Shown one piece after another: positions 1 through 64,000 of a stretch of 64,000 bases of DNA. The DNA lies in NCBI GenBank assembly GCA_964599655.1, contig CAZRGV010000002.1, positions 44,983 to 108,982 on the forward strand, in the 5' to 3' direction. The position numbers and the translations under genes were made by a program. The number at the start of each line of letters is the position of its first letter. Position 1 is the stretch's first letter. Origin of the DNA: an uncultured Isosphaeraceae bacterium (GTDB lineage: Bacteria; Planctomycetota; Planctomycetia; Isosphaerales; Isosphaeraceae). A model generated the notes under the pieces. That model made no database searches. It was given only the letters and a program-made list of their open reading frames with translations, and was not told the DNA's origin.

Positions 1-792
1 AAGCCGGACGCGCTCGCCCAGGTCGAGTTCACCAATCAATCGTTCGAGATCCGTCCGGCAAGGGCCGTCACCCGCGATGTCGAGCCGGAGTTCGGGGTCG
101 ATGGCGGACGCGATTCCGATGGCGCGCACCAGCGTTTTCAGGTCTTTTTCCGGACTCAGCCGGGCGACAGCGACGACGGGGCCGGTAGCGGTCGGCCCGT
201 TGTAGGCGAACCGTGACAGATCGATGCCGTTCCAGATTGTCTGGACACGATCGGCGGCGACACCAGACTGGATCGTCGCGGCCTGGCAATCGGCCGATAC
301 GCAGACCACGCGACTCGTCAGACCGGTCAGGAAATGGAAAACGCGTTGCTCCCGGGAGGAGGCGCCGAAGCTCAAACCGTGGCGCGTGTGGATGACCTGC
401 CTGACTCCGGCAAGCCGGGCAGCGGGGGCCGCATAGAAAAGTGGTCGATTGTCGTGTGTATGGACGACGTCGATTTTCCAGCGACGAAACAATCGAGCCA
501 ATCTCAGGACCAAGGAAGGTTTCAGACCCGAAGGCTCACCCATGGCCTCGACCGGCCAGCCTTGAGATTCGATTTCGTCGGCAAGTCGACCTCGCCAGCC
601 GATCGAAACGAACCGAAGATCAAACCGACGGCGGTCCGCGTGCCGGGCGAACTCGACGAGCAGCTTTTCCAGTCCTCCCATGTCGAGCCCAAAGGCAACA
701 TGGCAGACGCGCACGAGCCGGCTTTCGGTGGCACCACCTTGCCCCTGGATCGAGCGGCCCGAGGTTTGTTCCAGAGCCCGACGAATCGTCAT
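1..792 (-). CDS. Glycosyltransferase, GT4-like (GT-B fold); 3' end lies beyond the left window edge
   Basis: Absent from the ORF track because it has no stop in the window. Manual minus-strand translation from ATG 792 gives MTIRRALEQ..VRVCHVAFGLDMGGLEKLLVEFARH..IDVVHTHDNRPLFYAA..VAVARLSPEKDLKTLVRA..IAGDGP, typical of GT4 N-terminal and linker regions. Its ATG overlaps the stop of the upstream VOC gene (ATGA at 789-792). Confidence 0.7.
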   Translation of the reverse strand, partial: MTIRRALEQTSGRSIQGQGGATESRLVRVCHVAFGLDMGGLEKLLVEFARHADRRRFDLRFVSIGWRGRLADEIESQGWPVEAMGEPSGLKPSLVLRLARLFRRWKIDVVHTHDNRPLFYAAPAARLAGVRQVIHTRHGLSFGASSREQRVFHFLTGLTSRVVCVSADCQAATIQSGVAADRVQTIWNGIDLSRFAYNGPTATGPVVAVARLSPEKDLKTLVRAIGIASAIDPELRLDIAGDGPCRTDLERLIGELDLGERVRL

Positions 793-1211
793 GGTTCGCC
801 CTTCGGCCCTCGTTCCACCAGTTCGAAGGGGATCCGATCCCGCCCGATGAGCCACGCAATCCGACGGCCTGGGAACGCAGCGGCGGCAACCGGCGGTTGG
901 ATCAGATAAAGCCCTTGGGCTCGAAGTTCTCGACAGCCTGATTCGATGTCGTCCACCGCGTAACAGAGGTGATTCAGGCCACCCCCCTTGTTGAGGGCGT
1001 TGGTCAATTTGCTGTCTTCGCGATCCGGCGAGACCAGTTCGAGGAAGACGGAGTCACCCGGTTGACTCAAGAAACGAACGTAGGCGGTCTGGGTCGAGTC
1101 GTGAACGATTTCGCTACGAACCTCACAACCGAGACGGCGAACGTAATAGTCCGTGGCCTCGGCGATGTCCTTCACCACGATTCCAACATGGTGCAAGCTT
1201 AAGAACGACAT
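789..1211 (-). CDS. VOC (glyoxalase/bleomycin-resistance/dioxygenase fold) protein, methylmalonyl-CoA-epimerase-like
   Basis: The ORF 789-1232 contains LHHVGIVVKDI..YYV..LG, FLELVSP and GGLNHLCYAVDDI, the paired beta-alpha-beta-beta-beta motif pattern of VOC enzymes. Start set at internal ATG 1211 (MSFLSLHHVG). Confidence 0.7.
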   Translation of the reverse strand: MSFLSLHHVGIVVKDIAEATDYYVRRLGCEVRSEIVHDSTQTAYVRFLSQPGDSVFLELVSPDREDSKLTNALNKGGGLNHLCYAVDDIESGCRELRAQGLYLIQPPVAAAAFPGRRIAWLIGRDRIPFELVERGPKGEP

Positions 1212-1311
1212 GAAATGGAACCCTGACCACAACTATTGTATCTGTGGTGATTCACTTATCAATTTTGCCGCGAGGATAGCAACGCCGGTGGTCAACGAGG
1301 GTAAGATCTTA

Positions 1312-1554
1312 TCAGGAACGGAGATTGCGACTTTGAAGATAATCGAGGATCGATTCGAAGGACCCGAAGGAGTCGACACCCTCCGGATCGATCTGAATGC
1401 CGAACTCTTCCTCGATGACGGTTAGCAGCGAAAAGTTCGCCAGCGAATCCCAGCCCTCGACATTGAGGTTGGTTGCCCCAGGGATCTCCGCCTCGTCCAA
1501 GCCGGGGAAAACGGCTGAGAAACACTGGATCAAGCGGGATCGGGTATCAGCCAT
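1312..1554 (-). CDS. Acyl/peptidyl carrier protein (phosphopantetheine attachment site)
   Basis: Small acidic protein with a GWDSLANFSLLTVIEEEFG motif (DSL serine attachment site). Start set at ATG 1554 (MADTRSRLIQ), overlapping the FkbH stop at 1530. Confidence 0.7.
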   Translation of the reverse strand: MADTRSRLIQCFSAVFPGLDEAEIPGATNLNVEGWDSLANFSLLTVIEEEFGIQIDPEGVDSFGSFESILDYLQSRNLRS

Positions 1555-3374
1555 GCGTCGGGCCCTTTGACTTTGTGATACAGCGGAGGACACTTGGTTT
1601 GAAACAACCGACGGGTGATCCGAAGTCCGGGTTCCGGCGAGGTCTCCGTAAACTCTGTGAAGAAGCTCCGTAAGGGGCCATTTCTTGGAGTTTCACGGAA
1701 ATCGAAAACAAGCTGGTCGACCCCGAATGACTCGAAAAGAACGGAAAGGCACTGGTGCTCGATCCGGCGGGAGAACGCACGACAACTCATGACCCACTGA
1801 TCAATCGTCACGGTATTCCCACTCGAGTGACCGGTCAGGACGGCGATTGTCCCTAGAGGACCATACTTATCCTTATAGGACACCAGCAGCAGGAATGCCT
1901 CAGGAGAGCGAAGGTGGGCGAGCCACTCTCCTTCGGTGTAGCGCCGGCCATTGAGGTTAAACTGGTTGGTCTTGTTGATCAACTCAAGGGCTCGAGGGTT
2001 GGGCGGCGTCTTGGTCGTATTGAACGAAAGCTCAGCCTCGGCCTGTTCGAGGAAGCTGTCAGGGGGCCCGGCTTGCACTTCTTCCCCACCGAAGGACTCG
2101 GCGGATCGACGGAGGCTTTCCAGTCGGATGGCGTCTTCCTCCGAGACCTTGTCCTTGCCGAACAAATCGCGAAGGCGTTGGATCAACTCGTACGCCGCTT
2201 GGTCGTTGTCCTTGGGGAACAACAGGCCTTCGACGTCGGGGTAAGCCGCTGCGACCTCGGCAAGTTCCATCGGGCTGTCGTCGATGAAGACGACACTATC
2301 GGCACCGACGTTCCAGGCGCTCAAGATCCGGCGAACGGACTCGGACTTGGGTCCCCATCCAACTTCCATGGGGAAGACGTTGCGCTTGTCCAGAATCAAA
2401 TCCGAGCGTTCGAAGACCTGGTTCACGACGAGGGGGTCGTTTTTGCTCGCCACGGCGATCAGCACGCCGGCGTCGGCTAGCGAGGCGAGCATTTGCTGGT
2501 AAAGACCGTGGATGTGGCTGCGGTGATCGAGATCCCAGGAGATGCCATCGATGCCAACATCTCCCACGATGCCCCGCCACAGCGTACCGTCGAGGTCCGT
2601 GATCAAGCCCTTCTTGGCCATCGGCGATTGGAGCGAACTTGCCAGCAACTCCGCCACCGCCGATGCGTGTGAGAGACGGTAGGGGAATCCCGAGGAAAGC
2701 TCGGAACGGACGTCGAGACGGTCACGAGTGGGAGATAATTCGTCGAGGCGCTGAGGATTAACGACACGAACCCCTGGAGCGTGAACAATTTTCGAGGCCA
2801 GGGATATCGCAACCTCGCGCAGCTTGAGGTCAAACGCGCTGGATTGCCGGCAGGGAAAATAGGCCACCGGTGGGATTGGTAGTGTTGGCAGACAGACCGC
2901 CAGGGGCAGTTGCTTGGCAAGACGAACGATCGCCTCGGAGAAGTGGGCCGCGCGTGAGGCGGCCGTCTCGAGGATGTCGGCCAGGGTATTGGCCTTCCAA
3001 CCTCCCAGGTGCCGCAGGCCGAGTCTCGGATCCAGGTCGGGCCACTCGATCACCACGGCGGATGCGTCCACCTCCGAGCTCGAAAGCCGCTCCAGGTTAC
3101 CCAGACAGTCCCCGTAGAGGCCGGTGAGGATCGTGGTCCCGCGACTGGGATCGAGCTGCCGCAGATGAGCGCCGAGATAGGTCTGCAAGTGCGCGGGCGT
3201 GAAGCCACAGACCAGGGCGATGCTCCGGGCCGGCACCTCTTCGGGAAGGGGGGATTTTAGAATGTTCAGGGCGTCGACGAGTTTCATGGCATTAAGTCTT
3301 GCGAACCTGCCCGAACTTTGGATTCCAGTCGAAACGGCAAGTCGGGGCGTTTCGACGTCGACTGTGTCTTCCAC
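1530..3374 (-). CDS. FkbH-like HAD-IIIC phosphatase/acyl-loading enzyme with C-terminal GNAT-like domain
   Basis: HAD motifs ITDLDGTLWRG, VASKND and VVFIDDSP, followed by LINKTNQFNL..WVMSCRAFSRRIEHQ, the architecture I know for FkbH-type proteins. Alternative start at ATG 3287. Confidence 0.8.
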   Translation of the reverse strand: MEDTVDVETPRLAVSTGIQSSGRFARLNAMKLVDALNILKSPLPEEVPARSIALVCGFTPAHLQTYLGAHLRQLDPSRGTTILTGLYGDCLGNLERLSSSEVDASAVVIEWPDLDPRLGLRHLGGWKANTLADILETAASRAAHFSEAIVRLAKQLPLAVCLPTLPIPPVAYFPCRQSSAFDLKLREVAISLASKIVHAPGVRVVNPQRLDELSPTRDRLDVRSELSSGFPYRLSHASAVAELLASSLQSPMAKKGLITDLDGTLWRGIVGDVGIDGISWDLDHRSHIHGLYQQMLASLADAGVLIAVASKNDPLVVNQVFERSDLILDKRNVFPMEVGWGPKSESVRRILSAWNVGADSVVFIDDSPMELAEVAAAYPDVEGLLFPKDNDQAAYELIQRLRDLFGKDKVSEEDAIRLESLRRSAESFGGEEVQAGPPDSFLEQAEAELSFNTTKTPPNPRALELINKTNQFNLNGRRYTEGEWLAHLRSPEAFLLLVSYKDKYGPLGTIAVLTGHSSGNTVTIDQWVMSCRAFSRRIEHQCLSVLFESFGVDQLVFDFRETPRNGPLRSFFTEFTETSPEPGLRITRRLFQTKCPPLYHKVKGPDAWLIPDPA

Positions 3375-3377
3375 GGA

Positions 3378-4124
3378 TCAGGACGTTGCGACGGATGTTT
3401 CCTGACGAAGCTCCTGAGCATTGGGGTTGCGGAGTGTGGCGATCTTTCGGGCAGGGTAGCCCGCGACGACGGTGTAAGGCGGAACGTCGCTGAGAACGAC
3501 CGACCCTGCCGAGACGATGCTCCCCTCGCCGATGGTAACGCCGGGCGTGATGATACTTCGCTGACCGATCCAGACATTGTCGCCGATCGTGATCGGCCGG
3601 ACGTCCTCGGGGCGGGGAGGTTCCCCCGCCATCCGTGCTTCGGGATCGGAGGGATGGCCATTCGAGTCAAACATGCTGACGTACGAGGCAATCTTGCAGC
3701 ACTTACCGATCGTAATACTCTTTGCCACCACAAACGAACATCCTGTCCGAATGATCGTGCGATCACCAACACGCAGTGTTGGGTTTGGGGAAAAGCGAGC
3801 AGCGAAGGTGAAGTGGCACTTACCGTCGACTTCGACGAAGTCTCCGAGAATAATTTCTCCCTTGCCTTGAACCCAATGAATGTGAACGTCAGTCCGAACT
3901 CCTCGCCCGTATTGCTTGCAGTACGCCTTGAAAAGTGGTTCGCAAATAAAAACCCGCATCAAGAAGTAATACACCGAACGGATGGCCAGAAACGTCCAGA
4001 GCATCGGCTTGACGATGATCTTGGGAGCAGGCAGTGTGAAGTTGACAAGACCGCGATAGACCGCCTTGACAAGCTGGGCTGCTGGGTGCTTCGAGGTCGC
4101 CAGGTGGTGACGAAAGCTGGACAC
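3378..4124 (-). CDS. Left-handed beta-helix (hexapeptide-repeat) acyl/acetyltransferase with hydrophobic N-terminus
   Basis: C-terminal IGDNVWIGQRSIITPGVTIGEGSIVSAGSVVLSDVPPYTVVAGYPARKI hexapeptide repeats. N-terminal segment LWTFLAIRSVYYFLMRVFI looks membrane associated. Ends 4 nt before the FkbH start. Confidence 0.8.
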   Translation of the reverse strand: MSSFRHHLATSKHPAAQLVKAVYRGLVNFTLPAPKIIVKPMLWTFLAIRSVYYFLMRVFICEPLFKAYCKQYGRGVRTDVHIHWVQGKGEIILGDFVEVDGKCHFTFAARFSPNPTLRVGDRTIIRTGCSFVVAKSITIGKCCKIASYVSMFDSNGHPSDPEARMAGEPPRPEDVRPITIGDNVWIGQRSIITPGVTIGEGSIVSAGSVVLSDVPPYTVVAGYPARKIATLRNPNAQELRQETSVATS

Positions 4125-4574
4125 GGGACGCGGGCTCCTCTCCTAGATCACAGACCAGGGGATCGGTTCACTCCCGGGTCGTTCGGCGCTTAGAATTCGT
4201 TCTGGTCAACGGTAACCGTTCAGGAAGGCCATGGAACACGTGATCGGGGGAATCCTTTGGTTCCTTAAAGATCCGGGCCGGTTACGGGTCGGCCATCGTT
4301 TCGTCTGGAACCATCGATCGACGGAATGTCAGACGATTCGGCATGGGTAAAATCTGGATCGGCGGATCCTCATGACGTGAGCGCAATGGCCCGATGAGTT
4401 CGGTCTCGAACTTCGGCGGCAAGATCCAAACCGGAAGCGACGCTGGGATTGAAGGTTGGCCGGAACGTTGTCAATCATGATTCCGACGCGCGATCTTTGT
4501 ACGATGAGTCTTCGTTTCGTTCGGCACGAGAGCAAAACTCCTAGTATCTGTTGATGCAATAGAAGGTAGAACAC

Positions 4575-5213
4575 ATGCGGCGATTGGCCAAGTCGATCCT
4601 CGCGCTTGGACTCTCGGTCTTGCCGGCGCCCGTCGACCCAGCCCATGCGGGGCCTGGCTTGCACTTGAGATGGCGTTTCGGTTTGCTCAAGGGATGGCGA
4701 TTTCGGCTCACGCAATCATTCCGGGCAATGTTCGGCGGGACGACGCTTCGGACTGGTCGGCGGTTGTCCATCCAGGGTCGGCTCCGGCTGAGAGGACCAG
4801 GCTGCGTCGTTCTGGGTGACGACGTGATCGTCGACGCCACGACCGACATCTTCACTCACCACCGAGAGGCCGTTGTGACGATTGGGGACCGAAGTTTCGT
4901 CAATGGGACCCGGTTCGGCTGCGTGAGAGAAATTTCCATCGGACCAGAAGCCATTCTGGGGGATGCAAGAATCATGGATACCGATTTTCACTCGGTGTCC
5001 CGTCATCGCCGAAGCAAATCTGCCTCGATCGGCGTCGCCCCTGTCTTGGTGGGTCAAAACGTCTGGATCGCGGCTGGCGCTGCGGTCCTGAAAGGGGTCA
5101 CCATCGGCAACGACTCGGTCGTCGCCTTTGGTTCGGTCGTGGTCAAGGATGTCCCTCCCGGAACGATCGTGGGCGGTAATCCCGCGAGGGAGATCGGTCG
5201 AGTACCCGAGTGA
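4575..5213 (+). CDS. Hexapeptide-repeat (LbH) acetyltransferase, opposite strand to the surrounding array
   Basis: VGQNVWIAAGAAVLKGVTIGNDSVVAFGSVVVKDVPPGTIVGGNPAREIG hexapeptide repeats, with a signal-like N-terminus MRRLAKSILALGLSVLPAPV. Confidence 0.75.
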   Translation: MRRLAKSILALGLSVLPAPVDPAHAGPGLHLRWRFGLLKGWRFRLTQSFRAMFGGTTLRTGRRLSIQGRLRLRGPGCVVLGDDVIVDATTDIFTHHREAVVTIGDRSFVNGTRFGCVREISIGPEAILGDARIMDTDFHSVSRHRRSKSASIGVAPVLVGQNVWIAAGAAVLKGVTIGNDSVVAFGSVVVKDVPPGTIVGGNPAREIGRVPE

Positions 5214-5289
5214 GTCGTGCTTCTGGATTCAAGCCGAGAACGACACAGACCGAGTGTTGTGTTAAAGCATATGGATAGTTTTAATACTA

Positions 5290-6609
5290 TTAAACCGCCT
5301 GGTCGACTTGTGGGCGATCTGAGGCGTTAGTGGCGGACTCGGTCGAACCGTGACCGGCCCGATTCAAGGAGCCGTCGAGAATCTGGGCGAGCCGCGAAGC
5401 AATCCGCTTTCTGGAGAACGCCAACCGACCTTGTTCGGAACCGAAATCGGACCCAGTCCAAGATGGTTCCGACTGGAGTTCTTCGATCAGATCTGCCAGG
5501 GCCTCCTTAATTGCGAAGGGATCACTCGGTGACGCGATCCGGTAGGGTGCGCCGCATTCTCGGAGGACCCAGGCGGTGTCACTCTCGGCTTCCGCCAGGG
5601 CCAGGATGGGTCGACCGGCGCCAATATACTCGTAGAGTTTCGCCGGAACACCGAGTTTTTGGCCCGGGCAATTGAGCAAAAGTAAGATGTCCGACCTTAC
5701 CATTTCCGACAGCGACTGTGCGTAAGGGATCTGGCCTCCGAGATGGACGATCGGTTCCAGCCCTCGCTGCCGGATTTCGGTGTTGAGGTCGTAATGGCGA
5801 TGGTCGTCCGTGAGATTGCCGAAGAAGTCAACACGGATGTCGCGGCCATTCGTCGAGCGCTCGTCCCGCAGCATGCGAATCGCGTCCAGGAATGGTCGTG
5901 GGTCGCGACCGCCATAAATCTGACCGGTGTGGATCACCCGCGGGTGTTGGGAATGAGCCAAGGGAGAGAGGGGAAGAGTTTCAAAACGCTCGGGGTCGTA
6001 GCCGTTCGTGAGGACGACCATCTTCTCTCGAGCCTCGGGGTAGACTTGGCTCAGCGCCTTCAGGGTATTCGGTGTGTTGACGATGAGGACATCGGCCTCC
6101 CGAATGACAACATGTTCCTCTCGAGCCAGCCAGCGCGTGCGGATCGATCGCTCCTCCCCGGACTTTCGATGGGTGACCCAGTTGCTGGTGATCCAGGGGT
6201 CGCGGAAGTCGGCGATCCAGGGAAGTCGGTATCGTCGCTTCAACCAGAGCCCGAGCAAGTGTACCTCGTGGGGGGGGCCTGAGGTCAGGATCGCATCGGG
6301 TTGCTGACGCTTCATCGCCCGGAGGCATCCTCGCCAGGCACCCATGAGCCAGCCGCGAATGGGGGCGAGACTCCGCAGGATCCGGCCCTGAGGAAAGGGG
6401 ACATGCTCGATCACGGTCTCCGTTGGAACGAGAGACATCAGCTCTGGGTCCACGGCTTCCCATGGCATTTTCGGAGGGGCGACAACGACAGTTCTCCAGC
6501 CAAAGTTTGGCAGGTGACGAGCGAAGCCGAGCAACCGAAACGAGCCGCACGCCGCCGAAGGTGGGAAATGGTACGTAATGAGCATTAAGGTTTTTAACAA
6601 CATGGGCAT
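5290..6609 (-). CDS. Glycosyltransferase, GT4-like
   Basis: 439 aa. N-terminal LMLITYHFPPSAACGSFRLLGFARHL and C-terminal EYIGAGRPILALAE patterns are typical of GT-B retaining transferases. Confidence 0.75.
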   Translation of the reverse strand: MPMLLKTLMLITYHFPPSAACGSFRLLGFARHLPNFGWRTVVVAPPKMPWEAVDPELMSLVPTETVIEHVPFPQGRILRSLAPIRGWLMGAWRGCLRAMKRQQPDAILTSGPPHEVHLLGLWLKRRYRLPWIADFRDPWITSNWVTHRKSGEERSIRTRWLAREEHVVIREADVLIVNTPNTLKALSQVYPEAREKMVVLTNGYDPERFETLPLSPLAHSQHPRVIHTGQIYGGRDPRPFLDAIRMLRDERSTNGRDIRVDFFGNLTDDHRHYDLNTEIRQRGLEPIVHLGGQIPYAQSLSEMVRSDILLLLNCPGQKLGVPAKLYEYIGAGRPILALAEAESDTAWVLRECGAPYRIASPSDPFAIKEALADLIEELQSEPSWTGSDFGSEQGRLAFSRKRIASRLAQILDGSLNRAGHGSTESATNASDRPQVDQAV

Positions 6610-6672
6610 CCTTTATCGAAGTCAGGCCGTGTGCTACGTTTCTGCCTCAAGCTTCGGCCGACCAGGACTGTT

Positions 6673-7857
6673 TCACGACGATGTCGGCGCCGTCTCCCTG
6701 GGTGCCTCCTGTCGACGGTCTTCGTGCAGGGAATGGCCACGGAAGACATCGATCGCTGGCAAGATCGTACGTTGCCAGGAGAATTGGTCGGCTAACGCGC
6801 GAGCGGCGAGAGAGCGTTCCTCGGCCGGAATCTGAAGAAACGCACGGATCCCGTCGGCCAGGGCTTGGGGATCGCCGGGTTTGACGAGGAGGCCGGCTGT
6901 ACGCGTGTTTCCAAGAATTTCTCGAATGTAGGGGAGGTCTGAAGCAACGACGCCGCGCCCTAAAGTGAGAGCAGCCAGTAACATTCCGCTGGTCGTGATC
7001 TTGCGATAAGGCAGTAAGATCGCGTCACAGGCTGCGACGAGGTCAGAAAACTCAGGATCCGAGAGTCGCTTCGGCAAGAGGGAAGCACCTGGTAGGGCGG
7101 AGATACAGTGCTGCAGCGCCGTGAGATCAAACGATGGATGGACACTCCCGGCGACGATGAGTTGAACGCTGCCACCGACCCGCGAGACCGCCTCGCATGC
7201 GATATCAATTCCCTTGTAGTCCCTGATTCCTCCAATGCACCCGACGACGGGGAGTTCGGATGAAAGTCCAAGCTGACGCAAGACATCGGAGCGCGGTCGG
7301 GGTGCCGGGTAAACCTCGTCGTAATTGCCGTGTCGAACCACCACGGCGCGAGCGCTAGTGCGTTGACGACTGAGAAAGGCATCCCTCGACCAATTACTAT
7401 GGAAAATCAAATCATCCACGTATTTCAACAAAATCGTGTACCCGATCCGGTCGATCAGCCCCATGCCTTCATGGGGTTCATGATTATGCACGGTCCAGAT
7501 AACACGAATCCCAGCTCGTCGGGCAATCCGTAACGAATCGCGGAACCCAGCGAGTCGGCAAATTCGAAGAATCGTCTTCAGCGTGGACGGAAGCATTGGG
7601 AGGCGAAAGAACCAGGGCGCGCGGCTGCGAAGCCGCTGCATTCGAACGGTCCAGAATTCTTCAGGCCACTGTGCGTGGATCACATCAATAGGTGTGTGCT
7701 GACGTATCCAGGATCGGCTCGGAACGAAGCTTTCCGGAATCAGCTCGATTCCATACGGTTTGAGCGCGTCGTAGAACTGATCGACATACGGAATCCCACT
7801 GCCGCTGAGGGTATCACTGGTCACCCGGATTGGATTCATGACCGATGCCCGATTCAA
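6673..7857 (-). CDS. Glycosyltransferase, GT4-like
   Basis: 394 aa. VIWTVHNHEPHEG.., VVGCIGGIRDYKGIDI and LLPYRKITTSGMLLAALTLGRGVVASD resemble the GT4 donor-binding half. Confidence 0.75.
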   Translation of the reverse strand: MNRASVMNPIRVTSDTLSGSGIPYVDQFYDALKPYGIELIPESFVPSRSWIRQHTPIDVIHAQWPEEFWTVRMQRLRSRAPWFFRLPMLPSTLKTILRICRLAGFRDSLRIARRAGIRVIWTVHNHEPHEGMGLIDRIGYTILLKYVDDLIFHSNWSRDAFLSRQRTSARAVVVRHGNYDEVYPAPRPRSDVLRQLGLSSELPVVGCIGGIRDYKGIDIACEAVSRVGGSVQLIVAGSVHPSFDLTALQHCISALPGASLLPKRLSDPEFSDLVAACDAILLPYRKITTSGMLLAALTLGRGVVASDLPYIREILGNTRTAGLLVKPGDPQALADGIRAFLQIPAEERSLAARALADQFSWQRTILPAIDVFRGHSLHEDRRQEAPRETAPTSS

Positions 7858-7883
7858 AACAAGCCGCAGGATCCGATCACATG

Positions 7884-8933
7884 TCAGAAACGTTTCAATT
7901 TCTTGGCCGCTCGTAGCAAAATCGGCGGCGACAGATCACTAATTAACTGCTTAATATTTTTATATTTGTAATAATTAACAATTGGGTCTTTGACGTGTTG
8001 GGGCAGGGTGTCGAGCAACAGAGTCCTGACTCTCTGAGCCACAGAAGGGGCCGTTTCCCAGGCATCCGCCAAGGTGTACGTCTCTTCCATCCAGTCCAGG
8101 CGTTGACCGACGGTGGCTTCCAGGAAAATTTGCGTTAACGGTGATTCCCAATTCTCGGGATGTTCCTTGATCAATTCGCAGATCGCCGTCGCCATGGTCG
8201 ACCACTGGCGCGAGAGGGCACCGGGATCATCACGCCAGGTCTTCCGGTGTTCCTGGTCGTCGTGCGACAGATAAACGGAGGAAAGCCAGGGATCGATGGC
8301 GACCTTCCCCTCCACGGCGGCAAAGGACAGCAAGATTCGCTCGTTGAACAGAGCACACTCAGGAATAATGTGGCGAATCGCTCTTCTGACGACGTCGGTT
8401 CGAAACGCGATGGCCGGAGGATTGGCGACACTGAAGAACAACGACATGAGCGGAACCAGAATTCCATCCATCACACGAACTTCGCTTCGTAACCAATCCA
8501 AGGCAACAGGGGGACCGTACAGCTTGGGAAAGTAAAACGTCGTGGTGGACGGAGTCATAACCGAGTAGGTCGCATAGACAACGATCTCTGGCGAGCGGGA
8601 GAAGGCGGCAACAGCCCGACTCGCGAAATCGCGGTGCAAGAGATCGTCATCCTGAAGAAACGCAAAGTAATCTCCGCTCGCCGTCTCCACAAGTTTGACG
8701 AAGTTGGGCCAACTACCGATATTGGTTGCGTTACGGTTGTAACGGACACGATCTCCAAAAGATGCGACAACATCTGTTGTCCCATCGGTCGAGGCATTAT
8801 CCGAGACCAGGACCTCCATGTCCTGCCATGACTGATCCAGGGCCGACGCCATGGCCTTGCGCAGCATCGCTGCTCGGTTGTAAGTGGGAATTCCGACGGT
8901 GAATCGGCTCATGTCAATTCCGTAGTCACCCAA
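7884..8933 (-). CDS. Glycosyltransferase family 2
   Basis: FTVGIPTYNRAAMLRKAMASALDQSWQDMEVLVSDNASTDGT plus a downstream DDD motif (FLQDDDLL), the canonical GT2 N-terminal signature. Confidence 0.85.
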   Translation of the reverse strand: MGDYGIDMSRFTVGIPTYNRAAMLRKAMASALDQSWQDMEVLVSDNASTDGTTDVVASFGDRVRYNRNATNIGSWPNFVKLVETASGDYFAFLQDDDLLHRDFASRAVAAFSRSPEIVVYATYSVMTPSTTTFYFPKLYGPPVALDWLRSEVRVMDGILVPLMSLFFSVANPPAIAFRTDVVRRAIRHIIPECALFNERILLSFAAVEGKVAIDPWLSSVYLSHDDQEHRKTWRDDPGALSRQWSTMATAICELIKEHPENWESPLTQIFLEATVGQRLDWMEETYTLADAWETAPSVAQRVRTLLLDTLPQHVKDPIVNYYKYKNIKQLISDLSPPILLRAAKKLKRF

Positions 8934-9097
8934 TGATCAAGAGTGGCATTAGCCAAGTCGAACCCAAACCAAGGTCCTGATTTACGAGGAAGCACGGATC
9001 CACTCGATGGACATGGAGCTGGTTTTCTACAGCTCTTATTGTGTCAATGCTGTTGGAATGAGCTGAAATGTCGTCAATGGATCCCGGAATTCGGATC

Positions 9098-9631
9098 CTA
9101 TTCGAGTTCAAGGAGAGGGTAGCCCTGGTCTCGTTGCGAAATCACCGTGACTTCGAGAGGCCACTCGATGCCGATGGCGGGATCGTTCCAACGAATTCCC
9201 CGCGCACAGTCTGGGGAGTAGACCTCGGAGATTTCGTAGAAGACCTCGCTGTGATCTTCGAGTGTCTGAAATCCATGAGCGAAGTCTTGTGGTATGTAAA
9301 GAGCGCGGCGATTCTCCACGGTCAGCTCGGTTGCGAACCATTGCCGGAATGTCGGAGATTGGGGGCGTAGGTCAACGATCACGTCGTATATCGATCCTCG
9401 GGTACAGCGAACCAGCTTGACCTCGACATGGGGGGCGACCTGGAAGTGCATCCCTCGCAGGGTACCTTTTCTCTTGTTATAGGAAATGCTGGATTGCACG
9501 AAGTCGCCGCAAAGATCTCGGACACGGAATTCCCGACAGCAGCGGGTCCTCGCGAAAAACCCCCGCTCGTCCTCGATTCGGTCGAGATCGATCAGGAAAG
9601 CGCCAGGAAGGGGTGTTTCTTGGAAGATCAT
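9098..9631 (-). CDS. NDP-4-keto-6-deoxyhexose 3,5-epimerase family (RmlC-like cupin)
   Basis: DERGFFART.., TLRGMHFQ, VKLVRCTRGSIYDVIVDLR..SPTF, YIPQDFAHGF and RWNDPAIGIEWP match the RmlC-type pattern. Confidence 0.85.
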   Translation of the reverse strand: MIFQETPLPGAFLIDLDRIEDERGFFARTRCCREFRVRDLCGDFVQSSISYNKRKGTLRGMHFQVAPHVEVKLVRCTRGSIYDVIVDLRPQSPTFRQWFATELTVENRRALYIPQDFAHGFQTLEDHSEVFYEISEVYSPDCARGIRWNDPAIGIEWPLEVTVISQRDQGYPLLELE

Positions 9632-9643
9632 GATCCAATCCCG

Positions 9644-10894
9644 TCAAACAATTGTTGCTTCAGGGATAGGTATGATGAACTTTCCACCTTTGCGGCGATA
9701 CGCCGCTTGTTGTTCCAGGATTTCGTCCGCAAAATTCCAAGTCAAAAGCAGCACGTAATCCGGCATTGCCTCGGTCAACTGTTCGGGAGGCAGGATGGGC
9801 AAGTGAGTGCCAGGCGTGTAGCGGTTCTGTTTGTGGGGGCTGCGGTCCACCACAAACTCGATCGTCTCGCGACCGATCCCGAAGTAGTTCAGCAACGTAC
9901 TGCCCTTGGCCGATGCTCCGTAAGCGGCCAGTCGTTTCCCCTTGCCTTTGAGTTCGCCGAGCAGTTTGAGGAGCGAGGATTTCAGTCCTTCCACCTTGTG
10001 ACCGAATTGCTGGTAAAACTCAACCCGATCAACGCCCCAATGCTGCTCCTCCGCAAGTAAATCAGAGACGGCGTCGCTCGGAGGAGCCACTCCCATGTGA
10101 GCGACGGTGATTTGGAGCGAGCCGCCGTGGATGGGCACGCGGTCCACATGAGTGATTTCGAGCCCGTGCCGGCGAAACAATCGGGCTAGCGAAGTGACTG
10201 TAAAGTAGAAAATATGCTCGTGATAGATTGTGTCAAACTCGATGTGATCGATCATGTCCTTGGCATACGGCGCCTCAATGACTGCACGGCCGTTGGGAGC
10301 CAGGACAGTGCGGATCCCTCGGACGAAACCATTCAGATCAGCGACGTGGGCCAGTACGTTGTTGGCGAGGAATACATCGGCCTGGATGCCTTCGCTGCGG
10401 AGCCGCTCGGCGAGCTCCGCGCCGAAAAACTCGTCGACAGTCGGTATCCCTTTCTCTCTGGCCACGCGCGCGATGTTCCTCGCGGGCTCGATCCCGAGGA
10501 CGGGGACGCCCCGATTCACGAAGTGCTGCAACAGGTAGCCATCATTGCTAGCAGCTTCGACGACTAAACTGTTTGAGTCGAGATCGTGTTCCGAGATCAG
10601 ACGCTTCGCGATTCGCTCGCTGTGTCGGAGCATGGTGTCGGAAAAACTCGAAAAATAGACGTAGTCGCGGAAAAGATCTTCGGCCGAGACGGTCTCCGTG
10701 ATCTGCAACAGCGAACAGCAAGGGCAAAAGGCCAGTTCCAGTGAATAGGTCGGCTCCAACTCGTCGAGCTGGTTCGCGTTGAGGAGTCGATTGGCCAGTG
10801 GTGTTCGCCCGAGGTCCAGTACGGGTACCAGCTGGCTTGTACCACGTTCCTCGGCGAAGGCACCACAACTTCGGCAAACCGAGACACGGCTCAT
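9644..10894 (-). CDS. NDP-hexose C-methyltransferase (Zn-ribbon + class I SAM MTase + C-methyltransferase C-terminal domain)
   Basis: N-terminal CRSCGA..CPCC zinc-binding pattern, SAM-binding LVVEAASNDGYLL, and a long C-terminal domain as in TylC3/EvaC-type sugar C-methyltransferases. 4-nt overlap with the upstream dehydratase. Confidence 0.75.
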   Translation of the reverse strand: MSRVSVCRSCGAFAEERGTSQLVPVLDLGRTPLANRLLNANQLDELEPTYSLELAFCPCCSLLQITETVSAEDLFRDYVYFSSFSDTMLRHSERIAKRLISEHDLDSNSLVVEAASNDGYLLQHFVNRGVPVLGIEPARNIARVAREKGIPTVDEFFGAELAERLRSEGIQADVFLANNVLAHVADLNGFVRGIRTVLAPNGRAVIEAPYAKDMIDHIEFDTIYHEHIFYFTVTSLARLFRRHGLEITHVDRVPIHGGSLQITVAHMGVAPPSDAVSDLLAEEQHWGVDRVEFYQQFGHKVEGLKSSLLKLLGELKGKGKRLAAYGASAKGSTLLNYFGIGRETIEFVVDRSPHKQNRYTPGTHLPILPPEQLTEAMPDYVLLLTWNFADEILEQQAAYRRKGGKFIIPIPEATIV

Positions 10895-11892
10895 GCCTTG
10901 GTCTCCAGAAACGCACGATACCAGTCCACGGTCTTGCGAAGGCCTTGATCCAACCTATGAGCGGCGGACCATCCAAGAACGGTTCGCGCCCGCTCGGCGT
11001 TGAGCATCTGTGCTTTGATCTCTGCTTGTGCCCTGCCCAGAACGACCGGGGGAAGATCGTGGATATCCATCACAGTGTTGATTGTGTCAACGATTTGATT
11101 GACTGTGATGGGAACCTCGGTGCTGAAGTTGAACGCCTCGCCAGCCACGTCGGGTTGATGGATCCGCTCGGCCAGGGCGAGGTACGCTGACACGGCATCC
11201 TCGACATAGACATAATCGCGAACCATGGTGCCGTCACTTCGGAGGACGGGTCGTTCGGCTCGTAAAAGCGAGCGAATTGTTCCTGGGACGATTCGACTCC
11301 AGTTTAGGTCTCCACCACCGTAGATGTTACCACAACGCGCGATCGTCACTGGCAGGCGATAGGAATGGTGGTAGGCGGTCGCGAGCAGGTCGGTGCAACT
11401 CTTTGAGACATCGTACGGATGGCGGCCAATCAGGGCGTGGCGCTCTGTGTAGGGTAGGTCGTCGTGGTCGCCATACGCCTTGTCACTCGAGGCGATCACC
11501 ACACATTGAACCAGATTGGCGTGAATCCGGCAGGCCTCGAGAAGATGGTACGTTCCTCGGATGTTGGCCTCGAACGTTGGCAAAGGGTTACGCAGAGCCG
11601 CTCCAACGATCGCTTGCGCCGCGAGGTGGAAGACCGTGTCGACTTCATGCTCGTTGATGGCGCGCTCGATCGCGGAGAAATCCTCGAGCCGTCCGTTCAC
11701 GACTGTCACGCGGCGGATGGCCCCGCTGCGGACGAGTTCGCTCTGATGGTCGAGATCGCGAATCAAGGCGACCACGTGGGCGCCACGTTGCAGAAGCGCC
11801 TGGACCAGCCAAGAGCCTACGAACCCGGTCGCTCCGGTGACAAGCGCCCGACGTGTCGACCAGTCCGTGGGGAGTGTCTGCGTCATTCCCAA
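10891..11892 (-). CDS. Extended SDR NDP-sugar 4,6-dehydratase (CDP-glucose 4,6-dehydratase-like by context)
   Basis: VTGATGFVGSWL Rossmann motif, SSDKAYG and PYDVSK (YxxxK) catalytic motifs. Overlaps the rfbF 3' end by 10 nt. Confidence 0.7.
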   Translation of the reverse strand: MGMTQTLPTDWSTRRALVTGATGFVGSWLVQALLQRGAHVVALIRDLDHQSELVRSGAIRRVTVVNGRLEDFSAIERAINEHEVDTVFHLAAQAIVGAALRNPLPTFEANIRGTYHLLEACRIHANLVQCVVIASSDKAYGDHDDLPYTERHALIGRHPYDVSKSCTDLLATAYHHSYRLPVTIARCGNIYGGGDLNWSRIVPGTIRSLLRAERPVLRSDGTMVRDYVYVEDAVSAYLALAERIHQPDVAGEAFNFSTEVPITVNQIVDTINTVMDIHDLPPVVLGRAQAEIKAQMLNAERARTVLGWSAAHRLDQGLRKTVDWYRAFLETKA

Positions 11893-12653
11893 ACCTTCCA
11901 GGGAGCCTGTCCACTAGTCCAGAGATGCTCAAGTAATCTGAGGTCACGGAGTGTGTCCATACACTGCCAGAACTCGTCGTGTCGATAGGCCATCAATTGC
12001 CCCTCGGCAGCCAATCGCTCCAGCGGTTCCTGCTCCCATGTGGTATCATCATTATGAATGTACTCAAGAACCTCAGGTTCCAGGACGAAGAATCCGCCAT
12101 TAATCCAGCCTTCGCCCACCTGTGGCTTTTCCGTGAATTCGACGACCCGATCGCCGTCGAAGATCAGGCCGCCAAAGCGAGCGGGAGGTCGGACAGCGGT
12201 CACCGTGGCCAGCTTACCGTGCTGACGATGAAACCGGAGCAGAGTATTCAGATCGACGTTACAAACGCCGTCGCCGTAGGTTGCCATGAACGTCTCATGC
12301 CCGAGAATCGAGCTTAGACGCTTCAGTCGCCCTCCCGTTTTGGTGTGAATCCCGGTGTCGATGAGATGGACGGTCCAGTCATCGTAACAGCCGTTGCGCC
12401 GCATGATGTCGCCGGAGGCCAGATTTACGGCAAAGTTGCTGTTGATCTTCGGATAGTCGAGAAAATACCGCTTGATCACGTCTCCTTTGTAGCCGAGCGC
12501 CACGACGAACTCTCGAAATCCATGGTGAGCATAGTGTTTCATGAGGTGCCAGAGGATTGGCCGACCACCGATCTCGACCATAGGCTTGGGTTTGCTCTCG
12601 GTTTCCTCAGTGAGTCGCGTTCCAAACCCGCCGGCAAGAATGACGACTTTCAT
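11883..12653 (-). CDS. rfbF: Glucose-1-phosphate cytidylyltransferase
   Basis: MKVVILAGGFGTRLTEETESKPKPMVEIGGRPILWHLMKHY and the overall 256-aa length match RfbF closely. Confidence 0.9.
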   Translation of the reverse strand: MKVVILAGGFGTRLTEETESKPKPMVEIGGRPILWHLMKHYAHHGFREFVVALGYKGDVIKRYFLDYPKINSNFAVNLASGDIMRRNGCYDDWTVHLIDTGIHTKTGGRLKRLSSILGHETFMATYGDGVCNVDLNTLLRFHRQHGKLATVTAVRPPARFGGLIFDGDRVVEFTEKPQVGEGWINGGFFVLEPEVLEYIHNDDTTWEQEPLERLAAEGQLMAYRHDEFWQCMDTLRDLRLLEHLWTSGQAPWKVWE

Positions 12654-12665
12654 GATCGGTGGTTC

Positions 12666-13472
12666 TCAGGAAGTCTTGGATTGCACGACATTGGTGACAA
12701 CCCTGCGCAAACCTCTGAGGCTGCTCAGGAACACAGGGGGTATGAGTTGACGAGTAATCGATTTAAATCGTGCAAGATAGCGGATTGGCTCTTTTTCGCT
12801 TTCTGCGATGTCATAAATCGGGTCGACTTCGTAAAAGGTTTTGAGTTCGTCGGAAGGAATCCGGCCAACTGCGTCCAGAAAACACCTGGGATCGCCAAGA
12901 AGCAGGTGCCGGAACTCCCTGATCCGCGGTGGATTCCAGTCCCACCATCGAATTTTCAATAGACCCTCAATCACATCGTGTGCGAATCGCGGCTTGAGTA
13001 ACTTCCAGGGATTTCCAATGGCGATGGAGTAGGGCGGCACGTCCGACCCGACAACAGTTCCTGCACCGATCACTGCGCCGTGACCGATCGTCACTCCGGA
13101 GAGTATTAGGGCTCCGTAACCAATCCAGACATCGGAACCGATCGTGACGGGGCCCTTGTACACGGCATCGCGGTAACGGATCTTCGTCGGATCGTCCCCA
13201 ACGGCGTCTGGATCCTCGCCATCATACCAGTGGAATGGAAACGATGTCGTTGAGCGATAGTTATGTTCGCCTCCTGCAAGGATTTTTGATGCCTTGGCAA
13301 TCGAGCAATAGTTTCCGATCCTGACCCTGTCCTCCGCCGAGTAGAGAATGAATTCCGGGGCGCCGTAGGTTCCTCGGCCAATCGTTATGCGAGGGTCCGT
13401 GACCCGCCAACGCAATTCTCTCGAAGACCGGCCAGCGAGTCGGAATCCAGGAGGACAGTGAGGCTGGTTCAT
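12666..13472 (-). CDS. Xenobiotic-acetyltransferase-type (CatB/Vat-like) hexapeptide O-acetyltransferase
   Basis: IGNYCSIA, GGEHNYRSTTSFPF, VTIGSDVWIGYGALILSGVTIGHGAVIGAGTVVGSDVPPYSIAIGNP and IRWWDW motifs. Start reset to ATG 13472 (MNQPHC) to avoid overlapping wzt. Confidence 0.75.
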   Translation of the reverse strand: MNQPHCPPGFRLAGRSSRELRWRVTDPRITIGRGTYGAPEFILYSAEDRVRIGNYCSIAKASKILAGGEHNYRSTTSFPFHWYDGEDPDAVGDDPTKIRYRDAVYKGPVTIGSDVWIGYGALILSGVTIGHGAVIGAGTVVGSDVPPYSIAIGNPWKLLKPRFAHDVIEGLLKIRWWDWNPPRIREFRHLLLGDPRCFLDAVGRIPSDELKTFYEVDPIYDIAESEKEPIRYLARFKSITRQLIPPVFLSSLRGLRRVVTNVVQSKTS

Positions 13473-13506
13473 GGGAAGCAGACAATATCGATCAAGCCAA
13501 GACGCT

Positions 13507-14805
13507 TTAGCCGAGCGACGCGGGATGATATTCCGTGCTCCATTCGAGAAGCGGACGAACGATTCCTGGGTAAGGGCCGGCATAATCGCCTCGGGACGAG
13601 TCGCCGTCGATGCTGTCGACAACCTGGAACGCGATGGCATCGCGCTCATAAAAGTGAATCTTAACCGGGTCCATGGTGCTCACGGCGGCACCAACCACCA
13701 GTGTTCCTTCCGCCAGAAAGTTGCCGGGAATCCATGCCGTGCACGTGTAACGACCTACGGGGCGAGGTCGACGGCGCCACGAAGGGTCGCTTTCAGCAAG
13801 ATGGAACACGCAAACTCCGTCCTCATTATAGAATGGAAAGTTCGGGACCAGGACATGCCCTGACTCAAGAACATCGAACGTGATCTCGACTCCCACTTTC
13901 TTGCGTATGTCCACGACTTCGGTCGTTTGGCCTTGCTCGTCACGCGCCCGAAAGGATCGTAAGCGAACGATCTCGTTCCCAGGAGATGTTTGGAGGTCAG
14001 ACCATATCCGGGCGGCCGTTGTCCCGGTTTCCGAGCGGAGGTAGAGGCTCGTAATCTGGGCCGAGGGCCCATCGCCGATCACTCGCCCGCGATTCAGCAG
14101 GATCGCACGGGGGCAGAGCCTGGTGACCGCCATCATGTTATGGGAGACAAACAGGACCGTTCGACCCTCGTGTCCGACGTCCTGCATCTTGTTCAAACAT
14201 TTCTTCTGGAAGGAGGCATCACCGACGGCCAGTACCTCATCGATCAGGAGTACTTCCGGCTCGAGATGAGCCGCCACGGCAAACGCGAGACGCACATACA
14301 TTCCACTCGAGTAGCGCTTGACGGGCGTGTCGAGAAATCGCTCGATCTCGGCGAAGGCGACGATCTCGTCGAATCGCTTCACAATGGCCTGGCGGCTCAT
14401 TCCAAGAATGCTGCCATTGAGAAAAATATTCTCACGACCCGTCAGTTCGGGATGGAAGCCGGTGCCAACCTCCAGAAGACTACCGACCCGACCATACAGC
14501 TCGACGACGCCCGTCGTGGGCTTGGTGATTCGAGACAGGATCTTCAGAAGGGTGCTTTTCCCGGCTCCATTGCGCCCGATAATACCCACGACTTCGCCCG
14601 GTTGAATCTCAAACTCGATATCCTCCAGAGCCCAAAACTCTTCGCGTTGTCCGGCGTGACCACCGTTGCGCCACCTGCGGATCGGAGCCATCGCGGCGTT
14701 CACGAGGCTTTCTCGCAACGTACGATAGCCACCATGCTGTGCATTGTGTTGAATATAGAAACACTTGCCTAAACCTTTAGCACGAATTGCAGGAGTCATG
14801 GCCAT
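13507..14805 (-). CDS. wzt: Polysaccharide ABC exporter ATP-binding protein with C-terminal Wzt_C-like glycan-binding domain
   Basis: Walker A GRNGAGKSTLLKIL, signature YSSGMYVRLAFA, Walker B LLIDEVLAVGD, followed by a ~170-aa beta-rich C-terminal extension. Start reset to ATG 14805 (MAMTPAIRAKG). Confidence 0.85.
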   Translation of the reverse strand: MAMTPAIRAKGLGKCFYIQHNAQHGGYRTLRESLVNAAMAPIRRWRNGGHAGQREEFWALEDIEFEIQPGEVVGIIGRNGAGKSTLLKILSRITKPTTGVVELYGRVGSLLEVGTGFHPELTGRENIFLNGSILGMSRQAIVKRFDEIVAFAEIERFLDTPVKRYSSGMYVRLAFAVAAHLEPEVLLIDEVLAVGDASFQKKCLNKMQDVGHEGRTVLFVSHNMMAVTRLCPRAILLNRGRVIGDGPSAQITSLYLRSETGTTAARIWSDLQTSPGNEIVRLRSFRARDEQGQTTEVVDIRKKVGVEITFDVLESGHVLVPNFPFYNEDGVCVFHLAESDPSWRRRPRPVGRYTCTAWIPGNFLAEGTLVVGAAVSTMDPVKIHFYERDAIAFQVVDSIDGDSSRGDYAGPYPGIVRPLLEWSTEYHPASLG

Positions 14806-14864
14806 CCGATTGTTGCCCTTGAGAGGTCCACGGCAGCCGCAAACGGTGTGTCTGGGAAACGGCA

Positions 14865-15851
14865 TCAAATGATGTCTGCGAATCCATCCTCGACTTTCCG
14901 GAAGTAGAGGCATCCGGCAAGGAATGCGACGATGACACTCAGCGACGAGGTCCCCAGTCGCACCCAGGGAATCGATCCGCCCAGCGCCGCGGCTCGGAAC
15001 GCGGAAATCAGCCCGGTCATCGGGTTTGCGGCCAACAGGGTATGCATCAAGCTTCGAAACACATCGCTCGATGGAGATTCGGGATTTGCTTGCGGTTGAT
15101 CCGCATTCAACGACGACCCGATTTGACCACGATTCTCCGCGATCGCGGAATCATGATCAACTTGCATGTACACGCTCGGCGTGGCGAACATCCAAAGTTG
15201 AACCAGAAATGGGATCACGTAACGGAAGTCGCGATAAGCGACGTTCAACGATGCCAGAAGCGTCCCGACGCCCAGCGCGGCTATGACAATCAGACCGAAA
15301 ATCAGCGGTATCAGAATCAGCCCCATTCCAGGAACAATCTGATAATAGACCAACATGGCGATGAGCAGACCAAAAGCAACGACAAAGTCGACAACGGCCG
15401 CCCCAACCGCGGCAAATGGGATGGCCAACCTGGGAAAGTAAATCTTTGTGATCAGGCGTTCCGAGCCAACGACACTGTTCCCCGCGGATGCAATGGCGGT
15501 CGAGAAGAACGTCCAAGGCAAGAGACCGGCATAAGCGAATAGAGGATAGGGCAGACCTTCCGAAGCGACTCCGGCCATCCGACTAAAAAAGATGGTGAAG
15601 ACCACCATCATCAGCGCGGGCTGAAGAACGGCCCATGCCGCTCCCAGCAGCGTCTGCTTGTAGCGAACCTTCACATCACGCCACATGAGGAAAAAAAGCA
15701 ACTCGCGGAACTGCCACAGTTCGCGGACATTGATCAATTGCCATCCCTGTGACGGACGAATGATCGTTAGCGCATTTGTCGCGATGGGCGGTTTCGAGTC
15801 TCCCTCCGCCGAGGGAATTCGAAGTTCCACCTGCTGTTCCGTGATGGTCAT
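14865..15851 (-). CDS. wzm: ABC-2 type polysaccharide exporter permease
   Basis: RELLFFLMWRDVKVRYKQTLLGAAWAVLQP signature and about 6 hydrophobic helices, immediately upstream of wzt. Confidence 0.8.
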   Translation of the reverse strand: MTITEQQVELRIPSAEGDSKPPIATNALTIIRPSQGWQLINVRELWQFRELLFFLMWRDVKVRYKQTLLGAAWAVLQPALMMVVFTIFFSRMAGVASEGLPYPLFAYAGLLPWTFFSTAIASAGNSVVGSERLITKIYFPRLAIPFAAVGAAVVDFVVAFGLLIAMLVYYQIVPGMGLILIPLIFGLIVIAALGVGTLLASLNVAYRDFRYVIPFLVQLWMFATPSVYMQVDHDSAIAENRGQIGSSLNADQPQANPESPSSDVFRSLMHTLLAANPMTGLISAFRAAALGGSIPWVRLGTSSLSVIVAFLAGCLYFRKVEDGFADII

Positions 15852-16052
15852 GTCGACGTCGTCGCTTCCCAGATGACCCGAGTTGACCTTCCGATCGGCG
15901 ACCTCATGATGTTCCCCTCCTCCACGAAGGATGGGCTGTCGCTCGATCGACCGAGGGAGACCAAGAAACTCACAGTGCTAATATAGAACGGCAAACCGGC
16001 TCCGACTTTCGCCCCAGACGGCTCGAGGATCCTGTGGCCGCAGGGTGTTGTT

Positions 16053-17354
16053 CTAGTAGTTGATGTTAAATTTGATGAATAGAAAAATAAATATCAGAAA
16101 AAACACTTCTGAATAGAATGATCGTTTTAGGAACGACTGGTTGAACTGAGTCTCGCTCAACGGGAGTGTCGTTCCAGTGAGATGGATATACGCGGTTGCC
16201 AGGCCGAGTACGGTGTAGGTTGGCACGATGTAGGTTTCGGTAAGAGACATCATTCCCAGGGCATAACTCGTGATCAGGGCCATGAGGTAGGGACGAATCT
16301 GTCGAAGTTCCGGATCGGCCAGCCACACCGTGGTTGAACCAAGACGATGGATTGTTCTGAGGGCATGATAGAATGCTCCGACGAAGAGCATTCCGCCGAA
16401 GAACCCTAATTCAGTGGAAATATGGACGTAGGAATTATGTGCAACAAGACCCGCATACTGAACATACTTGTTGGTACCGATACCGAAGAGTGGAGCATTG
16501 CGAAGCTGTTGCAACCCTTCTTGCCAGATCTGAACCCGCTGCTGGGCTGTCCCTTCCGAGGTGGAAAGGCTGGTCTGCCGCCCACGAAAGAGGATGAACA
16601 TCAATGGCAGGGCAATCGCGATCAAGAAGAGCGATTTTTTCCCAGGAAATCTGCTCCGAAACAGGACCAACAACCCGGCCAAAACCATGAGGAAACCGCC
16701 GCGCGACCGCGTCAGATGAACCGCGTATCCGAACAACGCGAACGGCAACAACCAGAAGATTCGAAGCAAGCCCAGACCGCGGTCGCCGAGCCCATACAGA
16801 CAGATCATCATAGCCACAGAGAGATTCAAGCAAATATCATTGGGATCCCCGAACAACCCTGTCCCACGGAGCCGCTCGTAGGGAATCTCTTCACCGGAAT
16901 TCATATCATAAGTATATTCGATCAATGGATCGATTGCTGGGATATTCAGAATCCCATGAAAGTCGAGAACCGTCAAAACGGCGGACACGAGGTAGAAAAT
17001 CACCAGCCAGAACAACAACCAACGCAGCCGGCTTGTGCTATTCACGATCTCGACGACAAGCATGTAGTAAAGGATGGTTTTTCCAAATTCGAAGGCGAAG
17101 TTGAAAGCCTCCGCGACGTCCAGGTGCGACAGGTTCGATAGAAGCGACGCAATCAGCAAACCTACGACGCAAACCGTGATCGGCTGTTCTCGAAGCCGAC
17201 TGCTGGAGAGCTGACCCAGCAACGGACCAATTGAGATCAGAAGAGTTAAAACGATGAGTATCTCATAAATCGGAATTGTTTCGAGGCTGGGAATCAGCTC
17301 TGAAGGTCGTATATACAGAGTGCCGGTCACCAGGATCAGCAGGATGAAGTCCAT
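16053..17354 (-). CDS. O-antigen ligase/polymerase-like (Wzy_C domain) polytopic membrane protein
   Basis: Ten or more hydrophobic segments, with a central loop TRSRGGFLMVLAGL.. and AHNSYVHISTELGFFG typical of Wzy_C/O-antigen ligase family proteins. Start reset to ATG 17354 (MDFILLILV). Confidence 0.7.
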   Translation of the reverse strand: MDFILLILVTGTLYIRPSELIPSLETIPIYEILIVLTLLISIGPLLGQLSSSRLREQPITVCVVGLLIASLLSNLSHLDVAEAFNFAFEFGKTILYYMLVVEIVNSTSRLRWLLFWLVIFYLVSAVLTVLDFHGILNIPAIDPLIEYTYDMNSGEEIPYERLRGTGLFGDPNDICLNLSVAMMICLYGLGDRGLGLLRIFWLLPFALFGYAVHLTRSRGGFLMVLAGLLVLFRSRFPGKKSLFLIAIALPLMFILFRGRQTSLSTSEGTAQQRVQIWQEGLQQLRNAPLFGIGTNKYVQYAGLVAHNSYVHISTELGFFGGMLFVGAFYHALRTIHRLGSTTVWLADPELRQIRPYLMALITSYALGMMSLTETYIVPTYTVLGLATAYIHLTGTTLPLSETQFNQSFLKRSFYSEVFFLIFIFLFIKFNINY

Positions 17355-17388
17355 GATGCGTTCTGGTTTGATCGAGCCGCCCGGAGGG

Positions 17389-18108
17389 TCAACCCCTCGG
17401 TCCTGGATGTGGTCGCGGGTTCTCTTCCGTGGAGGACGCCTCCTTAATCCTGCCGGGGAAGAGGGTCTTCTGAAGCACCGGTAAGACATCTTTCAGAAAG
17501 GCCATGCTGACCGGGTCTCCGTCCGTCGGCGTCTGACGGCCCGTCGCGTGAATCACGTAGAGCTTGTATAGGAACGGATAGCTCGCAAACTCGAGTCGCG
17601 GATTGTCGGGAGCTCGCCAGACTCCCTGGGCACTCCAGGCCCAGAGAATTCGCAGATCGCTCGTCACCGTTGGTCCACGTTTTTCGAAATCGCCCGACCA
17701 GAACTCAGCTGGCGACGACGTGGAATCAGGAGGAATCGGCACCCGTCGTGGGGGAGCTTGTAACTCGAATCCCGCCGCCGTGTAGCAGATATCCGGGGTG
17801 TGAACCGCGATCGGCCCTGGGCGACCGCATACGATCATGATCGAGACCGATCGGCCATCGCCACGGTGCGTGTACGCGCGAGACAGGGATCCCTCGATTC
17901 CAGCCGCCTTGAGCACCCGATCGTCATCGAGCTCCTCCGACTGGCCTGCCCAGTCCCCGATATCCAGGGGTACGTCCTGAAGTCGGGCAACCGCATCCTG
18001 GAGATCGTGAGATGTGGACCAGCGATTCGTTCGCGAGCCATGAATGTAACCAACCAGCACGACGAGGACGGTCGCTGCCAGGTAGGGAATCGCTCGGACC
18101 ATCGGCAT
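17389..18108 (-). CDS. epsI: Exosortase-associated EpsI family protein
   Basis: N-terminal anchor YLAATVLVVLVGYI, DIGDWAG and the HTPDICYTAAGFE motif characteristic of EpsI. Start reset to ATG 18108. Confidence 0.7.
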   Translation of the reverse strand: MPMVRAIPYLAATVLVVLVGYIHGSRTNRWSTSHDLQDAVARLQDVPLDIGDWAGQSEELDDDRVLKAAGIEGSLSRAYTHRGDGRSVSIMIVCGRPGPIAVHTPDICYTAAGFELQAPPRRVPIPPDSTSSPAEFWSGDFEKRGPTVTSDLRILWAWSAQGVWRAPDNPRLEFASYPFLYKLYVIHATGRQTPTDGDPVSMAFLKDVLPVLQKTLFPGRIKEASSTEENPRPHPGPRG

Positions 18109-18130
18109 TCTCTCAGAAAGGGAAGCCTCG

Positions 18131-20413
18131 TCAAACCCCAGTGCCTGACCTGTAGGAGTACGCGTAGGAGTGGGAGTAGGTGGGATCATGGGTGCCGGCG
18201 ACGACGGCTCCAAGAACCCGGATGCCGAGCGTGCTCAGCCGTTCGTGGGCGGTGCGGACCATGGGAATGCGACTCACGTCACGGAGGATCGAGAACAGGA
18301 CCGCATCGACGTGCTGCCCCACGAGCAGCGCATCCGCAACGGGCAGAACCGGCGGTGAATCGACGACGACAAAGTCGTACTCCCGCTGGAACTGTGCGAA
18401 AATGGTCTCGAGGTCACCTCGGGCAAGGGCCTGGATGGCCTGCGAGTCGACCTGTCCGGCGAGCACCACGTTCAGGCCCGCGGCCTGCGTGGGACGGATG
18501 ACCTCGGAAATCGTCGCCTCGCCACGAAGAACCTCGCAAAGGCCGAGATCGGGCGTCAGGTCGAAGAGCCGATGCACGGCGGGACGCCGCAGGTCGCCGT
18601 CGACGAGCAACGTTTGTAGCCCGGCGCGGGCGAGACTTGCGGCGAGATGGCCAGAGAGCGATGTTTTACCTTCTCCCGCAAGAGCGCTGGTGACCATGAC
18701 GATTCGGAGCGATTCGACCCTCGAAGCGTGGAGCAGCATGGCGCGGGTGGAATCCACAGACTCGACCATCAGGCTCTGCCAGTCGTGTTCCGGGTTGCCC
18801 GAACTGGCCATCAAGCGTCGTCTCGTCTGATCGGGCAGGGCGGGCAAAGCGCCGACAAGGCGGAGTCCGACATCGTTGATAACTTGATGAACCGAGTTGA
18901 TTCGTCTCGCGCGATATTCCCAGAACGAGATCCCGAACAGCACGCAAGCCAGCGCCGCAATCGCGGCCACGCCGCTGATTTTGGCCTGCTTCAGCTCATC
19001 CTTGGTTTTCGGCTCATTGGCCGAGGCCACGACCTTGATCCGGTCTGGAGCATCGATCTCCACCTCCATGCGCTTGACCTCGGTGCCGACCCTCTGCGCC
19101 GTGTCGGCCAGCAACGAGATCTGATCTTGCTCGGACTGGAGATCCAGCGTGTTCTCGGTAAGGGTACTTAGACGTTTTTTCGATTCCTCGATCTCTGAAC
19201 CCAGTTCGTTCTCGAAGTGTTCGAGGATTTCAATCTCGCGATCCATGGATTCGGCTGCGGATGACGGGCCTCCACTGCTCGACATTTTCCGGAGTTGCTC
19301 GGTCAATCGAGGGCGGAGCCAGGCCCGGCGGTCTTCCAACGCCTTCCTCGTGGATTCGATTTCCCGTTCAAAGCGGAGCAGGGCAGGATCGTAGCGGTCC
19401 CTCGGGATACGGCTCACGCCCTGATGCTGTTTGGCCAACGAAGCGATCGTCGATTCGAGTTGGATGACCTCGGGATCTTTCGCGATCGCGTCTTCGACGG
19501 CGGAGAGATCGATCTCGGCGGGACGCGCGACTTTCACAGCGGCCGCCCGAGCCTTGGCGCGGACCAATTCCGCATGAACTCGCATCCGCTCCTGTTCGGC
19601 CATGGCCAGCTGTTGACTGGCAATCTGGTTCTTGTAGGCCAGAGTCGGCTGGTCACCCGAACCTGCTTGAAGGGCCAACTTTCGGAGTTGGTCCCGCTTT
19701 TCCTTCATTTTCTTTTGATAATCATCCCAGAGAGTTTTGAGGTTTTGGACTCGCTCGTGTCGTTCCTCTTTCTCTGTGTTGACAATGTTTTCCAGGTACT
19801 TGTTGACGACCGCGTCGACCAAGATTTGCAAATCTTTCGGGCGATTGCCGCTCATGGAGACAGCGACGAGTTCGGAGGACGGTGAAAAATCAACACGAAC
19901 CTGCTGCCCAAGCCATTCGACAGGGTCGGTCCTCTGAATCGCTTCCTTCACGGTCTCGAGGCCGGCAACCTTAGGGTCCGCCAGAACGGCCTCAAGAACA
20001 TTGCGATTCGTGATCAATTCCGCCTGCGTTCTTTGAAACACTCGGTAGTCGGCGTGGAGCTCCTCGGTCTGAAAAACCACCTTGGGCTGATACATCATGA
20101 TGCGCAGTACCGCCCGCGACGTGTAATGGGCCGGGGGAACGACGAACCACGTGATGGCGGCAACGATCGCGGCGCAGGTCAGTCCGGCGACCACGGCCAG
20201 CAGCCAGCGACGCTGCAGCGCTCGGAGCAGTTCCAGGAAATCCGGCGCCCCCGCCCCCGAGGGGGCCGACGGCCGAGCCAACGCATGATCAGCCGGACTG
20301 GCCGCCGGGATGACCCTGGTCGGCGTGACACTCTCGGGTGGCACGTTCTGAGCAGGAAGGCCGGGTTGCGGATCGATTGGATCACCGGGGGCGCCGACGT
20401 CGGGGGTGGACAT
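18131..20413 (-). CDS. Polysaccharide co-polymerase / tyrosine autokinase (Wzc/GumC-like, fused BY-kinase)
   Basis: Two TM segments flank a long coiled-coil periplasmic region. Walker A TSALAGEGKTSLSGHLA, LLVDGDLRRP, VVVDSPPVLPVADA, and a C-terminal Tyr cluster PTYSHSYAYSYRS. Confidence 0.85.
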   Translation of the reverse strand: MSTPDVGAPGDPIDPQPGLPAQNVPPESVTPTRVIPAASPADHALARPSAPSGAGAPDFLELLRALQRRWLLAVVAGLTCAAIVAAITWFVVPPAHYTSRAVLRIMMYQPKVVFQTEELHADYRVFQRTQAELITNRNVLEAVLADPKVAGLETVKEAIQRTDPVEWLGQQVRVDFSPSSELVAVSMSGNRPKDLQILVDAVVNKYLENIVNTEKEERHERVQNLKTLWDDYQKKMKEKRDQLRKLALQAGSGDQPTLAYKNQIASQQLAMAEQERMRVHAELVRAKARAAAVKVARPAEIDLSAVEDAIAKDPEVIQLESTIASLAKQHQGVSRIPRDRYDPALLRFEREIESTRKALEDRRAWLRPRLTEQLRKMSSSGGPSSAAESMDREIEILEHFENELGSEIEESKKRLSTLTENTLDLQSEQDQISLLADTAQRVGTEVKRMEVEIDAPDRIKVVASANEPKTKDELKQAKISGVAAIAALACVLFGISFWEYRARRINSVHQVINDVGLRLVGALPALPDQTRRRLMASSGNPEHDWQSLMVESVDSTRAMLLHASRVESLRIVMVTSALAGEGKTSLSGHLAASLARAGLQTLLVDGDLRRPAVHRLFDLTPDLGLCEVLRGEATISEVIRPTQAAGLNVVLAGQVDSQAIQALARGDLETIFAQFQREYDFVVVDSPPVLPVADALLVGQHVDAVLFSILRDVSRIPMVRTAHERLSTLGIRVLGAVVAGTHDPTYSHSYAYSYRSGTGV

Positions 20414-20477
20414 CGCAGTAGCTCCGAAGGCGTCTTATTCGAGCCGCAAACCGACGCCTGATCACTTATTGTTGGTT

Positions 20478-21443
20478 TTACTTCTGGCGAGGGGCGCTCT
20501 TTCCGCCCTGCCCAGCACGCCGGGAGGCTCCGCCGATTGGATGGCTCACCATGTCGACGCGCACGGCTGCTGGAACCGCGGGTTCGACGAACAAATGCGA
20601 GAGCAGTTGCAGCTCCAGCCAGAGCGCCCCAAGAGCCAGGGGCATCATCAGCCATCCCGCCAGGTCATGATAGACGGCATCCGCGACTTTGCTTCCCGCC
20701 GTTTCATGCAGTAATCCCGTGACCGTGATCCGGATGATATTGGCCAGCAAGGCGGTCGGGATGGCGCTCAAGAGGATGAAAGCCTTGTCAATCAAGGGGC
20801 GATGAATGATGAAGACGACCGCGGTCGAGAATGCAAAAAACATCAAGAGCATGCCCAGCCCGTTGCAGGCCTCCACAACCCCGATCTCGGCCTTGTTCAT
20901 CAGGATGATGTTGCCTTCCGCAACAGCGGGCAAACCAAGTGTTTGGAGAATATAGGTGCTGGCGATCGTCGCGATCCGCTGGAGTGGAGCACCAAGAGCA
21001 TTTTCCACTCGATACGGCATCGGAATCATGAAGATCAAGAAGACGATCGCGGGCCACGCCCAGGAGAGTGCCGTCCATCCACCCACCAGGAGACAGATGC
21101 CGGCCAGCGAGGGAACTAACGACACAGTGTCGATCCATGTCACAAAGTAGTATCCGCCCACCAGTTTCAGTGCCGCTCCCACCGCGATGAACGCCATGCC
21201 CGCCCAGGGAGCTCCGGACAGGGGTCCCGTCTTGAGCCGGTCCCGGCGCCACCAAAGCAGGAACAACGAGAAGGCCGGCACGAGGTAGCCGTGGGAGTAT
21301 CGAGGATCGGACGACCAGCGCTCGACCATGGTAACCAGGGATGGCCAGGTGGCCCAGAGTAGCCCAACCCCGATCAACCCGGCAAACACGACGGGTCGTC
21401 GGAGCCGTGAGTCGCGGTTGCCCGAGGCAGGCTCATGAGCCAT
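20478..21443 (-). CDS. Exosortase (EpsH/Xrt family transpeptidase)
   Basis: SSDPRYSHGYLVPAFSLFLLWWRR N-terminal signature, catalytic-type motifs VVEACNGLGML, ANIIRITVTG and HDLAGW, and about 8 TM helices. Confidence 0.85.
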   Translation of the reverse strand: MAHEPASGNRDSRLRRPVVFAGLIGVGLLWATWPSLVTMVERWSSDPRYSHGYLVPAFSLFLLWWRRDRLKTGPLSGAPWAGMAFIAVGAALKLVGGYYFVTWIDTVSLVPSLAGICLLVGGWTALSWAWPAIVFLIFMIPMPYRVENALGAPLQRIATIASTYILQTLGLPAVAEGNIILMNKAEIGVVEACNGLGMLLMFFAFSTAVVFIIHRPLIDKAFILLSAIPTALLANIIRITVTGLLHETAGSKVADAVYHDLAGWLMMPLALGALWLELQLLSHLFVEPAVPAAVRVDMVSHPIGGASRRAGQGGKSAPRQK

Positions 21444-22157
21444 GGAGAATACTCCTACGTTCTTCTTTCGGGGTCTGATTCCAAAAGGAGTCCGGCGGGA
21501 TGATCTCGGCGCACACTCCGTGCACGTGGGTTGCTCCAGGAAGAGCCGATCCCAAGATCATCCACTGTCTTAATCTAACCAATCAAGCGACGGCTTGCGA
21601 ACAAATCTTCAGAAAACCGGCTTCAGCGTGAGGTTCAGACTCCACATTCACGATTTCTAATCAAAACACGCCGAAGCCCGCCAAGGAACCAATCACCCGA
21701 AGTGACGTTGCTAGCATGACCTATTTTGTGCAAAAAGCTCTATCTTTGCCAGTTTTCAACAGCATGTTGCCTTAAAAGAACAACCCAACCGGGCTGGAGG
21801 GCACGCGTTCGAGGTCCGTCGATGGCGCACGGATTCCGCGCCTCGGCAGCGAGAGCCAATGGAGGGGGTCCCCATCGTTCTCGAGGATCAGAGCGCCCCC
21901 GATTCGCGATCGTTGCGAGTGGGTAATATCGTGGTGGCAGACGGATCTCCTGGATCGGAGAGATCGGGCGATGGTCTACTCTGCGACGTTGCACCAGACC
22001 AAGATGTTGGGGGAAGACTCCACGTCGCCGGCATCGGCGTTTCTTGTGTCTTCGAAAGTTATTATGAATCGAGGGGAGCGGGCATGCAAGCGTCTTTGGC
22101 GAATTTGTTCGACATCGTGCGAATCGGCAAGGGGAAATCTTGCGACGGGCTCAATGT

Positions 22158-22193
22158 CCGCCCCGGGCGCTGACAAATATGCGTCCGGGGCGG
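22158..22193 (-). terminator. GC-rich hairpin 33 nt downstream of the giant gene stop (possible terminator or RNA-stabilising stem, no U-tract)
   Basis: CCGCCCCGG(gcgc)-tgacaaatat-(gcgt)CCGGGGCGG: a perfect 9-bp stem, extendable by 3 more pairs after one mismatch on the minus transcript, with a 10-nt loop. No T/U run follows, so it is not a canonical intrinsic terminator. Confidence 0.3.
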
Positions 22194-22225
22194 GTCATCG
22201 TGGTTCTGGACTTGCGATCACTCAC

Positions 22226-25200
22226 TCAGCGAGAGCGCGGTTTTCGTTGGAATGGCCGGCTCGAGGGCTGGCTAGGGCGTTGTGGCCAGGCGGTTCTTTG
22301 CCGGGATTCACCCCGTCGTCGAGGGAGCAAGCTTCGGCGTGGCCCGTTCTTGCTAGAGGTATAGGTCACGTTGGGAGGGTCGAGTAACGCTTGACTGTTG
22401 GTACAAGCGATCGTGCAGGTTCCCAAGGACGACGGAGTAAACGTGAATGCACCCGAGCGTGTTGTATCGGTCAAGTCCAGGAACGCTGGGCTGAACGATC
22501 CGCTTCCATTGGAAACCGATGGCGTGATACGGACCGACCCGGTTAACGTCCCTGAGCCGAGAGTTACCGTGAACGGTGAGGACGGTTTCCCAACACGACC
22601 GGAGGAAGGGCTGGGAGCTCCCAGATCATAGGAGGTGACGGCCGCGACCACCGCCTGCCCTTGCACGGCTCCGATCCAGGCTCCGGCCGGCGTGGTCGGG
22701 CTCCCTGCGTCATGAGCGGCCTGAAGCGCCGTGTTGCGGGGAGCAAAGCCCGCCTTGGTCCACGCGACAAGCGCCGACGGATAACTGCTGTTCGAAAGCC
22801 CAAGACTCGCATCGTTGATGGTGAGTCCCGTTTGCACGGCATTGCGAATCTCGTAAAGGGATTGGAGCTCCCAGTACGCGAAGGACGCGGCGGATGTGCC
22901 CGGCTCGTCATTGCCCACACCCGAGGTGTGGGCCTGAATGCATCGATAATTGATCGATCGATTCCCGTAGACGCTCGCGTTGGAATGGGAAACGATGTCC
23001 CCGACGCTGTACGCCTGACCGCTCGGCACCCAGGCCGTGCCGGCCGTCCGGCCGAGATATCCCGTCGCGAACGTGGCGAGGTTCCGGCTGTCATCCACGA
23101 ATTGGGGATCGGCCACGACGCCGTGGGTTTGCGGCGTGCCCGACGTGAACATCGAGTTCGTGCCGTTGAGGTCGCGAGCGGCTCCCGACTGATTGAACAG
23201 GCAGTTGTAATCCAGGTTCGCCGCCGACACGAGGTCCTGGACCGCCGAGTCCGCGGAGCGGGAAAACAGGAAGCCCGCGTTCGATGTCCGCGACCACGCG
23301 ATATTCGACTTCACGCTTTCGTACTGATTGGCATGTCCGAAGTACGTTTCCCCCAGGTAGCAACAGTCGCGTTCCGTCGTGTTGCCGAACGAGGTGTAAA
23401 CCGTGTTGTGCTCCAGAATGAGGTCGAGATAATCCGTTCCCCCACCCGCCGCCAACGTTCCGAACGCTCCACCCGCCGCGTTGGGCAGGGTGATGCAATT
23501 CCGGATCGAGGAGACCACCAGGGGGCCCGAGGTTGGCCCGGAAACGATGAACGCCTTGCCTCGCTGGCTATACATCGCGTCAAAAATGATGTCGGAGTAA
23601 TTGGCACCAAAGATGCCAATATTTGTCATGTGAGCATTATACTCCGGTCCCGTGCCGCCATAGCTATCGCCGAACACGTACCCGTTCGAGGATGGCCCCG
23701 GCCAGATATGCTCGCTGCCGTCCGTCTTGCGATAAAGGAAGAAGTCGCTCATCGTCACGCAGGGGTTATAACCGCCGGAGACCCCGATCAAGCCATCCGT
23801 GATGAAGTTGCCCCCCGTGAAGCTGATCCCCCGGCAATCGCCGGCCGCCTGGAGCCCCTTGTCGAAGTAGCAACCCGTCACGGCCCATGTGCCCGTGGGG
23901 GTGGTCGTGGCCCCAAACTGAACCGTGTACGCCGCCGCCGAGTTTTTCCAGATCGATTGATTGATGCTGAGCGTCACGCCAGGATCGTTAGGCGAGACGG
24001 TGATGGGGCCGCACGTCTCGAACGTGCAGTGATCGAGGCGGAAGACGGCCCGGCTGGAATCGAGGATCGGCTCGATGGCGGCGGTTCCGGAATCACCCAG
24101 GCGGGTGAAATCGCAGTAGGCCGCCGAGACCGCACAGGAACGCATCGCGTAACTACCCGTGATGTAACCATTCAAGCCGGCGGCTCCCGCCTTGGTGCGA
24201 ATGAAGGCACGCGACGCCGATGTGCCATTAATGTTGAGCTGCGAATCCGTGGCGACGTTGATCTTGTAACGCTGACCACTGGGGGGATCGAACTCGATCC
24301 CGCTCCCGGCTTCGATCGTCAGGGGATAGAGAACGGCGGCGGGGTTGTACTGGCCGAACGTGGCGTCTCCTCGAAGCGTGAGGACCGCCCCGTTCTTGAT
24401 CGTGAGCGTGCCCGTGGCACAGGTCAGCTCAAAGGTGCCCGCCGCGCCCGAGGTGCCAATCGTTTGATTCGTCGTGATTGTCAGGTTGTGGTTGATCGTC
24501 GCGGTATCGCCCGCTCCGGGAACGATTCCCGTATCCCAGACGGTCGGATCGGACCAGTCGCCGGATTTGAGTGTGGTCGCCTGTCGGCTCACGCCCGCGG
24601 CCTGATAGGTCAGGGCGGCTGGGTTTGTCAGGTTTCCGTTGTTGGTGGTCGAGATTGTGACCGTTCCGGCGGAGGCCGCCGTGTAAGAGAACGCTCCCGA
24701 ACGGGTCGTGTTTGTCAAGTCGAGGTAGGCCGGTGTGAACGTCCCTCCGGCACCACCACTGTCGGGTGTGATCCGCAACGTATTGGCCAACGTGCCAGTG
24801 CCGAGCGTCACCGTGAAGTTGCTCGAGGCCACACCGACGGTCCCCGTCGACGGCCCCGTGAGGGTGTAATCCTTGACCGCGAGGACGTTCGACGTGTATG
24901 AGGCCGTCTGAGTCGAGGGCGACAGCGTGCCGCTCGAATCGGTCACCGTGATCGTGATCGAACCGACGGAAGCGGGCGTGTACGAGAATGCCATCGAGGC
25001 CGCGCTGTTGTTCCACGTCAGCGACGTTGGCGTGAACGTGCCACCCGCTCCACCATCGGACAGGGTCATTGTCCCGGTGAAGCTGCCGTTGGGAGCCACC
25101 GTGAACGGTTGCGAAACTTGCCCAACGATACCGGATGCAGGGTTGGGAGGAGTCAGACTAAACGTGGTCGCCGCGCCGGAACCGGCCGTGACTTTCGCGA

Positions 25201-28200
25201 ACGGGCTCATCAGGTGGTCGGAGACCGTGTTGAACCAGCCGAGATACCATGTGCCGGCCGAGGGGGGCGTGAACGTGAACGTCTGCGTCCGGTTCGTGTC
25301 GGTGATGGAGTACGTGCCGATCGGCACTCGGTTGGCCGAATCGACCGTCGGGACCGTATCGTAGTAGACGTAGATGTACGCCCCGAAATGGCTGTCGGAC
25401 GCGGGCTGATACTGGATCGTGTACGTTCCGCTCTGTCCGGCCGCGATCGAGCTGGGGCCCGTGATCGTGATGTCCGGCTCGATCTTCAAGACCTCGAACG
25501 CCGCCGCCGGGATCGTCGTCAGTTGATTCAGGTCCGACTGGACCCAGCGGCTATCGTTCGTGCCGTCGATCCGGAGCGTGCCCCCCAGGTCCGCCAGGAT
25601 CAGGCCGTACGTCCGCATCGCGTCCACGATCGGACGGGCCTGGCCCGTGAAGTTGGCCGCGTTCGCCGCGTACCACGCCGACGTCAGCCGCAGCCTCGTT
25701 CCGAACGGCAGGCCCTCGGTGGATGATCCGCTGTAGGCCGTGTGCCGGGCGGGGAAGATGTACTTGCTCCGCGACAGCGGCAGCCCCGAGAACGAAACGG
25801 TCGCGGTCGTGTAGCCCGAGCCGCCGCTGGTCAGGTTCAGGCCGTTGACGTGCCCCGAGCCGTCGACCGTGGCGGTCGCGGCGGCCCCGGTGCCGTCGCC
25901 CGTAATCGTCACGGCGGGCGGGTTCAGGTAGCCGGACCCGCCGTGGGTCAAGGTCAGGCCCGTGACCACGCCGCCGGTGATCGTGGCCGTGGCCGTGGCC
26001 GGATCGACCGTCTTGTAGGCGTCGACCGTGAACCGCAAGGCGTGGCCGATGTCCCCCGAGGCCACTTGATCGTAGTGGGCACAGAGGGCGACCATCGGCA
26101 GGCCAGCCGCGTCGCCCGACGTCGCCCCGTCGAGTCTGGGACCGCCGAAGGAGACGTACGACTGGGTGTCATAGCCCGAACCGCCGTCGACCAGGGTCAG
26201 GCTCGTGACCGAGCCGCCCGAGACCGTGGCCGTGACCTGGGCCCCCTTGCCGCTGCCCCCTTGGATGTAAACCTGGGGCGGCTCCGTGTAACCCGACCCG
26301 CCCGTCAGGAGCGTGACACTGGTCACGACGCCGCCCGTCACGACGCAACGGGCCGTGGCCGGGTTGTTCGTCGATGCCCCGGCGAGGGCCTTGAGGTTCC
26401 ACTTGGCACCGCCCGACGAATACCATTGGCCGTCGCCCGGGTAGTAGGACTGGTAATATTCCCAGACGTCCGAGACGCCGCCGGTGGCCTCGTCGCGGAC
26501 GAAGACGAAGTTGTGGTGGTCGCTGCCGTCGGTGGGGGCGGCGTTGGGCGTGGGCAGGTTGCCCGCGATCCCCTCGAAGACCATGCCGGACGCCGGCCAG
26601 GGGACCGGCCCCGGCTCGCTCTCGGGACCGTAGGCCCCCAGGACCAGCGGCAAGGTTGGCGTGTCGCCCCGGACGACGTTGTAGGGCATCCCGTAGGCCG
26701 TGTTGCCGCCGTTGGCGGTGCTCGCCGAGAAGTTCAAGCCGATGGTCGTCCCGGCCAACCGCTGAATGTAGATGTCCGAGTTGGGATCGACCGGATCGGA
26801 CGTGACGTCCCGCTTCAGGTCGGCCAGGTAGCCGAACGTGAGCATGTCGAACCCGCCCAGGGACGGGCTCGGCGAACCGTTGTAGGACCAGTTATCCGAC
26901 TTGCCGATCTGGACCATGCCCAAAAACGGGACCGGCGACGGATTGGGGAGGCCCCCGCTGTTGGTCGTGCTGATGGTCCGCGAGCCGTAGAGCGTCGGCG
27001 AGTAGGTGAACGTGGCCGACCGATTCGAGTTCGTCAGCGTGACGGAACTGGGCGAGAACGAACCGTCGCCGTTGGACGCGGCCGGCGTGAACGTGAGGCT
27101 TCCCGAGATGGCCCCCGAGCCCAGTGTCACCGTGAAGTTGCCGGACGCGGCGGCCACGTCCCCGGACGTTGGCCCCGTGAGGGTGTACGTCGTGACCGGC
27201 GAGGCGATCGTGAGCGTGACCGAGGCGGGGTTGGCGAGCCCGCCGTCGTTCGTGACGGAGATCGGGATCGACTGGCCGGCCGAGGCCCCCGACGCGGGCG
27301 TGTAGGTGAACGTGGCGGCTGGGCTGGCGGAGGTCAGGCCGACCGAACCGGGCGTGAACGTGCCGCCCGCCCCACCATCCGACAGCGTGACGTTCAAGGT
27401 GCCGCTGACGGTCGTGTATGCCGGCAACGCGACCGTGAAGTTCTCGCTCGGCTGCCCGGCGAGGGCGGTGAGCGTTGCCGGCCCGGTCAGGTTGTAGGTC
27501 GTCGCGGGCGTGGTCGCCGTCGCGTGGATCGAGGAGGTTTCGATCCAGAGGCCATTGGCGTCGACCGCCGAAAGCGTGATGGGCCCCGTGACGGCCGGCG
27601 TGTACGTGAACGTGGCGGACGGGCTGGCGGTGCTCAGGCTGAGGCTCGCGGGCGAGAACGAGCCGCCGGCCGAACCATCGGAAAGCGTGATCGCGTCCCC
27701 GGCGGAGGTGGTCCCGTCGGCGAGGGCCACCATGTAATTCGACGACGCCGACCCCCGGACCAGCGTGCTGGGGCCGCTGAACGCATAGGAGAGGGCGGGA
27801 TAGGGCCCCGCCGTGGCCGATTGCGAGGCCCCGTTGAGGGTCCAGGCGGATCGGTACGTGTTGCCCGAGATTGTGAACGCGGACTGGAGCGTGACGGCCT
27901 GGTCGAAGTCGTTGTTCGTGACCGCCCAGGTGCCGGTCGTCAACGCGGCCGAGGCCGTGGCGTTGAGTTCGGTCGCGGCCAGAGACCTGAGGAACGAACA
28001 GGCATTGACCTGGAACGTCGCCGCTCCGTTCGCGACCGGGATGGCCGTCCCGGTTGTGTTCGCGTGCGAGACCTGCCCGCAATTGATCAGCCGGCAATGG
28101 TCCAGCCGGAGCACCCCATCCCGGTTTTCGCTATTGGACGCAAAGGGAAGCGTGCTGGAATCGCCGATCCGGAGGAAGTCGCCATACTCGGCGTCAACCC

Positions 28201-28930
28201 AGCCGCCGCCGAAATTGCCCCCGTTGGTGAAATGGCCGTTGCCGCCGCCGGAGACGGACTGGATGAGGAATCGGGAACCGGCCGTGCCTCGGACCAGGAA
28301 CTTGGCATAATCGGCGGCGGACCCGATGTAATTGTTGCTGATCTGCCAGGTCCAGCGGGTGGTCGTTGGACTGGCGGCCTGGGTGGCATCAAACAGGATT
28401 TTCCCGTTGCCGTTGCCCGTGACCGTGACGCCGTTGGCCTGAACCACGTTGCCACGCAGGGTCAACGTGACGCCGGGATTGATGGTCAGGTTGGCGTTGA
28501 GGATCAAGGCCGTCGCCCCAGCGTTCGACGAGCCAAGATCGGCATTGGTATCGAGCGTGACGGCATGCCCGACCGTGACCGTGTCCCCTGTTCTGGGCAC
28601 GGTTCCAGAGAGCCAGATGGTCGGATCCGACCAGTTTCCTGATTGTACTGTTTGTTGGTTAATCATAAAACGATTCTGTTTAATGTGAGGTTTTAAAGGT
28701 GTTTCCAAATGCGATCGTACAATTTGCGGAGCTTCGGACAGTGGATTCGATTGCTCCCCGGAACGGGCAACCGGCACCTCGGGACCTGGATGCCGACGGA
28801 CCAAGGAAAACATCAGTACAGCCGCCGTGACGATCAATCCAAATGGCAAGAGTCGTCCCCACACGGAACGCAACCGACGGCGAGCGGAATGGCCGGATCC
28901 AGGAGGCTGTGTGGGTCGGTGATTCATCAC
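22226..28930 (-). CDS. Giant (2234 aa) N-terminally anchored, repeat-rich surface protein: two parallel-beta-helix-like modules, six ~90-aa Ig-like modules, central domain carrying GGSGY repeats
   Basis: Single uninterrupted ORF. Signal-anchor RLLPFGLIVTAAVLMFSLV. Module starts are QSGNWSDPTIW (28613-28645) and KSGDWSDPTVW (24536-24568). Six repeats follow the pattern Y.LTGP..FTV.L..LSDGGAGGTF.P..L....ATFTYTP. T/S/G/N-rich composition typical of secreted beta-rich proteins. Confidence 0.85.
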   Translation of the reverse strand: MMNHRPTQPPGSGHSARRRLRSVWGRLLPFGLIVTAAVLMFSLVRRHPGPEVPVARSGEQSNPLSEAPQIVRSHLETPLKPHIKQNRFMINQQTVQSGNWSDPTIWLSGTVPRTGDTVTVGHAVTLDTNADLGSSNAGATALILNANLTINPGVTLTLRGNVVQANGVTVTGNGNGKILFDATQAASPTTTRWTWQISNNYIGSAADYAKFLVRGTAGSRFLIQSVSGGGNGHFTNGGNFGGGWVDAEYGDFLRIGDSSTLPFASNSENRDGVLRLDHCRLINCGQVSHANTTGTAIPVANGAATFQVNACSFLRSLAATELNATASAALTTGTWAVTNNDFDQAVTLQSAFTISGNTYRSAWTLNGASQSATAGPYPALSYAFSGPSTLVRGSASSNYMVALADGTTSAGDAITLSDGSAGGSFSPASLSLSTASPSATFTYTPAVTGPITLSAVDANGLWIETSSIHATATTPATTYNLTGPATLTALAGQPSENFTVALPAYTTVSGTLNVTLSDGGAGGTFTPGSVGLTSASPAATFTYTPASGASAGQSIPISVTNDGGLANPASVTLTIASPVTTYTLTGPTSGDVAAASGNFTVTLGSGAISGSLTFTPAASNGDGSFSPSSVTLTNSNRSATFTYSPTLYGSRTISTTNSGGLPNPSPVPFLGMVQIGKSDNWSYNGSPSPSLGGFDMLTFGYLADLKRDVTSDPVDPNSDIYIQRLAGTTIGLNFSASTANGGNTAYGMPYNVVRGDTPTLPLVLGAYGPESEPGPVPWPASGMVFEGIAGNLPTPNAAPTDGSDHHNFVFVRDEATGGVSDVWEYYQSYYPGDGQWYSSGGAKWNLKALAGASTNNPATARCVVTGGVVTSVTLLTGGSGYTEPPQVYIQGGSGKGAQVTATVSGGSVTSLTLVDGGSGYDTQSYVSFGGPRLDGATSGDAAGLPMVALCAHYDQVASGDIGHALRFTVDAYKTVDPATATATITGGVVTGLTLTHGGSGYLNPPAVTITGDGTGAAATATVDGSGHVNGLNLTSGGSGYTTATVSFSGLPLSRSKYIFPARHTAYSGSSTEGLPFGTRLRLTSAWYAANAANFTGQARPIVDAMRTYGLILADLGGTLRIDGTNDSRWVQSDLNQLTTIPAAAFEVLKIEPDITITGPSSIAAGQSGTYTIQYQPASDSHFGAYIYVYYDTVPTVDSANRVPIGTYSITDTNRTQTFTFTPPSAGTWYLGWFNTVSDHLMSPFAKVTAGSGAATTFSLTPPNPASGIVGQVSQPFTVAPNGSFTGTMTLSDGGAGGTFTPTSLTWNNSAASMAFSYTPASVGSITITVTDSSGTLSPSTQTASYTSNVLAVKDYTLTGPSTGTVGVASSNFTVTLGTGTLANTLRITPDSGGAGGTFTPAYLDLTNTTRSGAFSYTAASAGTVTISTTNNGNLTNPAALTYQAAGVSRQATTLKSGDWSDPTVWDTGIVPGAGDTATINHNLTITTNQTIGTSGAAGTFELTCATGTLTIKNGAVLTLRGDATFGQYNPAAVLYPLTIEAGSGIEFDPPSGQRYKINVATDSQLNINGTSASRAFIRTKAGAAGLNGYITGSYAMRSCAVSAAYCDFTRLGDSGTAAIEPILDSSRAVFRLDHCTFETCGPITVSPNDPGVTLSINQSIWKNSAAAYTVQFGATTTPTGTWAVTGCYFDKGLQAAGDCRGISFTGGNFITDGLIGVSGGYNPCVTMSDFFLYRKTDGSEHIWPGPSSNGYVFGDSYGGTGPEYNAHMTNIGIFGANYSDIIFDAMYSQRGKAFIVSGPTSGPLVVSSIRNCITLPNAAGGAFGTLAAGGGTDYLDLILEHNTVYTSFGNTTERDCCYLGETYFGHANQYESVKSNIAWSRTSNAGFLFSRSADSAVQDLVSAANLDYNCLFNQSGAARDLNGTNSMFTSGTPQTHGVVADPQFVDDSRNLATFATGYLGRTAGTAWVPSGQAYSVGDIVSHSNASVYGNRSINYRCIQAHTSGVGNDEPGTSAASFAYWELQSLYEIRNAVQTGLTINDASLGLSNSSYPSALVAWTKAGFAPRNTALQAAHDAGSPTTPAGAWIGAVQGQAVVAAVTSYDLGAPSPSSGRVGKPSSPFTVTLGSGTLTGSVRITPSVSNGSGSFSPAFLDLTDTTRSGAFTFTPSSLGTCTIACTNSQALLDPPNVTYTSSKNGPRRSLLPRRRGESRQRTAWPQRPSQPSSRPFQRKPRSR

Positions 28931-29475
28931 GAAGCGTTCCCAACGTTGTCCGCCACGCGTGCCCAGACCAGTCGGATCGCGCCGATTCTATCGCCTATTC
29001 CGACCCTGGGATCGCCCCGATCGAAATGTGGAGGATTCCCAGGGCTCCAGAGGAGGAACTTCTCGAGCCAAGGACAGGGCCCGACGGCGAACCTTCCCGG
29101 CTGGCAAGCGACAAACCGGGTCCCTGTCGGGTTGTCCCGCGTCTGATCTCTTTCCGTCTGATACTATCGAGGCGGAGGCTGGATCGATTCGGATTATTTT
29201 TTGAATTTCGGAGCCGAGGGCGTTGCAAGTCGGGCATCACGCGAGCATGAGATCGAGGGGCGAGCAACGCGTTGGGAAGGGATTGTGCCCAGACAAGGCG
29301 CGAGGAAGGTGGTTGGTCCCGACCCTGTCGCCTCCGGCGCAAGAGGCCACAGTCGGTCATTCGACCCCATCGGGCTCGCAAAGGGAATCGCGCGAGGTTT
29401 GAGGTGGAAGCCTTCGAGCGTGATGAGCCAGATGTCGACATGGCTCCTTGGAGAGATCCAATCAAATCACGTCGG

Positions 29476-30207
29476 TCAGGAGGTCGATTCGGATGTGACC
29501 CCATCCGCCGGACTCGTTGGTACCCCGAACCACTTGCACGAACGATCGCAAGGAATCCCGAAGATCTTGGTTGCCGTGGCCAGGATAATTCGGGCGTCCA
29601 GATCCAGATTCATGGAGCGCACATAGTGCAGGTCGCACGCGAGCTTGCGTTCGACAGCGGCAATATCGGTATCCGCCGGAAGCTGGACCTGGGCCAGACC
29701 CGTGATCCCGGGACGAATCACCAGACGATCCCGATAGCCAGGAATCACCTGCTGCAACTCGCGAACGAACTCGGGACGTTCGGGCCGGGGTCCCACCAGG
29801 CTCATCTCACCCCGAAGAACATTCCAGAGCTGGGGCAGCTCATCCAGATGGCTCGCCCGGAGGAAGCGGCCGAAGGGAGTGATTCGCGGATCGTCTTCCG
29901 TCGCCCATCGCGGACCGGTCTGTCGCTCGCAGTCGTGTTGCATCGATCGCAGTTTGAACATCGTGTAACGCCGGCCGTGACGGCCAAGACGCACCTGCGC
30001 GTAAATGGCCGGGCCAGGGGAAGTCCACTTCACGAGAATCATCAGTACGAGGATCAAGGGACTCAGCAGGACCAGCAGCATGGCGGCGAAGACCACGTCA
30101 AGTGTCACCTTCAAGGGGCCATACCACATGGCAGACGGCGACACGACGACGTTGTCGGTCATCACCCGTGTAACACTTTGTGAGGGAGCTTCAATCTTGG
30201 TAAACAT
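29476..30207 (-). CDS. Polyprenyl-phosphate sugar-phosphate transferase (Bac_transf family, priming glycosyltransferase)
   Basis: [85 protein letters not shown]. The ORF extends to 30444, but that extension is AT-rich and atypical, so the start was set at ATG 30207. Confidence 0.8.
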
Positions 30208-30481
30208 ATTCCCCTCGAAACACGCCGGTTTCGATGTGTATGGAATCACCTTTGGTGCACAACCAACCGCCGCGTTGCCCAGAAGTCGACATCCCGATTT
30301 CAGAGTTCCGCCGAAAACGTGGTTCCGTCTGATGCACGCAGTATTGCTCGAAACCAGGACAATGCTACCAAGCCTACGTCGCATTTCAACGAAAATATTT
30401 CGCAATAGATCGAAAAAGTTTTCCAGCGCTTGACCGCATTGCACGAAACCGTGGTCTTTTCACACTATCACTGGTTTGTCC

Positions 30482-31795
30482 TCAAAGGTTGACGGCTGAG
30501 CTGGACCAACGAGAATTCTGTCGCTCCTCGGCTCGAAGGAAGGCGCGCTCGCGTTCCAGGCGGGTTTGTTCGTAGAGGTCGATGTAAAGCTGCTCCTCGA
30601 CGGCCGAGAACTCCTGATCGCGCCGCCCCTTGACGATTCGGGCGGTGGCGAACATTTGGTCCAGGGGGAAGCCCGGGGCCACTCGGCCGTAGAGCACCGC
30701 CGCGAACGACGGCACGTGCTTCGGCAGTAACGGGCCGGCCGGCAACACGTTGCACATCACCCCGATCGACGTCCCCGTGTTGAGCATCGTTCCCAGGCCG
30801 GTCCGCGTGTGGTCGCCGATGAAGCAGCCCACCTTGGCCTGGCCGGTCGCGATCGGGTCCCCTTGCAACGGGACTCGCACCTCGCCGTAGTCGTTGCGGA
30901 GGTCGCTGTTGGAGGTGATCGCCCCCAGGTTCACCCACTCGCCGACGTAGGCGTGGCCCAGAAACCCCTCGTGATACTTGTTGGTGTGGCCGTGGACGAT
31001 CGAGGCCTCGACCTCGCCGCCGATCCGGCAGTTTGGTCCCAGGGTCACGCCGCCCCGCAGGTTGGCGCGGAAGAGCTGGGTCCCCGGGCCGATGAAGCAA
31101 GGCCCTTCGATCCGGGTAAACGGCTGGACCAGGGCCCCGGCGGCGATGGTGATCGGCCCGTTGGTCGTGTCGAGCACGGTGTACGGATCGAGCCGGGCCG
31201 TCTCGTGCACGAACAGCCGGTCCGCGGGACCGACGAGTGTCAGGTTGGTCCGATGGTGGTCGGCGACGTCCGAGCCGCCCAGGGTGGCGAAGTCTCGCGC
31301 CAGGTGGTCGGCATTCCTGGAAATCAAATCCCAGGGATGATGAATCCATTCCCCTCCGACATCCAGGCACTTCACCTCGCTGGCTACCTCCTCGAGCCAG
31401 GCGTCGAGGCCGGAAAACCCGAGCGCGGCCGCCAACTCTCGGCCCACCTGGGCACAAGCAGGCTGGCCGTCACAGAGGCCGAGCCAGGAATCGCCGTCAG
31501 GGATCTCGAAATCCGTCGAGGGTATCCATCGAGCGTTGGCGACAACCAGAGGTCCTTGCCCCATCCAGTCGGCATCGTTGACCACCAACGTCGGTGGTTG
31601 AGACCGCCGCGCACTCGCAAGATAGGGCCGGATCAGCGCTCCCACTTCGACGGCGGTTGACGACCCGGTCCCGAAGGCGTCCACGATCTTCTGCCCAATC
31701 GTCCTCGCTCCCAGGCGGAGGTCAAACGCGGGACGGGTCAGAGTGAGGGGCTCAAGGCCGGCAACGGCATGGTCTTCGACCAGGCAGAGACGCAT
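30482..31795 (-). CDS. GlmU-like protein: degenerate N-terminal nucleotidyltransferase-like domain + C-terminal left-handed beta-helix
   Basis: C-terminal GPNCRIGGEVEASIVHGHTNKYHEGFLGHAYVGEWVNLGAITSNSDLRNDYG LbH repeats. The N-terminus MRLCLVEDHAVAGLEPLTLTRP lacks the GxGTRL motif. Start reset to ATG 31795, because the 555-aa ORF would overlap the EEP gene. Confidence 0.65.
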   Translation of the reverse strand: MRLCLVEDHAVAGLEPLTLTRPAFDLRLGARTIGQKIVDAFGTGSSTAVEVGALIRPYLASARRSQPPTLVVNDADWMGQGPLVVANARWIPSTDFEIPDGDSWLGLCDGQPACAQVGRELAAALGFSGLDAWLEEVASEVKCLDVGGEWIHHPWDLISRNADHLARDFATLGGSDVADHHRTNLTLVGPADRLFVHETARLDPYTVLDTTNGPITIAAGALVQPFTRIEGPCFIGPGTQLFRANLRGGVTLGPNCRIGGEVEASIVHGHTNKYHEGFLGHAYVGEWVNLGAITSNSDLRNDYGEVRVPLQGDPIATGQAKVGCFIGDHTRTGLGTMLNTGTSIGVMCNVLPAGPLLPKHVPSFAAVLYGRVAPGFPLDQMFATARIVKGRRDQEFSAVEEQLYIDLYEQTRLERERAFLRAEERQNSRWSSSAVNL

Positions 31796-32078
31796 AATTG
31801 TCTCCTCTCCAGGCAATCGTTGCCTGGCGCTAGGGAACCGCCAGCAGGGTTGGCTGCATGGTTCGCCTGGACAACCCCTCGGTGGTCTCGTGGACCGTCG
31901 AAACCACTCTTTCCAGAGCACAAAGACCGTGCCTGGCGACACACAGTCATGATCGATGCCAACTTCGGCATGATCGACATCTCGGGGGGGAAACGCTGAC
32001 TGCGCCACCAACGACAACTTCAGCGTAAATTGTGAACGACCCGCGCTCAATAGGTTGATTCGGTCTTGTTTCGTTATT

Positions 32079-33116
32079 TCATCGCTCGAATCGAAGGCGC
32101 CGAAGATCCGCCAGCACCGGACGATGATCCGAGCCAACATCGGGTCCAACCCAACAGCGAAGAACCTCCCAGCCCGATCGGGTCAGAATGTGGTCGATCC
32201 GAAGACCATGCCAGCGACTGAACCAGGTCGATCCATAACCAACGCCGGCCTCGGAAAACGCGTCGCCGTAACGCGACCAGAACCGCCTGTAAATGGCACT
32301 CTCGCAGGGCAAGTTGAAATCGCCCGCCAGGATCAATGGCCCCTGGGTGTCGCTCACCCAGCGACTCGCGGCCTTTGACTCTCGAACCCGTCGTTCCGTG
32401 TTGGCCTCCAGCACCGCCGCCCCCTGGAAGGGATTCTGGACTATCGCGTACAAACCTTCCCGAATCGAAACAAAATGCACATTGACGAGAGGAATCGACT
32501 CGCCAAAAACGCGCACGCGGTATCGGACGACAGGTTGATCGGACAACGGCTCGACCTCCTGGATCGGATAACGGCTTGCCAGGCAAAACTCGCCAACGAT
32601 TCGGAGATGCCAGTCGCGGGGCGGAAAGAGGGCCGATGCCTGCAATCCGTCCGGCCATTCCTGCAACATCACAAGATCCGGACCCGTCGAGGCCACAAGG
32701 TCGGCGAGCGCACGCTGATTCAGGTCGGAACGCCGCACGTTACAGGTCAAAACCCGGATCGTGAACGTCGACCGTGCCCCGGACGGCAACCAGGTTCGCC
32801 AGGGAAAACAGAACCCCATGACGGGTCCAGCGACCACGGCCAGGGCCGTCAACAAGATCAAGAGCGATCGCTTGCGGCGCAAGGCGGCCCACGGAATCCA
32901 TGCAATGAGGGGCACCATCCAGATCCATTTTGGCCCAAAAAGCAGGACGGTCGCCGGCCACCAGCGATCACCCAGTCCCCCTTGAAGACCCCAAAGGATT
33001 ACCGCGGCAATCAGAAAGAACCAACTCGCCGAGACCATCCACAAGTCGATTCCTCCCAGGAACATCGGGACGCTTCGCTTGCCGTCTCGCAACGGAATGC
33101 TCTTTCCCGCCATCAA
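32079..33116 (-). CDS. Membrane-anchored endonuclease/exonuclease/phosphatase (EEP) family protein
   Basis: About 3-4 N-terminal TM segments, then IRVLTCNV, PDLVMLQEW, LAGDFNL and LRIDHIL..GSDHRPVLADL, the conserved EEP catalytic motifs. Confidence 0.75.
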   Translation of the reverse strand: MMAGKSIPLRDGKRSVPMFLGGIDLWMVSASWFFLIAAVILWGLQGGLGDRWWPATVLLFGPKWIWMVPLIAWIPWAALRRKRSLLILLTALAVVAGPVMGFCFPWRTWLPSGARSTFTIRVLTCNVRRSDLNQRALADLVASTGPDLVMLQEWPDGLQASALFPPRDWHLRIVGEFCLASRYPIQEVEPLSDQPVVRYRVRVFGESIPLVNVHFVSIREGLYAIVQNPFQGAAVLEANTERRVRESKAASRWVSDTQGPLILAGDFNLPCESAIYRRFWSRYGDAFSEAGVGYGSTWFSRWHGLRIDHILTRSGWEVLRCWVGPDVGSDHRPVLADLRRLRFER

Positions 33117-33415
33117 GCGTCGGATTCCTCTGGCGATGAGCCGCCTCGCCTTTTCATCGAGGCAACCTCACGAAAAAGATTCGGACAAGGTCAAACCATA
33201 GTAATCAAAGCGGAGCTAAAAGACCTATGGTTTCCTTGTCCCTCACGCCCCCCGACGCCGGTGTCGCGGGAAGGATCCGCCTTGAGTTCGCTGCCGGGGG
33301 TTTTTCGTCTATGATTCTTTTTGAGTCTGGCGCGTCATGTCCTGACACGATGGACCTACGGCCTCGCGTTCCGATCGCGGACGATCTGATCCGGCGCTCC
33401 TGATCCGAGGTATCC

Positions 33416-33913
33416 ATGCTCGACGAGAACGCTCTTCGGCGAAACGGTTTCCGCCAAGGCACGACGATCCTTCTGGCGGATGGCCAGGCGTGGACCTTTC
33501 CCTCGCCTCCGGAGCCGGATGCCGTCGGCGAAGAGGGCTTTGATCCTGGTTACGCCGAGGTGCTTGCCGCCATCATGGAGTCGGAGGATCGATCCGATCT
33601 TCTCCGCGCCGAGCTTGCCCTGGCCATCTGCCTGCTTGGCCAGAATTACGAACTGGGGCCGTTTGAGTATCGTTGCTTGCTGCGCTGCCCGTCCGACAGC
33701 CCGGTTTTGGCCCGGATGCAGCAGGCCTTTCATCAGCTCGCTCTCGATCATTGCCGCCCGCTCGGATCTCCGTCGAACACCGATCCAGAAGGGAAAAATC
33801 CCGAACGCTCCCGGTCGAGACGACACCACGACCGTCACGCCGAGAAAGACCAAGGCGCCGATCGTTGCCACATCGCCGATCCCATCGAGGTTATCCGCGG
33901 CTCGCGCGCGTGA
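33416..33913 (+). CDS. Hypothetical protein (165 aa), no family recognised
   Basis: Acidic, protein-like composition and GC-biased third positions. Preferred over the overlapping Arg-rich 230-aa minus ORF. No motifs recognised. Confidence 0.35.
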   Translation: MLDENALRRNGFRQGTTILLADGQAWTFPSPPEPDAVGEEGFDPGYAEVLAAIMESEDRSDLLRAELALAICLLGQNYELGPFEYRCLLRCPSDSPVLARMQQAFHQLALDHCRPLGSPSNTDPEGKNPERSRSRRHHDRHAEKDQGADRCHIADPIEVIRGSRA

Positions 33914-33938
33914 CGCCTCGACCGGTCGGAGGCGGACT

Positions 33939-34499
33939 TTACGCCCGCTCGACCTGCCAGTCCTGGAGCTCCACCGACGCGCCTCGACCGAGAAAATGCA
34001 CGGACGCCACGAACTCGTCCCGCTTGTCGCGACGGACGACGACTCCAACCAGCCCGGTCAAGGGTCCGCTCACAATCCGAATCAACGTTCCCACCGGGTT
34101 GCTGGGCTCGGGAACCACCGTCAGGCCCGATGAGAGCATCTGGTGAATCTGGCGAAGGTCCCGATCCAGGCCGGTCTGGTCAGGAACGGTCAGCACCTTG
34201 ACCAAAGTATTCTTCTTGAGACTTTCGATACGATCCTGCTCGTCGCCGAGCAGGAACAGGTAGCTGGTGAACAGGGGCACGATCGATCGGATTTTCCGAC
34301 CCCCCGGAGTCCGGCTCTCTTGGATCACCAAGGGCAGATAATACGAGAGCCCCCGAGAGCGCAAGTGGCGGGCGGTGGCCTTCTCCTGGCGAGGCTTCGT
34401 GTGCAGGCACCACCACTTCAGACCCGCTTCCGGTTTCAGGGTCGGCTGGTCCCAGAGGTCCGGAGGATACAGCTCCGGTTCGGCGGGAAGAATCGGCAT
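33939..34499 (-). CDS. NusG-family transcription antiterminator paralog (RfaH/UpxY/LoaP-like)
   Basis: NGN-like WWCLHTKPRQEKATARHLRSRGLSYYLPL..IVPLFTSYLFL and a KOW-like GTLIRIVSGPLTGLVGVVV segment. 186 aa, at the upstream end of the glycan array. Confidence 0.8.
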   Translation of the reverse strand: MPILPAEPELYPPDLWDQPTLKPEAGLKWWCLHTKPRQEKATARHLRSRGLSYYLPLVIQESRTPGGRKIRSIVPLFTSYLFLLGDEQDRIESLKKNTLVKVLTVPDQTGLDRDLRQIHQMLSSGLTVVPEPSNPVGTLIRIVSGPLTGLVGVVVRRDKRDEFVASVHFLGRGASVELQDWQVERA

Positions 34500-34908
34500 C
34501 GTCTGGCCCCTGACGCGGCTCAGTCAAACCCCACACCCATGGTTGACAACGCGCGAGGATTCTCGGAAAAATTGATCCGATTCCTCCGTACCCGTCGGAA
34601 GTTCGCGAGAACCATCGTATCAGACCTGCCCAGGGTTGACGAAGTGCCGCCCTCGGCCCCTGGCTCTCGGGACACCTGTCCAGGCCAGGTTCGCCGCCAA
34701 CCGGGCCAACAAGGAACCACGAGACTGTCGTTGCGGAAATCGCCCGGGTTTTGGTAGACCCTCCTCTGCCGAGCCGGCACGGACGTGTCCCCCGATCAAG
34801 TACCGACCTCGGTCCAGGAATCGGGACCGGCCGCCGCGTCCACCGATCCGAGAAACGCCGTGGCCAACCCATGGCCCCGCTCTTCCCCATCGGCCCGAGA
34901 ATCCACTC

Positions 34909-35985
34909 ATGCTCTCAACGATTCTCGTTACCGGAGGCGCCGGCTTCATCGGCGGTTGCTTCGTCCGTCAGTTGATCAACGAACAAACGGTCCGGGTCAT
35001 CAACCTGGACAAGCTCACCTACGCCGGCAATCTCGACTCGCTCTCGGCGGTCCTGGAGCACCCACGGCACACCTTCGTCCAGGGGGACATCACCGATTCA
35101 ACGCTCGTGTCGGAGCTGCTGCGGGCCCATCGGCCGTCGGCGATCGTCCACTTCGCGGCCGAGTCGCACGTCGACCGCTCGATCGACGGGCCAAGGGCAT
35201 TCCTGGAGACCAATGTCGTCGGCACCTTCGAGCTGTTGATCGCCGCTCGGAGGCACTGGGAGTCGCTCGACGGCGAGCCACGACAGAACTTCCGGTTCCT
35301 CCACGTCTCGACCGACGAGGTCTACGGCTCGCTCGGACCCATCGGCAAGTTCACCGAGACGACCCCCTATGACCCTCATTCCCCTTACTCGGCCTCGAAG
35401 GCGGCCTCCGACCACTTCGTTCGCGCCTTCCACCATACCTACGGTCTGCCGACGCTGATCACCAACTGCTCGAACAACTACGGTCCGTACCAGTTCCCCG
35501 AGAAACTGATCCCGCTGATGATCCTCAACGCCCTGGAGGGTAAGCCGCTACCGGTCTACGGTGACGGTCAGAACGTGCGGGACTGGCTCTACGTGGAAGA
35601 CCACTGCCGGGCTCTCTGGCGGGTGCTCGAGGCGGGTCGGCCCGGCCAGACGTACAACGTCGGTGGCAACAGCGAACGCGCCAACCTTCAGGTCGTCGAG
35701 ACGATCTGCGACCTCGTCGACGCCCTTCGACCGGGCCTTCCGCACGCCCCCTGCCGCTCCTTGATCGCGTTCGTCAAGGATCGGCCCGGCCACGACCGCC
35801 GCTATGCCATCGACGCGACCAAGATCGAGCGAGAACTCGGCTGGACGCCCCAGCTCGCCTTCGAGGCTGGCCTGGAACGGACGGTCCGTTGGTATCTGGA
35901 CCATCCGCAATGGATCGAGCGGGTCACCTCCGGTTCCTACCGCCGAGAGCGGCTGGGCCTGGGCGTCACCCGGGGAGAGACCTGA
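34909..35985 (+). CDS. rfbB: dTDP-glucose 4,6-dehydratase
   Basis: [60 protein letters not shown]. Start set at ATG 34909; the ORF-track extension from 34636 is Arg/Pro junk. Confidence 0.9.
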
Positions 35986-35986
35986 G

Positions 35987-36898
35987 ATGCCCGAAACGGG
36001 TCGTTGCCACAAGGGGATCATCCTGGCCGGCGGGACCGGGACAAGGCTGTACCCGATCACCCGCGCCGTCAGCAAGCAGATGCTGCCGGTCTACGACAAG
36101 CCGATGATCTACTACCCGCTGTCGACCCTGATGCTGGCCGGCATTCGCGAGCTCCTGCTGATCTCGACGCCGCACGACCTGCCCGGCTTCGAGCGGCTTC
36201 TCGGCGATGGCGCCCAGCTCGGACTCTCGATCCGGTATGCCGAGCAACCCCGGCCCGAGGGGCTGGCCCAGGCCTTCCTGATCGGCCGCGACTTCGTCGG
36301 CCAAGAGAACGTCGCCCTGATCCTCGGCGACAACATCTTCTACGGCCAGGGGTTCCAGGCCATGCTCGCCCGCGCCGCCGGACGCGAGACCGGCGCCACG
36401 ATCTTCTCCTACGCGGTCCGCGATCCCCAGCGCTACGGCGTGGTCGAATTCGACGCCGAGGGGCGTGCCCTCTCGATCGAGGAAAAGCCCACCCATCCGA
36501 AATCGCACAACGCGGTCACCGGCTTGTATTTTTACGACAATCAGGTTCTTGAGATCGCGGCCGGCCTGAAGCCCTCGGCCCGTGGCGAGCTGGAAATCAC
36601 CGACGTCAATCGCGCCTATCTGCAACGCGGGCAACTCCACGTCGAGCAGTTCAGCCGCGGCTTCGCCTGGCTCGACACCGGCACGCCCGAATCCCTGATG
36701 CAAGCGGCCAACTTCGTCGAGACGATCGAAGCCAGGCAGGGCCTGAAGATCGCCTGCATCGAGGAGGTCGCCTACCGCATGGGCTTCATCGCCCCGGAGC
36801 AACTCCAGGCCCTGGCCGATCTTATGCCCAACGACTACGGGCGCTACCTCCTCGAGATCCTCCGGGAACCGGGCCGACCCTCCCCCGGAGTCGCCTGA
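35987..36898 (+). CDS. rfbA: Glucose-1-phosphate thymidylyltransferase
   Basis: [48 protein letters not shown] and [11 protein letters not shown] 35987 lies 1 nt after the rfbB stop. Confidence 0.9.
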
Positions 36899-37286
36899 CG
36901 AAGCGGCCGGATCCGCTCGGGCTCCATCCCCGACGATCGGCGAGGCGTACTTCGGAACGCCACCACGGGCCGGAGCTCTTTCACGCTCCCGGCCAGTTGC
37001 GCCCGTCGCGGCAGCAGCCCGGTCTCAACCTCCTTCCGCCTGGCCGGCGTGGCGGACTGGTTCCACAGGATCGCCCACTCCTTCTCCAGCGGGATTCTGC
37101 GTTGTTGTCGGAGTTCGATCTGTGCCCGTGCTTGCGGGATTTCCGGCTCCTTGAGCCAGCCGCTATGGATCGCGTGGTTCAAACTCCTGATCTCGGCAAC
37201 GATCATCTGCCATGCATCGAACGACCCGGTTCCGCGGCCCGCGCAGCGGGTCCGCTGCAACCGACGGTCAGGCCGAGAAATCGTTC

Positions 37287-37324
37287 TGACCCTTTTGTTT
37301 GCTGTTGACCCTTTTGTTTGCTGT
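37287..37324. repeat. Perfect tandem duplication, 2 x 19 bp (tgacccttttgtttgctgt), followed by gaattcc and a T9 run (37332-37340)
   Basis: Read directly: units at 37287-37305 and 37306-37324 are identical. They lie in an AT-rich non-coding patch. Confidence 0.95.
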
Positions 37325-37658
37325 GAATTCCTTTTTTTTTCTTGATAAGGGTTGTGCAGCGCGCCGTACTGGCCGTTCAGATGAGTATGATCGACCGGCT
37401 CAGTCGGGGCCGTCTGGGAAATCCCGATTAAGCCGAGAAACCCGGACCGGGCCTGAGCGCGTGGGAGTCGGCCATCGGGGATTCGCCCGGATCGCACGCA
37501 GTCAAGCAGCTATATAATCGGGATCTAAGCCAATTCATATATGAAAGCTGTGGATTGTTAATAGATCGAAATCCTTTCACTTGTTCGGGGTGGTCCGCAC
37601 TGAGGATGTGCGAGTCCGACTACCCCACTCTCCATACCTCCGATGGGAGCGTCTGTGA

Positions 37659-38198
37659 TGTGGCCTGACTCCGACGTCGCTCACGCCGCGTAATGTCTTC
37701 GACAACGGCGCCTTCACGCGTCGAGGCGCCAGGGCCGGCGAATTCACCGACGGCCTCGCGAACACCCTCGCATTCAGCGAGAAGCTGGTAGGCACTCCCC
37801 CTGGGTCGACATTCGACCCTGTACGCGATTGGAATGATCTCGGCGGCCAAATTCCTGGTGGCATCGCGTTGCCGGTTTCCCAATAGATCAAGATCTGTGA
37901 GAATCCCTTTGTTCGGAGTCCCGGCGTCGATCCGTCCGGGGGAAGCTGGCTGGTCGGCGGGGTCGTCGCGACCCTCTTCTACACGGCTGCCACACCCAAC
38001 GTGCGCATCTCTGACTGCGGATACCATTTCGATGTAGGAATCTTCTCCGCCAGGAGCCTGCACCCGGGGGGTGTCAACGCCTCGATGGCCGACGGCTCGG
38101 TTCGGTTCGTCCGCGATAGCATCGACGTCTCCTTGTGGCGCGCTTGGGGCACGCGCAGCGGGGGGCGAAGTCGTGTCATATGTCTAATATATATATAG
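37659..38198 (+). pseudogene. Remnant of a DUF1559 / prepilin-type H-X9-DG protein gene (5'-truncated, in-frame TAG at 37884)
   Basis: One frame reads ..VFDNGAF..EFTDGLANTLAFSEKLVG..PVSQ*IKICENPF..ATLFYTAATPN..SLHPGGVNASMADGSVRFVRDSIDVSLWRAWGTRSGG. H-PGGVNASMA-DG is an exact H-X9-DG motif. No N-terminal prepilin methylation segment was found upstream in any frame. Confidence 0.6.
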
Positions 38199-38451
38199 AT
38201 TATCGACGGCCCGTCGCGTGCCGCGGCGCCCGAGCGGGTCTGGATCGACAGGAGCCGGCAGGGGGCCCTGCGCCGCCGCTACGAGGCCGAGCAGACCGCC
38301 TTGCTGTTCCGGACGCTGAAGGAGCTGGCGCGGAACCGCCGCCAGGGCCCGTGCCTGGGCCGGGATCGGGCGACGGACGAGCGTCACGAAGCCGAATGGC
38401 AGCAGCAACTTGCGTCGCAGCAAGCCGCCGCCCCGGCCGCCGAGCCCGAAT

Positions 38452-38579
38452 CCCGAAACGAACCGAAATCCGAGCCCGGTTCCCCCACCCGAAACGAACC
38501 GAAATCCGAGGTGACCACGCCCGGACGATCGTCGCCGAATCCCTCGGCCTCGCCCTCCCGAAACGAACCGAAATCCGGG
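38452..38579. repeat. Three direct copies of a 23-bp unit cccgaaacgaaccgaaatccg[ag]g
   Basis: Copies at 38452-38474, 38488-38510 (identical) and 38557-38579 (one mismatch). Spacers are 13 and 46 bp. Confidence 0.9.
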
Positions 38580-38637
38580 GCCTTGACACCGGGATCAACG
38601 GCGACGCAACTTACACATCCATCAAGTCTTGCGTCGG

Positions 38638-39285
38638 CTAGCGGCCTTGACGGTCCTCCGCCCGCACTTCGAGGTGGAGGCTGGCGTTGAGGGTCAGGAC
38701 CTGGGCGGACTGGCCCTGGTCGTCGTAGTCGATGACGTTGATCCCGCCGTTGGACTGTCGGAGCGAACGCGCCAGGTCGATGGGCAGGCCGAGCAGACCG
38801 GCCAGGTACGCCCGGTTGACCACGTTGTGGCCGACCACGACAATCCGCTCGCCGGGGTGCGAGGCCGCCAGGCTTGCGATCGCCGGGGTGACCCGCCTCG
38901 CCACATCGAGGAACGACTCGCCGTCGGGGTAGGGGACCGTTCCCGGCTGGGCGTGGAACCGCTCGTACCGCTCGCGATCGGCGGCGAGGATCTCGTCCCA
39001 GGTCAGGCCCTCCCATCGACCGACGTCGGCCTCGGTCAGCTCGTCAATGGCCAACGGCTCCAGGCCATGGGGCCGACCGACGATCCGTGCGGTTTCCAAC
39101 GCCCGGGCCATCGGGCTGCTATACAACGCCGACAGCCGCAATCCAGCCAGCGCCTCGGCGGCGAGCCGGGCCTGCTCCCGGCCGGTCGGGTCGAGCGGCA
39201 GGTCGCTCCCTCGCCCCTGGAGCCGGTACGGAACCGCCTGGTTGACCGCCGTCGCCCCATGGCGGATCAGGTAAACCCGTGTCAT
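38638..39285 (-). CDS. Histidine phosphatase superfamily protein (phosphoglycerate-mutase-like)
   Basis: RVYLIRHGATAVN (RHG catalytic motif), LDPTGREQA and VVVGHNVVNRAY. Start reset to ATG 39285. Confidence 0.8.
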   Translation of the reverse strand: MTRVYLIRHGATAVNQAVPYRLQGRGSDLPLDPTGREQARLAAEALAGLRLSALYSSPMARALETARIVGRPHGLEPLAIDELTEADVGRWEGLTWDEILAADRERYERFHAQPGTVPYPDGESFLDVARRVTPAIASLAASHPGERIVVVGHNVVNRAYLAGLLGLPIDLARSLRQSNGGINVIDYDDQGQSAQVLTLNASLHLEVRAEDRQGR

Positions 39286-39556
39286 CTCCTGGCCACTCCG
39301 CCGCACCGCATCCGCCGTCGAGGTGGCGGACACCCAACCGTCCGGGCACCGGCCGGCCCGTCGCCTTGGGCCTCGATTCTAGGGGCCGGTTTTCCCGTCG
39401 GGCAAGTCGATTTATGATAGCATGGAACCGAAACCCGTCCGTTCCCCTCGGTGATCGGGTCCCGGGCGTCCAAGGCCGACGTTGCCACGAGGGGGCCCAG
39501 GCCGTATCATGACCGGCCACCGCTGGCGGAGCGGAAGAAACCAAGGAGACCGCCGG

Positions 39557-40156
39557 ATGCTCGGAGCGACCCTGGGGGTCGGAGCGTACCTGGACCGCGT
39601 TTGCCGCGAGATCCAGCGGCTCGACCTCGGCCAGATCGAACAGCTCAGTGACCTGATCGAAGCGGCCTATAACGATGGCCGGTTCGTTTTCATCATCGGC
39701 AATGGTGGCTCGGGAGCCAACGCCTCGCACCTCTGCGAGGACCTGGCCAAGTGCACCTTGCGCGACTTCGAGAACCAGAAGCGCCTCAAGGTTCTCAGCC
39801 TCACCGACAACACGGCCTGGATCATGGCCGTGGCCAACGATCTCCATTACGAAGGCATCTTCGTCGAACAGCTCAAAAACCTCGCCAGCCCCGGCGACCT
39901 GCTGCTGGCCATCTCCGGCTCGGGCAACAGCCCGAACATCCTCAAGGCCGTCGAGTGGGCCAATGCCAACGGCCTCTCGACCGTCGGTCTGACCGGCTAC
40001 AAGGGGGGCCGGCTCAAGACGATCGCCCAGCACAACGTGCACGTCGACATCGACGACATGGGCACGGTCGAGTCGCTGCATCTGGTCATCTTTCACTGGG
40101 TCATCGGGGACCTGTACCGCCGCTTCTCGGCCTCGACGGCCGTCGCCGCGGATTGA
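39557..40156 (+). CDS. gmhA: D-sedoheptulose-7-phosphate isomerase (SIS domain)
   Basis: FIIGNGGSGANASHLCEDL, LLLAISGSGNSPNILKAVEWA and GLTGYKGGRLK. AAGGAG lies 8 nt upstream of ATG 39557. Confidence 0.85.
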   Translation: MLGATLGVGAYLDRVCREIQRLDLGQIEQLSDLIEAAYNDGRFVFIIGNGGSGANASHLCEDLAKCTLRDFENQKRLKVLSLTDNTAWIMAVANDLHYEGIFVEQLKNLASPGDLLLAISGSGNSPNILKAVEWANANGLSTVGLTGYKGGRLKTIAQHNVHVDIDDMGTVESLHLVIFHWVIGDLYRRFSASTAVAAD

Positions 40157-40366
40157 GCCTGGTTCACCAACGGATCGGATCCGGGTTCACGATGACGTTC
40201 CTCGGATCGCAAATCGTTTGCTCGTAAAAACCAAAGATCCTCTGGGCACGCGTTCCGGCTCGCTCGAGCGGGCGTTCGCCGCCGCAGACCGGCCCGACCT
40301 CGGAACCTGGTCCATCGGCGAGAAGGCGGCTCGGCTCGACAAGGCGTGCCCAATCGGGGTGATCCG

Positions 40367-41320
40367 ATGCATATCGTGACGGGAGCCGCCGGCTTCATTG
40401 GCAGCAATCTGGTCCGCGCTCTGAACGCCCGGGGCGTTCGCGACATCCTGGCCGTCGACGACCTGGAGCAGGGGGACAAGTTCCGCAACCTCCGAGACTG
40501 CGACATCGCCGACTTCATGGACCGTCGCGAGTTTCGCGACTACGTCCGACGAGGCGCGCCGGGCCTCGAGGCCGAGGCCTTGCTCCATCAAGGCGCCTGC
40601 GCCGACACAACCGAGTCGGACGGCCGCTACATGATGGACAACAACTTCACCTTCTCCAAGGAACTGCTCCACTGGGCCCTGGGCCGTCGCGTGCCGTTCA
40701 TCTATGCCTCCAGCGCCTCGGTCTATGGCGCCGCTCGCCACTGCGACGAGATCCCTGAATGCGAGGGCCCGCTCAACGTTTACGCCTACTCCAAGCTCCT
40801 GTTCGATCAGTACGTCCGACGCCTGCTGGCCGATGGCGATGTCCCCAGCACGGTCGTCGGCCTGCGCTACTTCAACGTCTACGGCCCTCGAGAAGAGCAC
40901 AAGGGGCGCATGGCCTCGATGGTCTGGCAGCTCTACCATCAGCTCAAGCGGAACGGCGTCGCCCGGCTCTTCGAGGGAACCGACGGTTTCGCCGACGGGG
41001 AACAGAGACGCGACTTCGTCTTCGTCGGCGACGTGGTCGAGATCAATCTGTTCTTCGCCGAAGGGCCGGTCCGTCAAGGAATCTTCAATGTCGGCACCGG
41101 CACCAGCCGCAGCTTCAACGACATCGCCCGCATTCTGATCGAGCGGCTGGGGCGGGGGGAAATCCAGTACGTGCCGTTTCCCGAGTCGCTCCGGGGCAAG
41201 TACCAGAGCTTCACCGAGTCGGACATCACCCGGCTTCGGGCCGCCGGCTTCGACCGGCCCATGACCTCGCTCGAGGACGGAATCCGACAGCTCTGCGAGC
41301 AAGTCGAGGACCTCGCATGA
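40367..41320 (+). CDS. hldD: ADP-L-glycero-D-manno-heptose 6-epimerase
   Basis: MHIVTGAAGFIGSNLVRALN, HQGACADTTE, YAYSKLLFDQYV and RYFNVYGPRE, the HldD/RfaD pattern. Confidence 0.85.
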   Translation: MHIVTGAAGFIGSNLVRALNARGVRDILAVDDLEQGDKFRNLRDCDIADFMDRREFRDYVRRGAPGLEAEALLHQGACADTTESDGRYMMDNNFTFSKELLHWALGRRVPFIYASSASVYGAARHCDEIPECEGPLNVYAYSKLLFDQYVRRLLADGDVPSTVVGLRYFNVYGPREEHKGRMASMVWQLYHQLKRNGVARLFEGTDGFADGEQRRDFVFVGDVVEINLFFAEGPVRQGIFNVGTGTSRSFNDIARILIERLGRGEIQYVPFPESLRGKYQSFTESDITRLRAAGFDRPMTSLEDGIRQLCEQVEDLA

Positions 41321-42804
41321 ACGCCGCGCCTTCCAGGCTCGAGGGCTTGATCCGGGCGATGCGCCCCTGCTCGGTGGCGGTCATCGGCGACGTGATGCTC
41401 GACCGCTACGTCAAAGGGCAGGCCAACCGCCTCAGTCCCGAGGCCCCGATCCAGGTGCTCGACGTCAACGACGAGTACCAGATGCCGGGAGGCGCCGCCA
41501 ACGTCGCGATGAAGGTGGTTGGCCTGGAATCGAAGGTCGCCATGGTCGGCCTGGTCGGCGACGACGCCTCGGCCGCCGAGCTTCGAACCTTGCTCGCCAG
41601 CCACCCCGACGTGGCCGACCGGCTCGTGGCCGATCCCGACCGCTCGACCACCGTCAAGACCCGGTTCATCGCTCACAACCAGCAGCTCCTCCGGGTCGAC
41701 CGCGAGCGACGCGGCGTGCCCAGCCGCGACGTCCGCGAACGCCTGGCCGAAGCTGCCTATCAAGCCTCGGTCGAGGCCGACGCCGTGATCCTCGAAGACT
41801 ACGGCAAGGGGGTGCTCGGCCCCGAGGTCATCGCCGCCACCCTGGCCGGTGCCCGCAAGAGCGGCGCTCCGGTGGTGGTCGACCCCAACGGTCGAGACTA
41901 TCGCCGCTATGCCGGCTGCACCGTGCTCACCCCCAACCTCAAGGAAACCGAGGTCGCCGCCGAACGGCCAATCACCGACATGGCCAGCCTCCAGCAGGCC
42001 GCCGAGTTCCTGGTCGACCAGACCCAGGCCGCCCTGGCCGTCACTCGTGAAAGCGAGGGGATCTCCCTCTTCCGTCGCCAAAACGGCGCGATGGTCCACA
42101 ACCACGTGCCGACCGTACCCGTCGCCGTCTACGACGTCACCGGCGCCGGCGACGCCGTGGCCGCCAGCCTGGCGATCGCCCTGGCCAGCGGCATCGAGAT
42201 GGTCGACGCCTGCGCCCTGGCCAATCTGGCCGGCCGGGCCGTCGTCCGCCAGTTCGGCGTCGGCGCCATTTCGATCGGCCACCTGCTGGCCGAGGCCAGC
42301 GAGGCCGCCGGCAGGGCCTCGGGCAAGGTCGTCGACCTGGCCTATGCCCGGCAGCGGGCCCTGGAGGTCCGACAGGCCGGCGGCAAGGTCGTCTTCACCA
42401 ACGGCTGCTTCGACATCCTCCACTACGGCCACGCGTTTCTGCTGCAATTCGCCCGGTCCCGAGGCGATTTCCTGATCCTCGGCCTGAACACCGACGCCTC
42501 GGTCCGACGCTACAAGGGGGCCGACCGGCCGTTCGTCTCCGAAGATCAGCGCTCGTACATGCTCTCGCTCTATCCGTTCGTCGACTTGATCGTCCTCTTC
42601 GATGAAGATACGCCGATGACCTTGATCGAGGCCATCCAGCCCGACGTGCTGGTCAAGGGAGGCGACTACACCCCCGACACCGTCGTCGGCCGCGAGTTCG
42701 TCGAGTCCTACGGCGGCCAGATCGCCATCTGCCCGAGGCTCGAGGGCCTGAGCACGACCGACCTCGTCCGCAAGATCCAGGATCGCCGCAACGGCGACGA
42801 TTGA
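41317..42804 (+). CDS. hldE: Bifunctional D-beta-D-heptose 7-phosphate kinase / heptose 1-phosphate adenylyltransferase
   Basis: N-terminal ribokinase-like VIGDVMLDRYV..PGGAANVA..DVTGAGDAV and C-terminal cytidylyltransferase TNGCFDILHYGHAFLL. ATGA overlap with the hldD stop (41317-41320). Confidence 0.9.
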   Translation: MNAAPSRLEGLIRAMRPCSVAVIGDVMLDRYVKGQANRLSPEAPIQVLDVNDEYQMPGGAANVAMKVVGLESKVAMVGLVGDDASAAELRTLLASHPDVADRLVADPDRSTTVKTRFIAHNQQLLRVDRERRGVPSRDVRERLAEAAYQASVEADAVILEDYGKGVLGPEVIAATLAGARKSGAPVVVDPNGRDYRRYAGCTVLTPNLKETEVAAERPITDMASLQQAAEFLVDQTQAALAVTRESEGISLFRRQNGAMVHNHVPTVPVAVYDVTGAGDAVAASLAIALASGIEMVDACALANLAGRAVVRQFGVGAISIGHLLAEASEAAGRASGKVVDLAYARQRALEVRQAGGKVVFTNGCFDILHYGHAFLLQFARSRGDFLILGLNTDASVRRYKGADRPFVSEDQRSYMLSLYPFVDLIVLFDEDTPMTLIEAIQPDVLVKGGDYTPDTVVGREFVESYGGQIAICPRLEGLSTTDLVRKIQDRRNGDD

Positions 42805-42882
42805 GCCCTTTGCCTGGCACGCTCGAACGACGCGGAACCAGCGAGTCGGCGCCTCGCCTGGTCGGGAATCGGATGGCAAGCC

Positions 42883-45800
42883 CTAACGGGAACGGACAAT
42901 CCGTACGGTGCCGTCGTGCCAGCAGGCCGACAGCGCCGAACCATCGGGTGAGAAGGCGAGGGCGTTGGCCTGGCAGGGACGGCCTTCCAGGGGCAGGAGC
43001 TCCTGACCGACGATCGGGTCCCAGAGGTGGAGCGTCCCCGACTTGCCGGCCGCGGCAAGGGTCCGGCCGTCGGGCGAGAAGGTCAGGCAGCGCAGCTCGT
43101 CGTACTCGCTGTGCAGCGGTGCGAGGAGACGCCTCCGGGCCAGGTCCCAGCGTTGGAGGACGCCGTCCTCATGTGCCCAGGCGAGCGTGTGTCCATCCGG
43201 CGCAAAGGCCACCGCCGAGATCTTCACATCCCCCTCCCAGGTCCACAAGGCTCGCCCCGTGTCCACGTCCCAGAGCCTCACGGTCGCATCGTTGCCGGCC
43301 GAGGCCAGGATGCGACCGTCGGGCGAGAACGCGAGCTGACGGATCGCGTCGGAATGGCCGGCTAAGATCCGGAGGCAACGTCGCGCCGCGACGTCCCACA
43401 GGCGGATCGTGCGATCGGAGCCGGCAGAGGCGAGCAGGCGGCCGTCCGGGCGGAAGGCGACGGTGCGGACCTTGTCCGTATGGCCGTCGAGCGCGGCGAG
43501 GAGTTCTCCGGTCGCGGCATCCCAGAGGCGGAGGTTGTGCTCCGGCAGCAGGCAGGCCGTAGCGAGGACGCGGCCCCCCGGCTGGAACGCGACCGCGCCG
43601 GTGGTCGCGTCGTGCGCCTTCCAACCACGCAGGAACCGACCCGTCGCGGCGTCCCAAAGCTTGAGCGTCTGGGGATCGTCGTCGTCGGCGCCCGAAGCGA
43701 GGAGGCGGCCGTCGCCCGAGAACGCGATGGCCCACGCCTCATCGGCGTGCCCGGCCGGCTGGGACTCGGGGGCGGGCTCGAAGTGCCAGAGGACGGCCCG
43801 TCCCCCGGAGAGAAACACGATCGAACCACCGTCGGGCAAGCCGAACAGGTGGCTGACAGGCTCCAGACGACCGGGGAAGGTCGCCCGAAGCGCGCCGCCG
43901 GCCCGCTCGTAGACGCGCAGGGGATGCGAGCCCGTGTGGTCGTTGCGGTAGCTCCAGGCAAGCCGCAGACCGCCTGACAGGAGGACGGAGTTGCCAAAGG
44001 AGTTCGACTCATCGCCCGGATCGACCTGGTTCGCCCACGACGTTCCTGTATCGAGATCATAAAGCCGCATCGTGCCCTCGAAGCCCTGGGCCAGGAGGGA
44101 GCGTCCGTCGGGGCTGAACTCGAACTCGGTGATCGACCAGCCGCTGGGCAGATCGCCGCGTTCGAGGAGCCGCCGGCCCGTCTCCACCTCCCAGACGTCC
44201 AACCTGAGAGGACCTCCCGGCTTGACCCTGGCGGTTGCGAGGAGCCGGCCGTCGGGAGAGAAACCGAGCCCGTGGCACCCCGGGTCCATGGGAGTCAGCC
44301 GGCAAAGCGGCCGGCCGGAGAGGGGCTCCTCGACCACCACGTCGCAGCCCACGTCTTCGAAGCCGGCGACACGCCGACCATCGGCCGACACGGAGAAGTT
44401 CTCGCCGCTCCGCCAGCGTCGGATCAGTCGGGGGTGGAGGGCCCCCGGCCCTCCTTCCAGCTTCCACAGACCAATGTCCAGTCGTCCGTCAGGGGGCAGG
44501 GACTGCACCCACAGGTAATCGCCCGAGGGATCGAATCGAAGGTTCCAGACGTCCCGCGTCTCGAAGCCATCGACGCGGGCCAGGGTCCGGCCGGACTCGA
44601 CCTCCCAGACCCGCACTTCGCCCACGTCGGCACGGGATGCGACGAATTCGTGGCTCGCACCGGAGGCGATCCGACGGCCGTCCGTTGAGAAGGCCAGAGC
44701 GCTCACCGACAAGCGTGGCCCGCGGAATCGGCGGCGAATCGCCCCCGTGGCCGTGTCGCGGATGCGAATGGTCCCGTCCCGGTCGCCGGTCGCGACCAGA
44801 CGTCCATCGGCCGAGAGGGCGAGCGACCGGACCAGCTCATCGCGCCCGGAAAGGACCTCCACCGCGCGCCGCGACTCGCGCCAGAGGTGGTGCCAGGCGA
44901 ACCCGCGAAGGTCATCCTCGTCGGGGCCGGGTTGGCAGTCGAGGAGGATCTCTTGCGCCTTCTCGAAGCGCCGAGAAACGAGGGCCTCACCCGCCTGCCG
45001 GAGACGGAAGGCGTAGAGATGGTGGTCGGCAATGAGCCGTCGCTGTTCGGCCAGGTCGCGCTGGGACTCCAGCTCGCGCGAGAGTCCCCCGGCCCGGTCG
45101 TGCTCCTTCCGCAGTCGCTCGTTGTGGGCGCGGAGCCAGTTGTTGGACCAGAGCAACCCCCCACCGAGCGACAGCACGGCCAGGACCGCGAACAGGGCCA
45201 CCGAGGCCACCAGCGCGCGGTTGCGGCGCGCCCAGCGTCCGAGCCGCTCCAGCCAGCCCGGCGGACGCGCCGTGATCGATCGCGCGTCGAGAAACCGACC
45301 CAGGTCGTCCGCGAGGTCGCGGGCCGTCGCATAACGGTCGGACGGCTCCTTGGCCAGGGTCTTGTGGATGATCGTCTCGAGGTCGCGGGGCACGGCCGGG
45401 TTGACCTTCCGGAGCGGGATCGGCTGGTCCTGGGCGATCTTGCGGAGGATCTCGCTTCGGTCGCCGCCATCGAAGACGGGCCGGAGCGTCAGCAGCTCGT
45501 AGAGGGTCGCGCCCAGCGAGTAGATGTCGGTCCGTCCGTCGATCAGGCCGCGACGGGCCATCGTCTGCTCGGGGCTCATGTAGCGAAGGGTGCCGACGAC
45601 GTCGCCGGTGAGGGTCAGGTGGCTGTCCCCCTGGACCAGAGCCAGGCCGAAGTCGGTGACCCAGAGGTGGCCGGCCACGTCGAGCATCAGGTTGGCGGGC
45701 TTGATGTCGCGGTGGAGCACGCCCCGGCTATGAGCGTGATCGAGGGCCTCGGCGGCCCGCCGTCCCTGCTCGGCCACGGCGCGGATGTAGCGTCGCTCGC

Positions 45801-46509
45801 GGTGCGACGCCCCAAGCGAGGTCCCGGTCGCGGCCGTCGGCGGAGGCGAAGGCTCGCCGGCCGTCTTGCGAATCCAGGTCAGCGTCAGTCCCGTCGCCAG
45901 CGCGGAGACCACGGGCGAGCCGAGGTCAAAGCTGACTTCATCGCGGCCTCGAAGCTCGCGGAGGACCTTGGCCAGAGTGTAGCCGTCGATGAACTGCATG
46001 GCGTAGAAGGGCACACCCCGCTCCGATCCGACGGCATGAACTGGGACAATGTGCGCGTGGTGCAGGCACGCCGCGGCCCGCGCCTCCAGAAGGAACCGCT
46101 GGTAGTGCCGGGGGTCGAGCGCGCCGGCCAGGGGCAGGATCTTCAACGCGACCCGGCGTCCGAGCGAGATCTGCTCGGCCTCGTACACGATCCCCATGCC
46201 GCCCCGACCCACCTCGCGGAGCAAGCGGAAATCCCCGAGCGTGCCCAGGCCGGCCGCCGGAGCCGGCTGGTCCGGCGCCCCGATCGGGTCGGGGCCGTGG
46301 CGGACCGCCTCTCCGAACGAGGCCATGCGCCGGATCGTGGGCAGGAGCCGGCGGAGTTCCTCCGCGCCTTCCGGGTGGGCCTCAGCGAGCGCGTCCAGGT
46401 CCACCGGCTCGCCCCCTTCGAGCCGCTCCGCCAGCTCGGCGACCCAGGCCGCGAGGGCGTCGCCCTCGTCGTTGACGTCAGCAGGGCCCTCGCCGCGTAC
46501 GTCACTCAT
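42883..46509 (-). CDS. Ser/Thr protein kinase with one TM helix and a large C-terminal WD40 repeat region (11 or more blades)
   Basis: Kinase motifs GRGGMGIVYEA, HRDIKPANLML, DFGLA and GTLRYMSPEQ. TM segment LVASVALFAVLAVLSLGGGLLW. Repeated ..H.D.V..LAFSPDGR.LA(S/T)...D.T(I/V)RLWD.. units. Confidence 0.9.
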   Translation of the reverse strand: MSDVRGEGPADVNDEGDALAAWVAELAERLEGGEPVDLDALAEAHPEGAEELRRLLPTIRRMASFGEAVRHGPDPIGAPDQPAPAAGLGTLGDFRLLREVGRGGMGIVYEAEQISLGRRVALKILPLAGALDPRHYQRFLLEARAAACLHHAHIVPVHAVGSERGVPFYAMQFIDGYTLAKVLRELRGRDEVSFDLGSPVVSALATGLTLTWIRKTAGEPSPPPTAATGTSLGASHRERRYIRAVAEQGRRAAEALDHAHSRGVLHRDIKPANLMLDVAGHLWVTDFGLALVQGDSHLTLTGDVVGTLRYMSPEQTMARRGLIDGRTDIYSLGATLYELLTLRPVFDGGDRSEILRKIAQDQPIPLRKVNPAVPRDLETIIHKTLAKEPSDRYATARDLADDLGRFLDARSITARPPGWLERLGRWARRNRALVASVALFAVLAVLSLGGGLLWSNNWLRAHNERLRKEHDRAGGLSRELESQRDLAEQRRLIADHHLYAFRLRQAGEALVSRRFEKAQEILLDCQPGPDEDDLRGFAWHHLWRESRRAVEVLSGRDELVRSLALSADGRLVATGDRDGTIRIRDTATGAIRRRFRGPRLSVSALAFSTDGRRIASGASHEFVASRADVGEVRVWEVESGRTLARVDGFETRDVWNLRFDPSGDYLWVQSLPPDGRLDIGLWKLEGGPGALHPRLIRRWRSGENFSVSADGRRVAGFEDVGCDVVVEEPLSGRPLCRLTPMDPGCHGLGFSPDGRLLATARVKPGGPLRLDVWEVETGRRLLERGDLPSGWSITEFEFSPDGRSLLAQGFEGTMRLYDLDTGTSWANQVDPGDESNSFGNSVLLSGGLRLAWSYRNDHTGSHPLRVYERAGGALRATFPGRLEPVSHLFGLPDGGSIVFLSGGRAVLWHFEPAPESQPAGHADEAWAIAFSGDGRLLASGADDDDPQTLKLWDAATGRFLRGWKAHDATTGAVAFQPGGRVLATACLLPEHNLRLWDAATGELLAALDGHTDKVRTVAFRPDGRLLASAGSDRTIRLWDVAARRCLRILAGHSDAIRQLAFSPDGRILASAGNDATVRLWDVDTGRALWTWEGDVKISAVAFAPDGHTLAWAHEDGVLQRWDLARRRLLAPLHSEYDELRCLTFSPDGRTLAAAGKSGTLHLWDPIVGQELLPLEGRPCQANALAFSPDGSALSACWHDGTVRIVRSR

Positions 46510-47138
46510 GCCTCGGAACCCTCATTCGACGCGTCGAGGAGAAGGTTGATCCGCTGCAAGGCGCGGAAGTGCCGGACGCGCGCCGCGCTCTCGCTGATCG
46601 CGAGGATGACGCCGATCTCGGCGAACGCGAGCTGATCCAGGTAGCGCATCACCAGGATCTCGCGGTCCTGGTCGGACAGCAGGCCAAGCGCCCGCCACAT
46701 CGCCTGACGCTCTTCTTCCCGGATCAGGTGCTTGCTCGGGCTGGTCCCACTGGCCGTTAGCCGTTCCACGAGCCGGAACGCCGTGGGATCGGCCTGGGGC
46801 GGGCCGCTGGCCTGCTCCCGGCCTGCCTCTCGTCGCAACGTGCGCAGGTGGAACCGATGGGCCTGCGCCAGTCGCTCGGAGGCGAGACGATGCAGCCAGG
46901 GGTAGAACGGCAGGGCCGGCGCCTGGACGTAGTCGGCGAACCTCCGGGCGGCGTCGATCAGCGTCTCCTGAACCACGTCCGAGGCATCGAGCCGCGACGC
47001 GAGCCGTCCGTCGAGCCGGACGGTGATCATCCGCCGGAGTCGGTCGCGATGGCGCTCCAGCAGCCAGTGGAGGGCCTGCTCGTCGCCCTCGGCCGCTCGC
47101 CGCAGCCGGACCTCGGTCTCGGGATCGTCACCCAGCAT
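46506..47138 (-). CDS. ECF-type sigma-70 family RNA polymerase sigma factor
   Basis: Region 2 SDVVQETLIDAARRF and region 4 REILVMRYLDQLAFAEIGVILAISESAARVRHFRALQRI. Its stop overlaps the kinase start (ATGA at 46506-46509). Confidence 0.85.
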   Translation of the reverse strand: MLGDDPETEVRLRRAAEGDEQALHWLLERHRDRLRRMITVRLDGRLASRLDASDVVQETLIDAARRFADYVQAPALPFYPWLHRLASERLAQAHRFHLRTLRREAGREQASGPPQADPTAFRLVERLTASGTSPSKHLIREEERQAMWRALGLLSDQDREILVMRYLDQLAFAEIGVILAISESAARVRHFRALQRINLLLDASNEGSEA

Positions 47139-47467
47139 CGTCGCGGACCCTCCCGGAGAGATCCTGCATCCCGGCCCTTGATGTTACAGGCCGCCGCCCG
47201 TTTCTTCACGGGGCGTACCTTCGGATTTCGAAACTGGCATCCATCGTTGTCAAATTTGGAAATGAGATGTAACGCCGGGGATTGCCTCGCAGGATTCCCC
47301 CTGGCGACAGGCGATCCACGAGTCTCGCGACGGAGCGGGTACGACCCGCGGGATACCACCAACGCAGCCGGCTCCTCCACTCGCTCGCTCGCCAACAAAC
47401 GTTGTCACGAACTCGATCCGACGACTTCCGGCGGGGGTCGGCTCCTGGGTTCGGTTCCTACTTCCCC

Positions 47468-49453
47468 ATGAGGATTGCTTTCATGTTCCGCCACATCGCT
47501 CAGAGGATCGGTTCTGATCTCCGTCACTACATCCACCTTGGCCGTCGAAGGACCCGCCGGCTCGGCCCCCGCCGTCATGCCCGAATCGTCGGAGCCATCG
47601 TCCCGCTGGAAGAGAGGACCTTGCTCTCAGCGATGCAGTTCTCCGCGCCCGTCGATGTCCTGGGCGTGGAGAGCGGCCTGGCCCCGTCGTCCGCGGTCGT
47701 GACGGGGGACTTCAACAACGACGCCAGGACCGACCTCGTCGTGACGTCGGGGATCGTGGGGAAGATCGAAGGCGGGCCCTCGTCGATCCTGTCGAACGAA
47801 GGCGGCGGCGTGTTCTCCTCCCCCGCGGGTGTGCCCGTGCCGGCGGACCGATCCACGTTCGGGCTCGCGGCTGCCGACCTCGACTCGGACGGTGACACCG
47901 ACCTCGCGATCAGCTGGCGAAGTACGCTCATCAAAGGTGTCAGCGGTGTCTCCGTCCTCCTGAACGATGGCACGGGGGGCTTCTCCGCCCCCCTCGATGT
48001 GTTCAGCGACGCCAACAACTTGTTCCTGAACCACGTGGTGGCGGCGGACTTCGACGGCGACTCCCGGATCGACCTGGCGGTGGAGTCACTACCGTCCTCT
48101 GGCGGGGCGGTCTCGTTGCTGGTGATGTCGAACCGGGGCGGCGGCGCATTCTCGCCCCCCGTGGAACTGCCCACGACGAGCGACGGACTCGCCGGGCTGG
48201 CGGCGGCCGACCTGAACGGCGACGGCCACACCGACCTCGCCTTCGCGGGATGGTTCTTGGACGGCTCCAGCGGCATCGCCACGCTTCTCAACGACGGTAC
48301 CGGCGGCTTCTCCGCCCCCGTCCGCGTGTTCGACGCCCCGGCCGCCCTCAACCTCTACGGGCTGGCGGCGGCCGACCTGAACGGCGACGGCCGGTCGGAC
48401 CTCGCCCTGGAGACGGGCATGGGCGGGAAGTTCCCCTCCACGACCGTCTCGGTCCTGGTGAACCAGGGCGGCGGCGCCTTCTCCGCCCCCTCGGATGTGA
48501 TTTCGCTGTCGGACAGGGAACCTGGCGGGCTCGCCGCAGCGGATCTCGACGGCGACGGCCTGGCCGACCTCGCCTTCGGCTGGCGCGATATCCCGCTCCG
48601 CGCGGGCGGCGTGTCGGTGGCGTACCAGGTCGGGCCCGGCACCACCCCGACCGGGCAGGACGTCAGCGTCCAGCCGGTGGACCCCGTCACCGGGACGAGC
48701 CCGGTGGCCATCACCTTCTCCACCGTCACCGCGGGCGGCACGACCACCGTGACCACCAGCAGCCAGGGCCCGCCCCCGCCCGAAGGCTTCAAGCTCAGCA
48801 GCAGCCCGCCCACCTACTACGACCTGGCCACCACGGCGACCTTCTCGGGTACGGCCACGGTGGCCATCAGCTACGCCGGGCTCAACGTCCACAACGAGTC
48901 GGGCCTGCGGCTGTTCCACTACGAGAACGGAGTCTGGGTGGACCGGACGTCGTCCGTGGACACGGCCAACGACATCATCTACGCCACCGTGACCTCGTTC
49001 TCGCCCTTCGCCCTCTTCGAGGCGATCCGCCAGGTACAAATCGACGTGAAGCCGGACGCGGTCAACCTCGCCAGCAACGGCAAGATCGCCGTGACGATCT
49101 TCACCACGTCGGACTTCGACGCCGCCCAGGTGGACGTGAGCACGGTCGTCTTCGCCGGCGCCCATGCGGTCTCCAGCAGCCTGCAGGACGTGGACGGTGA
49201 CGGCGACCTCGACCGGGTGCTGCTGTTCAACACCCAGGACACCGACCTGAAGGCGATCTACCAGGAACTGCTGGCCGACGACGCCGACGCCGACGGCGTC
49301 CTCGACTCCACCCGCCAGGTGGCCCAGGTGCGCCTAACGGGCGAAACGCTCGCCGACGAGTCCTTCGAGGGCTACGACAGCGTGACCCTGTTCCTCTCCG
49401 GCAAGTCGCTGCGCGACCTGCTCGACCAGATGCACCGAGACGGTCTGCTCTGA
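47468..49453 (+). CDS. FG-GAP/VCBS-repeat (integrin-alpha-like beta-propeller) secreted protein
   Basis: Repeated A(A/G)D(L/F)(D/N)(S/G)DG.(T/S/I)DLA Ca-binding loops, at least 6 of them, and a C-terminal DVDGDGDLD segment. Start set at ATG 47468. N-terminal Arg-rich stretch plus LEERTLLS. Confidence 0.8.
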   Translation: MRIAFMFRHIAQRIGSDLRHYIHLGRRRTRRLGPRRHARIVGAIVPLEERTLLSAMQFSAPVDVLGVESGLAPSSAVVTGDFNNDARTDLVVTSGIVGKIEGGPSSILSNEGGGVFSSPAGVPVPADRSTFGLAAADLDSDGDTDLAISWRSTLIKGVSGVSVLLNDGTGGFSAPLDVFSDANNLFLNHVVAADFDGDSRIDLAVESLPSSGGAVSLLVMSNRGGGAFSPPVELPTTSDGLAGLAAADLNGDGHTDLAFAGWFLDGSSGIATLLNDGTGGFSAPVRVFDAPAALNLYGLAAADLNGDGRSDLALETGMGGKFPSTTVSVLVNQGGGAFSAPSDVISLSDREPGGLAAADLDGDGLADLAFGWRDIPLRAGGVSVAYQVGPGTTPTGQDVSVQPVDPVTGTSPVAITFSTVTAGGTTTVTTSSQGPPPPEGFKLSSSPPTYYDLATTATFSGTATVAISYAGLNVHNESGLRLFHYENGVWVDRTSSVDTANDIIYATVTSFSPFALFEAIRQVQIDVKPDAVNLASNGKIAVTIFTTSDFDAAQVDVSTVVFAGAHAVSSSLQDVDGDGDLDRVLLFNTQDTDLKAIYQELLADDADADGVLDSTRQVAQVRLTGETLADESFEGYDSVTLFLSGKSLRDLLDQMHRDGLL

Positions 49454-49602
49454 CCGTCGCTCCAACGTACGCCACGGCCAGCGACACTCGAAGTCTCGCG
49501 AACCAAGCTGGTGCGGGCCCAACGCCGTGCCCCCTCCACCCGTCTGATCCTCGACCGCAACCGTTGCACCCCCCTCCGACTTGAGAATTTGAGGACAAGC
49601 CA

Positions 49603-50079
49603 ATGCGAATATACCCCTCCCGAATCTTCCTACTGGCTCTGGCTTCCTTGGCCATCCCATCCTCGACGTCCCTGGCCGATCATCCGGCGACGTTCAAGGG
49701 CCGATTCGATTTCACGACCATCGACGTACAGCCCGTTTCCGCAACCGAGCTGCTTGTTCGGGGCTTCCTGGCCGGCAACGAGACGCTCCTCGGCCGGTTC
49801 ACCGGCGAGGTCGAGTACCTCGTGGACCTCAACACTGGGATGTTCGCGGGCACGCTCACGAAGCGAGCGGCCAACGGCGACCTGCTCGACCAGACCCTCC
49901 TCGGCAGCTTCACCAAGACCGGCACCGGCAGCGTGGGCGAGTTCACTGTCATCGGCGGCACGGGCCGATTCCAGAACGCGACCGGCGGCGGAACCTTCGA
50001 GGGCGTCTGGACGAACCCCTCGTTGACCACGGCCCACATCACGTTCGACGGCGAACTCTCCTTCGCCAAGGGCAGGTAA
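49603..50079 (+). CDS. Small secreted beta-rich protein (dirigent/allene-oxide-cyclase-like pattern), hypothetical
   Basis: Signal peptide MRIYPSRIFLLALASLAIPSSTSLA and a IGGTGRFQNATGGGTFEG motif. GAGGA lies upstream of the ATG. Paralogous pattern with 51911-52435. Confidence 0.6.
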   Translation: MRIYPSRIFLLALASLAIPSSTSLADHPATFKGRFDFTTIDVQPVSATELLVRGFLAGNETLLGRFTGEVEYLVDLNTGMFAGTLTKRAANGDLLDQTLLGSFTKTGTGSVGEFTVIGGTGRFQNATGGGTFEGVWTNPSLTTAHITFDGELSFAKGR

Positions 50080-50149
50080 TCGCCCGGGCCTCGGCTCGCA
50101 CCTCGCGGGACCCAGGGATCTCAACCTCTCTTCCAAAGAGCCCTTCACC

Positions 50150-51772
50150 ATGCCATTCCGCCACCTTCTCCGACGACGGCACCGGAAACCGGGCCTCGGG
50201 AGCCGCGTTCGCGACGAACATCAGCGGCGATCCTCCGTCGCCCGACGATCCGTCGCGCTCGGCCCCGAGGCCCTCGAAGACCGCAGGCTCCTCAGCACCT
50301 TGACGGTGCGGAACGGCCTCGACAGCGGGCCCGGTTCGCTCCGGCAAGCCGTTCTCGATGCCAATGGCGCCCTCGGCACGGACACCATCGTCTTATCTAT
50401 GACTGTTCATAAGATCATATTTACCAGCGGCGAGCTGACGATCACCGACGACCTGAGCATCCGGGGTCCGGGCGCGAACCGGCTGACGATCAGCGGCAGC
50501 GACGCCAGCCGCGTCCTCGACATCCAGGCGGGCGCCGACGTGACCGTCTCCGGCCTGACGATCACCGAAGGGCGGGCCGACGGCAACTCCCCGGCTTACC
50601 CCAGCACGGGCGGCGGCATCCTGAACCAGGGCCGCCTGGCGCTCGAGGACGTCGCGGTGGTCGGGAACCGGGCGGTCGGCGACCCCGCCGCGATCGTCGC
50701 GGTCAATGCCGTCTTCAACATCGCCGGGGGCGCCGTCGGCGGCGGCCTCGCCAACTTCGGCACGCTGACCGTCACCGGCTCCACCTTCGCCGACAACCAG
50801 GCGCGAGGCGCCGACGATACCGACGCCTCGTCCCTGCCGTTCTTCGCGTTCCCCGGCAACGCCCTCGGCGGCAGCCTCGCCAACTTCGGCGTGGCGAGCA
50901 TCGACAACAGTCAATTCGTCGGCAATCGCGCCCTGGCCGGCAGCCGTGGAATCGGCGCCTTCGCGGCCATCGGCGGCGGCGGAGCCATCTTGAACGACGC
51001 CACCCTGACCGTCGACGCCAGCGCGTTCCGAGAAAACGTGGCCGTCGGCGGCGACGACAGCGTTAGCCCGTCGCACAACGGGCACGCCCTCGGCGGCGCC
51101 ATCATGAGCGGCTCCCTGACGGCCCTCCTCGGCGCCGCCGGGGCGGACCTGACCGTCAGCCGGAGCGACTTCCGCCACAACCAGGCCCTCGGCGGCAACG
51201 ATAACCGGGTCACGGACCCCGTGGTTCCCCCGTCCGACGCCCCCGACAACGGCTACGGCGGTGGCATCCTGGTTTACCAGGGATCGGCCGCGATCCAGAC
51301 GAGCACACTGACGCAGAACAGAGCTGTTGGCGGCGCGGGGGGTGGCGTGAACGGCAAGGGCAGCTTCGGCGTCGGCGGCGGTATCTTCTTCTACAACTTC
51401 GTGGGTGGAGTGACGGCCACGGTCGAGGCGAGCACGATCACCAACAACTCCGCCCTCGGCGGCGCGGGGCGCGACGGCATCGCGGGCGGCGACGGGCTGG
51501 GCGGCGGCATCGCGATCGGCGGCCTCGGCTCCCCCTTCTCGGGGCCGGGTTCGGTCGCCATCAGCGACACCACCATCGCCTGGAATCTCGCGCGGGGCGG
51601 AGACGGTGGCCAGCGGGCCGACGGCGGAGACGGACTGGGCGGAGGGCTGTTCAACGACGGCAGCTCGACGCTGACCCTCACGGTCACGACGATCATCCGG
51701 AACCGTGCCCGGGGAGGTCACGGCCGGGCCGGCGGCCGGGCCGGTCAGGGCCTCGGCGACAATGTCTTTTGA
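50150..51772 (+). CDS. Right-handed parallel beta-helix repeat protein with CSLREA-like N-terminal motif
   Basis: GSLRQAVLDAN..DTIV..SGELTITDDLSIRGPGANRLTISG, followed by many G-rich GG.(I/L).N.G.L repeats. N-terminal Arg-rich stretch plus LEDRRLLS. Confidence 0.7.
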   Translation: MPFRHLLRRRHRKPGLGSRVRDEHQRRSSVARRSVALGPEALEDRRLLSTLTVRNGLDSGPGSLRQAVLDANGALGTDTIVLSMTVHKIIFTSGELTITDDLSIRGPGANRLTISGSDASRVLDIQAGADVTVSGLTITEGRADGNSPAYPSTGGGILNQGRLALEDVAVVGNRAVGDPAAIVAVNAVFNIAGGAVGGGLANFGTLTVTGSTFADNQARGADDTDASSLPFFAFPGNALGGSLANFGVASIDNSQFVGNRALAGSRGIGAFAAIGGGGAILNDATLTVDASAFRENVAVGGDDSVSPSHNGHALGGAIMSGSLTALLGAAGADLTVSRSDFRHNQALGGNDNRVTDPVVPPSDAPDNGYGGGILVYQGSAAIQTSTLTQNRAVGGAGGGVNGKGSFGVGGGIFFYNFVGGVTATVEASTITNNSALGGAGRDGIAGGDGLGGGIAIGGLGSPFSGPGSVAISDTTIAWNLARGGDGGQRADGGDGLGGGLFNDGSSTLTLTVTTIIRNRARGGHGRAGGRAGQGLGDNVF

Positions 51773-51910
51773 GCGAAAGGCCCGGTGGCCCTGTCCGAAC
51801 CTCGGTGTCGTTGAGGTAGTCCCGGAACGGACCCGCGGATCATCGGTTCCGTTCCGTCTCGAGTCCGAATCACCTTCCGTCCGCCCTCATTCCCAACACT
51901 CGGAGGTCCC

Positions 51911-52435
51911 ATGAAGAGTCGTACAATCTCCACACTTATCCTCTGCGTCATCGCCGCAGCCCTGGCACCGGGCCGGGCGCACGCTCAGGTCGAGCCCTTC
52001 AAGGTCAGCGGCAGCGGGATCGTGGATTTCATCCCGCTGGCCGAGGGCCTCTCGGCACCGCATGACGCCGACGGCACAGCCACCCACCTCGGTCGCTACC
52101 ACGCCGAAGGGCTGGTCCGGCTCGACCACTTCACCGGCCCGACGACCGCAGAATTCTCCAGCGCCGTGCCGGTGGTCTTCACCGCCCCGAACGGGGACGA
52201 ACTGCATTTCGATTACGCCGGAACCGTCGAGCTTATCCCGCTGGCCGGGGGCCTATCCATGACGGTCTGGGGCGCCGAGTTCACGCCGGCCACCGGCAGC
52301 ACCGGGCGGTTCGCGAAGGTCGTCGGCGGCAGCTTCATCATGACGGCCGTCACGGCCCCGTTCGCGCTGGGCGACACCGACATCGCCTACGCGTGGGAGG
52401 GGAGCGGGACGCTGGAGTTCCGCCGGGGGAACTGA
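51911..52435 (+). CDS. Small secreted beta-rich protein, paralog-like of 49603-50079, hypothetical
   Basis: Signal peptide MKSRTISTLILCVIAAALAPGRAHA, with THLGRY.., APNGDEL and GSTGRFAKVVGG motifs. GGAGG lies 5 nt upstream of the ATG. Confidence 0.6.
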   Translation: MKSRTISTLILCVIAAALAPGRAHAQVEPFKVSGSGIVDFIPLAEGLSAPHDADGTATHLGRYHAEGLVRLDHFTGPTTAEFSSAVPVVFTAPNGDELHFDYAGTVELIPLAGGLSMTVWGAEFTPATGSTGRFAKVVGGSFIMTAVTAPFALGDTDIAYAWEGSGTLEFRRGN

Positions 52436-52624
52436 GCCGCCAGCGGCCGGGGAAGGGTCCTCCTATCCCGGTCCCGCTCCGAAGCGTACCGTTCGCTCAA
52501 GGGAAATCGGGGGCGCGCCATTTGGGCTGGAAGGTACACCGCGAAACCCACGCTCACCGCCGAGCGTTGGTTTTTGTCCGTTTGCCATCCCGACCCCGAA
52601 TCGAAGGCGAATCAGGCCCGTGGG

Positions 52625-52834
52625 CTAGCTCTCGACCCCCGCCAGGACGGCCGACTCGAACAGCCGAACCTCATGCTCCAGCCGGAAGGCCCGACCGCCG
52701 TCGGGCTTTTCGATCAGGACGATCGTCGGTTGCCGCTTCTCAACGATCAGGTCGACCACCGTGCCCCTGGCATGCTGGCCGGTGTTGGTTGTGAATCCGA
52801 CCTGGTCGCCGACCGAAATCCGTTTCGCGCTCAT
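52625..52834 (-). CDS. Small hypothetical protein (69 aa), SH3/Tudor-like beta pattern
   Basis: Internal ATG 52834 is preceded by a strong AAGGAGG Shine-Dalgarno. Product MSAKRISVGDQVGFTTNTGQHARGTVVDLIV... The longer 107-aa ORF start is unsupported. Confidence 0.45.
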   Translation of the reverse strand: MSAKRISVGDQVGFTTNTGQHARGTVVDLIVEKRQPTIVLIEKPDGGRAFRLEHEVRLFESAVLAGVES

Positions 52835-53431
52835 GTCCGCCTCCTTGGGTTGTCGACGATCTCTTGAGCGGTCTGGGCCGGCCCGGAACGGTGGGTTGCG
52901 CGTCCTCGCCATCGGAAGGGCGGCCCTTGCCTTGGCCTTGGATGCCATGTTCGATTTTGCCGTTTCGCTGGGAACCTGTCAGGACCGAATTTCCAAGATT
53001 TCCTCAAGTCGACCGAAGTCTTTTCCTAGACAAGGTTTCGGCGCAACTTCTCGTTGTGTCTGGCCCGGCGGGCGGGCGCTCGTCGGCCCCTTCACGCGCT
53101 CGACGCGGAGCCGTCAGCGAACCGGATCCGCCGGATGGCTCTCTCGGAAAACGTGATCGCTTGAATGAGCGTACTTCCCCATCGGAGGCGCCTCGAGCCG
53201 AGGTTCGTCCCCGCCGGTCGTCACAGATCCCACCTGTTCCGTAAAAGAAACAAAGGGCCCCGACACGGCACGTGACCCCAAGATCGTGTCCGGCCAACGT
53301 TTTGTTCGATCCGGGCCGCCCAGCGAGTTTGATCCGGGTCTGAGCCTGTGGGACAATGGCCGCCGCTCGTCGCGGATGGATCGATTCGACTGGCGAGGGC
53401 GAGCCGTCGGACAGGCATCGCGGAGGATTTC

Positions 53432-55651
53432 ATGTCGACCTACGTCCAGGCCGATCGGCCCTTGAAGGTGACGACCCCCCTGGGGCCGGACGTCCTGTTG
53501 CTCCGGGGGCTCTCGGGTTACGAGGCCATCTCGCAACTCTTCCGCTTCCAGCTCGACCTGATGGCCGAAAATGGCACCTCGGTCCCCTTCGACAAGCTGC
53601 TCGGCCAGAAGATCTCTACGCGACTCCTGCTGCCCGACCAGAAGTCCCGCTACTTCAACGGCATCTGCAGCAGAATCAGCGAGGGACACCGCGACGCAAC
53701 CTTCACCTACTACACCATGGAGGTCGTCCCTCAGTTCTGGTTCCTGACCCGCAAGGCCCAGAGCCGGATCTTCCAGCAGAAGAGCGTGCCCGACATCCTC
53801 AAGGAGGTCCTCACCGGGCTCGACGTCGCCTACGAGCTGCAAGGAACCTTCCTACCCCGCGACTACTGCGTCCAATATCGCGAAACCGACTTCAACTTCG
53901 CCTGCCGGCTCATGGAAGAAGAAGGGATTTTCTTCTTCTTCAAGCACACCAGCGGCGGCCACCAGATGGTCGTCGCCAACTCCCCGCAGAGTCACCCCGA
54001 TCTTCCCGAAAAGAGCACGATCGAGTTCGAGCAGTCCGAGGTCGGCGAACGGCAGGCCGATCGTATCATCGCCTGGGAAAAAGTTCAGGAACTCCGGTCG
54101 GGCAAGTATACCCTCTGGGACCACTGCTTCGAGCTGCCCCACAAGCACCTCGAAGCCGACAAGCTGATCCAGGACAGCGTCTCGGTGGGCACCGTCAGCC
54201 ACAAGCTGAAGGTCGGCAACAACGACAAGCTGGAACTCTACGACTACCCCGGCGAGTACGCCCAGCGCTTCGACGGCATCAACCCCAGCGGCGGCGACCG
54301 GTCTTCTGATATTGAACATATCTTTGAAGATAACAAGCGAACTGTCGAGATTCGGATGCAGGAAGAGGCCGCCGCCGGCCTCCAGATCCGGGGCGCCAGC
54401 CACTGCCGATACCTCGTCAGTGGGCACAAGTTCACCCTCGACCGCCACTTCGACGCCGATGGTTCCTACGTCGTCACCGGCGTCCAGCACAGCGCCAGGC
54501 TGGGCAACGACTACCGATCCGGCTCCGAGGACGAGGAGTTCTTCTACCAGAACAGCTTCACCTGCATCCCGCTCGCCCTGCCGTTCCGCCCCAGACGGGT
54601 CACCCCCAAGCCGATCGTGCAAGGAACCCAGACGGCCGTCGTCGTCGGACCGGCCGGCGAGGAAATCTTCCCGGACAAGTACAGCCGCGTGAAGGTCCAG
54701 TTTCACTGGGATCGCCAGGGGCAGAATGACACCAACAGCTCGTGCTGGGTCCGGGTCGGCACCCCCTGGGCCGGCAAGAACTGGGGTATGATCCACATCC
54801 CTCGAATCGGCCAGGAGGTCATCGTCGCCTTCCAGGAAGGCGACCCCGATCAGCCGATCATCGTCGGCAGCGTCTACAACGCCGACATGATGCCCCCCTA
54901 CACGCTGCCCGACAACAAGACCCAGAGCGGCATCAAGAGCCGAAGCTCCTTGAAGGGGACGACCGATAACTTCAACGAGCTCCGGTTCGAAGATAAGAAA
55001 GACTCCGAGCAGATTTACTTCCACGCCGAGAAAAACTTCGATCGCGTCGTCGAGAACAACGACACCCTCAAGGTCGGCTTCGAGAAGAAGGACAAGGGCG
55101 ACCGCACGATCGAGATCTTCAACAACGAGACCCAGACCATCGGCGCCGGCAAGACCAACGCCGCCGACGGCAGCCATAGCCTCACCGTCTTCAACAACCA
55201 GACGATCAAGGTCGGCGACGCTTCGGCCTCGGGCAGCAGCCAGACGACCACCATCTACAAGGATCGCACCGCGACGATCCAGACCGGCAACGAGACGCTG
55301 ACCGTCCAGCAGGGCAACCGCACCGTCAACGTCGACACCGGCAACGATACTCACAAGATCAAGATGGGCAATCGTGACGTCCAGATTGATATGGGCAACG
55401 ATACCCTGACAATCAAGATGGGCAACCAGACCACCAAGCTCAACCTGGGCAAGAGCACCACCGAGGCCATGCAGGCGATCGAGCTGAAGGTGGGCCAGAG
55501 CTCCATCAAAATCGACCAGATGGGGGTGACGATCCAGGGGATGATGGTCAAGGTTCAGGGTCAGGTCCAGACCGAGATCAAGGGCCTGATCACACAAGTC
55601 AATGGCGATGCCATGCTCAAAATGGGCGGCGGCATCACGATGATCGGCTGA
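53432..55651 (+). CDS. vgrG: Type VI secretion spike protein VgrG (TssI)
   Basis: LSQLFRFQLDLMAENG, FHWDRQGQNDTNSSCWVRVGTPWAGKNWGMIHIPRIGQEVIVAFQEGDPDQPIIVGSVYN, and C-terminal GN.T beta-helix repeats. Start reset to ATG 53432. Confidence 0.9.
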   Translation: MSTYVQADRPLKVTTPLGPDVLLLRGLSGYEAISQLFRFQLDLMAENGTSVPFDKLLGQKISTRLLLPDQKSRYFNGICSRISEGHRDATFTYYTMEVVPQFWFLTRKAQSRIFQQKSVPDILKEVLTGLDVAYELQGTFLPRDYCVQYRETDFNFACRLMEEEGIFFFFKHTSGGHQMVVANSPQSHPDLPEKSTIEFEQSEVGERQADRIIAWEKVQELRSGKYTLWDHCFELPHKHLEADKLIQDSVSVGTVSHKLKVGNNDKLELYDYPGEYAQRFDGINPSGGDRSSDIEHIFEDNKRTVEIRMQEEAAAGLQIRGASHCRYLVSGHKFTLDRHFDADGSYVVTGVQHSARLGNDYRSGSEDEEFFYQNSFTCIPLALPFRPRRVTPKPIVQGTQTAVVVGPAGEEIFPDKYSRVKVQFHWDRQGQNDTNSSCWVRVGTPWAGKNWGMIHIPRIGQEVIVAFQEGDPDQPIIVGSVYNADMMPPYTLPDNKTQSGIKSRSSLKGTTDNFNELRFEDKKDSEQIYFHAEKNFDRVVENNDTLKVGFEKKDKGDRTIEIFNNETQTIGAGKTNAADGSHSLTVFNNQTIKVGDASASGSSQTTTIYKDRTATIQTGNETLTVQQGNRTVNVDTGNDTHKIKMGNRDVQIDMGNDTLTIKMGNQTTKLNLGKSTTEAMQAIELKVGQSSIKIDQMGVTIQGMMVKVQGQVQTEIKGLITQVNGDAMLKMGGGITMIG

Positions 55652-55670
55652 CGTCGAACGGGGCACGACC

Positions 55671-56345
55671 ATGGCCGAATCGAAGCAAGATTCCATCACA
55701 ATAGCAACCGCCGCCGAGGTCTGTCGGGACGTCCTCCTCGGCGAGGAGGCGGCCTCGCTCCTAGACGGCCAGCAGACCCCTCGCCAGTTTCTCGGCCTGC
55801 TGATCGAGCGGGAACTCTACACCGACGCGGCGAGGTTTCTGGCTCGCGCCTTGCCGAAGCGGGAGGCGGTGTGGTGGGCCTGCCGTTGTGCCCGGATGGT
55901 CTCCTCCGCCGCGCCGGGGCCAGGTTCCTCGCCGGTCGCCGAGGCCCTCGACGCCGCCGAACGATGGGTAGCCGACCCGAGCGAGGAGAATCGACGGGCG
56001 TCCGCCGAAGCGGCCGGGCGCGCCGGCGTCGAGACCCCCGCCGGTTGCGCCGCCATGGCCGCCTTCTGGAGCGGCGGCAGCCTCGCCCCGCCCGACCTGC
56101 CCGAGGTGCCGCCCGCCGAGTTCCTCACGGCCCGAGGGGTCGCCGGCGCCGTGCTCCTGGCCGGCGTCATCACCGAGCCCCACAAGGCCCCCGAACGCTA
56201 TCAACAGTATCTCAAACTGGGCCTGGCCGTCGCCGACGGCCGGGAACGCTGGAACGAAGCGGGCGCCAAGCCCGAACCAGCCGCGAAACCTTCGCCTTCG
56301 ACGCGAAGGACCTCCAGGGGCCGGTTCCTCGATACCTGGGAGTAA
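55671..56345 (+). CDS. Hypothetical all-helical protein between vgrG and PAAR (candidate T6SS adaptor/chaperone)
   Basis: 224 aa, no TM helix or signal peptide, Ala/Glu/Arg-rich, with motifs KREAVWWACRCARM and AMAAFWSGGS. 19 nt after vgrG and 15 nt before PAAR. Family not confidently recognised. Confidence 0.6.
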   Translation: MAESKQDSITIATAAEVCRDVLLGEEAASLLDGQQTPRQFLGLLIERELYTDAARFLARALPKREAVWWACRCARMVSSAAPGPGSSPVAEALDAAERWVADPSEENRRASAEAAGRAGVETPAGCAAMAAFWSGGSLAPPDLPEVPPAEFLTARGVAGAVLLAGVITEPHKAPERYQQYLKLGLAVADGRERWNEAGAKPEPAAKPSPSTRRTSRGRFLDTWE

Positions 56346-56360
56346 TCGGAGTCCACCACC

Positions 56361-56660
56361 ATGCCACAGCCCGCGGCTCGTGTCGGCGACATGCACGTCT
56401 GCCCGATGGTCACGCCCGGGGTCCCGCCGATCCCCCACGTCGGCGGCCCAATCCTGCCGCCAGGAGCCATTCTCGTCCTGATCGGCGGCCTGCCCGCGGC
56501 CAGGGTCGGCGACATGGCCACCTGCGTCGGCCCGCCCGACGTGATCGCCCTCGGCAGCTTCAAGGTCCTGATCGGCGGCCAGCCCGCCGCTCGCATGGGC
56601 GACTTGACGGCGCACGGCGGCTCGATCGTCATGGGTTGCCCGACGGTGCTCATCAACTGA
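56361..56660 (+). CDS. PAAR-domain protein (T6SS spike tip)
   Basis: Three PAAR-type repeats AARVGDMHVCP, AARVGDMATCV and AARMGDLTAHGG in a 99-aa protein. Confidence 0.9.
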   Translation: MPQPAARVGDMHVCPMVTPGVPPIPHVGGPILPPGAILVLIGGLPAARVGDMATCVGPPDVIALGSFKVLIGGQPAARMGDLTAHGGSIVMGCPTVLIN

Positions 56661-56738
56661 ACCGGCCCGGCCGTCGGCCGTCGAGCCCCTCGGACCCGCT
56701 CAGTCCTTTTTCGAATCCTGACCAGACGGTCGGGGAGC

Positions 56739-57887
56739 GTGTCGATCATGTCGGAACCAAAACAGTGTCGAAGCGTCCTGGCCTCCGCCCACGAGACCGT
56801 CGTCCTCGGGTTCGAGCTGGTCGGGGCCACCGCCCAGAACCTCCCCGACCTGATCTGGCAGGCGCTCGGATCCTCGCAGGTGCAGAAGGCCATCCGCTCG
56901 GCCCTCGATGAGGAAGCCCAGCGCCTGCTTCGAGAGCATCCCGAGGCCCGGTTCGGCGAGACCGTTCCCCAGGACGCCTCGCAGGCCCAGGCCTTTGCGA
57001 AGCGGCTGGGCGAACGCGCCGTCGATGCCGTCGAATCGAAGGTTCTCTCGGAGGTCGAGAGCAGTCCCGAGGCGAAGAAGCTCCGCAAGGCGGCCGAGCA
57101 GTTGCTTCACGATTTCGATTGCAGCGCCATGGGCGTGTGGGTCAACCAGAACCGCACGTGGCTCTACATCGTCGGCGGCGTTCTGGCCGTGGCCGGCGGC
57201 GCAGCCATGTACATCGCTCGATGGGGTGATCCGGCCGGTCAGCTCGTCCAGGGCAAGGCGATCCAGTTCAACCTTGGCAAGCTCAGCCTCAGCGGCCAGC
57301 TCAGCCGGTTCGAGCCGTCGTCACGGACCGTCGGCGCCGAGATCACCCTGTCGACCGACTGGACTCCCGCCCCAACCGGCTCACAACGAGGCCAGGCCCG
57401 CTTGACGATCGCCGGCCTGGCCAGCGGCTCGAACAGGAAGGCCTCCGCCGACGGTCAAGCGGTCATCCCGCTCGGCCACCATGTCAGCGGCGTGCTCTCG
57501 GCCAGGCTCGATTTGCGGGACGACCTGGAACGGGGCCCGACGGGAACCTCAACACCTCGACTGCTCACTCTCTCGCCCAGTCTCGGCCTTCGGATGTCGG
57601 ACCAGGGGCTGTCGGTCAACATTTTGACTGGTTTTCATTACGATATCATCGCGCCGGGAACAAGCCCGGCCTTCAACCCGTTCGCGGGCCTGTCGCTGGG
57701 TCTCGACCGCCGCCTGGGACCGGTCCGGACCCAGTTCTCCGCCGACGTGCAACTCAGCACCAACGGACGCCCGGGCGCCCCTGGCTTCGAACGTTCTCGC
57801 CTCCCAGGCCCGATCGCCACCGATCCGCCGGCCAACCATCCCGGAGCGGCGTTCCAGATGGGGGCCACGCTCAAGCTCCTGTTCTAG
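56739..57887 (+). CDS. Hypothetical 382-aa protein: helical N-domain, one TM helix, beta-rich C-domain ending ..LKLLF (candidate T6SS cargo or accessory)
   Basis: Last gene of the vgrG operon. Hydrophobic segment TWLYIVGGVLAVAGGAAMYIA, alternating-pattern strands in the C-terminal 220 aa, and an aromatic C-terminus. No family recognised. Confidence 0.6.
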   Translation: MSIMSEPKQCRSVLASAHETVVLGFELVGATAQNLPDLIWQALGSSQVQKAIRSALDEEAQRLLREHPEARFGETVPQDASQAQAFAKRLGERAVDAVESKVLSEVESSPEAKKLRKAAEQLLHDFDCSAMGVWVNQNRTWLYIVGGVLAVAGGAAMYIARWGDPAGQLVQGKAIQFNLGKLSLSGQLSRFEPSSRTVGAEITLSTDWTPAPTGSQRGQARLTIAGLASGSNRKASADGQAVIPLGHHVSGVLSARLDLRDDLERGPTGTSTPRLLTLSPSLGLRMSDQGLSVNILTGFHYDIIAPGTSPAFNPFAGLSLGLDRRLGPVRTQFSADVQLSTNGRPGAPGFERSRLPGPIATDPPANHPGAAFQMGATLKLLF

Positions 57888-57916
57888 CCGATATGGCATG
57901 AAACTACTGCCACTCA

Positions 57917-58948
57917 TTAAACATTGCAAGTAAACACAGCTTGATCCGCATCACTCGTGAATGGTCTACTCTTGAGCCAGGCGTGACGTCCCAGCCTCGG
58001 CCCCGGTCCGGCGGGACCGGCCGAGAGCTGGCACGCGGGAACGTCCTCGGCCTTGAGAATCAGTTGCACGTCGAAGACGAACTCGCCGTCGACGTAAAGG
58101 CGGGTCAACTGGGCCAGGGCGCGGAAGTGGCGTCCATCGGGGGAGAGGGCCAGGAACCGCTCGAAGTCGAGGGGACCGATCCGGAGGCGGAACTTGCTCT
58201 GTTCGTCCCAGACCCGGCTCCCCAGGACCAGGCTGGTTCCCAGGCCGTTGTTGACGCCCGAGGCCCCCAGCGACGAGCGGTCGGCCGGTTCCAGGTGCAG
58301 CCAGTGCCCCTCGAACTGGCGGACCTCGACGGGCAGGCCAAAATGGTCCGCCAGCAACCGCTGGAGCGAGACGGCGGGACGGTGTCGCTTCGAGAACAGG
58401 CCCGCGTAGAAGAGCAGGGCCCCGTCGGGAAACTCGTGACGGTTCCGCAAAGACTCCAGGCCCAGGCCGATCAGGTCGAACAGCGCTCGAGAGGGACGGT
58501 CCTCGAGGCCCTCCTCGAACGCCAGGAAGGGACGATACTTGGACCAGGCCCGATAGAACAGCGAGATCAGGCGATGATGAAACAGGTCGAGGAAGCTGGC
58601 CAGGGTCCGATCGCCGGCGCGCGCTCGATCGATCACGAGCTCGGTATAACAGTACGGCAGAACCGCCAACGGTCCGGTCAGGCCCAGGAACGCGACGGTC
58701 ATCTCGGGCGGACTCTCGGGGTCGTCGAGCCGCTTCAAGCGGTGGATCTCGCTGGCGGGGAACGCCAGCGTCTGGTGCACCGAAAACCGCACCGCTTCGC
58801 GCTGGGGCGGCCCGTTCCGGCCAACCGGCTCGCGGTCGGGGGCCAGACGTTCCAGCAGCCGAACCGCCTGGAAGAAGTCGAATCCTGGAGCGTTCTGGAA
58901 GAGCAGCCGCTCTAGAGGAGCGTCCGGTCGCCCGCGCGCGGTGGCCAT
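57917..58948 (-). CDS. tssG: Type VI secretion baseplate protein TssG
   Basis: N-terminal FDFFQAVRLLERL signature and 343-aa length. Overlaps the tssF 3' end. Confidence 0.85.
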   Translation of the reverse strand: MATARGRPDAPLERLLFQNAPGFDFFQAVRLLERLAPDREPVGRNGPPQREAVRFSVHQTLAFPASEIHRLKRLDDPESPPEMTVAFLGLTGPLAVLPYCYTELVIDRARAGDRTLASFLDLFHHRLISLFYRAWSKYRPFLAFEEGLEDRPSRALFDLIGLGLESLRNRHEFPDGALLFYAGLFSKRHRPAVSLQRLLADHFGLPVEVRQFEGHWLHLEPADRSSLGASGVNNGLGTSLVLGSRVWDEQSKFRLRIGPLDFERFLALSPDGRHFRALAQLTRLYVDGEFVFDVQLILKAEDVPACQLSAGPAGPGPRLGRHAWLKSRPFTSDADQAVFTCNV

Positions 58949-60738
58949 CGCCTCAATACCCCTTCCCGCTGCTTCGTCCTGGCCACAAGCTGGCTGAACG
59001 AGTTAATTGATGTATACATACCAAAAAAGCGCTCGAGAACGCTGGCCAGCAGGAAGACACCGCTGCCGACGAAATGCGACTCGTCGAATTCGACGGTCAT
59101 CTCCATACCCAGGCAGACGGCGTTGCCGATTCCTCGGCCGGTGCGACCAGCGGTGCGACGACTCGAGACGGCGGTGATTCCCTCGATCTGCTGCCGGGTC
59201 ACGGCGCTATCGGCGAAGTCGTAGAGCCGCAGGATCGTCCTTAGCGAGTCGAGTCCTTGTTCATTGTCGGTCAGCGACAGGTGGTTAAGCGATAGATGAG
59301 AGATCAGGCTCCATTGCAGACCTCGACCGAGCCTGGGCCGCGCGGGGGAGGTGGGCTTTCGAAGACATCGAACCCGGTTGACCGGTCCCGGCGCGGCGAG
59401 TTGGAAGTCTCCCTGCTCACCTCCGAACGGCAGTTTGGAGGGGAGGTCGCGGTTGGTGGCGGTGGCCCTCACGGTGATCGTCTCGGCCGCCGGCCGCTTC
59501 GGTGTGAAGGCCGGATCGACGAACGCCAGGTAGACCTCGCTGCCGGCATCTCCCTTGCGCTGGGAGGGGCGGCGGGTCGCGAACCAGTAGGCTTGCTTGC
59601 CGGCGTCTCCCTGACCATGTCGCAGGGCATAGAACGGCTCGTAGTGCACCGGTTCGTCGAGATAGGCACCGCTGCTGGTCACCGAGTCGATCGAGTAGAC
59701 CTCGGTCGCCGACGGCCGGTGCACGTCGGGCACGACCCGGTACTCGGCCCTCGCCTGGGTCAACGCGATCGGCTCGCAAACGATGGGGAAGAGGTTGACG
59801 ACCGGAGTGCAGCCCAGTCGGAAGTTATCGGCGTCGACCTGGACCTCGGCCCTCGGCGATCGATCCAGGAAGAAGAGTAGGTCGATCGATTCGCCCCAGT
59901 CGCGGCCCGCCAATCGTTCGAGCCCGGTCAGATCAAAGAAGAGGAATTTCTCGGGCAGGGCGAAGTATTCCTGGATCAGGCGATAACCGGGGAACGACCG
60001 GGCGGGGTAGGGAAACATTCCCTCGTCGGGTCCAAAGCCGACCGGCTGCAATGCCCCCCTGGGCAGCGCCACGGATTCGACCTGACCGTGACCACGTGCG
60101 CTCTGCACCACCACAAGACAGTTGTGATTGAACAGAGCCTCATAAATTGCATGGGATATGGTCGGCTCGCTATCGATGTAGAATCGCAGGCGATCGAGCT
60201 TGAGCTGACCGAAGGTCAGGCCGCCGAGCACACGGAGGCGGATCTGCAAGAGCGCGACCGCTTCGGGGGGTTTGCCGGGCACGACGACCCGGTCGTGCTG
60301 CAAGCGAGCCGACTCGACCTCGATCGGCCAGAGGGTCACCGGGTAGGTCGATCGAAACAGACAGGCCGACCCGGCGACGGGCTTGGAGGCCAGTTCGGCC
60401 CCTCGGGGAATGGTGTAACCTTCGACCAGGCGGCCGGGGTCGGGGCCAGGGCGCATCTGGACCACGGACATCGACGGCAAGGGGCGCAGGTAGTGAGGGT
60501 AGAGCACCTCCAGCATCGCCTGGGCAATCTCGGGGTACTCGTCGTCGAGCTTCTGCTTGATCCGGGCGGTCAGGAAGGCGAACCCCTCGAGCAACCGCTC
60601 GACGTGCGGATCCTCGCACTTGTCGGACTCCAGCAGCAGGCGGCCGGCGATCTTGGGATACCTCTCGGCGAACTGGGCTCCCAGCTCGCGAAGGTAGGAG
60701 AGCTCGCCGTTGTAATAGGCCAGCAGGTCGTCGTCCAT
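58912..60738 (-). CDS. tssF: Type VI secretion baseplate protein TssF
   Basis: LLAYYNGELSYLRELGAQFAERYPKIAGRL and EDPHVERLLEGFAFLTARI signatures, 608 aa. Confidence 0.9.
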   Translation of the reverse strand: MDDDLLAYYNGELSYLRELGAQFAERYPKIAGRLLLESDKCEDPHVERLLEGFAFLTARIKQKLDDEYPEIAQAMLEVLYPHYLRPLPSMSVVQMRPGPDPGRLVEGYTIPRGAELASKPVAGSACLFRSTYPVTLWPIEVESARLQHDRVVVPGKPPEAVALLQIRLRVLGGLTFGQLKLDRLRFYIDSEPTISHAIYEALFNHNCLVVVQSARGHGQVESVALPRGALQPVGFGPDEGMFPYPARSFPGYRLIQEYFALPEKFLFFDLTGLERLAGRDWGESIDLLFFLDRSPRAEVQVDADNFRLGCTPVVNLFPIVCEPIALTQARAEYRVVPDVHRPSATEVYSIDSVTSSGAYLDEPVHYEPFYALRHGQGDAGKQAYWFATRRPSQRKGDAGSEVYLAFVDPAFTPKRPAAETITVRATATNRDLPSKLPFGGEQGDFQLAAPGPVNRVRCLRKPTSPARPRLGRGLQWSLISHLSLNHLSLTDNEQGLDSLRTILRLYDFADSAVTRQQIEGITAVSSRRTAGRTGRGIGNAVCLGMEMTVEFDESHFVGSGVFLLASVLERFFGMYTSINSFSQLVARTKQREGVLRRWPPRAGDRTLL

Positions 60739-60740
60739 GC

Positions 60741-61226
60741 TCAGTCGCCTTGCACCACGAACGCCTTGGTCGGCAGTTCCAGGACCGAGTCGAAGCTGAT
60801 CGCCTCGGGGGTCGGCTTGACGTCGAGCACCGCGTCGATGCGGAACCGGAGACCGCGATCGAGCGCTCCCCCCTCGACCAGAGTCACCACGACCTGCGTC
60901 AGCCGGGGCTCGAACCGGGCGACGACGTTCTCGATGGCACGTTGCAAGGCCGCGCGATCACCGGGATTGACCAGGCTGGAATGTGTGAAGTCAGGTAAAC
61001 CATAAGTTAATACAGATGTTTTAAGTTGTGTTAAACCATGGGGAATATCGACCACGAGCCGCCGGCTATTCAGCAGCCACTCCAGATCGCGCCGGACCGA
61101 CTGCTTGATGTCCGAAAGCCGGGCGACCCGACGCGACTCGGGCTCGGTGGAAACTCTCGGCTCGTGGTCGATCAGGCGGTCGATCACCGAGGGGAGCAGT
61201 TCCTGGTTCGGATCGGGTGATGGCAT
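60741..61226 (-). CDS. tssE: Type VI secretion baseplate protein TssE (gp25-like)
   Basis: LLPSVIDRLID and IKQSVRRDLEWLLNSRR motifs. Start reset to ATG 61226. The stop lies 2 nt before the tssF start. Confidence 0.85.
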   Translation of the reverse strand: MPSPDPNQELLPSVIDRLIDHEPRVSTEPESRRVARLSDIKQSVRRDLEWLLNSRRLVVDIPHGLTQLKTSVLTYGLPDFTHSSLVNPGDRAALQRAIENVVARFEPRLTQVVVTLVEGGALDRGLRFRIDAVLDVKPTPEAISFDSVLELPTKAFVVQGD

Positions 61227-61399
61227 GACGCATTCTCGTCGGACGTTTGCCCCGCGCACGACACGAAGGCCGAGGGTGGTTTGCCCCCCGGCCTTCCGTT
61301 GCGGGCCTGGAACCGGCCCGTCTAACCTCGCGGCGGGATCGGGTCCGGCCGCCCTTGCCCGGCTGTTGGTTCCCGCGGGGCAGGGGGGGCGGACGACGG

Positions 61400-61888
61400 T
61401 TACTTGGTCTTGGCCGTCCGCTGATCCCAGACGCCCGTGCCCGCCAGCTTGGTGGTTCCCTTCTCGTCTCCCTGGACGTGATACTTCTCGGTGATCTTGG
61501 CGAAGTTGAGGCTCATCGACTCGATCGGCACCTCGTCGCCGCTGCCGCCGGTCTGGTAGCTGGAGATGACCACGTCCTCCAGCTCGATTTCCAGATACTT
61601 TTGCGCCGCGTCGCCCGCTGACTTGAGGCAGGTCAAGGTCGCCTTGTCAATATGTTCGCCACTGGCACACTTTTGCATCAGCTTGGGCGACGCCTCGCAC
61701 TGCCGGAACGAAACCGACAGGTCCTGGAGGTTAGACTTGGCCGCCGTGCCACCCGTGCCGTAGGCGAAGCCGCCGGCCTGGGACACGCCCCAGCTGAAAC
61801 TCAGAACCTCGATCTGACCCGTGTAGCCGTCCTGCTTCGACTCACCCTTGATCTCGGGCTCGAACTTCAAGAAATAATTGGCCGCCAT
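61400..61888 (-). CDS. hcp: Type VI secretion tube protein Hcp (TssD)
   Basis: MAANYFLKFEPEIKGESKQDGYTGQIEVLSFSWGVSQ and ESMSLNFAKI. GGAGAGG lies upstream of ATG 61888. 162 aa. Confidence 0.9.
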   Translation of the reverse strand: MAANYFLKFEPEIKGESKQDGYTGQIEVLSFSWGVSQAGGFAYGTGGTAAKSNLQDLSVSFRQCEASPKLMQKCASGEHIDKATLTCLKSAGDAAQKYLEIELEDVVISSYQTGGSGDEVPIESMSLNFAKITEKYHVQGDEKGTTKLAGTGVWDQRTAKTK

Positions 61889-62112
61889 GGTTGTCCTCTC
61901 CCTTTGTGTTTGACCGTGCCACTCGCCTCGTTCTTGCCGGGAGCCCATTCTCCCGTCCTGACGCCACTAACTACGCCACGCCTGGAACGTCGTGACGTCT
62001 TTTCACAACGAAAAAGTCCGCTCCCTCGGCGAATCATTTGGATGCATGCGCGGATTGAGCCGCTCCGGCACGTCATGTGCGGTGGAGCGGCAACCCGCCC
62101 ATCCGCTCGGGG

Positions 62113-63606
62113 TCACTTGGCCGGCGGCGGCAGCTCGGCGACCAGCCGCAGGGAGATCGTCAGCTCGTCGAGCTGGAAGTGAGGCTTGAGGAAGGCCACG
62201 GCCTTGTAACAGCCGGGCTTGCCAGGGATCTCGACCACGTCGACCCGCGCCTCGCTGAGCGGGTACTTGGCCTTGATTTCCTGGGTGGCCTCGGGATCGG
62301 TCGTGATGAACTTCGAGATCCAGCGGTTGAGGAACTTCTCGCATTCATCACGGTTCATGAAGCTGCCAACCTTGTCGCGCATCATGGCCTTGAGATAGTG
62401 GGCGAACCTCGAGGTGGCCATGATGTACTGCAACTGGGTCGACAGCCGGGCATTGGCGTTGGCCGCGTCGGTGTCGTAGAGCTTGGCCTTCTGGGCCGAC
62501 TGGGCGCCAAAGAACGCCGCGTAGTCGGTGTTCTTGCAATGCACCAGGGGGATGAAGCCCAGGTCGGAGAGTTCCTTTTCGCGGCGGTCGGTGATGGCGA
62601 TCTCGGTCGGGCACTTCAGGGCCACGTCTCCCTCGTCGGTCTTGAACGTGTGGGTCGGCAGCCCCTGAACCAGGCCGCCTCCCTCGACCCCTCGGATCGT
62701 CGCGCACCAGTGGTACTTGGCGAACGACTCGGTCAAGCGGGTGCCAAAGGCGTAGGCCGCGTTGCCCCAGAGGTACTTCGAGTGATCGGTGCCGTCGACA
62801 TCCTCCTCGAAGTTGAACGCCTCGACCGGCCTGGTCTCGCTGCCGTATGGCAATCGCATCAGAATATGAGGCAAGCAGAGTCCAACGAAGCGAGAGTCTT
62901 CCGAGTCGCGGAACGACCGCCACTTGGCGTAGTCGGGGGTGTTGAAGATCTTGGCCATGTCGCGAGGGTTGCCCAGCTCGGTGTAGCTGTCCATGTTGAA
63001 CATCTTGGCATCCGCTGCCGCGATGAACGGCGCGTGGGCCGCGGCCGCCACGTTGGAGATCTTCTCGAGCAGGGCGACGTCCTGGGGATGCCGGCCGAAC
63101 TCGTAGTCGCCGATGAGGGCGCCGTACGGCGCGCCGCCGAACGTCCCGAACTCTTCCTCGTAAACCTTCTTGAACAGGGCGCTTTGATCGAACTCGGGGG
63201 CGCGCTCCATATCCTTGAGCAGGTCGCTCTTGGAGGCGTTCATGACTCGGATCTTCAGGAGCTGCCCGGTTTCGCTCTGATGCACGAAGTAGTGCAGGCC
63301 TCGCCAAGAGCCTTCGAGCTTCTGGAAGTCCTCATGGTGCATGATCGCGTTGAGCTGTCGCGACAGCAGGCGGTCGATCTGGCTGATTCGGGCGTTGAGC
63401 ATGGCGACGGTGTCTTTCGACACGGTCATCGTGCCGGCCATGACCTGATCGACGAACTCGCCGATGAGGTCCTTAGCCAGGGCCTTTTGTTCCTCGTCGC
63501 GGGCCAGACGTCCCTCGGCAATGATCTTGTCGAGGAGGCTGCCTTCCTGCTCCTGGGTCTGGGCCTCGGCGGCTCCGGCGGTCTGGGGTTGATCGGCGGT
63601 GCTCAT
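62113..63606 (-). CDS. tssC: Type VI secretion contractile sheath large subunit TssC
   Basis: 497 aa with SWRGLHYFV, PEFDQSALFKKVYEEEFGTFGGAPYGALIGDYEF and CLPHILMRLPYG, classic VipB/TssC blocks. Confidence 0.95.
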   Translation of the reverse strand: MSTADQPQTAGAAEAQTQEQEGSLLDKIIAEGRLARDEEQKALAKDLIGEFVDQVMAGTMTVSKDTVAMLNARISQIDRLLSRQLNAIMHHEDFQKLEGSWRGLHYFVHQSETGQLLKIRVMNASKSDLLKDMERAPEFDQSALFKKVYEEEFGTFGGAPYGALIGDYEFGRHPQDVALLEKISNVAAAAHAPFIAAADAKMFNMDSYTELGNPRDMAKIFNTPDYAKWRSFRDSEDSRFVGLCLPHILMRLPYGSETRPVEAFNFEEDVDGTDHSKYLWGNAAYAFGTRLTESFAKYHWCATIRGVEGGGLVQGLPTHTFKTDEGDVALKCPTEIAITDRREKELSDLGFIPLVHCKNTDYAAFFGAQSAQKAKLYDTDAANANARLSTQLQYIMATSRFAHYLKAMMRDKVGSFMNRDECEKFLNRWISKFITTDPEATQEIKAKYPLSEARVDVVEIPGKPGCYKAVAFLKPHFQLDELTISLRLVAELPPPAK

Positions 63607-63609
63607 GGG

Positions 63610-64000
63610 TCAGGCTTCTCCCTCGGTCTTGGCGCCTCGGCCGGTCTCGTCACTCAGCTTCTTCAACGCGTCGGTGCTGTTGACTACGTCCTGGAGCAAG
63701 GCTTCGAGCGTGTCGTTGCCGTCCATCTTGTCGCGAAGGTTGACCAGCCGGTTGCGGGCCTCGAGCAGCTTCCGGAGCGGCTCGACCTGTCGAACGACCT
63801 GCTCGGGTTCGAAGTCGTCCATGCTCTGGAACCGAAGCTCGACGTTCAGCTTCGAACCGTCGTCCTGAAGCGTGTTGTCCACCTGGTAGGCCAGCCTCGG
63901 CTTCATTCCGGCCAGAACCTTGTTGAAGTTGTCGCGATCGATCTCGATGAACTTCCGATCCTTCATCTTCGGCAGCGGTTCGTCGGGCTTGCCCGAGAGG
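63610..64000 (-). CDS. tssB: Type VI secretion contractile sheath small subunit TssB; 5' end beyond the right window edge
   Basis: KDRKFIEIDRDNFNKVLAGMKPRLAYQV is the TssB/VipA core. The frame stays open upstream of the listed Met to the window edge (..LSGKPDEPLPKMKDRKF), so the listed 118-aa ORF is an internal-Met truncation. Confidence 0.85.
   Translation of the reverse strand, partial: LSGKPDEPLPKMKDRKFIEIDRDNFNKVLAGMKPRLAYQVDNTLQDDGSKLNVELRFQSMDDFEPEQVVRQVEPLRKLLEARNRLVNLRDKMDGNDTLEALLQDVVNSTDALKKLSDETGRGAKTEGEA

Follow-up and report, generated by a model that had tools for sequence, protein, structure and literature searches.

The exosortase encoded in the window (the whole 64,000-nucleotide stretch that was analysed) is most probably a normal exosortase of a polysaccharide locus, with about 40 canonical client proteins dispersed over the genome and a giant neighbour that is outside the conserved gene run and is not a client. 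The sequence-only reading had pointed to an exosortase without visible substrates. This apparent anomaly was resolved, since the substrates were canonical and were dispersed as in the published PEP-CTERM/EpsH system. The locus fits the published pattern, and its sole mild novelty is that no named Xrt subfamily cut-off was reached. The result has little significance beyond annotation.

Exosortase and the conserved gene run

The exosortase was identified by profile searches (Table 1). The match to PF09721 reached 215.3 bits and covered profile positions 2-253 of 254, and TIGR02602 was matched with 153.8 bits, above the curated cut-off of 105.55. The exosortase/archaeosortase signature TIGR04178 was located at residues 189-281 (64.7 bits, cut-off 23). 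Cys193 (EACNG), Arg238 (NIIRIT) and His259 were present and aligned with both paralogs of the genome. We take these three residues to be catalytic. The exosortase is predicted to be catalytically intact, as the signature region was kept with its Cys and Arg.

Table 1. Features of the locus, with positions in the window
Feature	Position	Strand	Evidence or remark
Wzm (ABC-2 permease) and Wzt (ABC ATPase)	13507-15851	minus	Wzt_C 27.4 bits, weak, below cut-off 30.4
Wzy_C / O-antigen-ligase-like membrane protein	16053-17489	minus	PF04932 56.7 bits
EpsI-like (DUF3485) protein	17389-18213	minus	PF11984 44.7 bits (cut-off 26.1)
Wzc-like chain-length determinant fused to tyrosine autokinase, 760 aa	18131-20413	minus	TIGR01007 121.1 bits (cut-off 108.05)
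Exosortase, generic EpsH/Xrt type, 321 aa	20478-21443	minus	PF09721, TIGR02602 and TIGR04178 profile matches
Spacer of 782 bp, giant gene to exosortase	21444-22225		Upstream edge of conserved exosortase module
Giant protein, 2234 aa, N-terminal signal anchor	22226-28930	minus	ORF, hydropathy
Bac_transf priming sugar-phosphate transferase	29476-30444	minus	Profile match
NusG paralog	33939-34499	minus	PF02357 38.9 bits; KOW 20.5 bits, below cut-off 22.3

A classification against the Xrt subfamilies, which the sequence-only reading had proposed, succeeded only in part: the generic exosortase model was passed, but the protein stayed below the cut-off of every named subfamily (XrtA, B, C, D, H, J, N, O, T, V, W, X, Y and Z; CrtA, CrtB and CrtC). 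Its best subfamily score was 179 bits for XrtD (cut-off 400), and XrtA and XrtW gave 149.9 (208) and 148.7 (425). The outcome was the same for both paralogs. Since planctomycete exosortases of this clade lie outside all named Xrt subfamily models, a dedicated HMM could be built for them. No experimental study of any planctomycete exosortase was found in the literature searched.

The exosortase was the first gene of a conserved polysaccharide-assembly module. Eleven proteins of the locus were compared with 18 related loci by tblastn. The run of exosortase, Wzc, EpsI and Bac_transf was found in seven of these loci (L031, L032, L038, L041, L043, L044 and L048), which belonged to Isosphaeraceae, Gemmatales and other planctomycetes. 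Wzy_C continued the run in three loci (L031, L041 and L048), and Wzm-Wzt came after Wzy_C in two (L041 and L048). The EpsI ortholog of the relatives was located after Wzc or directly after the exosortase. In the window, the Wzc-like gene stood between the exosortase and the EpsI-like gene. The Bac_transf gene was located upstream of the giant gene here, and between EpsI and Wzy_C in the relatives. The window exosortase clustered with the orthologs of the relatives and not with its own paralogs.

The Wzc-like protein also contained Wzz and P-loop domains and a C-terminal Tyr cluster, YSHSYAYSY. The EpsI-like ORF passed PF11984 (Table 1) and scored 24.1 bits against TIGR02914, below the cut-off of 42.8. 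Its start is likely the Met near 18108, immediately ahead of a transmembrane helix. The sequence-only reading had put EpsI beside the exosortase within 20478-28930, and both genes directly downstream of the giant gene. The EpsI-like gene was outside these coordinates, behind the Wzc-like gene. The exosortase was on the same strand as the giant gene and downstream of it, but a spacer of 782 bp separated the two.

PEP-CTERM proteins in the genome

The genome-wide TIGR02595 scan that had been proposed was run on the 6.68-Mb Isosphaeraceae assembly, and canonical PEP-CTERM proteins were detected, 29 of them above the cut-off. The union of this profile search with a pattern scan gave 40 candidates on 30 contigs. 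These candidates had the canonical layout of a PEP motif, a hydrophobic stretch and an Arg cluster; the tails found by TIGR02595 consisted of VPEP, a hydrophobic segment and RRR. In the window itself, no PEP-CTERM signal was found by HMM or by two independent pattern scans. Both expectations of the sequence-only reading, that the window held no substrate and that clients might be encoded elsewhere, were thus confirmed. The nearest candidate (C2:30906-31874) was found by pattern scan only and lay 13.1 kb to the left of the window. On the whole of contig C2, TIGR02595 matched nothing, even with a limit of E <= 10.

Exosortases and PEP-CTERM proteins co-occurred across related genomes, although imperfectly. 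In all 24 other family genomes, 7-49 PEP-CTERM matches per genome were obtained. Six class-level genomes had no exosortase; five of them gave zero PEP-CTERM matches and the sixth gave one. The exception was G028, with two exosortase matches and no PEP-CTERM match at E <= 0.01.

Based on these results, the exosortase leads a polysaccharide-assembly run, which in the seven related loci consists of exosortase, Wzc-like kinase, EpsI and the priming sugar transferase. By analogy with the PEP-CTERM/EpsH system, proteins whose C-terminus combines a PEP motif with a transmembrane helix and an Arg cluster would be cleaved or transferred by this exosortase. Its substrates would be the roughly 40 dispersed proteins on 30 contigs, none of which is in the window. 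We infer both this chemistry and that the window paralog, one of three in the genome, processes some or all of these proteins.

A Wzc-like gene was located beside each of the three exosortase paralogs, and it was considered whether the window exosortase has no sorting function, and instead processes or scaffolds Wzc, Wzy_C or EpsI in the glycan machinery, with another paralog handling the PEP-CTERM proteins. Such a role would agree with the gene linkage, since Wzc and EpsI accompanied the exosortase in seven of the related loci and Wzy_C did so in three of these. The presence of three paralogs, the distance of more than 33 kb from the exosortase to the nearest client and the lack of a named Xrt subfamily would also agree with it. 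However, the catalytic signature was intact, and according to published work bona fide exosortases are normally encoded in EPS loci (PMC1569441). All three paralogs were in the same kind of context, so context did not single out the window exosortase. In addition, pattern scans found a PEP-like tail in none of the module proteins. We regard this role as very unlikely. The sequence-only reading had more generally offered a non-canonical substrate or role. This found no support, given the intact signature region, the co-occurrence of exosortase and PEP-CTERM proteins, and the lack of conservation of both the giant neighbourhood and the giant's tail.

It was also considered whether the clients are partitioned among the three exosortases by subtle signal variants, with the window paralog serving a subset only. 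The client tails fell loosely into two groups, 'PEP[AGS]SLxLLxLGG' and 'PEPSTLA[ST]AG...LGY.WRRR..AA'. In relatives, an exosortase subclade with adjacent EpsI was accompanied, some 5-6 kb upstream, by a gene for a protein with a PE(L/M)PT-type tail, which indicated that dedicated pairings of exosortase and client exist in the lineage. However, the tail groups may merely mirror paralogous protein families, none of the three exosortases had a linked client here, and the PE(L/M)PT-type variant was searched for in this genome and was absent. Such a partition seems very unlikely. With three paralogs present, the assignment of clients to individual paralogs is beyond the reach of genomics alone. The preferred explanation remained a normal exosortase with dispersed canonical clients.

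The giant neighbouring protein

The giant protein consisted of two beta-helix-like modules, many Ig-like repeats and a central uncharacterised domain that was interrupted by GGSGY repeats, and it ended in a strongly basic tail of 40 aa rich in Arg, Pro and Ser. The sole Pfam match was a weak one to CBM_5_12, at 25.7 bits just below the cut-off of 26.2. The central domain matched no Pfam or NCBIfam family and no PDB sequence, and its core was unmatched by Foldseek with two confident AlphaFold models.

The protein was examined as a PEP-CTERM client and failed: there was no PEP motif and no C-terminal helix, and the basic cluster alone was present. Residues 26-44 formed the only strongly hydrophobic segment of the whole protein (Kyte-Doolittle 2.06), and the top 19-residue window of the last 150 aa reached just 0.94. 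The C-terminus was as the sequence-only reading had quoted it, and the absence of both motif and helix that was reported there was borne out. NCBIfam, with its C-terminal sorting-domain models, gave no match. A signal hidden by a frameshift at the 3' end of the gene was rejected, as no PEP motif or helix was present in any of the three minus-strand frames of 21400-22500, in agreement with the earlier translation of the alternative frames. The other two frames ran into stops quickly.

A public gene call of the giant protein was 2146 aa, started at Met89 and was without the N-terminal helix. The long start was favoured because the N-terminal signal anchor was kept in the closest homolog, which had 44% identity and was on a contig without an exosortase. 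The giant protein would be membrane-held or exported through this anchor. The homolog in genome G012 ended right after the last Ig repeat, which meant that the basic tail was not conserved. When the C-terminal 824 aa were used as the query among 60 other family genomes, homologs were found in only three, none of them adjoining an exosortase. A giant homolog was upstream of the exosortase in none of the 18 related loci, within the available 1-10 kb of upstream sequence, and the genes at this place differed in every relative. The GC content of the giant gene equalled the genome average, and lower values were obtained for the exosortase genes and for the glycan genes that followed.

It could be supposed that the giant protein is nevertheless a client, with its signal lost to an assembly frameshift or with the Arg/Pro-rich tail as a new helix-less signal. 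The gene shares its strand with the exosortase gene, and its product ends in a strongly basic tail. In addition, an unrelated 2795-aa giant upstream of the exosortase ortholog in L032 likewise had a basic C-terminal tail. However, the alternative frames, the missing sorting domain, the tail not conserved in G012, the protein's own N-terminal anchor common to the 44%-identical homolog and the lack of such adjacency in the other relatives examined argue against it. This idea was largely refuted, and we regard it as hardly credible. The giant protein is not an exosortase client but a chance, non-conserved neighbour.

The sequence-only reading had named, as evidence against itself, a clear Xrt subfamily with many canonical clients elsewhere and no functional link to the neighbour. 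Such evidence was largely obtained: many canonical clients were found and there was no conserved link to the neighbour, but no named subfamily was assigned.

Comparison with known systems

The epsH gene is 'nearly always' located among EPS genes, PEP-CTERM proteins average more than 10 per genome, and Planctomycetes are already among the PEP-CTERM-positive phyla (Haft et al. 2006, PMC1569441). The window resembled this system in its TIGR02602/PF09721-type exosortase within an exopolysaccharide locus, its EpsI-like partner and the dozens of dispersed proteins with PEP motif, transmembrane helix and Arg cluster. It differed in that the EpsI-like gene was behind the Wzc-like gene, not adjacent or fused to the exosortase, and in that the genome had three exosortase paralogs.

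The XrtA system also has a tyrosine autokinase with a chain-length determinant and a priming sugar transferase near the exosortase. However, all four of its models stayed below cut-off: TIGR03109 (exosortase, the XrtA score given above), TIGR03018 (kinase, 103.6 against 230.65), TIGR03007 (chain-length determinant, 31.7 against 278.85) and TIGR03013 (sugar transferase, 214.7 against 393.35). The window system is an analogue of the XrtA system and not a member. Partial HMM matches to XrtD and XrtW, confined to the exosortase half, ranked first or close to first. These are exosortases with a fused EpsI domain, whereas the window exosortase was without the fusion and far below both cut-offs, and the clients here had the classical VPEP and not VPLPA.

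The run, which reaches Wzy_C and Wzm/Wzt in some genomes, might head a distinct, unnamed exosortase system of Isosphaeraceae and Gemmatales, in which an ABC-exported glycan would be coupled to PEP-CTERM proteins by way of the exosortase and the O-antigen-ligase-like Wzy_C. It would then be more than a further instance of the generic EpsH arrangement; we consider this unlikely. The recurrent unit of exosortase, Wzc, EpsI and sugar transferase could steer genetics in cultured Isosphaeraceae.

Spacer and flanking regions

The GC content was 55% in the 782-bp spacer and 64% in the genome. The spacer contained no credible ORF and no concealed sorting signal. A comparison with Rfam gave nothing at E <= 1, sigma-70-like sites were absent, and the only terminator-like hairpins were weak. 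On the upstream side of the giant gene was a stretch of 545 bp with a low-complexity ORF as its sole content. This ORF of 169 aa (28995-29504) was rejected as probably non-coding because of its composition and the lack of a family match. The minus-strand array was headed by the NusG paralog, which could let transcription read through the whole array, and given this position the giant gene and the exosortase gene may be co-transcribed.

Predicted clients of the exosortase

The sequence-only reading had left two explanations for an exosortase beside a giant surface protein that lacked a sorting signal: clients encoded elsewhere, or a non-canonical substrate or role. The 6.68-Mb assembly (304 contigs; the window corresponds to positions 44983-108982 of contig C2), whose closest named relatives belong to Isosphaeraceae, was scanned with the PEP-CTERM model TIGR02595, and 29 matches were above the cut-off. 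All of them were located at the C-terminus of an ORF, mostly of 220-480 aa, and showed VPEP followed by a hydrophobic stretch and an Arg cluster. An independent pattern scan gave 37 candidates, and the union of the two scans was 40 candidates over 30 contigs. These results supported clients encoded elsewhere. The nearest candidate, C2:30906-31874, was 13.1 kb left of the window and ended in ...PAPEPGTLVTAFTALPLLGLGAWIRRRQRQS. It came from the pattern scan only and was not recognised by the HMM. The earlier statement that the window holds no substrate was also borne out. TIGR02595 gave no match on the whole of contig C2 even at E <= 10. In a de novo scan for C-terminal helices of any kind with a basic cluster behind them, the only match in the window was the last helix of Wzm. 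The same de novo scan revealed no second signal class in the genome.

Exosortases and PEP-CTERM proteins largely co-occurred in related genomes. Within the family, each of the 24 other genomes had PEP-CTERM matches (7-49 each), and an exosortase was seen in 22 of them; the two exceptions were 58% and 74% complete. Among six class-level relatives without an exosortase, five gave no PEP-CTERM match and one gave a single match. One genome went against the pattern, with an exosortase and no PEP-CTERM match. These results suggested an ordinary exosortase with predicted clients dispersed over the genome, and a non-canonical substrate or role was not supported.

Gene order and classification

The genes of the locus are listed in the table below. 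The gene anatomy described from the sequence was right, except that EpsI is the second gene past the exosortase and lies outside the interval 20478-28930 that had been assigned to the pair.

Features of the exosortase locus in the window
Feature	Position	Strand	Description
Sugar-nucleotide and glycosyltransferase genes	to about 5290	-	Pfam families
Wzm + Wzt	13507-15851	-	ABC-2 permease and ABC ATPase
Wzy_C	16053-17489	-	PF04932, 56.7 bits
EpsI/DUF3485-like	17389-18213	-	PF11984, 44.7 bits; TIGR02914 below cut-off
Wzc-like co-polymerase/tyrosine kinase	18131-20413	-	C-terminal YSHSYAYSY cluster
Exosortase	20478-21443	-	321-aa ORF; PF09721, 215.3 bits
Spacer between exosortase and giant			782 bp; no credible ORF
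Giant	22226-28930	-	ORF, 2234 aa
Central domain of giant	25478-26917	-	residues 672-1151
Low-complexity ORF	28995-29504	-	169 aa, between giant and priming transferase
Bac_transf priming transferase, GlmU-like enzyme, EEP phosphoesterase			upstream of giant
NusG paralog	33939-34499	-	upstream of giant; NGN domain; KOW match just under cut-off

The exosortase scored 153.8 with TIGR02602 (cut-off 105.55) and carried the TIGR04178 signature (64.7 bits, cut-off 23). Assignment to an Xrt subfamily yielded no name, and the generic exosortase model alone was reached. Since the models of XrtA and the other named subfamilies were all below their cut-offs, the locus is neither an XrtA system nor a member of another named subfamily. 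It is best placed in a planctomycete clade that has no subfamily name within the generic family. Haft et al. 2006 (PMC1569441) reported that the epsH homolog almost always lies among genes for extracellular polysaccharide and that EpsI adjoins it or is fused to it. In their survey, genomes with PEP-CTERM usually carried many copies of the signal (mean >10), and Planctomycetes were among the positive lineages. The window locus fits this picture. Biofilm, floc and motility phenotypes were later connected by genetic work with exosortases and PEP-CTERM proteins (PMC12188702, PMC9850573).

The genome encodes three exosortases, with pairwise identities of 31-41%. The other two, C2:9164-10132 and C21:53759-54742 (on contig C21), shared 41% and 32% identity with the copy in the window. 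All three passed the generic model only, kept the Cys, Arg and His positions in the alignment and adjoined a Wzc-like gene. The two paralogs each came after that gene in other polysaccharide clusters, and an EpsI-like gene came directly after the C21 copy.

The NusG paralog heads the minus-strand polysaccharide array of about 29 kb. Such a position is typical of operon-specific antiterminators. The 169-aa ORF was Arg/Ser/Pro-rich, and its low complexity and lack of a family match indicated that it is probably not a gene. If it is non-coding, the giant gene lies between spacers of about 545 and 782 bp, in an array whose other genes are closely spaced. The GC content was 64.5% in the giant gene compared with 64.4% in the genome, 61% in the exosortase, Wzc and EpsI genes, and 57% over 5290-20413, which holds the glycan genes downstream of the exosortase. 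Wzy_C was at 51%, compared with the same genome value.

Synteny in relatives

We compared 18 related loci from Isosphaeraceae (including Singulisphaera and Tautonia), Gemmatales and other planctomycete assemblies, whose exosortases were 38-61% identical to the window copy. In the tree, the window exosortase grouped with these orthologs, apart from its own two paralogs. Seven of the 18 loci had the order exosortase-Wzc-EpsI-Bac_transf, followed by Wzy_C in three of the seven and by Wzm-Wzt in two; EpsI came directly after the exosortase in six of the 18. Upstream of the exosortase, the genes were different in every genome and included glycosyltransferases, TPR proteins and divergently transcribed genes. 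The available upstream sequence, 1-10 kb per locus, contained no giant homolog at any of the loci. By this synteny, a recurrent run begins with the exosortase, and the giant is outside it. The priming transferase follows EpsI in relatives and lies upstream of the giant in the window, a displacement that indicates a putative local rearrangement.

With the C-terminal 824 residues of the giant as query, homologs were found in 3 of 60 other family genomes, and none of them adjoined an exosortase. The contig of the closest homolog held no exosortase. These results suggested that the giant adjoins the exosortase by chance. For the giant itself, N-terminal targeting is predicted (see below).

In one Isosphaeraceae MAG (L032), an unrelated 2795-aa FG-GAP-like giant gene (137-8524), cut by the contig end, was directly upstream of the exosortase ortholog and had a basic tail without a helix at the C-terminus. 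This pairing is probably a coincidence because giant genes are abundant in planctomycetes. At four other loci (L034 2389-3354, L035 3998-5074, L042 4049-4978 and L047 4959-5243), proteins ended in PE(L/M)PT, a transmembrane helix and a basic cluster. They were about 5-7.6 kb upstream of an exosortase with EpsI directly after it or possibly fused. The tail is a candidate dedicated variant signal of this exosortase-EpsI subclade, and it was absent from the window's own genome.

Targeting and central domain of the giant protein

The C-terminus of the giant was as previously quoted, and the absence of a PEP-CTERM-type signal was confirmed by hydropathy, NCBIfam and TIGR02595. The last 150 residues held no hydrophobic helix (top 19-residue window, 0.94), and NCBIfam, which holds C-terminal sorting-domain models, gave no match to the giant. 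A hidden signal was also considered. Both remaining frames downstream reached stops without a helix or PEP motif, in line with the sequence-only reading of these frames. The Arg/Pro/Ser-rich tail is not conserved, since in a homolog from another genus the protein ends with the last Ig-like repeat. Across the entire giant, strong hydrophobicity over 19 residues was confined to residues 26-44 (score 2.06). A public gene call starts at Met89. The closest homolog (44% identity over 1390 residues) also has an N-terminal signal anchor, just ahead of its first beta-helix module. This shared anchor favoured the long start and supports predicted N-terminal export or anchoring.

With 7529 representative proteins at E <= 1e-3, the family of the central domain is very large but uncharacterised, and the domain had no sequence match in Pfam, NCBIfam or the PDB. 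AlphaFold models were confident for the giant's domain (pLDDT 88.8) and for a 437-aa homolog (94.4), and Foldseek with these models gave no PDB match to the core. The ten invariant columns include His, Glu, His, Arg and Asp, a set compatible with the active site of an enzyme. In the giant's copy, the domain is interrupted by four GGSGY-type beta-sandwich inserts.

Follow-up and report, generated by a model that had tools for sequence, protein, structure and literature searches.

Little is known about type VI secretion system (T6SS) clusters outside the Proteobacteria, or about how the spike passes the outer membranes of the producer and the target. In a 64,000-nucleotide stretch of DNA from an uncultured Isosphaeraceae bacterium (the window), a vgrG-DUF6931-PAAR operon ends with a gene, orf382, here labelled X. 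Its product raises the question whether it leaves the cell as cargo on the spike or resides in the envelope as an accessory of the machine. Both options had been put forward in a sequence-only reading, which proposed either a membrane-inserting or pore-forming cargo of a new type or a lineage-specific structural or anchoring part. The gene represents an undescribed protein family within a known system. Outside the Acidobacteria it usually lies beside T6SS genes, and the role of a novel T6SS component or partner is therefore likelier than that of a classical toxin.

Gene position and operon structure

The open reading frame 56739..57887 on the plus strand is present and encodes 382 aa counted from GTG. 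Translation probably starts at ATG 56748 and not at GTG 56739, because a GGGGAG at 56732-56737 lies 10 nt upstream of the ATG versus 1 nt upstream of the GTG (Shine-Dalgarno spacing), the database copy has 379 aa, and the alignment with the closest homologue begins at 'MSDEPKQC'. The frame first described is thus real, with a probable length of 379 instead of 382 aa. The operon is tightly packed. The VgrG stop (55651) is followed after 19 nt by orf224 (start 55671), the stop of orf224 (56345) after 15 nt by PAAR (start 56361), and the PAAR stop (56660) after 78 nt by GTG 56739. The stop of X and the convergent tssG stop at 57917 are 29 nt apart. The position of the frame and all four distances agree with the sequence-only reading, and the identities it gave to VgrG, PAAR and the convergent tssG are borne out by Pfam and NCBIfam matches (Table 1). 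Neither VgrG (739 aa) nor PAAR bears a toxin domain modelled in these databases. The PAAR protein shares 69-76 % identity with PAAR proteins of related loci. A terminator-like hairpin within the frame of X (57611-57632) is at chance level, with 3 found versus 3.4 expected, and was discarded.

Table 1. Gene X, its parts and its neighbours in the window, with gene orders at X loci
Feature	Position or locus	Strand	Evidence or remark
vgrG (TssI spike), first gene of the operon	53432..55651	+	TIGR03361 1.7e-173; Phage_GPD, Phage_base_V, Gp5_trimer_C
orf224, DUF6931 protein	55671..56345	+	PF22011 1.1e-51
PAAR tip protein, 99 aa, without toxin extension	56361..56660	+	PF05488 3.4e-25
Gene X	56748..57887	+	379 aa from probable start ATG 56748; 382 aa if GTG 56739 used
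X residues 1-125, predicted four-helix N-domain with C7 and C125	56748..57122	+	AF2
X residues 126-158, most conserved part of the family	57123..57221	+	Column counts; AF2 helix 136-157
X residues 171-379, predicted beta domain resembling an outer-membrane barrel	57258..57884	+	AF2 strands pLDDT ~90; Foldseek
tssG, convergent with X	57917..58948	-	PF06996 2e-110
tssG-tssF-tssE-hcp-tssC	from 57917, up to 63606	-	TssF 7e-234; GPW_gp25; Hcp; VipB
vgrG-DUF6931-PAAR-X	window and P0076 contig		
clpV-X-vgrG	L020 and L024		
clpV-X	L030		
X-vgrG	L022		

Protein family

An exhaustive HMMER search found relatives of X in 159 clusters (50 % identity) at E<=1e-3, of which 115 remained at E<=1e-10. A word-indexed search, whether started from the one protein or from a profile of 76 sequences, returned the protein itself and one relative. 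With 159 homologous clusters the predicted gene is genuine and no chance frame. All relatives are unnamed and annotated as 'hypothetical'. They occur in Planctomycetota, including Phycisphaerae, in Acidobacteriota and in one Pseudomonadota MAG, so that the label 'lineage-specific' given earlier does not hold.

The statement that X fits no known family was confirmed, as no curated Pfam or NCBIfam family matched above threshold. The only Pfam signal was the N-domain of the SipB translocator (T3SSipB, residues 39-123) with an E value of 0.0095 and 16.7 bits versus a cut-off of 31, seen in one of 133 family members. The outer-membrane barrel family PF13505 (OMP_b-brl) was touched by one of the 133 relatives, at 1.6e-4, and X itself had no Pfam match. 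A profile search of the PDB sequences with the family gave nothing significant (best E 0.03-0.1). Literature on DUF6931, on planctomycete T6SS and on beta-barrel T6SS effectors yielded no description of the family.

Domain architecture and predicted structure

An alignment-based AlphaFold (AF2) model of X (pLDDT 83) superseded a single-sequence model (pLDDT 37). The predicted protein has three parts, a four-helix N-domain, a hydrophobic helix and a beta C-domain. The N-terminal helices (residues 10-40, 43-63, 77-104 and 107-125) are modelled at pLDDT 80-94 over most of the domain. Conservation peaks at the hydrophobic helix and its flanks. The motif S-P-x-G-V-W-V-D-x-N-K is followed there by a Gly/Ala-rich hydrophobic helix closing with M-Y-x-T-R/K. 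G129 is invariant across the family, and Y155, G160, G177, F188 and P190 are conserved at >=90 %. A set of Cys, His, Ser, Asp or Glu residues suggestive of catalysis was absent from the conserved columns of the family, and an enzymatic role was rejected on this ground.

The beta domain is modelled as 10-12 long antiparallel strands with a conserved F-x-P-S-x-R turn and the ending L-K-L-L-F. Hydrophobic and polar residues alternate in every strand. When the model was compared with solved structures in Foldseek, outer-membrane barrels were the sole matches, at modest TM-scores of 0.3-0.48. They comprised ScrY (7.6e-4), BamA, BtuB, PgaA, NanC (TM-score 0.48 on the target) and designed 10-strand barrels. 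F is the last residue in 71 of the 133 members, and F, W or Y occurs within the last three residues in 101. In X the terminal F is preceded by hydrophobic residues at -3, -5, -7 and -9 (columns 371, 373, 375 and 377), and the C-terminus thereby resembles a BAM beta-signal. The beta-rich C-domain and the aromatic C-terminus hinting at an outer-membrane barrel, both noticed earlier, thus find support in the model and in the family. The basic beta domain has a net charge of +5.5 on average. An outer-membrane-type barrel with a beta-signal would be unexpected on a domain tethered to the inner membrane, as a resident accessory would have it. The helix is separated from the first strand by about 12 residues, a linker too short to join an inner-membrane anchor to an outer-membrane barrel across a normal periplasm, which also speaks against a resident accessory.

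A signal peptide was found in no family member. The N-termini are polar (MSEPKQC..., MGQC..., MADP...), and the first run of hydrophobic residues, which includes D/E, belongs to helix 1. The absence of a signal peptide, the helical N-domain and the single hydrophobic helix, proposed from the one protein, therefore hold at family level. Other routes of membrane targeting were considered and rejected. The N-terminal Cys lacks the preceding hydrophobic region of a lipoprotein. In a cleaved internal signal peptide, Tyr155 of the conserved M-Y-x-T-R/K helix end would occupy position -3. N-myristoylation or palmitoylation might be read from the 'MG..C' starts of many members, yet the majority lack MG. 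Basic residues (K+R) flanking the hydrophobic helix are more frequent upstream than downstream (2.06 versus 1.32; 78 sequences versus 16), which weakly suggests an N-in, C-out topology.

Of the 133 members, 79 have both N-domain cysteines, C7 and C125, 47 have neither and 7 have one of them, and the tree shows the two appearing or disappearing jointly about 20 times. Their co-variation suggests a C7-C125 disulfide. Such a bond would point to an oxidising compartment, at odds with the cytoplasmic N-domain that a resident accessory would have. The pair is present in 9 of 10 T6SS-linked copies versus 2 of 9 unlinked copies, a correlation confounded by phylogeny.

Comparison with known membrane proteins

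Classical outer-membrane beta-barrels (BAM substrates such as NanC, OmpA/OmpX-type proteins and porins) share with the model of X the meander of long antiparallel strands, the hydrophobic/polar alternation, the C-terminal F and the hydrophobic positions -3, -5, -7 and -9. X differs from them in the missing N-terminal Sec signal peptide, in the basic C-domain and in about 135 helical-domain residues plus a hydrophobic helix ahead of the barrel.

Membrane-complex and accessory proteins of the T6SS with one transmembrane helix include TssL/DotU, TagL, TagN/TagP and AsaA/AsaB of Acinetobacter. Such proteins are encoded in T6SS clusters, co-inherited with the core genes and non-enzymatic, and consist of a helical N-part, one hydrophobic helix and a C-part outside the cytoplasm. 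X resembles them in all these respects, with a C-part that would likewise be extracytoplasmic. However, its C-domain is predicted to be porin-like and is no OmpA-like peptidoglycan-binding domain, and the co-varying Cys pair in its N-domain is a further difference. Profiles of the core membrane complex (TssJ, TssL/DotU, TssM/IcmF) and of TagL matched neither X at E<=1 nor any of the 133 relatives at E<=0.01.

In type Va autotransporters, the translocator unit holds a linker helix inside a 12-strand barrel. The order of an N-terminal 'passenger', one helix and a barrel of about 10-12 strands with terminal Phe is like that in X. In contrast, X has no signal peptide and no match to the Pfam Autotransporter family, and its helix is strongly hydrophobic and Gly/Ala-rich, unlike the amphipathic helix of autotransporters. 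The Foldseek list contained autotransporters only as the EspP substrate chain within BamA complexes, in which BamA was the matched chain.

With the type III translocators SipB/IpaB, X shares a helical or coiled N-region followed by a hydrophobic membrane-inserting segment, and in both cases the gene lies with the machine and has no immunity gene. SipB has no beta-barrel and belongs to a different secretion system, and the likeness is one of analogy only.

Genomic context and divergence

X was linked to T6SS genes in 10 of 19 informative loci, and in 10 of 12 outside the Acidobacteriota. A locus was counted as unlinked if no T6SS gene occurred within the available flanks (up to 10 kb). The nine unlinked loci are all seven of the Acidobacteriota, Fuerstiella marisgermanici (WP_077024580.1) and L007/P0022. 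The motif used for the genome scan favours the Acidobacteriota clade, so its nine loci form a biased sample; a metagenome scan contributed at least three loci.

Two divergent Planctomycetota loci have the order tssB-tssC-hcp-tagJ-tssE-tssF-tssG-clpV-X-vgrG in common, with the start of X 6-11 nt past clpV. The Pseudomonadota MAG carries clpV-X. In four loci other than the window X adjoins clpV, directly after it in three (with vgrG next in two) and convergent with it in one, the locus of the closest homologue. One more locus has X directly upstream of vgrG. The slot behind PAAR, stressed in the sequence-only reading, is therefore not the usual place of X. In another locus, tssM, an FHA gene, a PpkA-like kinase and a PP2C phosphatase occur within 9 kb of X. 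The placement of X in T6SS clusters thus recurs in divergent organisms, and the earlier assignment to the T6SS is supported. Adjacency to PAAR or vgrG, proposed as a check, was found in several loci, while the Acidobacteriota relatives have the same architecture and are stand-alone, vertically conserved genes among housekeeping genes. Apparent auxiliary vgrG islands also hold X, near adaptor-type genes (DUF6931, DUF2169, and FHA-DUF4123 in the same island). This is a usual site of cargo and fits a resident accessory poorly.

No conserved small immunity-like partner was present up- or downstream of X in the 10 T6SS-linked loci, which extends the earlier observation that no such gene follows X in the window. 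The neighbours gave no cross-locus BLAST matches, and the genes downstream vary by locus (tssG, vgrG and ORFs of 96, 282 and 860 aa). None of the outcomes named beforehand as speaking against the earlier proposal was found in full, be it a confident match to a non-T6SS family or core membrane-complex protein, homologues mostly away from T6SS loci, or a model without a beta-rich C-domain.

The identity of X between the window and the loci L020, L024 and L030 is 38, 30 and 32.5 %, respectively. The same three comparisons gave 30-39 % for TssE/F/G and 34-40 % for VgrG. The divergence of X is like that of the baseplate proteins and unlike that of swappable cargo, which fits co-inheritance with the machine.

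Proposed role in the type VI secretion system

The reading preferred here, with a probability of roughly 0.45, is that X resides in the envelope as a non-enzymatic accessory of the T6SS, in the 'Tag' (type-VI-associated gene) class, and is not a toxin. Observed are the arrangement of domains, the absence of a signal peptide and of catalytic-type residues, the linkage to the T6SS and the divergence in step with the core; topology, partners and an anchoring or gating role are proposed as follows. The conserved Gly/Ala-rich helix would serve as a signal-anchor in the inner membrane of the firing cell, in place of a cleavable signal peptide. The N-domain with its four helices, together with the invariant juxtamembrane motif, may lie on the side of the membrane to which the baseplate and the VgrG-PAAR spike dock. 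The porin-like amphipathic beta domain would face the periplasmic or outer-membrane side and anchor or gate the site at which the spike crosses the envelope, and its beta-signal-like last strand possibly docks on an outer-membrane partner. The stand-alone Acidobacteriota copies argue that a spike module is not required for making and inserting proteins of this family. Since X is not found only behind PAAR, diverges like a baseplate protein and has a stand-alone clade, the structural or anchoring option of the sequence-only reading is now somewhat favoured and its pore-forming cargo less so.

X is conserved and unannotated, and in two phyla or more it lies beside clpV, vgrG and PAAR. It is a concrete candidate either for an envelope component so far missing from the T6SS or for a membrane-inserting passenger of a new class. 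In both cases a family of about 160 clusters, none of them named, would be added to the T6SS parts list, and the family would merit a Pfam entry. A puzzle of biogenesis is posed by a barrel that bears a beta-signal and a probably disulfide-stapled head without a Sec signal.

Rather unlikely, though ahead of the other alternatives, is an export of X on the VgrG-PAAR spike, which it would accompany as a non-toxic protein that inserts into membranes, by analogy with a type III translocator. In the cytoplasm, an adaptor of the spike module (DUF6931 here, DUF2169 or DUF4123 elsewhere) would keep X soluble. The disulfide would form outside the cytoplasm, and helix and barrel would enter the target or the producer's own outer membrane and aid delivery. 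Such a role would account for typical extracytoplasmic features, the Cys pair and the OMP-like barrel with terminal Phe, in a family without signal peptides. X travels with vgrG/PAAR and adaptor genes, including those of the apparent auxiliary islands, and it is the sole non-structural ORF in the vgrG operon of the window. The basic C-domain, the sub-threshold SipB match and the enrichment of the Cys pair in T6SS-linked copies point the same way, the last being confounded as stated. Translocators are expected to be conserved alongside the machine without an immunity gene, and X matches both expectations. However, it is hard to explain how an OMP-like domain stays soluble and is loaded onto the spike, and we know of no T6SS cargo of this type. 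Cargo genes do not typically lie ahead of vgrG in tight coupling with clpV, as X does, and the Acidobacteriota relatives are at variance with an export on the spike. In its strongest form, which is less likely again, X would be the first porin-like beta-barrel exported by a T6SS, a disulfide-stapled, spike-borne translocator or 'landing pad' inserted via its beta-signal. It would enter the outer membrane of the target or of the firing cell, possibly by hijacking the BAM machinery. If true, this would be a delivery principle known, to our knowledge, for no contractile injection system.

A classical antibacterial pore-forming effector on VgrG-PAAR that permeabilises the target envelope, the first option of the sequence-only reading, is improbable. 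The position behind PAAR in the window, the membrane-active features (hydrophobic helix, amphipathic beta domain, basic C-domain) and the adaptor genes near X in several loci would suit it. Such a toxin should have an immunity gene, yet none is conserved beside X in the 10 linked loci. The core-like divergence, the partnerless stand-alone copies among housekeeping genes and the conservation peak in the helix region and not in the putative pore domain also argue against it. Neither X nor its 133 relatives showed a toxin domain or T6SS effector marker modelled in Pfam or NCBIfam.

A general envelope protein unrelated to the T6SS, adjacent to it by genomic accident or through a shared regulatory neighbourhood, is no more probable than a pore-forming toxin. 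It would explain the 9 of 19 informative loci without a T6SS gene in the available flanks, but genomes with unlinked X may have a T6SS elsewhere. The adjacencies clpV-X, X-vgrG and PAAR-X recur at 30-40 % identity of X across two phyla, and the spacing of only 6-11 nt from clpV in two loci likewise disfavours an accident.

A protein that confers immunity or self-protection against a T6SS effector acting on membranes, as a membrane protein in vgrG islands and orphan copies in other genomes might suggest, is highly improbable, because no cognate effector lies beside X in the window, where VgrG and PAAR lack toxin domains, the neighbours vary by locus, and 300-390 aa with three conserved modules are atypical for such a protein.

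A PDB relative was looked for and not found for the DUF6931 protein orf224, a candidate spike adaptor or chaperone. One related locus has a fusion of DUF6931 with an FHA domain, and another has FHA-DUF4123 in the equivalent slot.

Gene, operon and start codon

The open reading frame proposed for 56739-57887 by the sequence-only reading is present on the plus strand of the window. It encodes the protein under study, here called X, and ends the operon vgrG-orf224-PAAR-X. The claimed gaps of 19, 15 and 78 nt hold, 29 nt separate the end of X from the stop of the convergent tssG, and profile searches confirm vgrG and PAAR as operon partners. The start of X appears better placed at ATG 56748 than at GTG 56739, because a GGGGAG motif (56732-56737) lies 10 nt from the ATG and 1 nt from the GTG, the sole database copy has 379 aa, and homologues align from the Met of this ATG.

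Positions of features in the window, in X and in related loci
Feature	Position	Strand	Basis or remark
Large polysaccharide locus	window 5290-21443	-	glycosyltransferases, C-methyltransferase, GDP-mannose dehydratase-like, Wzt-type ABC ATPase, O-antigen ligase-like, Wzz/tyrosine-kinase-like, exosortase EpsH
ORF, 2234 aa	window 22226-28930		after polysaccharide locus
Ser/Thr kinase (1208 aa, WD40 repeats) adjoining ECF-type sigma factor	window 42883-47138		~6 kb upstream of vgrG
FG-GAP repeat protein	window 47282-49453
Two Pfam-less ORFs, 540 and 174 aa	window 50150-52435		just upstream of vgrG
vgrG	window 53432-55651	+	TIGR03361, 1.7e-173 (profile search)
orf224 (DUF6931)	window 55671-56345	+	PF22011, 1.1e-51 (profile search)
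PAAR	window 56361-56660	+	PF05488, 3.4e-25 (profile search)
X, 379 aa	window 56748-57887	+	preferred start
TssG, TssF, TssE, Hcp, TssC genes	window 57917-63606	-	profile searches
X N-domain helices	residues 10-40, 43-63, 77-104, 107-125		AlphaFold2 model
X hydrophobic helix	residues 136-157		AlphaFold2 model
X beta domain	within residues 171-378		AlphaFold2 model, ten to twelve long strands
FHA-DUF4123 fusion	L022 (X-vgrG locus) 5853-6776
Long VgrG, ~1177 aa	L024 11198-15516; L028 3189-7681		C-terminal extensions
Tandem TssC (VipB) genes	L030 599-3670		56 % and 33 % identical to window TssC

Family and predicted architecture

X represents a real, new family of three modules. Searched exhaustively with HMMER, 1.84 billion cluster representatives yielded 159 relatives at E<=1e-3, of which 115 also passed E<=1e-10; their lengths span 290-395 aa, and the source name is 'hypothetical protein' throughout. 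Named sources comprise Fuerstiella marisgermanici (WP_077024580.1), Phycisphaerae and Planctomycetota MAGs, a Pseudomonadota MAG, a hydrothermal-vent metagenome and nine Acidobacteriota MAGs (Bryobacterales, Solibacteraceae, Acidobacteriaceae). As had been suspected, neither Pfam nor NCBIfam assigns X to a family. SipB alone gives a signal, at 16.7 bits and below the cut-off of 31, and a SipB-type translocator is rejected on this ground. None of 133 aligned members was assigned to a Pfam family; one touched OMP_b-brl at 1.6e-4. Identity with TssJ, TssL, TssM or TagL, raised earlier, was rejected after profile searches found no match. Classical outer membrane proteins and autotransporters were rejected for lack of both a signal peptide and a family match. 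X carries no effector marker modelled by Pfam or NCBIfam, and its family alignment holds no conserved set of catalytic-type residues; there is no enzymatic signature.

The AlphaFold2 model, based on the 133-sequence alignment, has a mean pLDDT of 83 and low confidence in one loop (345-364). It bears out the helix-like N-domain, the single hydrophobic segment and the beta-rich C-domain of the sequence-only reading. The absence of a signal peptide extends to the whole family, in which no lipobox was found either. Conservation peaks around the hydrophobic helix. The motif S-P-x-G-V-W-V-D-x-N-K is conserved and G129 is invariant (133/133). The helix is Gly/Ala-rich (G143, G149 and G150 conserved), and M-Y155, R/K158, G160-D161, G177 and an F188-x-P190-S-x-R turn are likewise conserved.

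Foldseek matched the model in the PDB to outer-membrane beta-barrels only, including ScrY (7.6e-4), BamA, BtuB, PgaA, PorB, NanC (target-normalised TM-score 0.48) and designed 10-strand transmembrane barrels, a likeness generic to long antiparallel meanders. Porin-like proteins were also matched in a viral structure library. The modelled domain may instead be a beta-taco or lipid-binding barrel with its hydrophobic face turned inward. Across the family, each strand alternates strongly hydrophobic and polar faces. The C-terminal residue is Phe in 71 of 133 members, an aromatic residue occurs within the last three in 101, and positions -3, -5, -7 and -9 are hydrophobic. This pattern is that of a BAM beta-signal.

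Most members have exactly two cysteines, the first 13 residues ahead of the conserved L20 column, the second 4 or 8 residues ahead of the invariant Gly, two positions separated by one helical turn. Both occur in 79 sequences, neither in 47 and one in seven, with ~20 state changes of the pair on a neighbour-joining tree. The simplest reading would be a disulfide staple, because residues 7 and 125 would share one end of an up-down four-helix bundle; such a bond would imply an oxidising compartment. Many N-termini read 'MG' followed by a conserved Cys (MGQC, MGKC, MGNSC), recalling eukaryotic N-myristoylation/palmitoylation signals. The likeness is superficial and was rejected, as most members lack an MG start.

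Genomic context and co-divergence

T6SS genes flank X at ten distinct loci, which upholds the proposed association, and are absent from the flanks (up to 10 kb) of nine others, in a small, non-random sample whose loci were picked for the length of their contigs and whose one genome scan used a motif favouring the Acidobacteriota clade. Linkage is recurrent in at least two phyla. X lies beside vgrG or PAAR at several of the linked loci and at none of the nine.

Besides the window, linkage occurs with the nearest relative (41 % identity), whose gene converges on the 3' end of clpV. A 29 % identical homologue ends the order VgrG - FHA/DUF6931 fusion - 33-aa ORF - PAAR - X. Another locus reads VgrG ... 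PAAR - Rhs - two SUKH immunity genes - pentapeptide protein - DUF2169 - X - 96-aa ORF - OmpA-domain protein. Two divergent Planctomycetota contigs (L020, L024) share tssB-tssC-hcp-tagJ-tssE-tssF-tssG-clpV-X-vgrG, with X 6-11 nt after clpV; X aside, this order resembles that of the Pseudomonas aeruginosa H1-T6SS. Further arrangements are X - VgrG - PAAR - FHA/DUF4123 and clpV - VgrG - 269-aa ORF - X - VgrG ... PAAR. One locus has an OMP_b-brl gene, a PpkA-like kinase, a PP2C phosphatase, an FHA gene and tssM within 9 kb. In a Pseudomonadota MAG (L030), tssB-C-C'-E-F-G-clpV-X faces a convergent PAAR - DUF4123 - ... - SMI1 operon. The window core operon, tssC-hcp-tssE-tssF-tssG, lacks both a tagJ between hcp and tssE and a clpV past tssG; clpV and tssA/J/K/L/M of this genome must sit outside the window.

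The unlinked loci are those of F. marisgermanici, L007/P0022 and seven Acidobacteriota. In the Acidobacteriota, X sits among unrelated housekeeping genes (M24 peptidase, MacB, UvrA, DnaX, others) that are not conserved from locus to locus.

Protein identity between the window and three linked loci (%)
Locus	X	TssC	TssF	TssG	TssE	VgrG
L020	38	52	38	35	32	40
L024	30	53	39	38	35	34
L030	32.5	56	32	30	33	not found in locus

By these identities, X evolves like a cluster-bound baseplate protein, unlike exchangeable cargo. The missing immunity-like gene after X was noted correctly: no small neighbour is common to the loci compared, and therefore there is no candidate immunity gene. X is without an immunity partner.

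Proposed role

X is ranked first as a resident T6SS accessory ('Tag' protein), with a probability of about 0.45. This reading draws on the conserved slot after clpV, co-divergence with core genes and the lack of an immunity gene. Within the family, conservation peaks at the membrane helix, as a protein-protein contact inside the membrane would lead one to expect. An N-in/C-out topology is weakly favoured by the positive-inside rule (K+R 2.06 versus 1.32; 78 sequences versus 16), and the stand-alone, vertically conserved Acidobacteriota copies suggest spike-independent biogenesis.

Ranked second, and rather unlikely, is a non-toxic, translocator-like protein exported with the spike. A signal peptide is absent, yet a disulfide is probable and the modelled barrel is of the outer-membrane type with a beta-signal; the helix-barrel linker of only ~12 residues cannot bridge two membranes. 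X also occurs in auxiliary-looking vgrG islands by adaptor genes (DUF6931, DUF2169; FHA-DUF4123 in the same island), its C-domain is basic (mean net charge +5.5), and the Cys pair is found in 9/10 linked versus 2/9 unlinked copies, a contrast confounded by phylogeny. Of the two options offered earlier, the structural or anchoring part is thus the one ranked first; a classical pore-forming toxin is improbable, given the lack of an immunity gene and the core-like divergence. An envelope protein unrelated to T6SS, set against the ten linked loci, is equally improbable, and an immunity protein more so still.

By analogy, X would work most like either a T6SS accessory that crosses the membrane once and bears an unusual porin-like ectodomain, or a secreted membrane-inserting spike companion. 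Either would be a new variant within the T6SS world.

Neighbouring genes

DUF6931, the orf224 family, is fused to FHA in a related vgrG island (P0076 contig), and the FHA-DUF4123 fusion fills the equivalent slot of L022. Both observations point to DUF6931 as a Tap/TEC-like spike adaptor and hint that these lineages may recruit adaptors in a phospho-threonine-dependent manner. No relative of DUF6931 was found in the PDB by sequence, and literature searches gave a single incidental mention of it.

The unusually long VgrG proteins of L024 and L028 are each followed by a conserved 258-269-aa protein without a Pfam family (29 % mutual identity), which in L028 lies directly upstream of X. For the 540-aa and 174-aa ORFs of the window, no homologues were found in related X loci; the 174-aa product has a signal-peptide-like N-terminus, MKSRTISTLILCVIAAALAPGRAHA.
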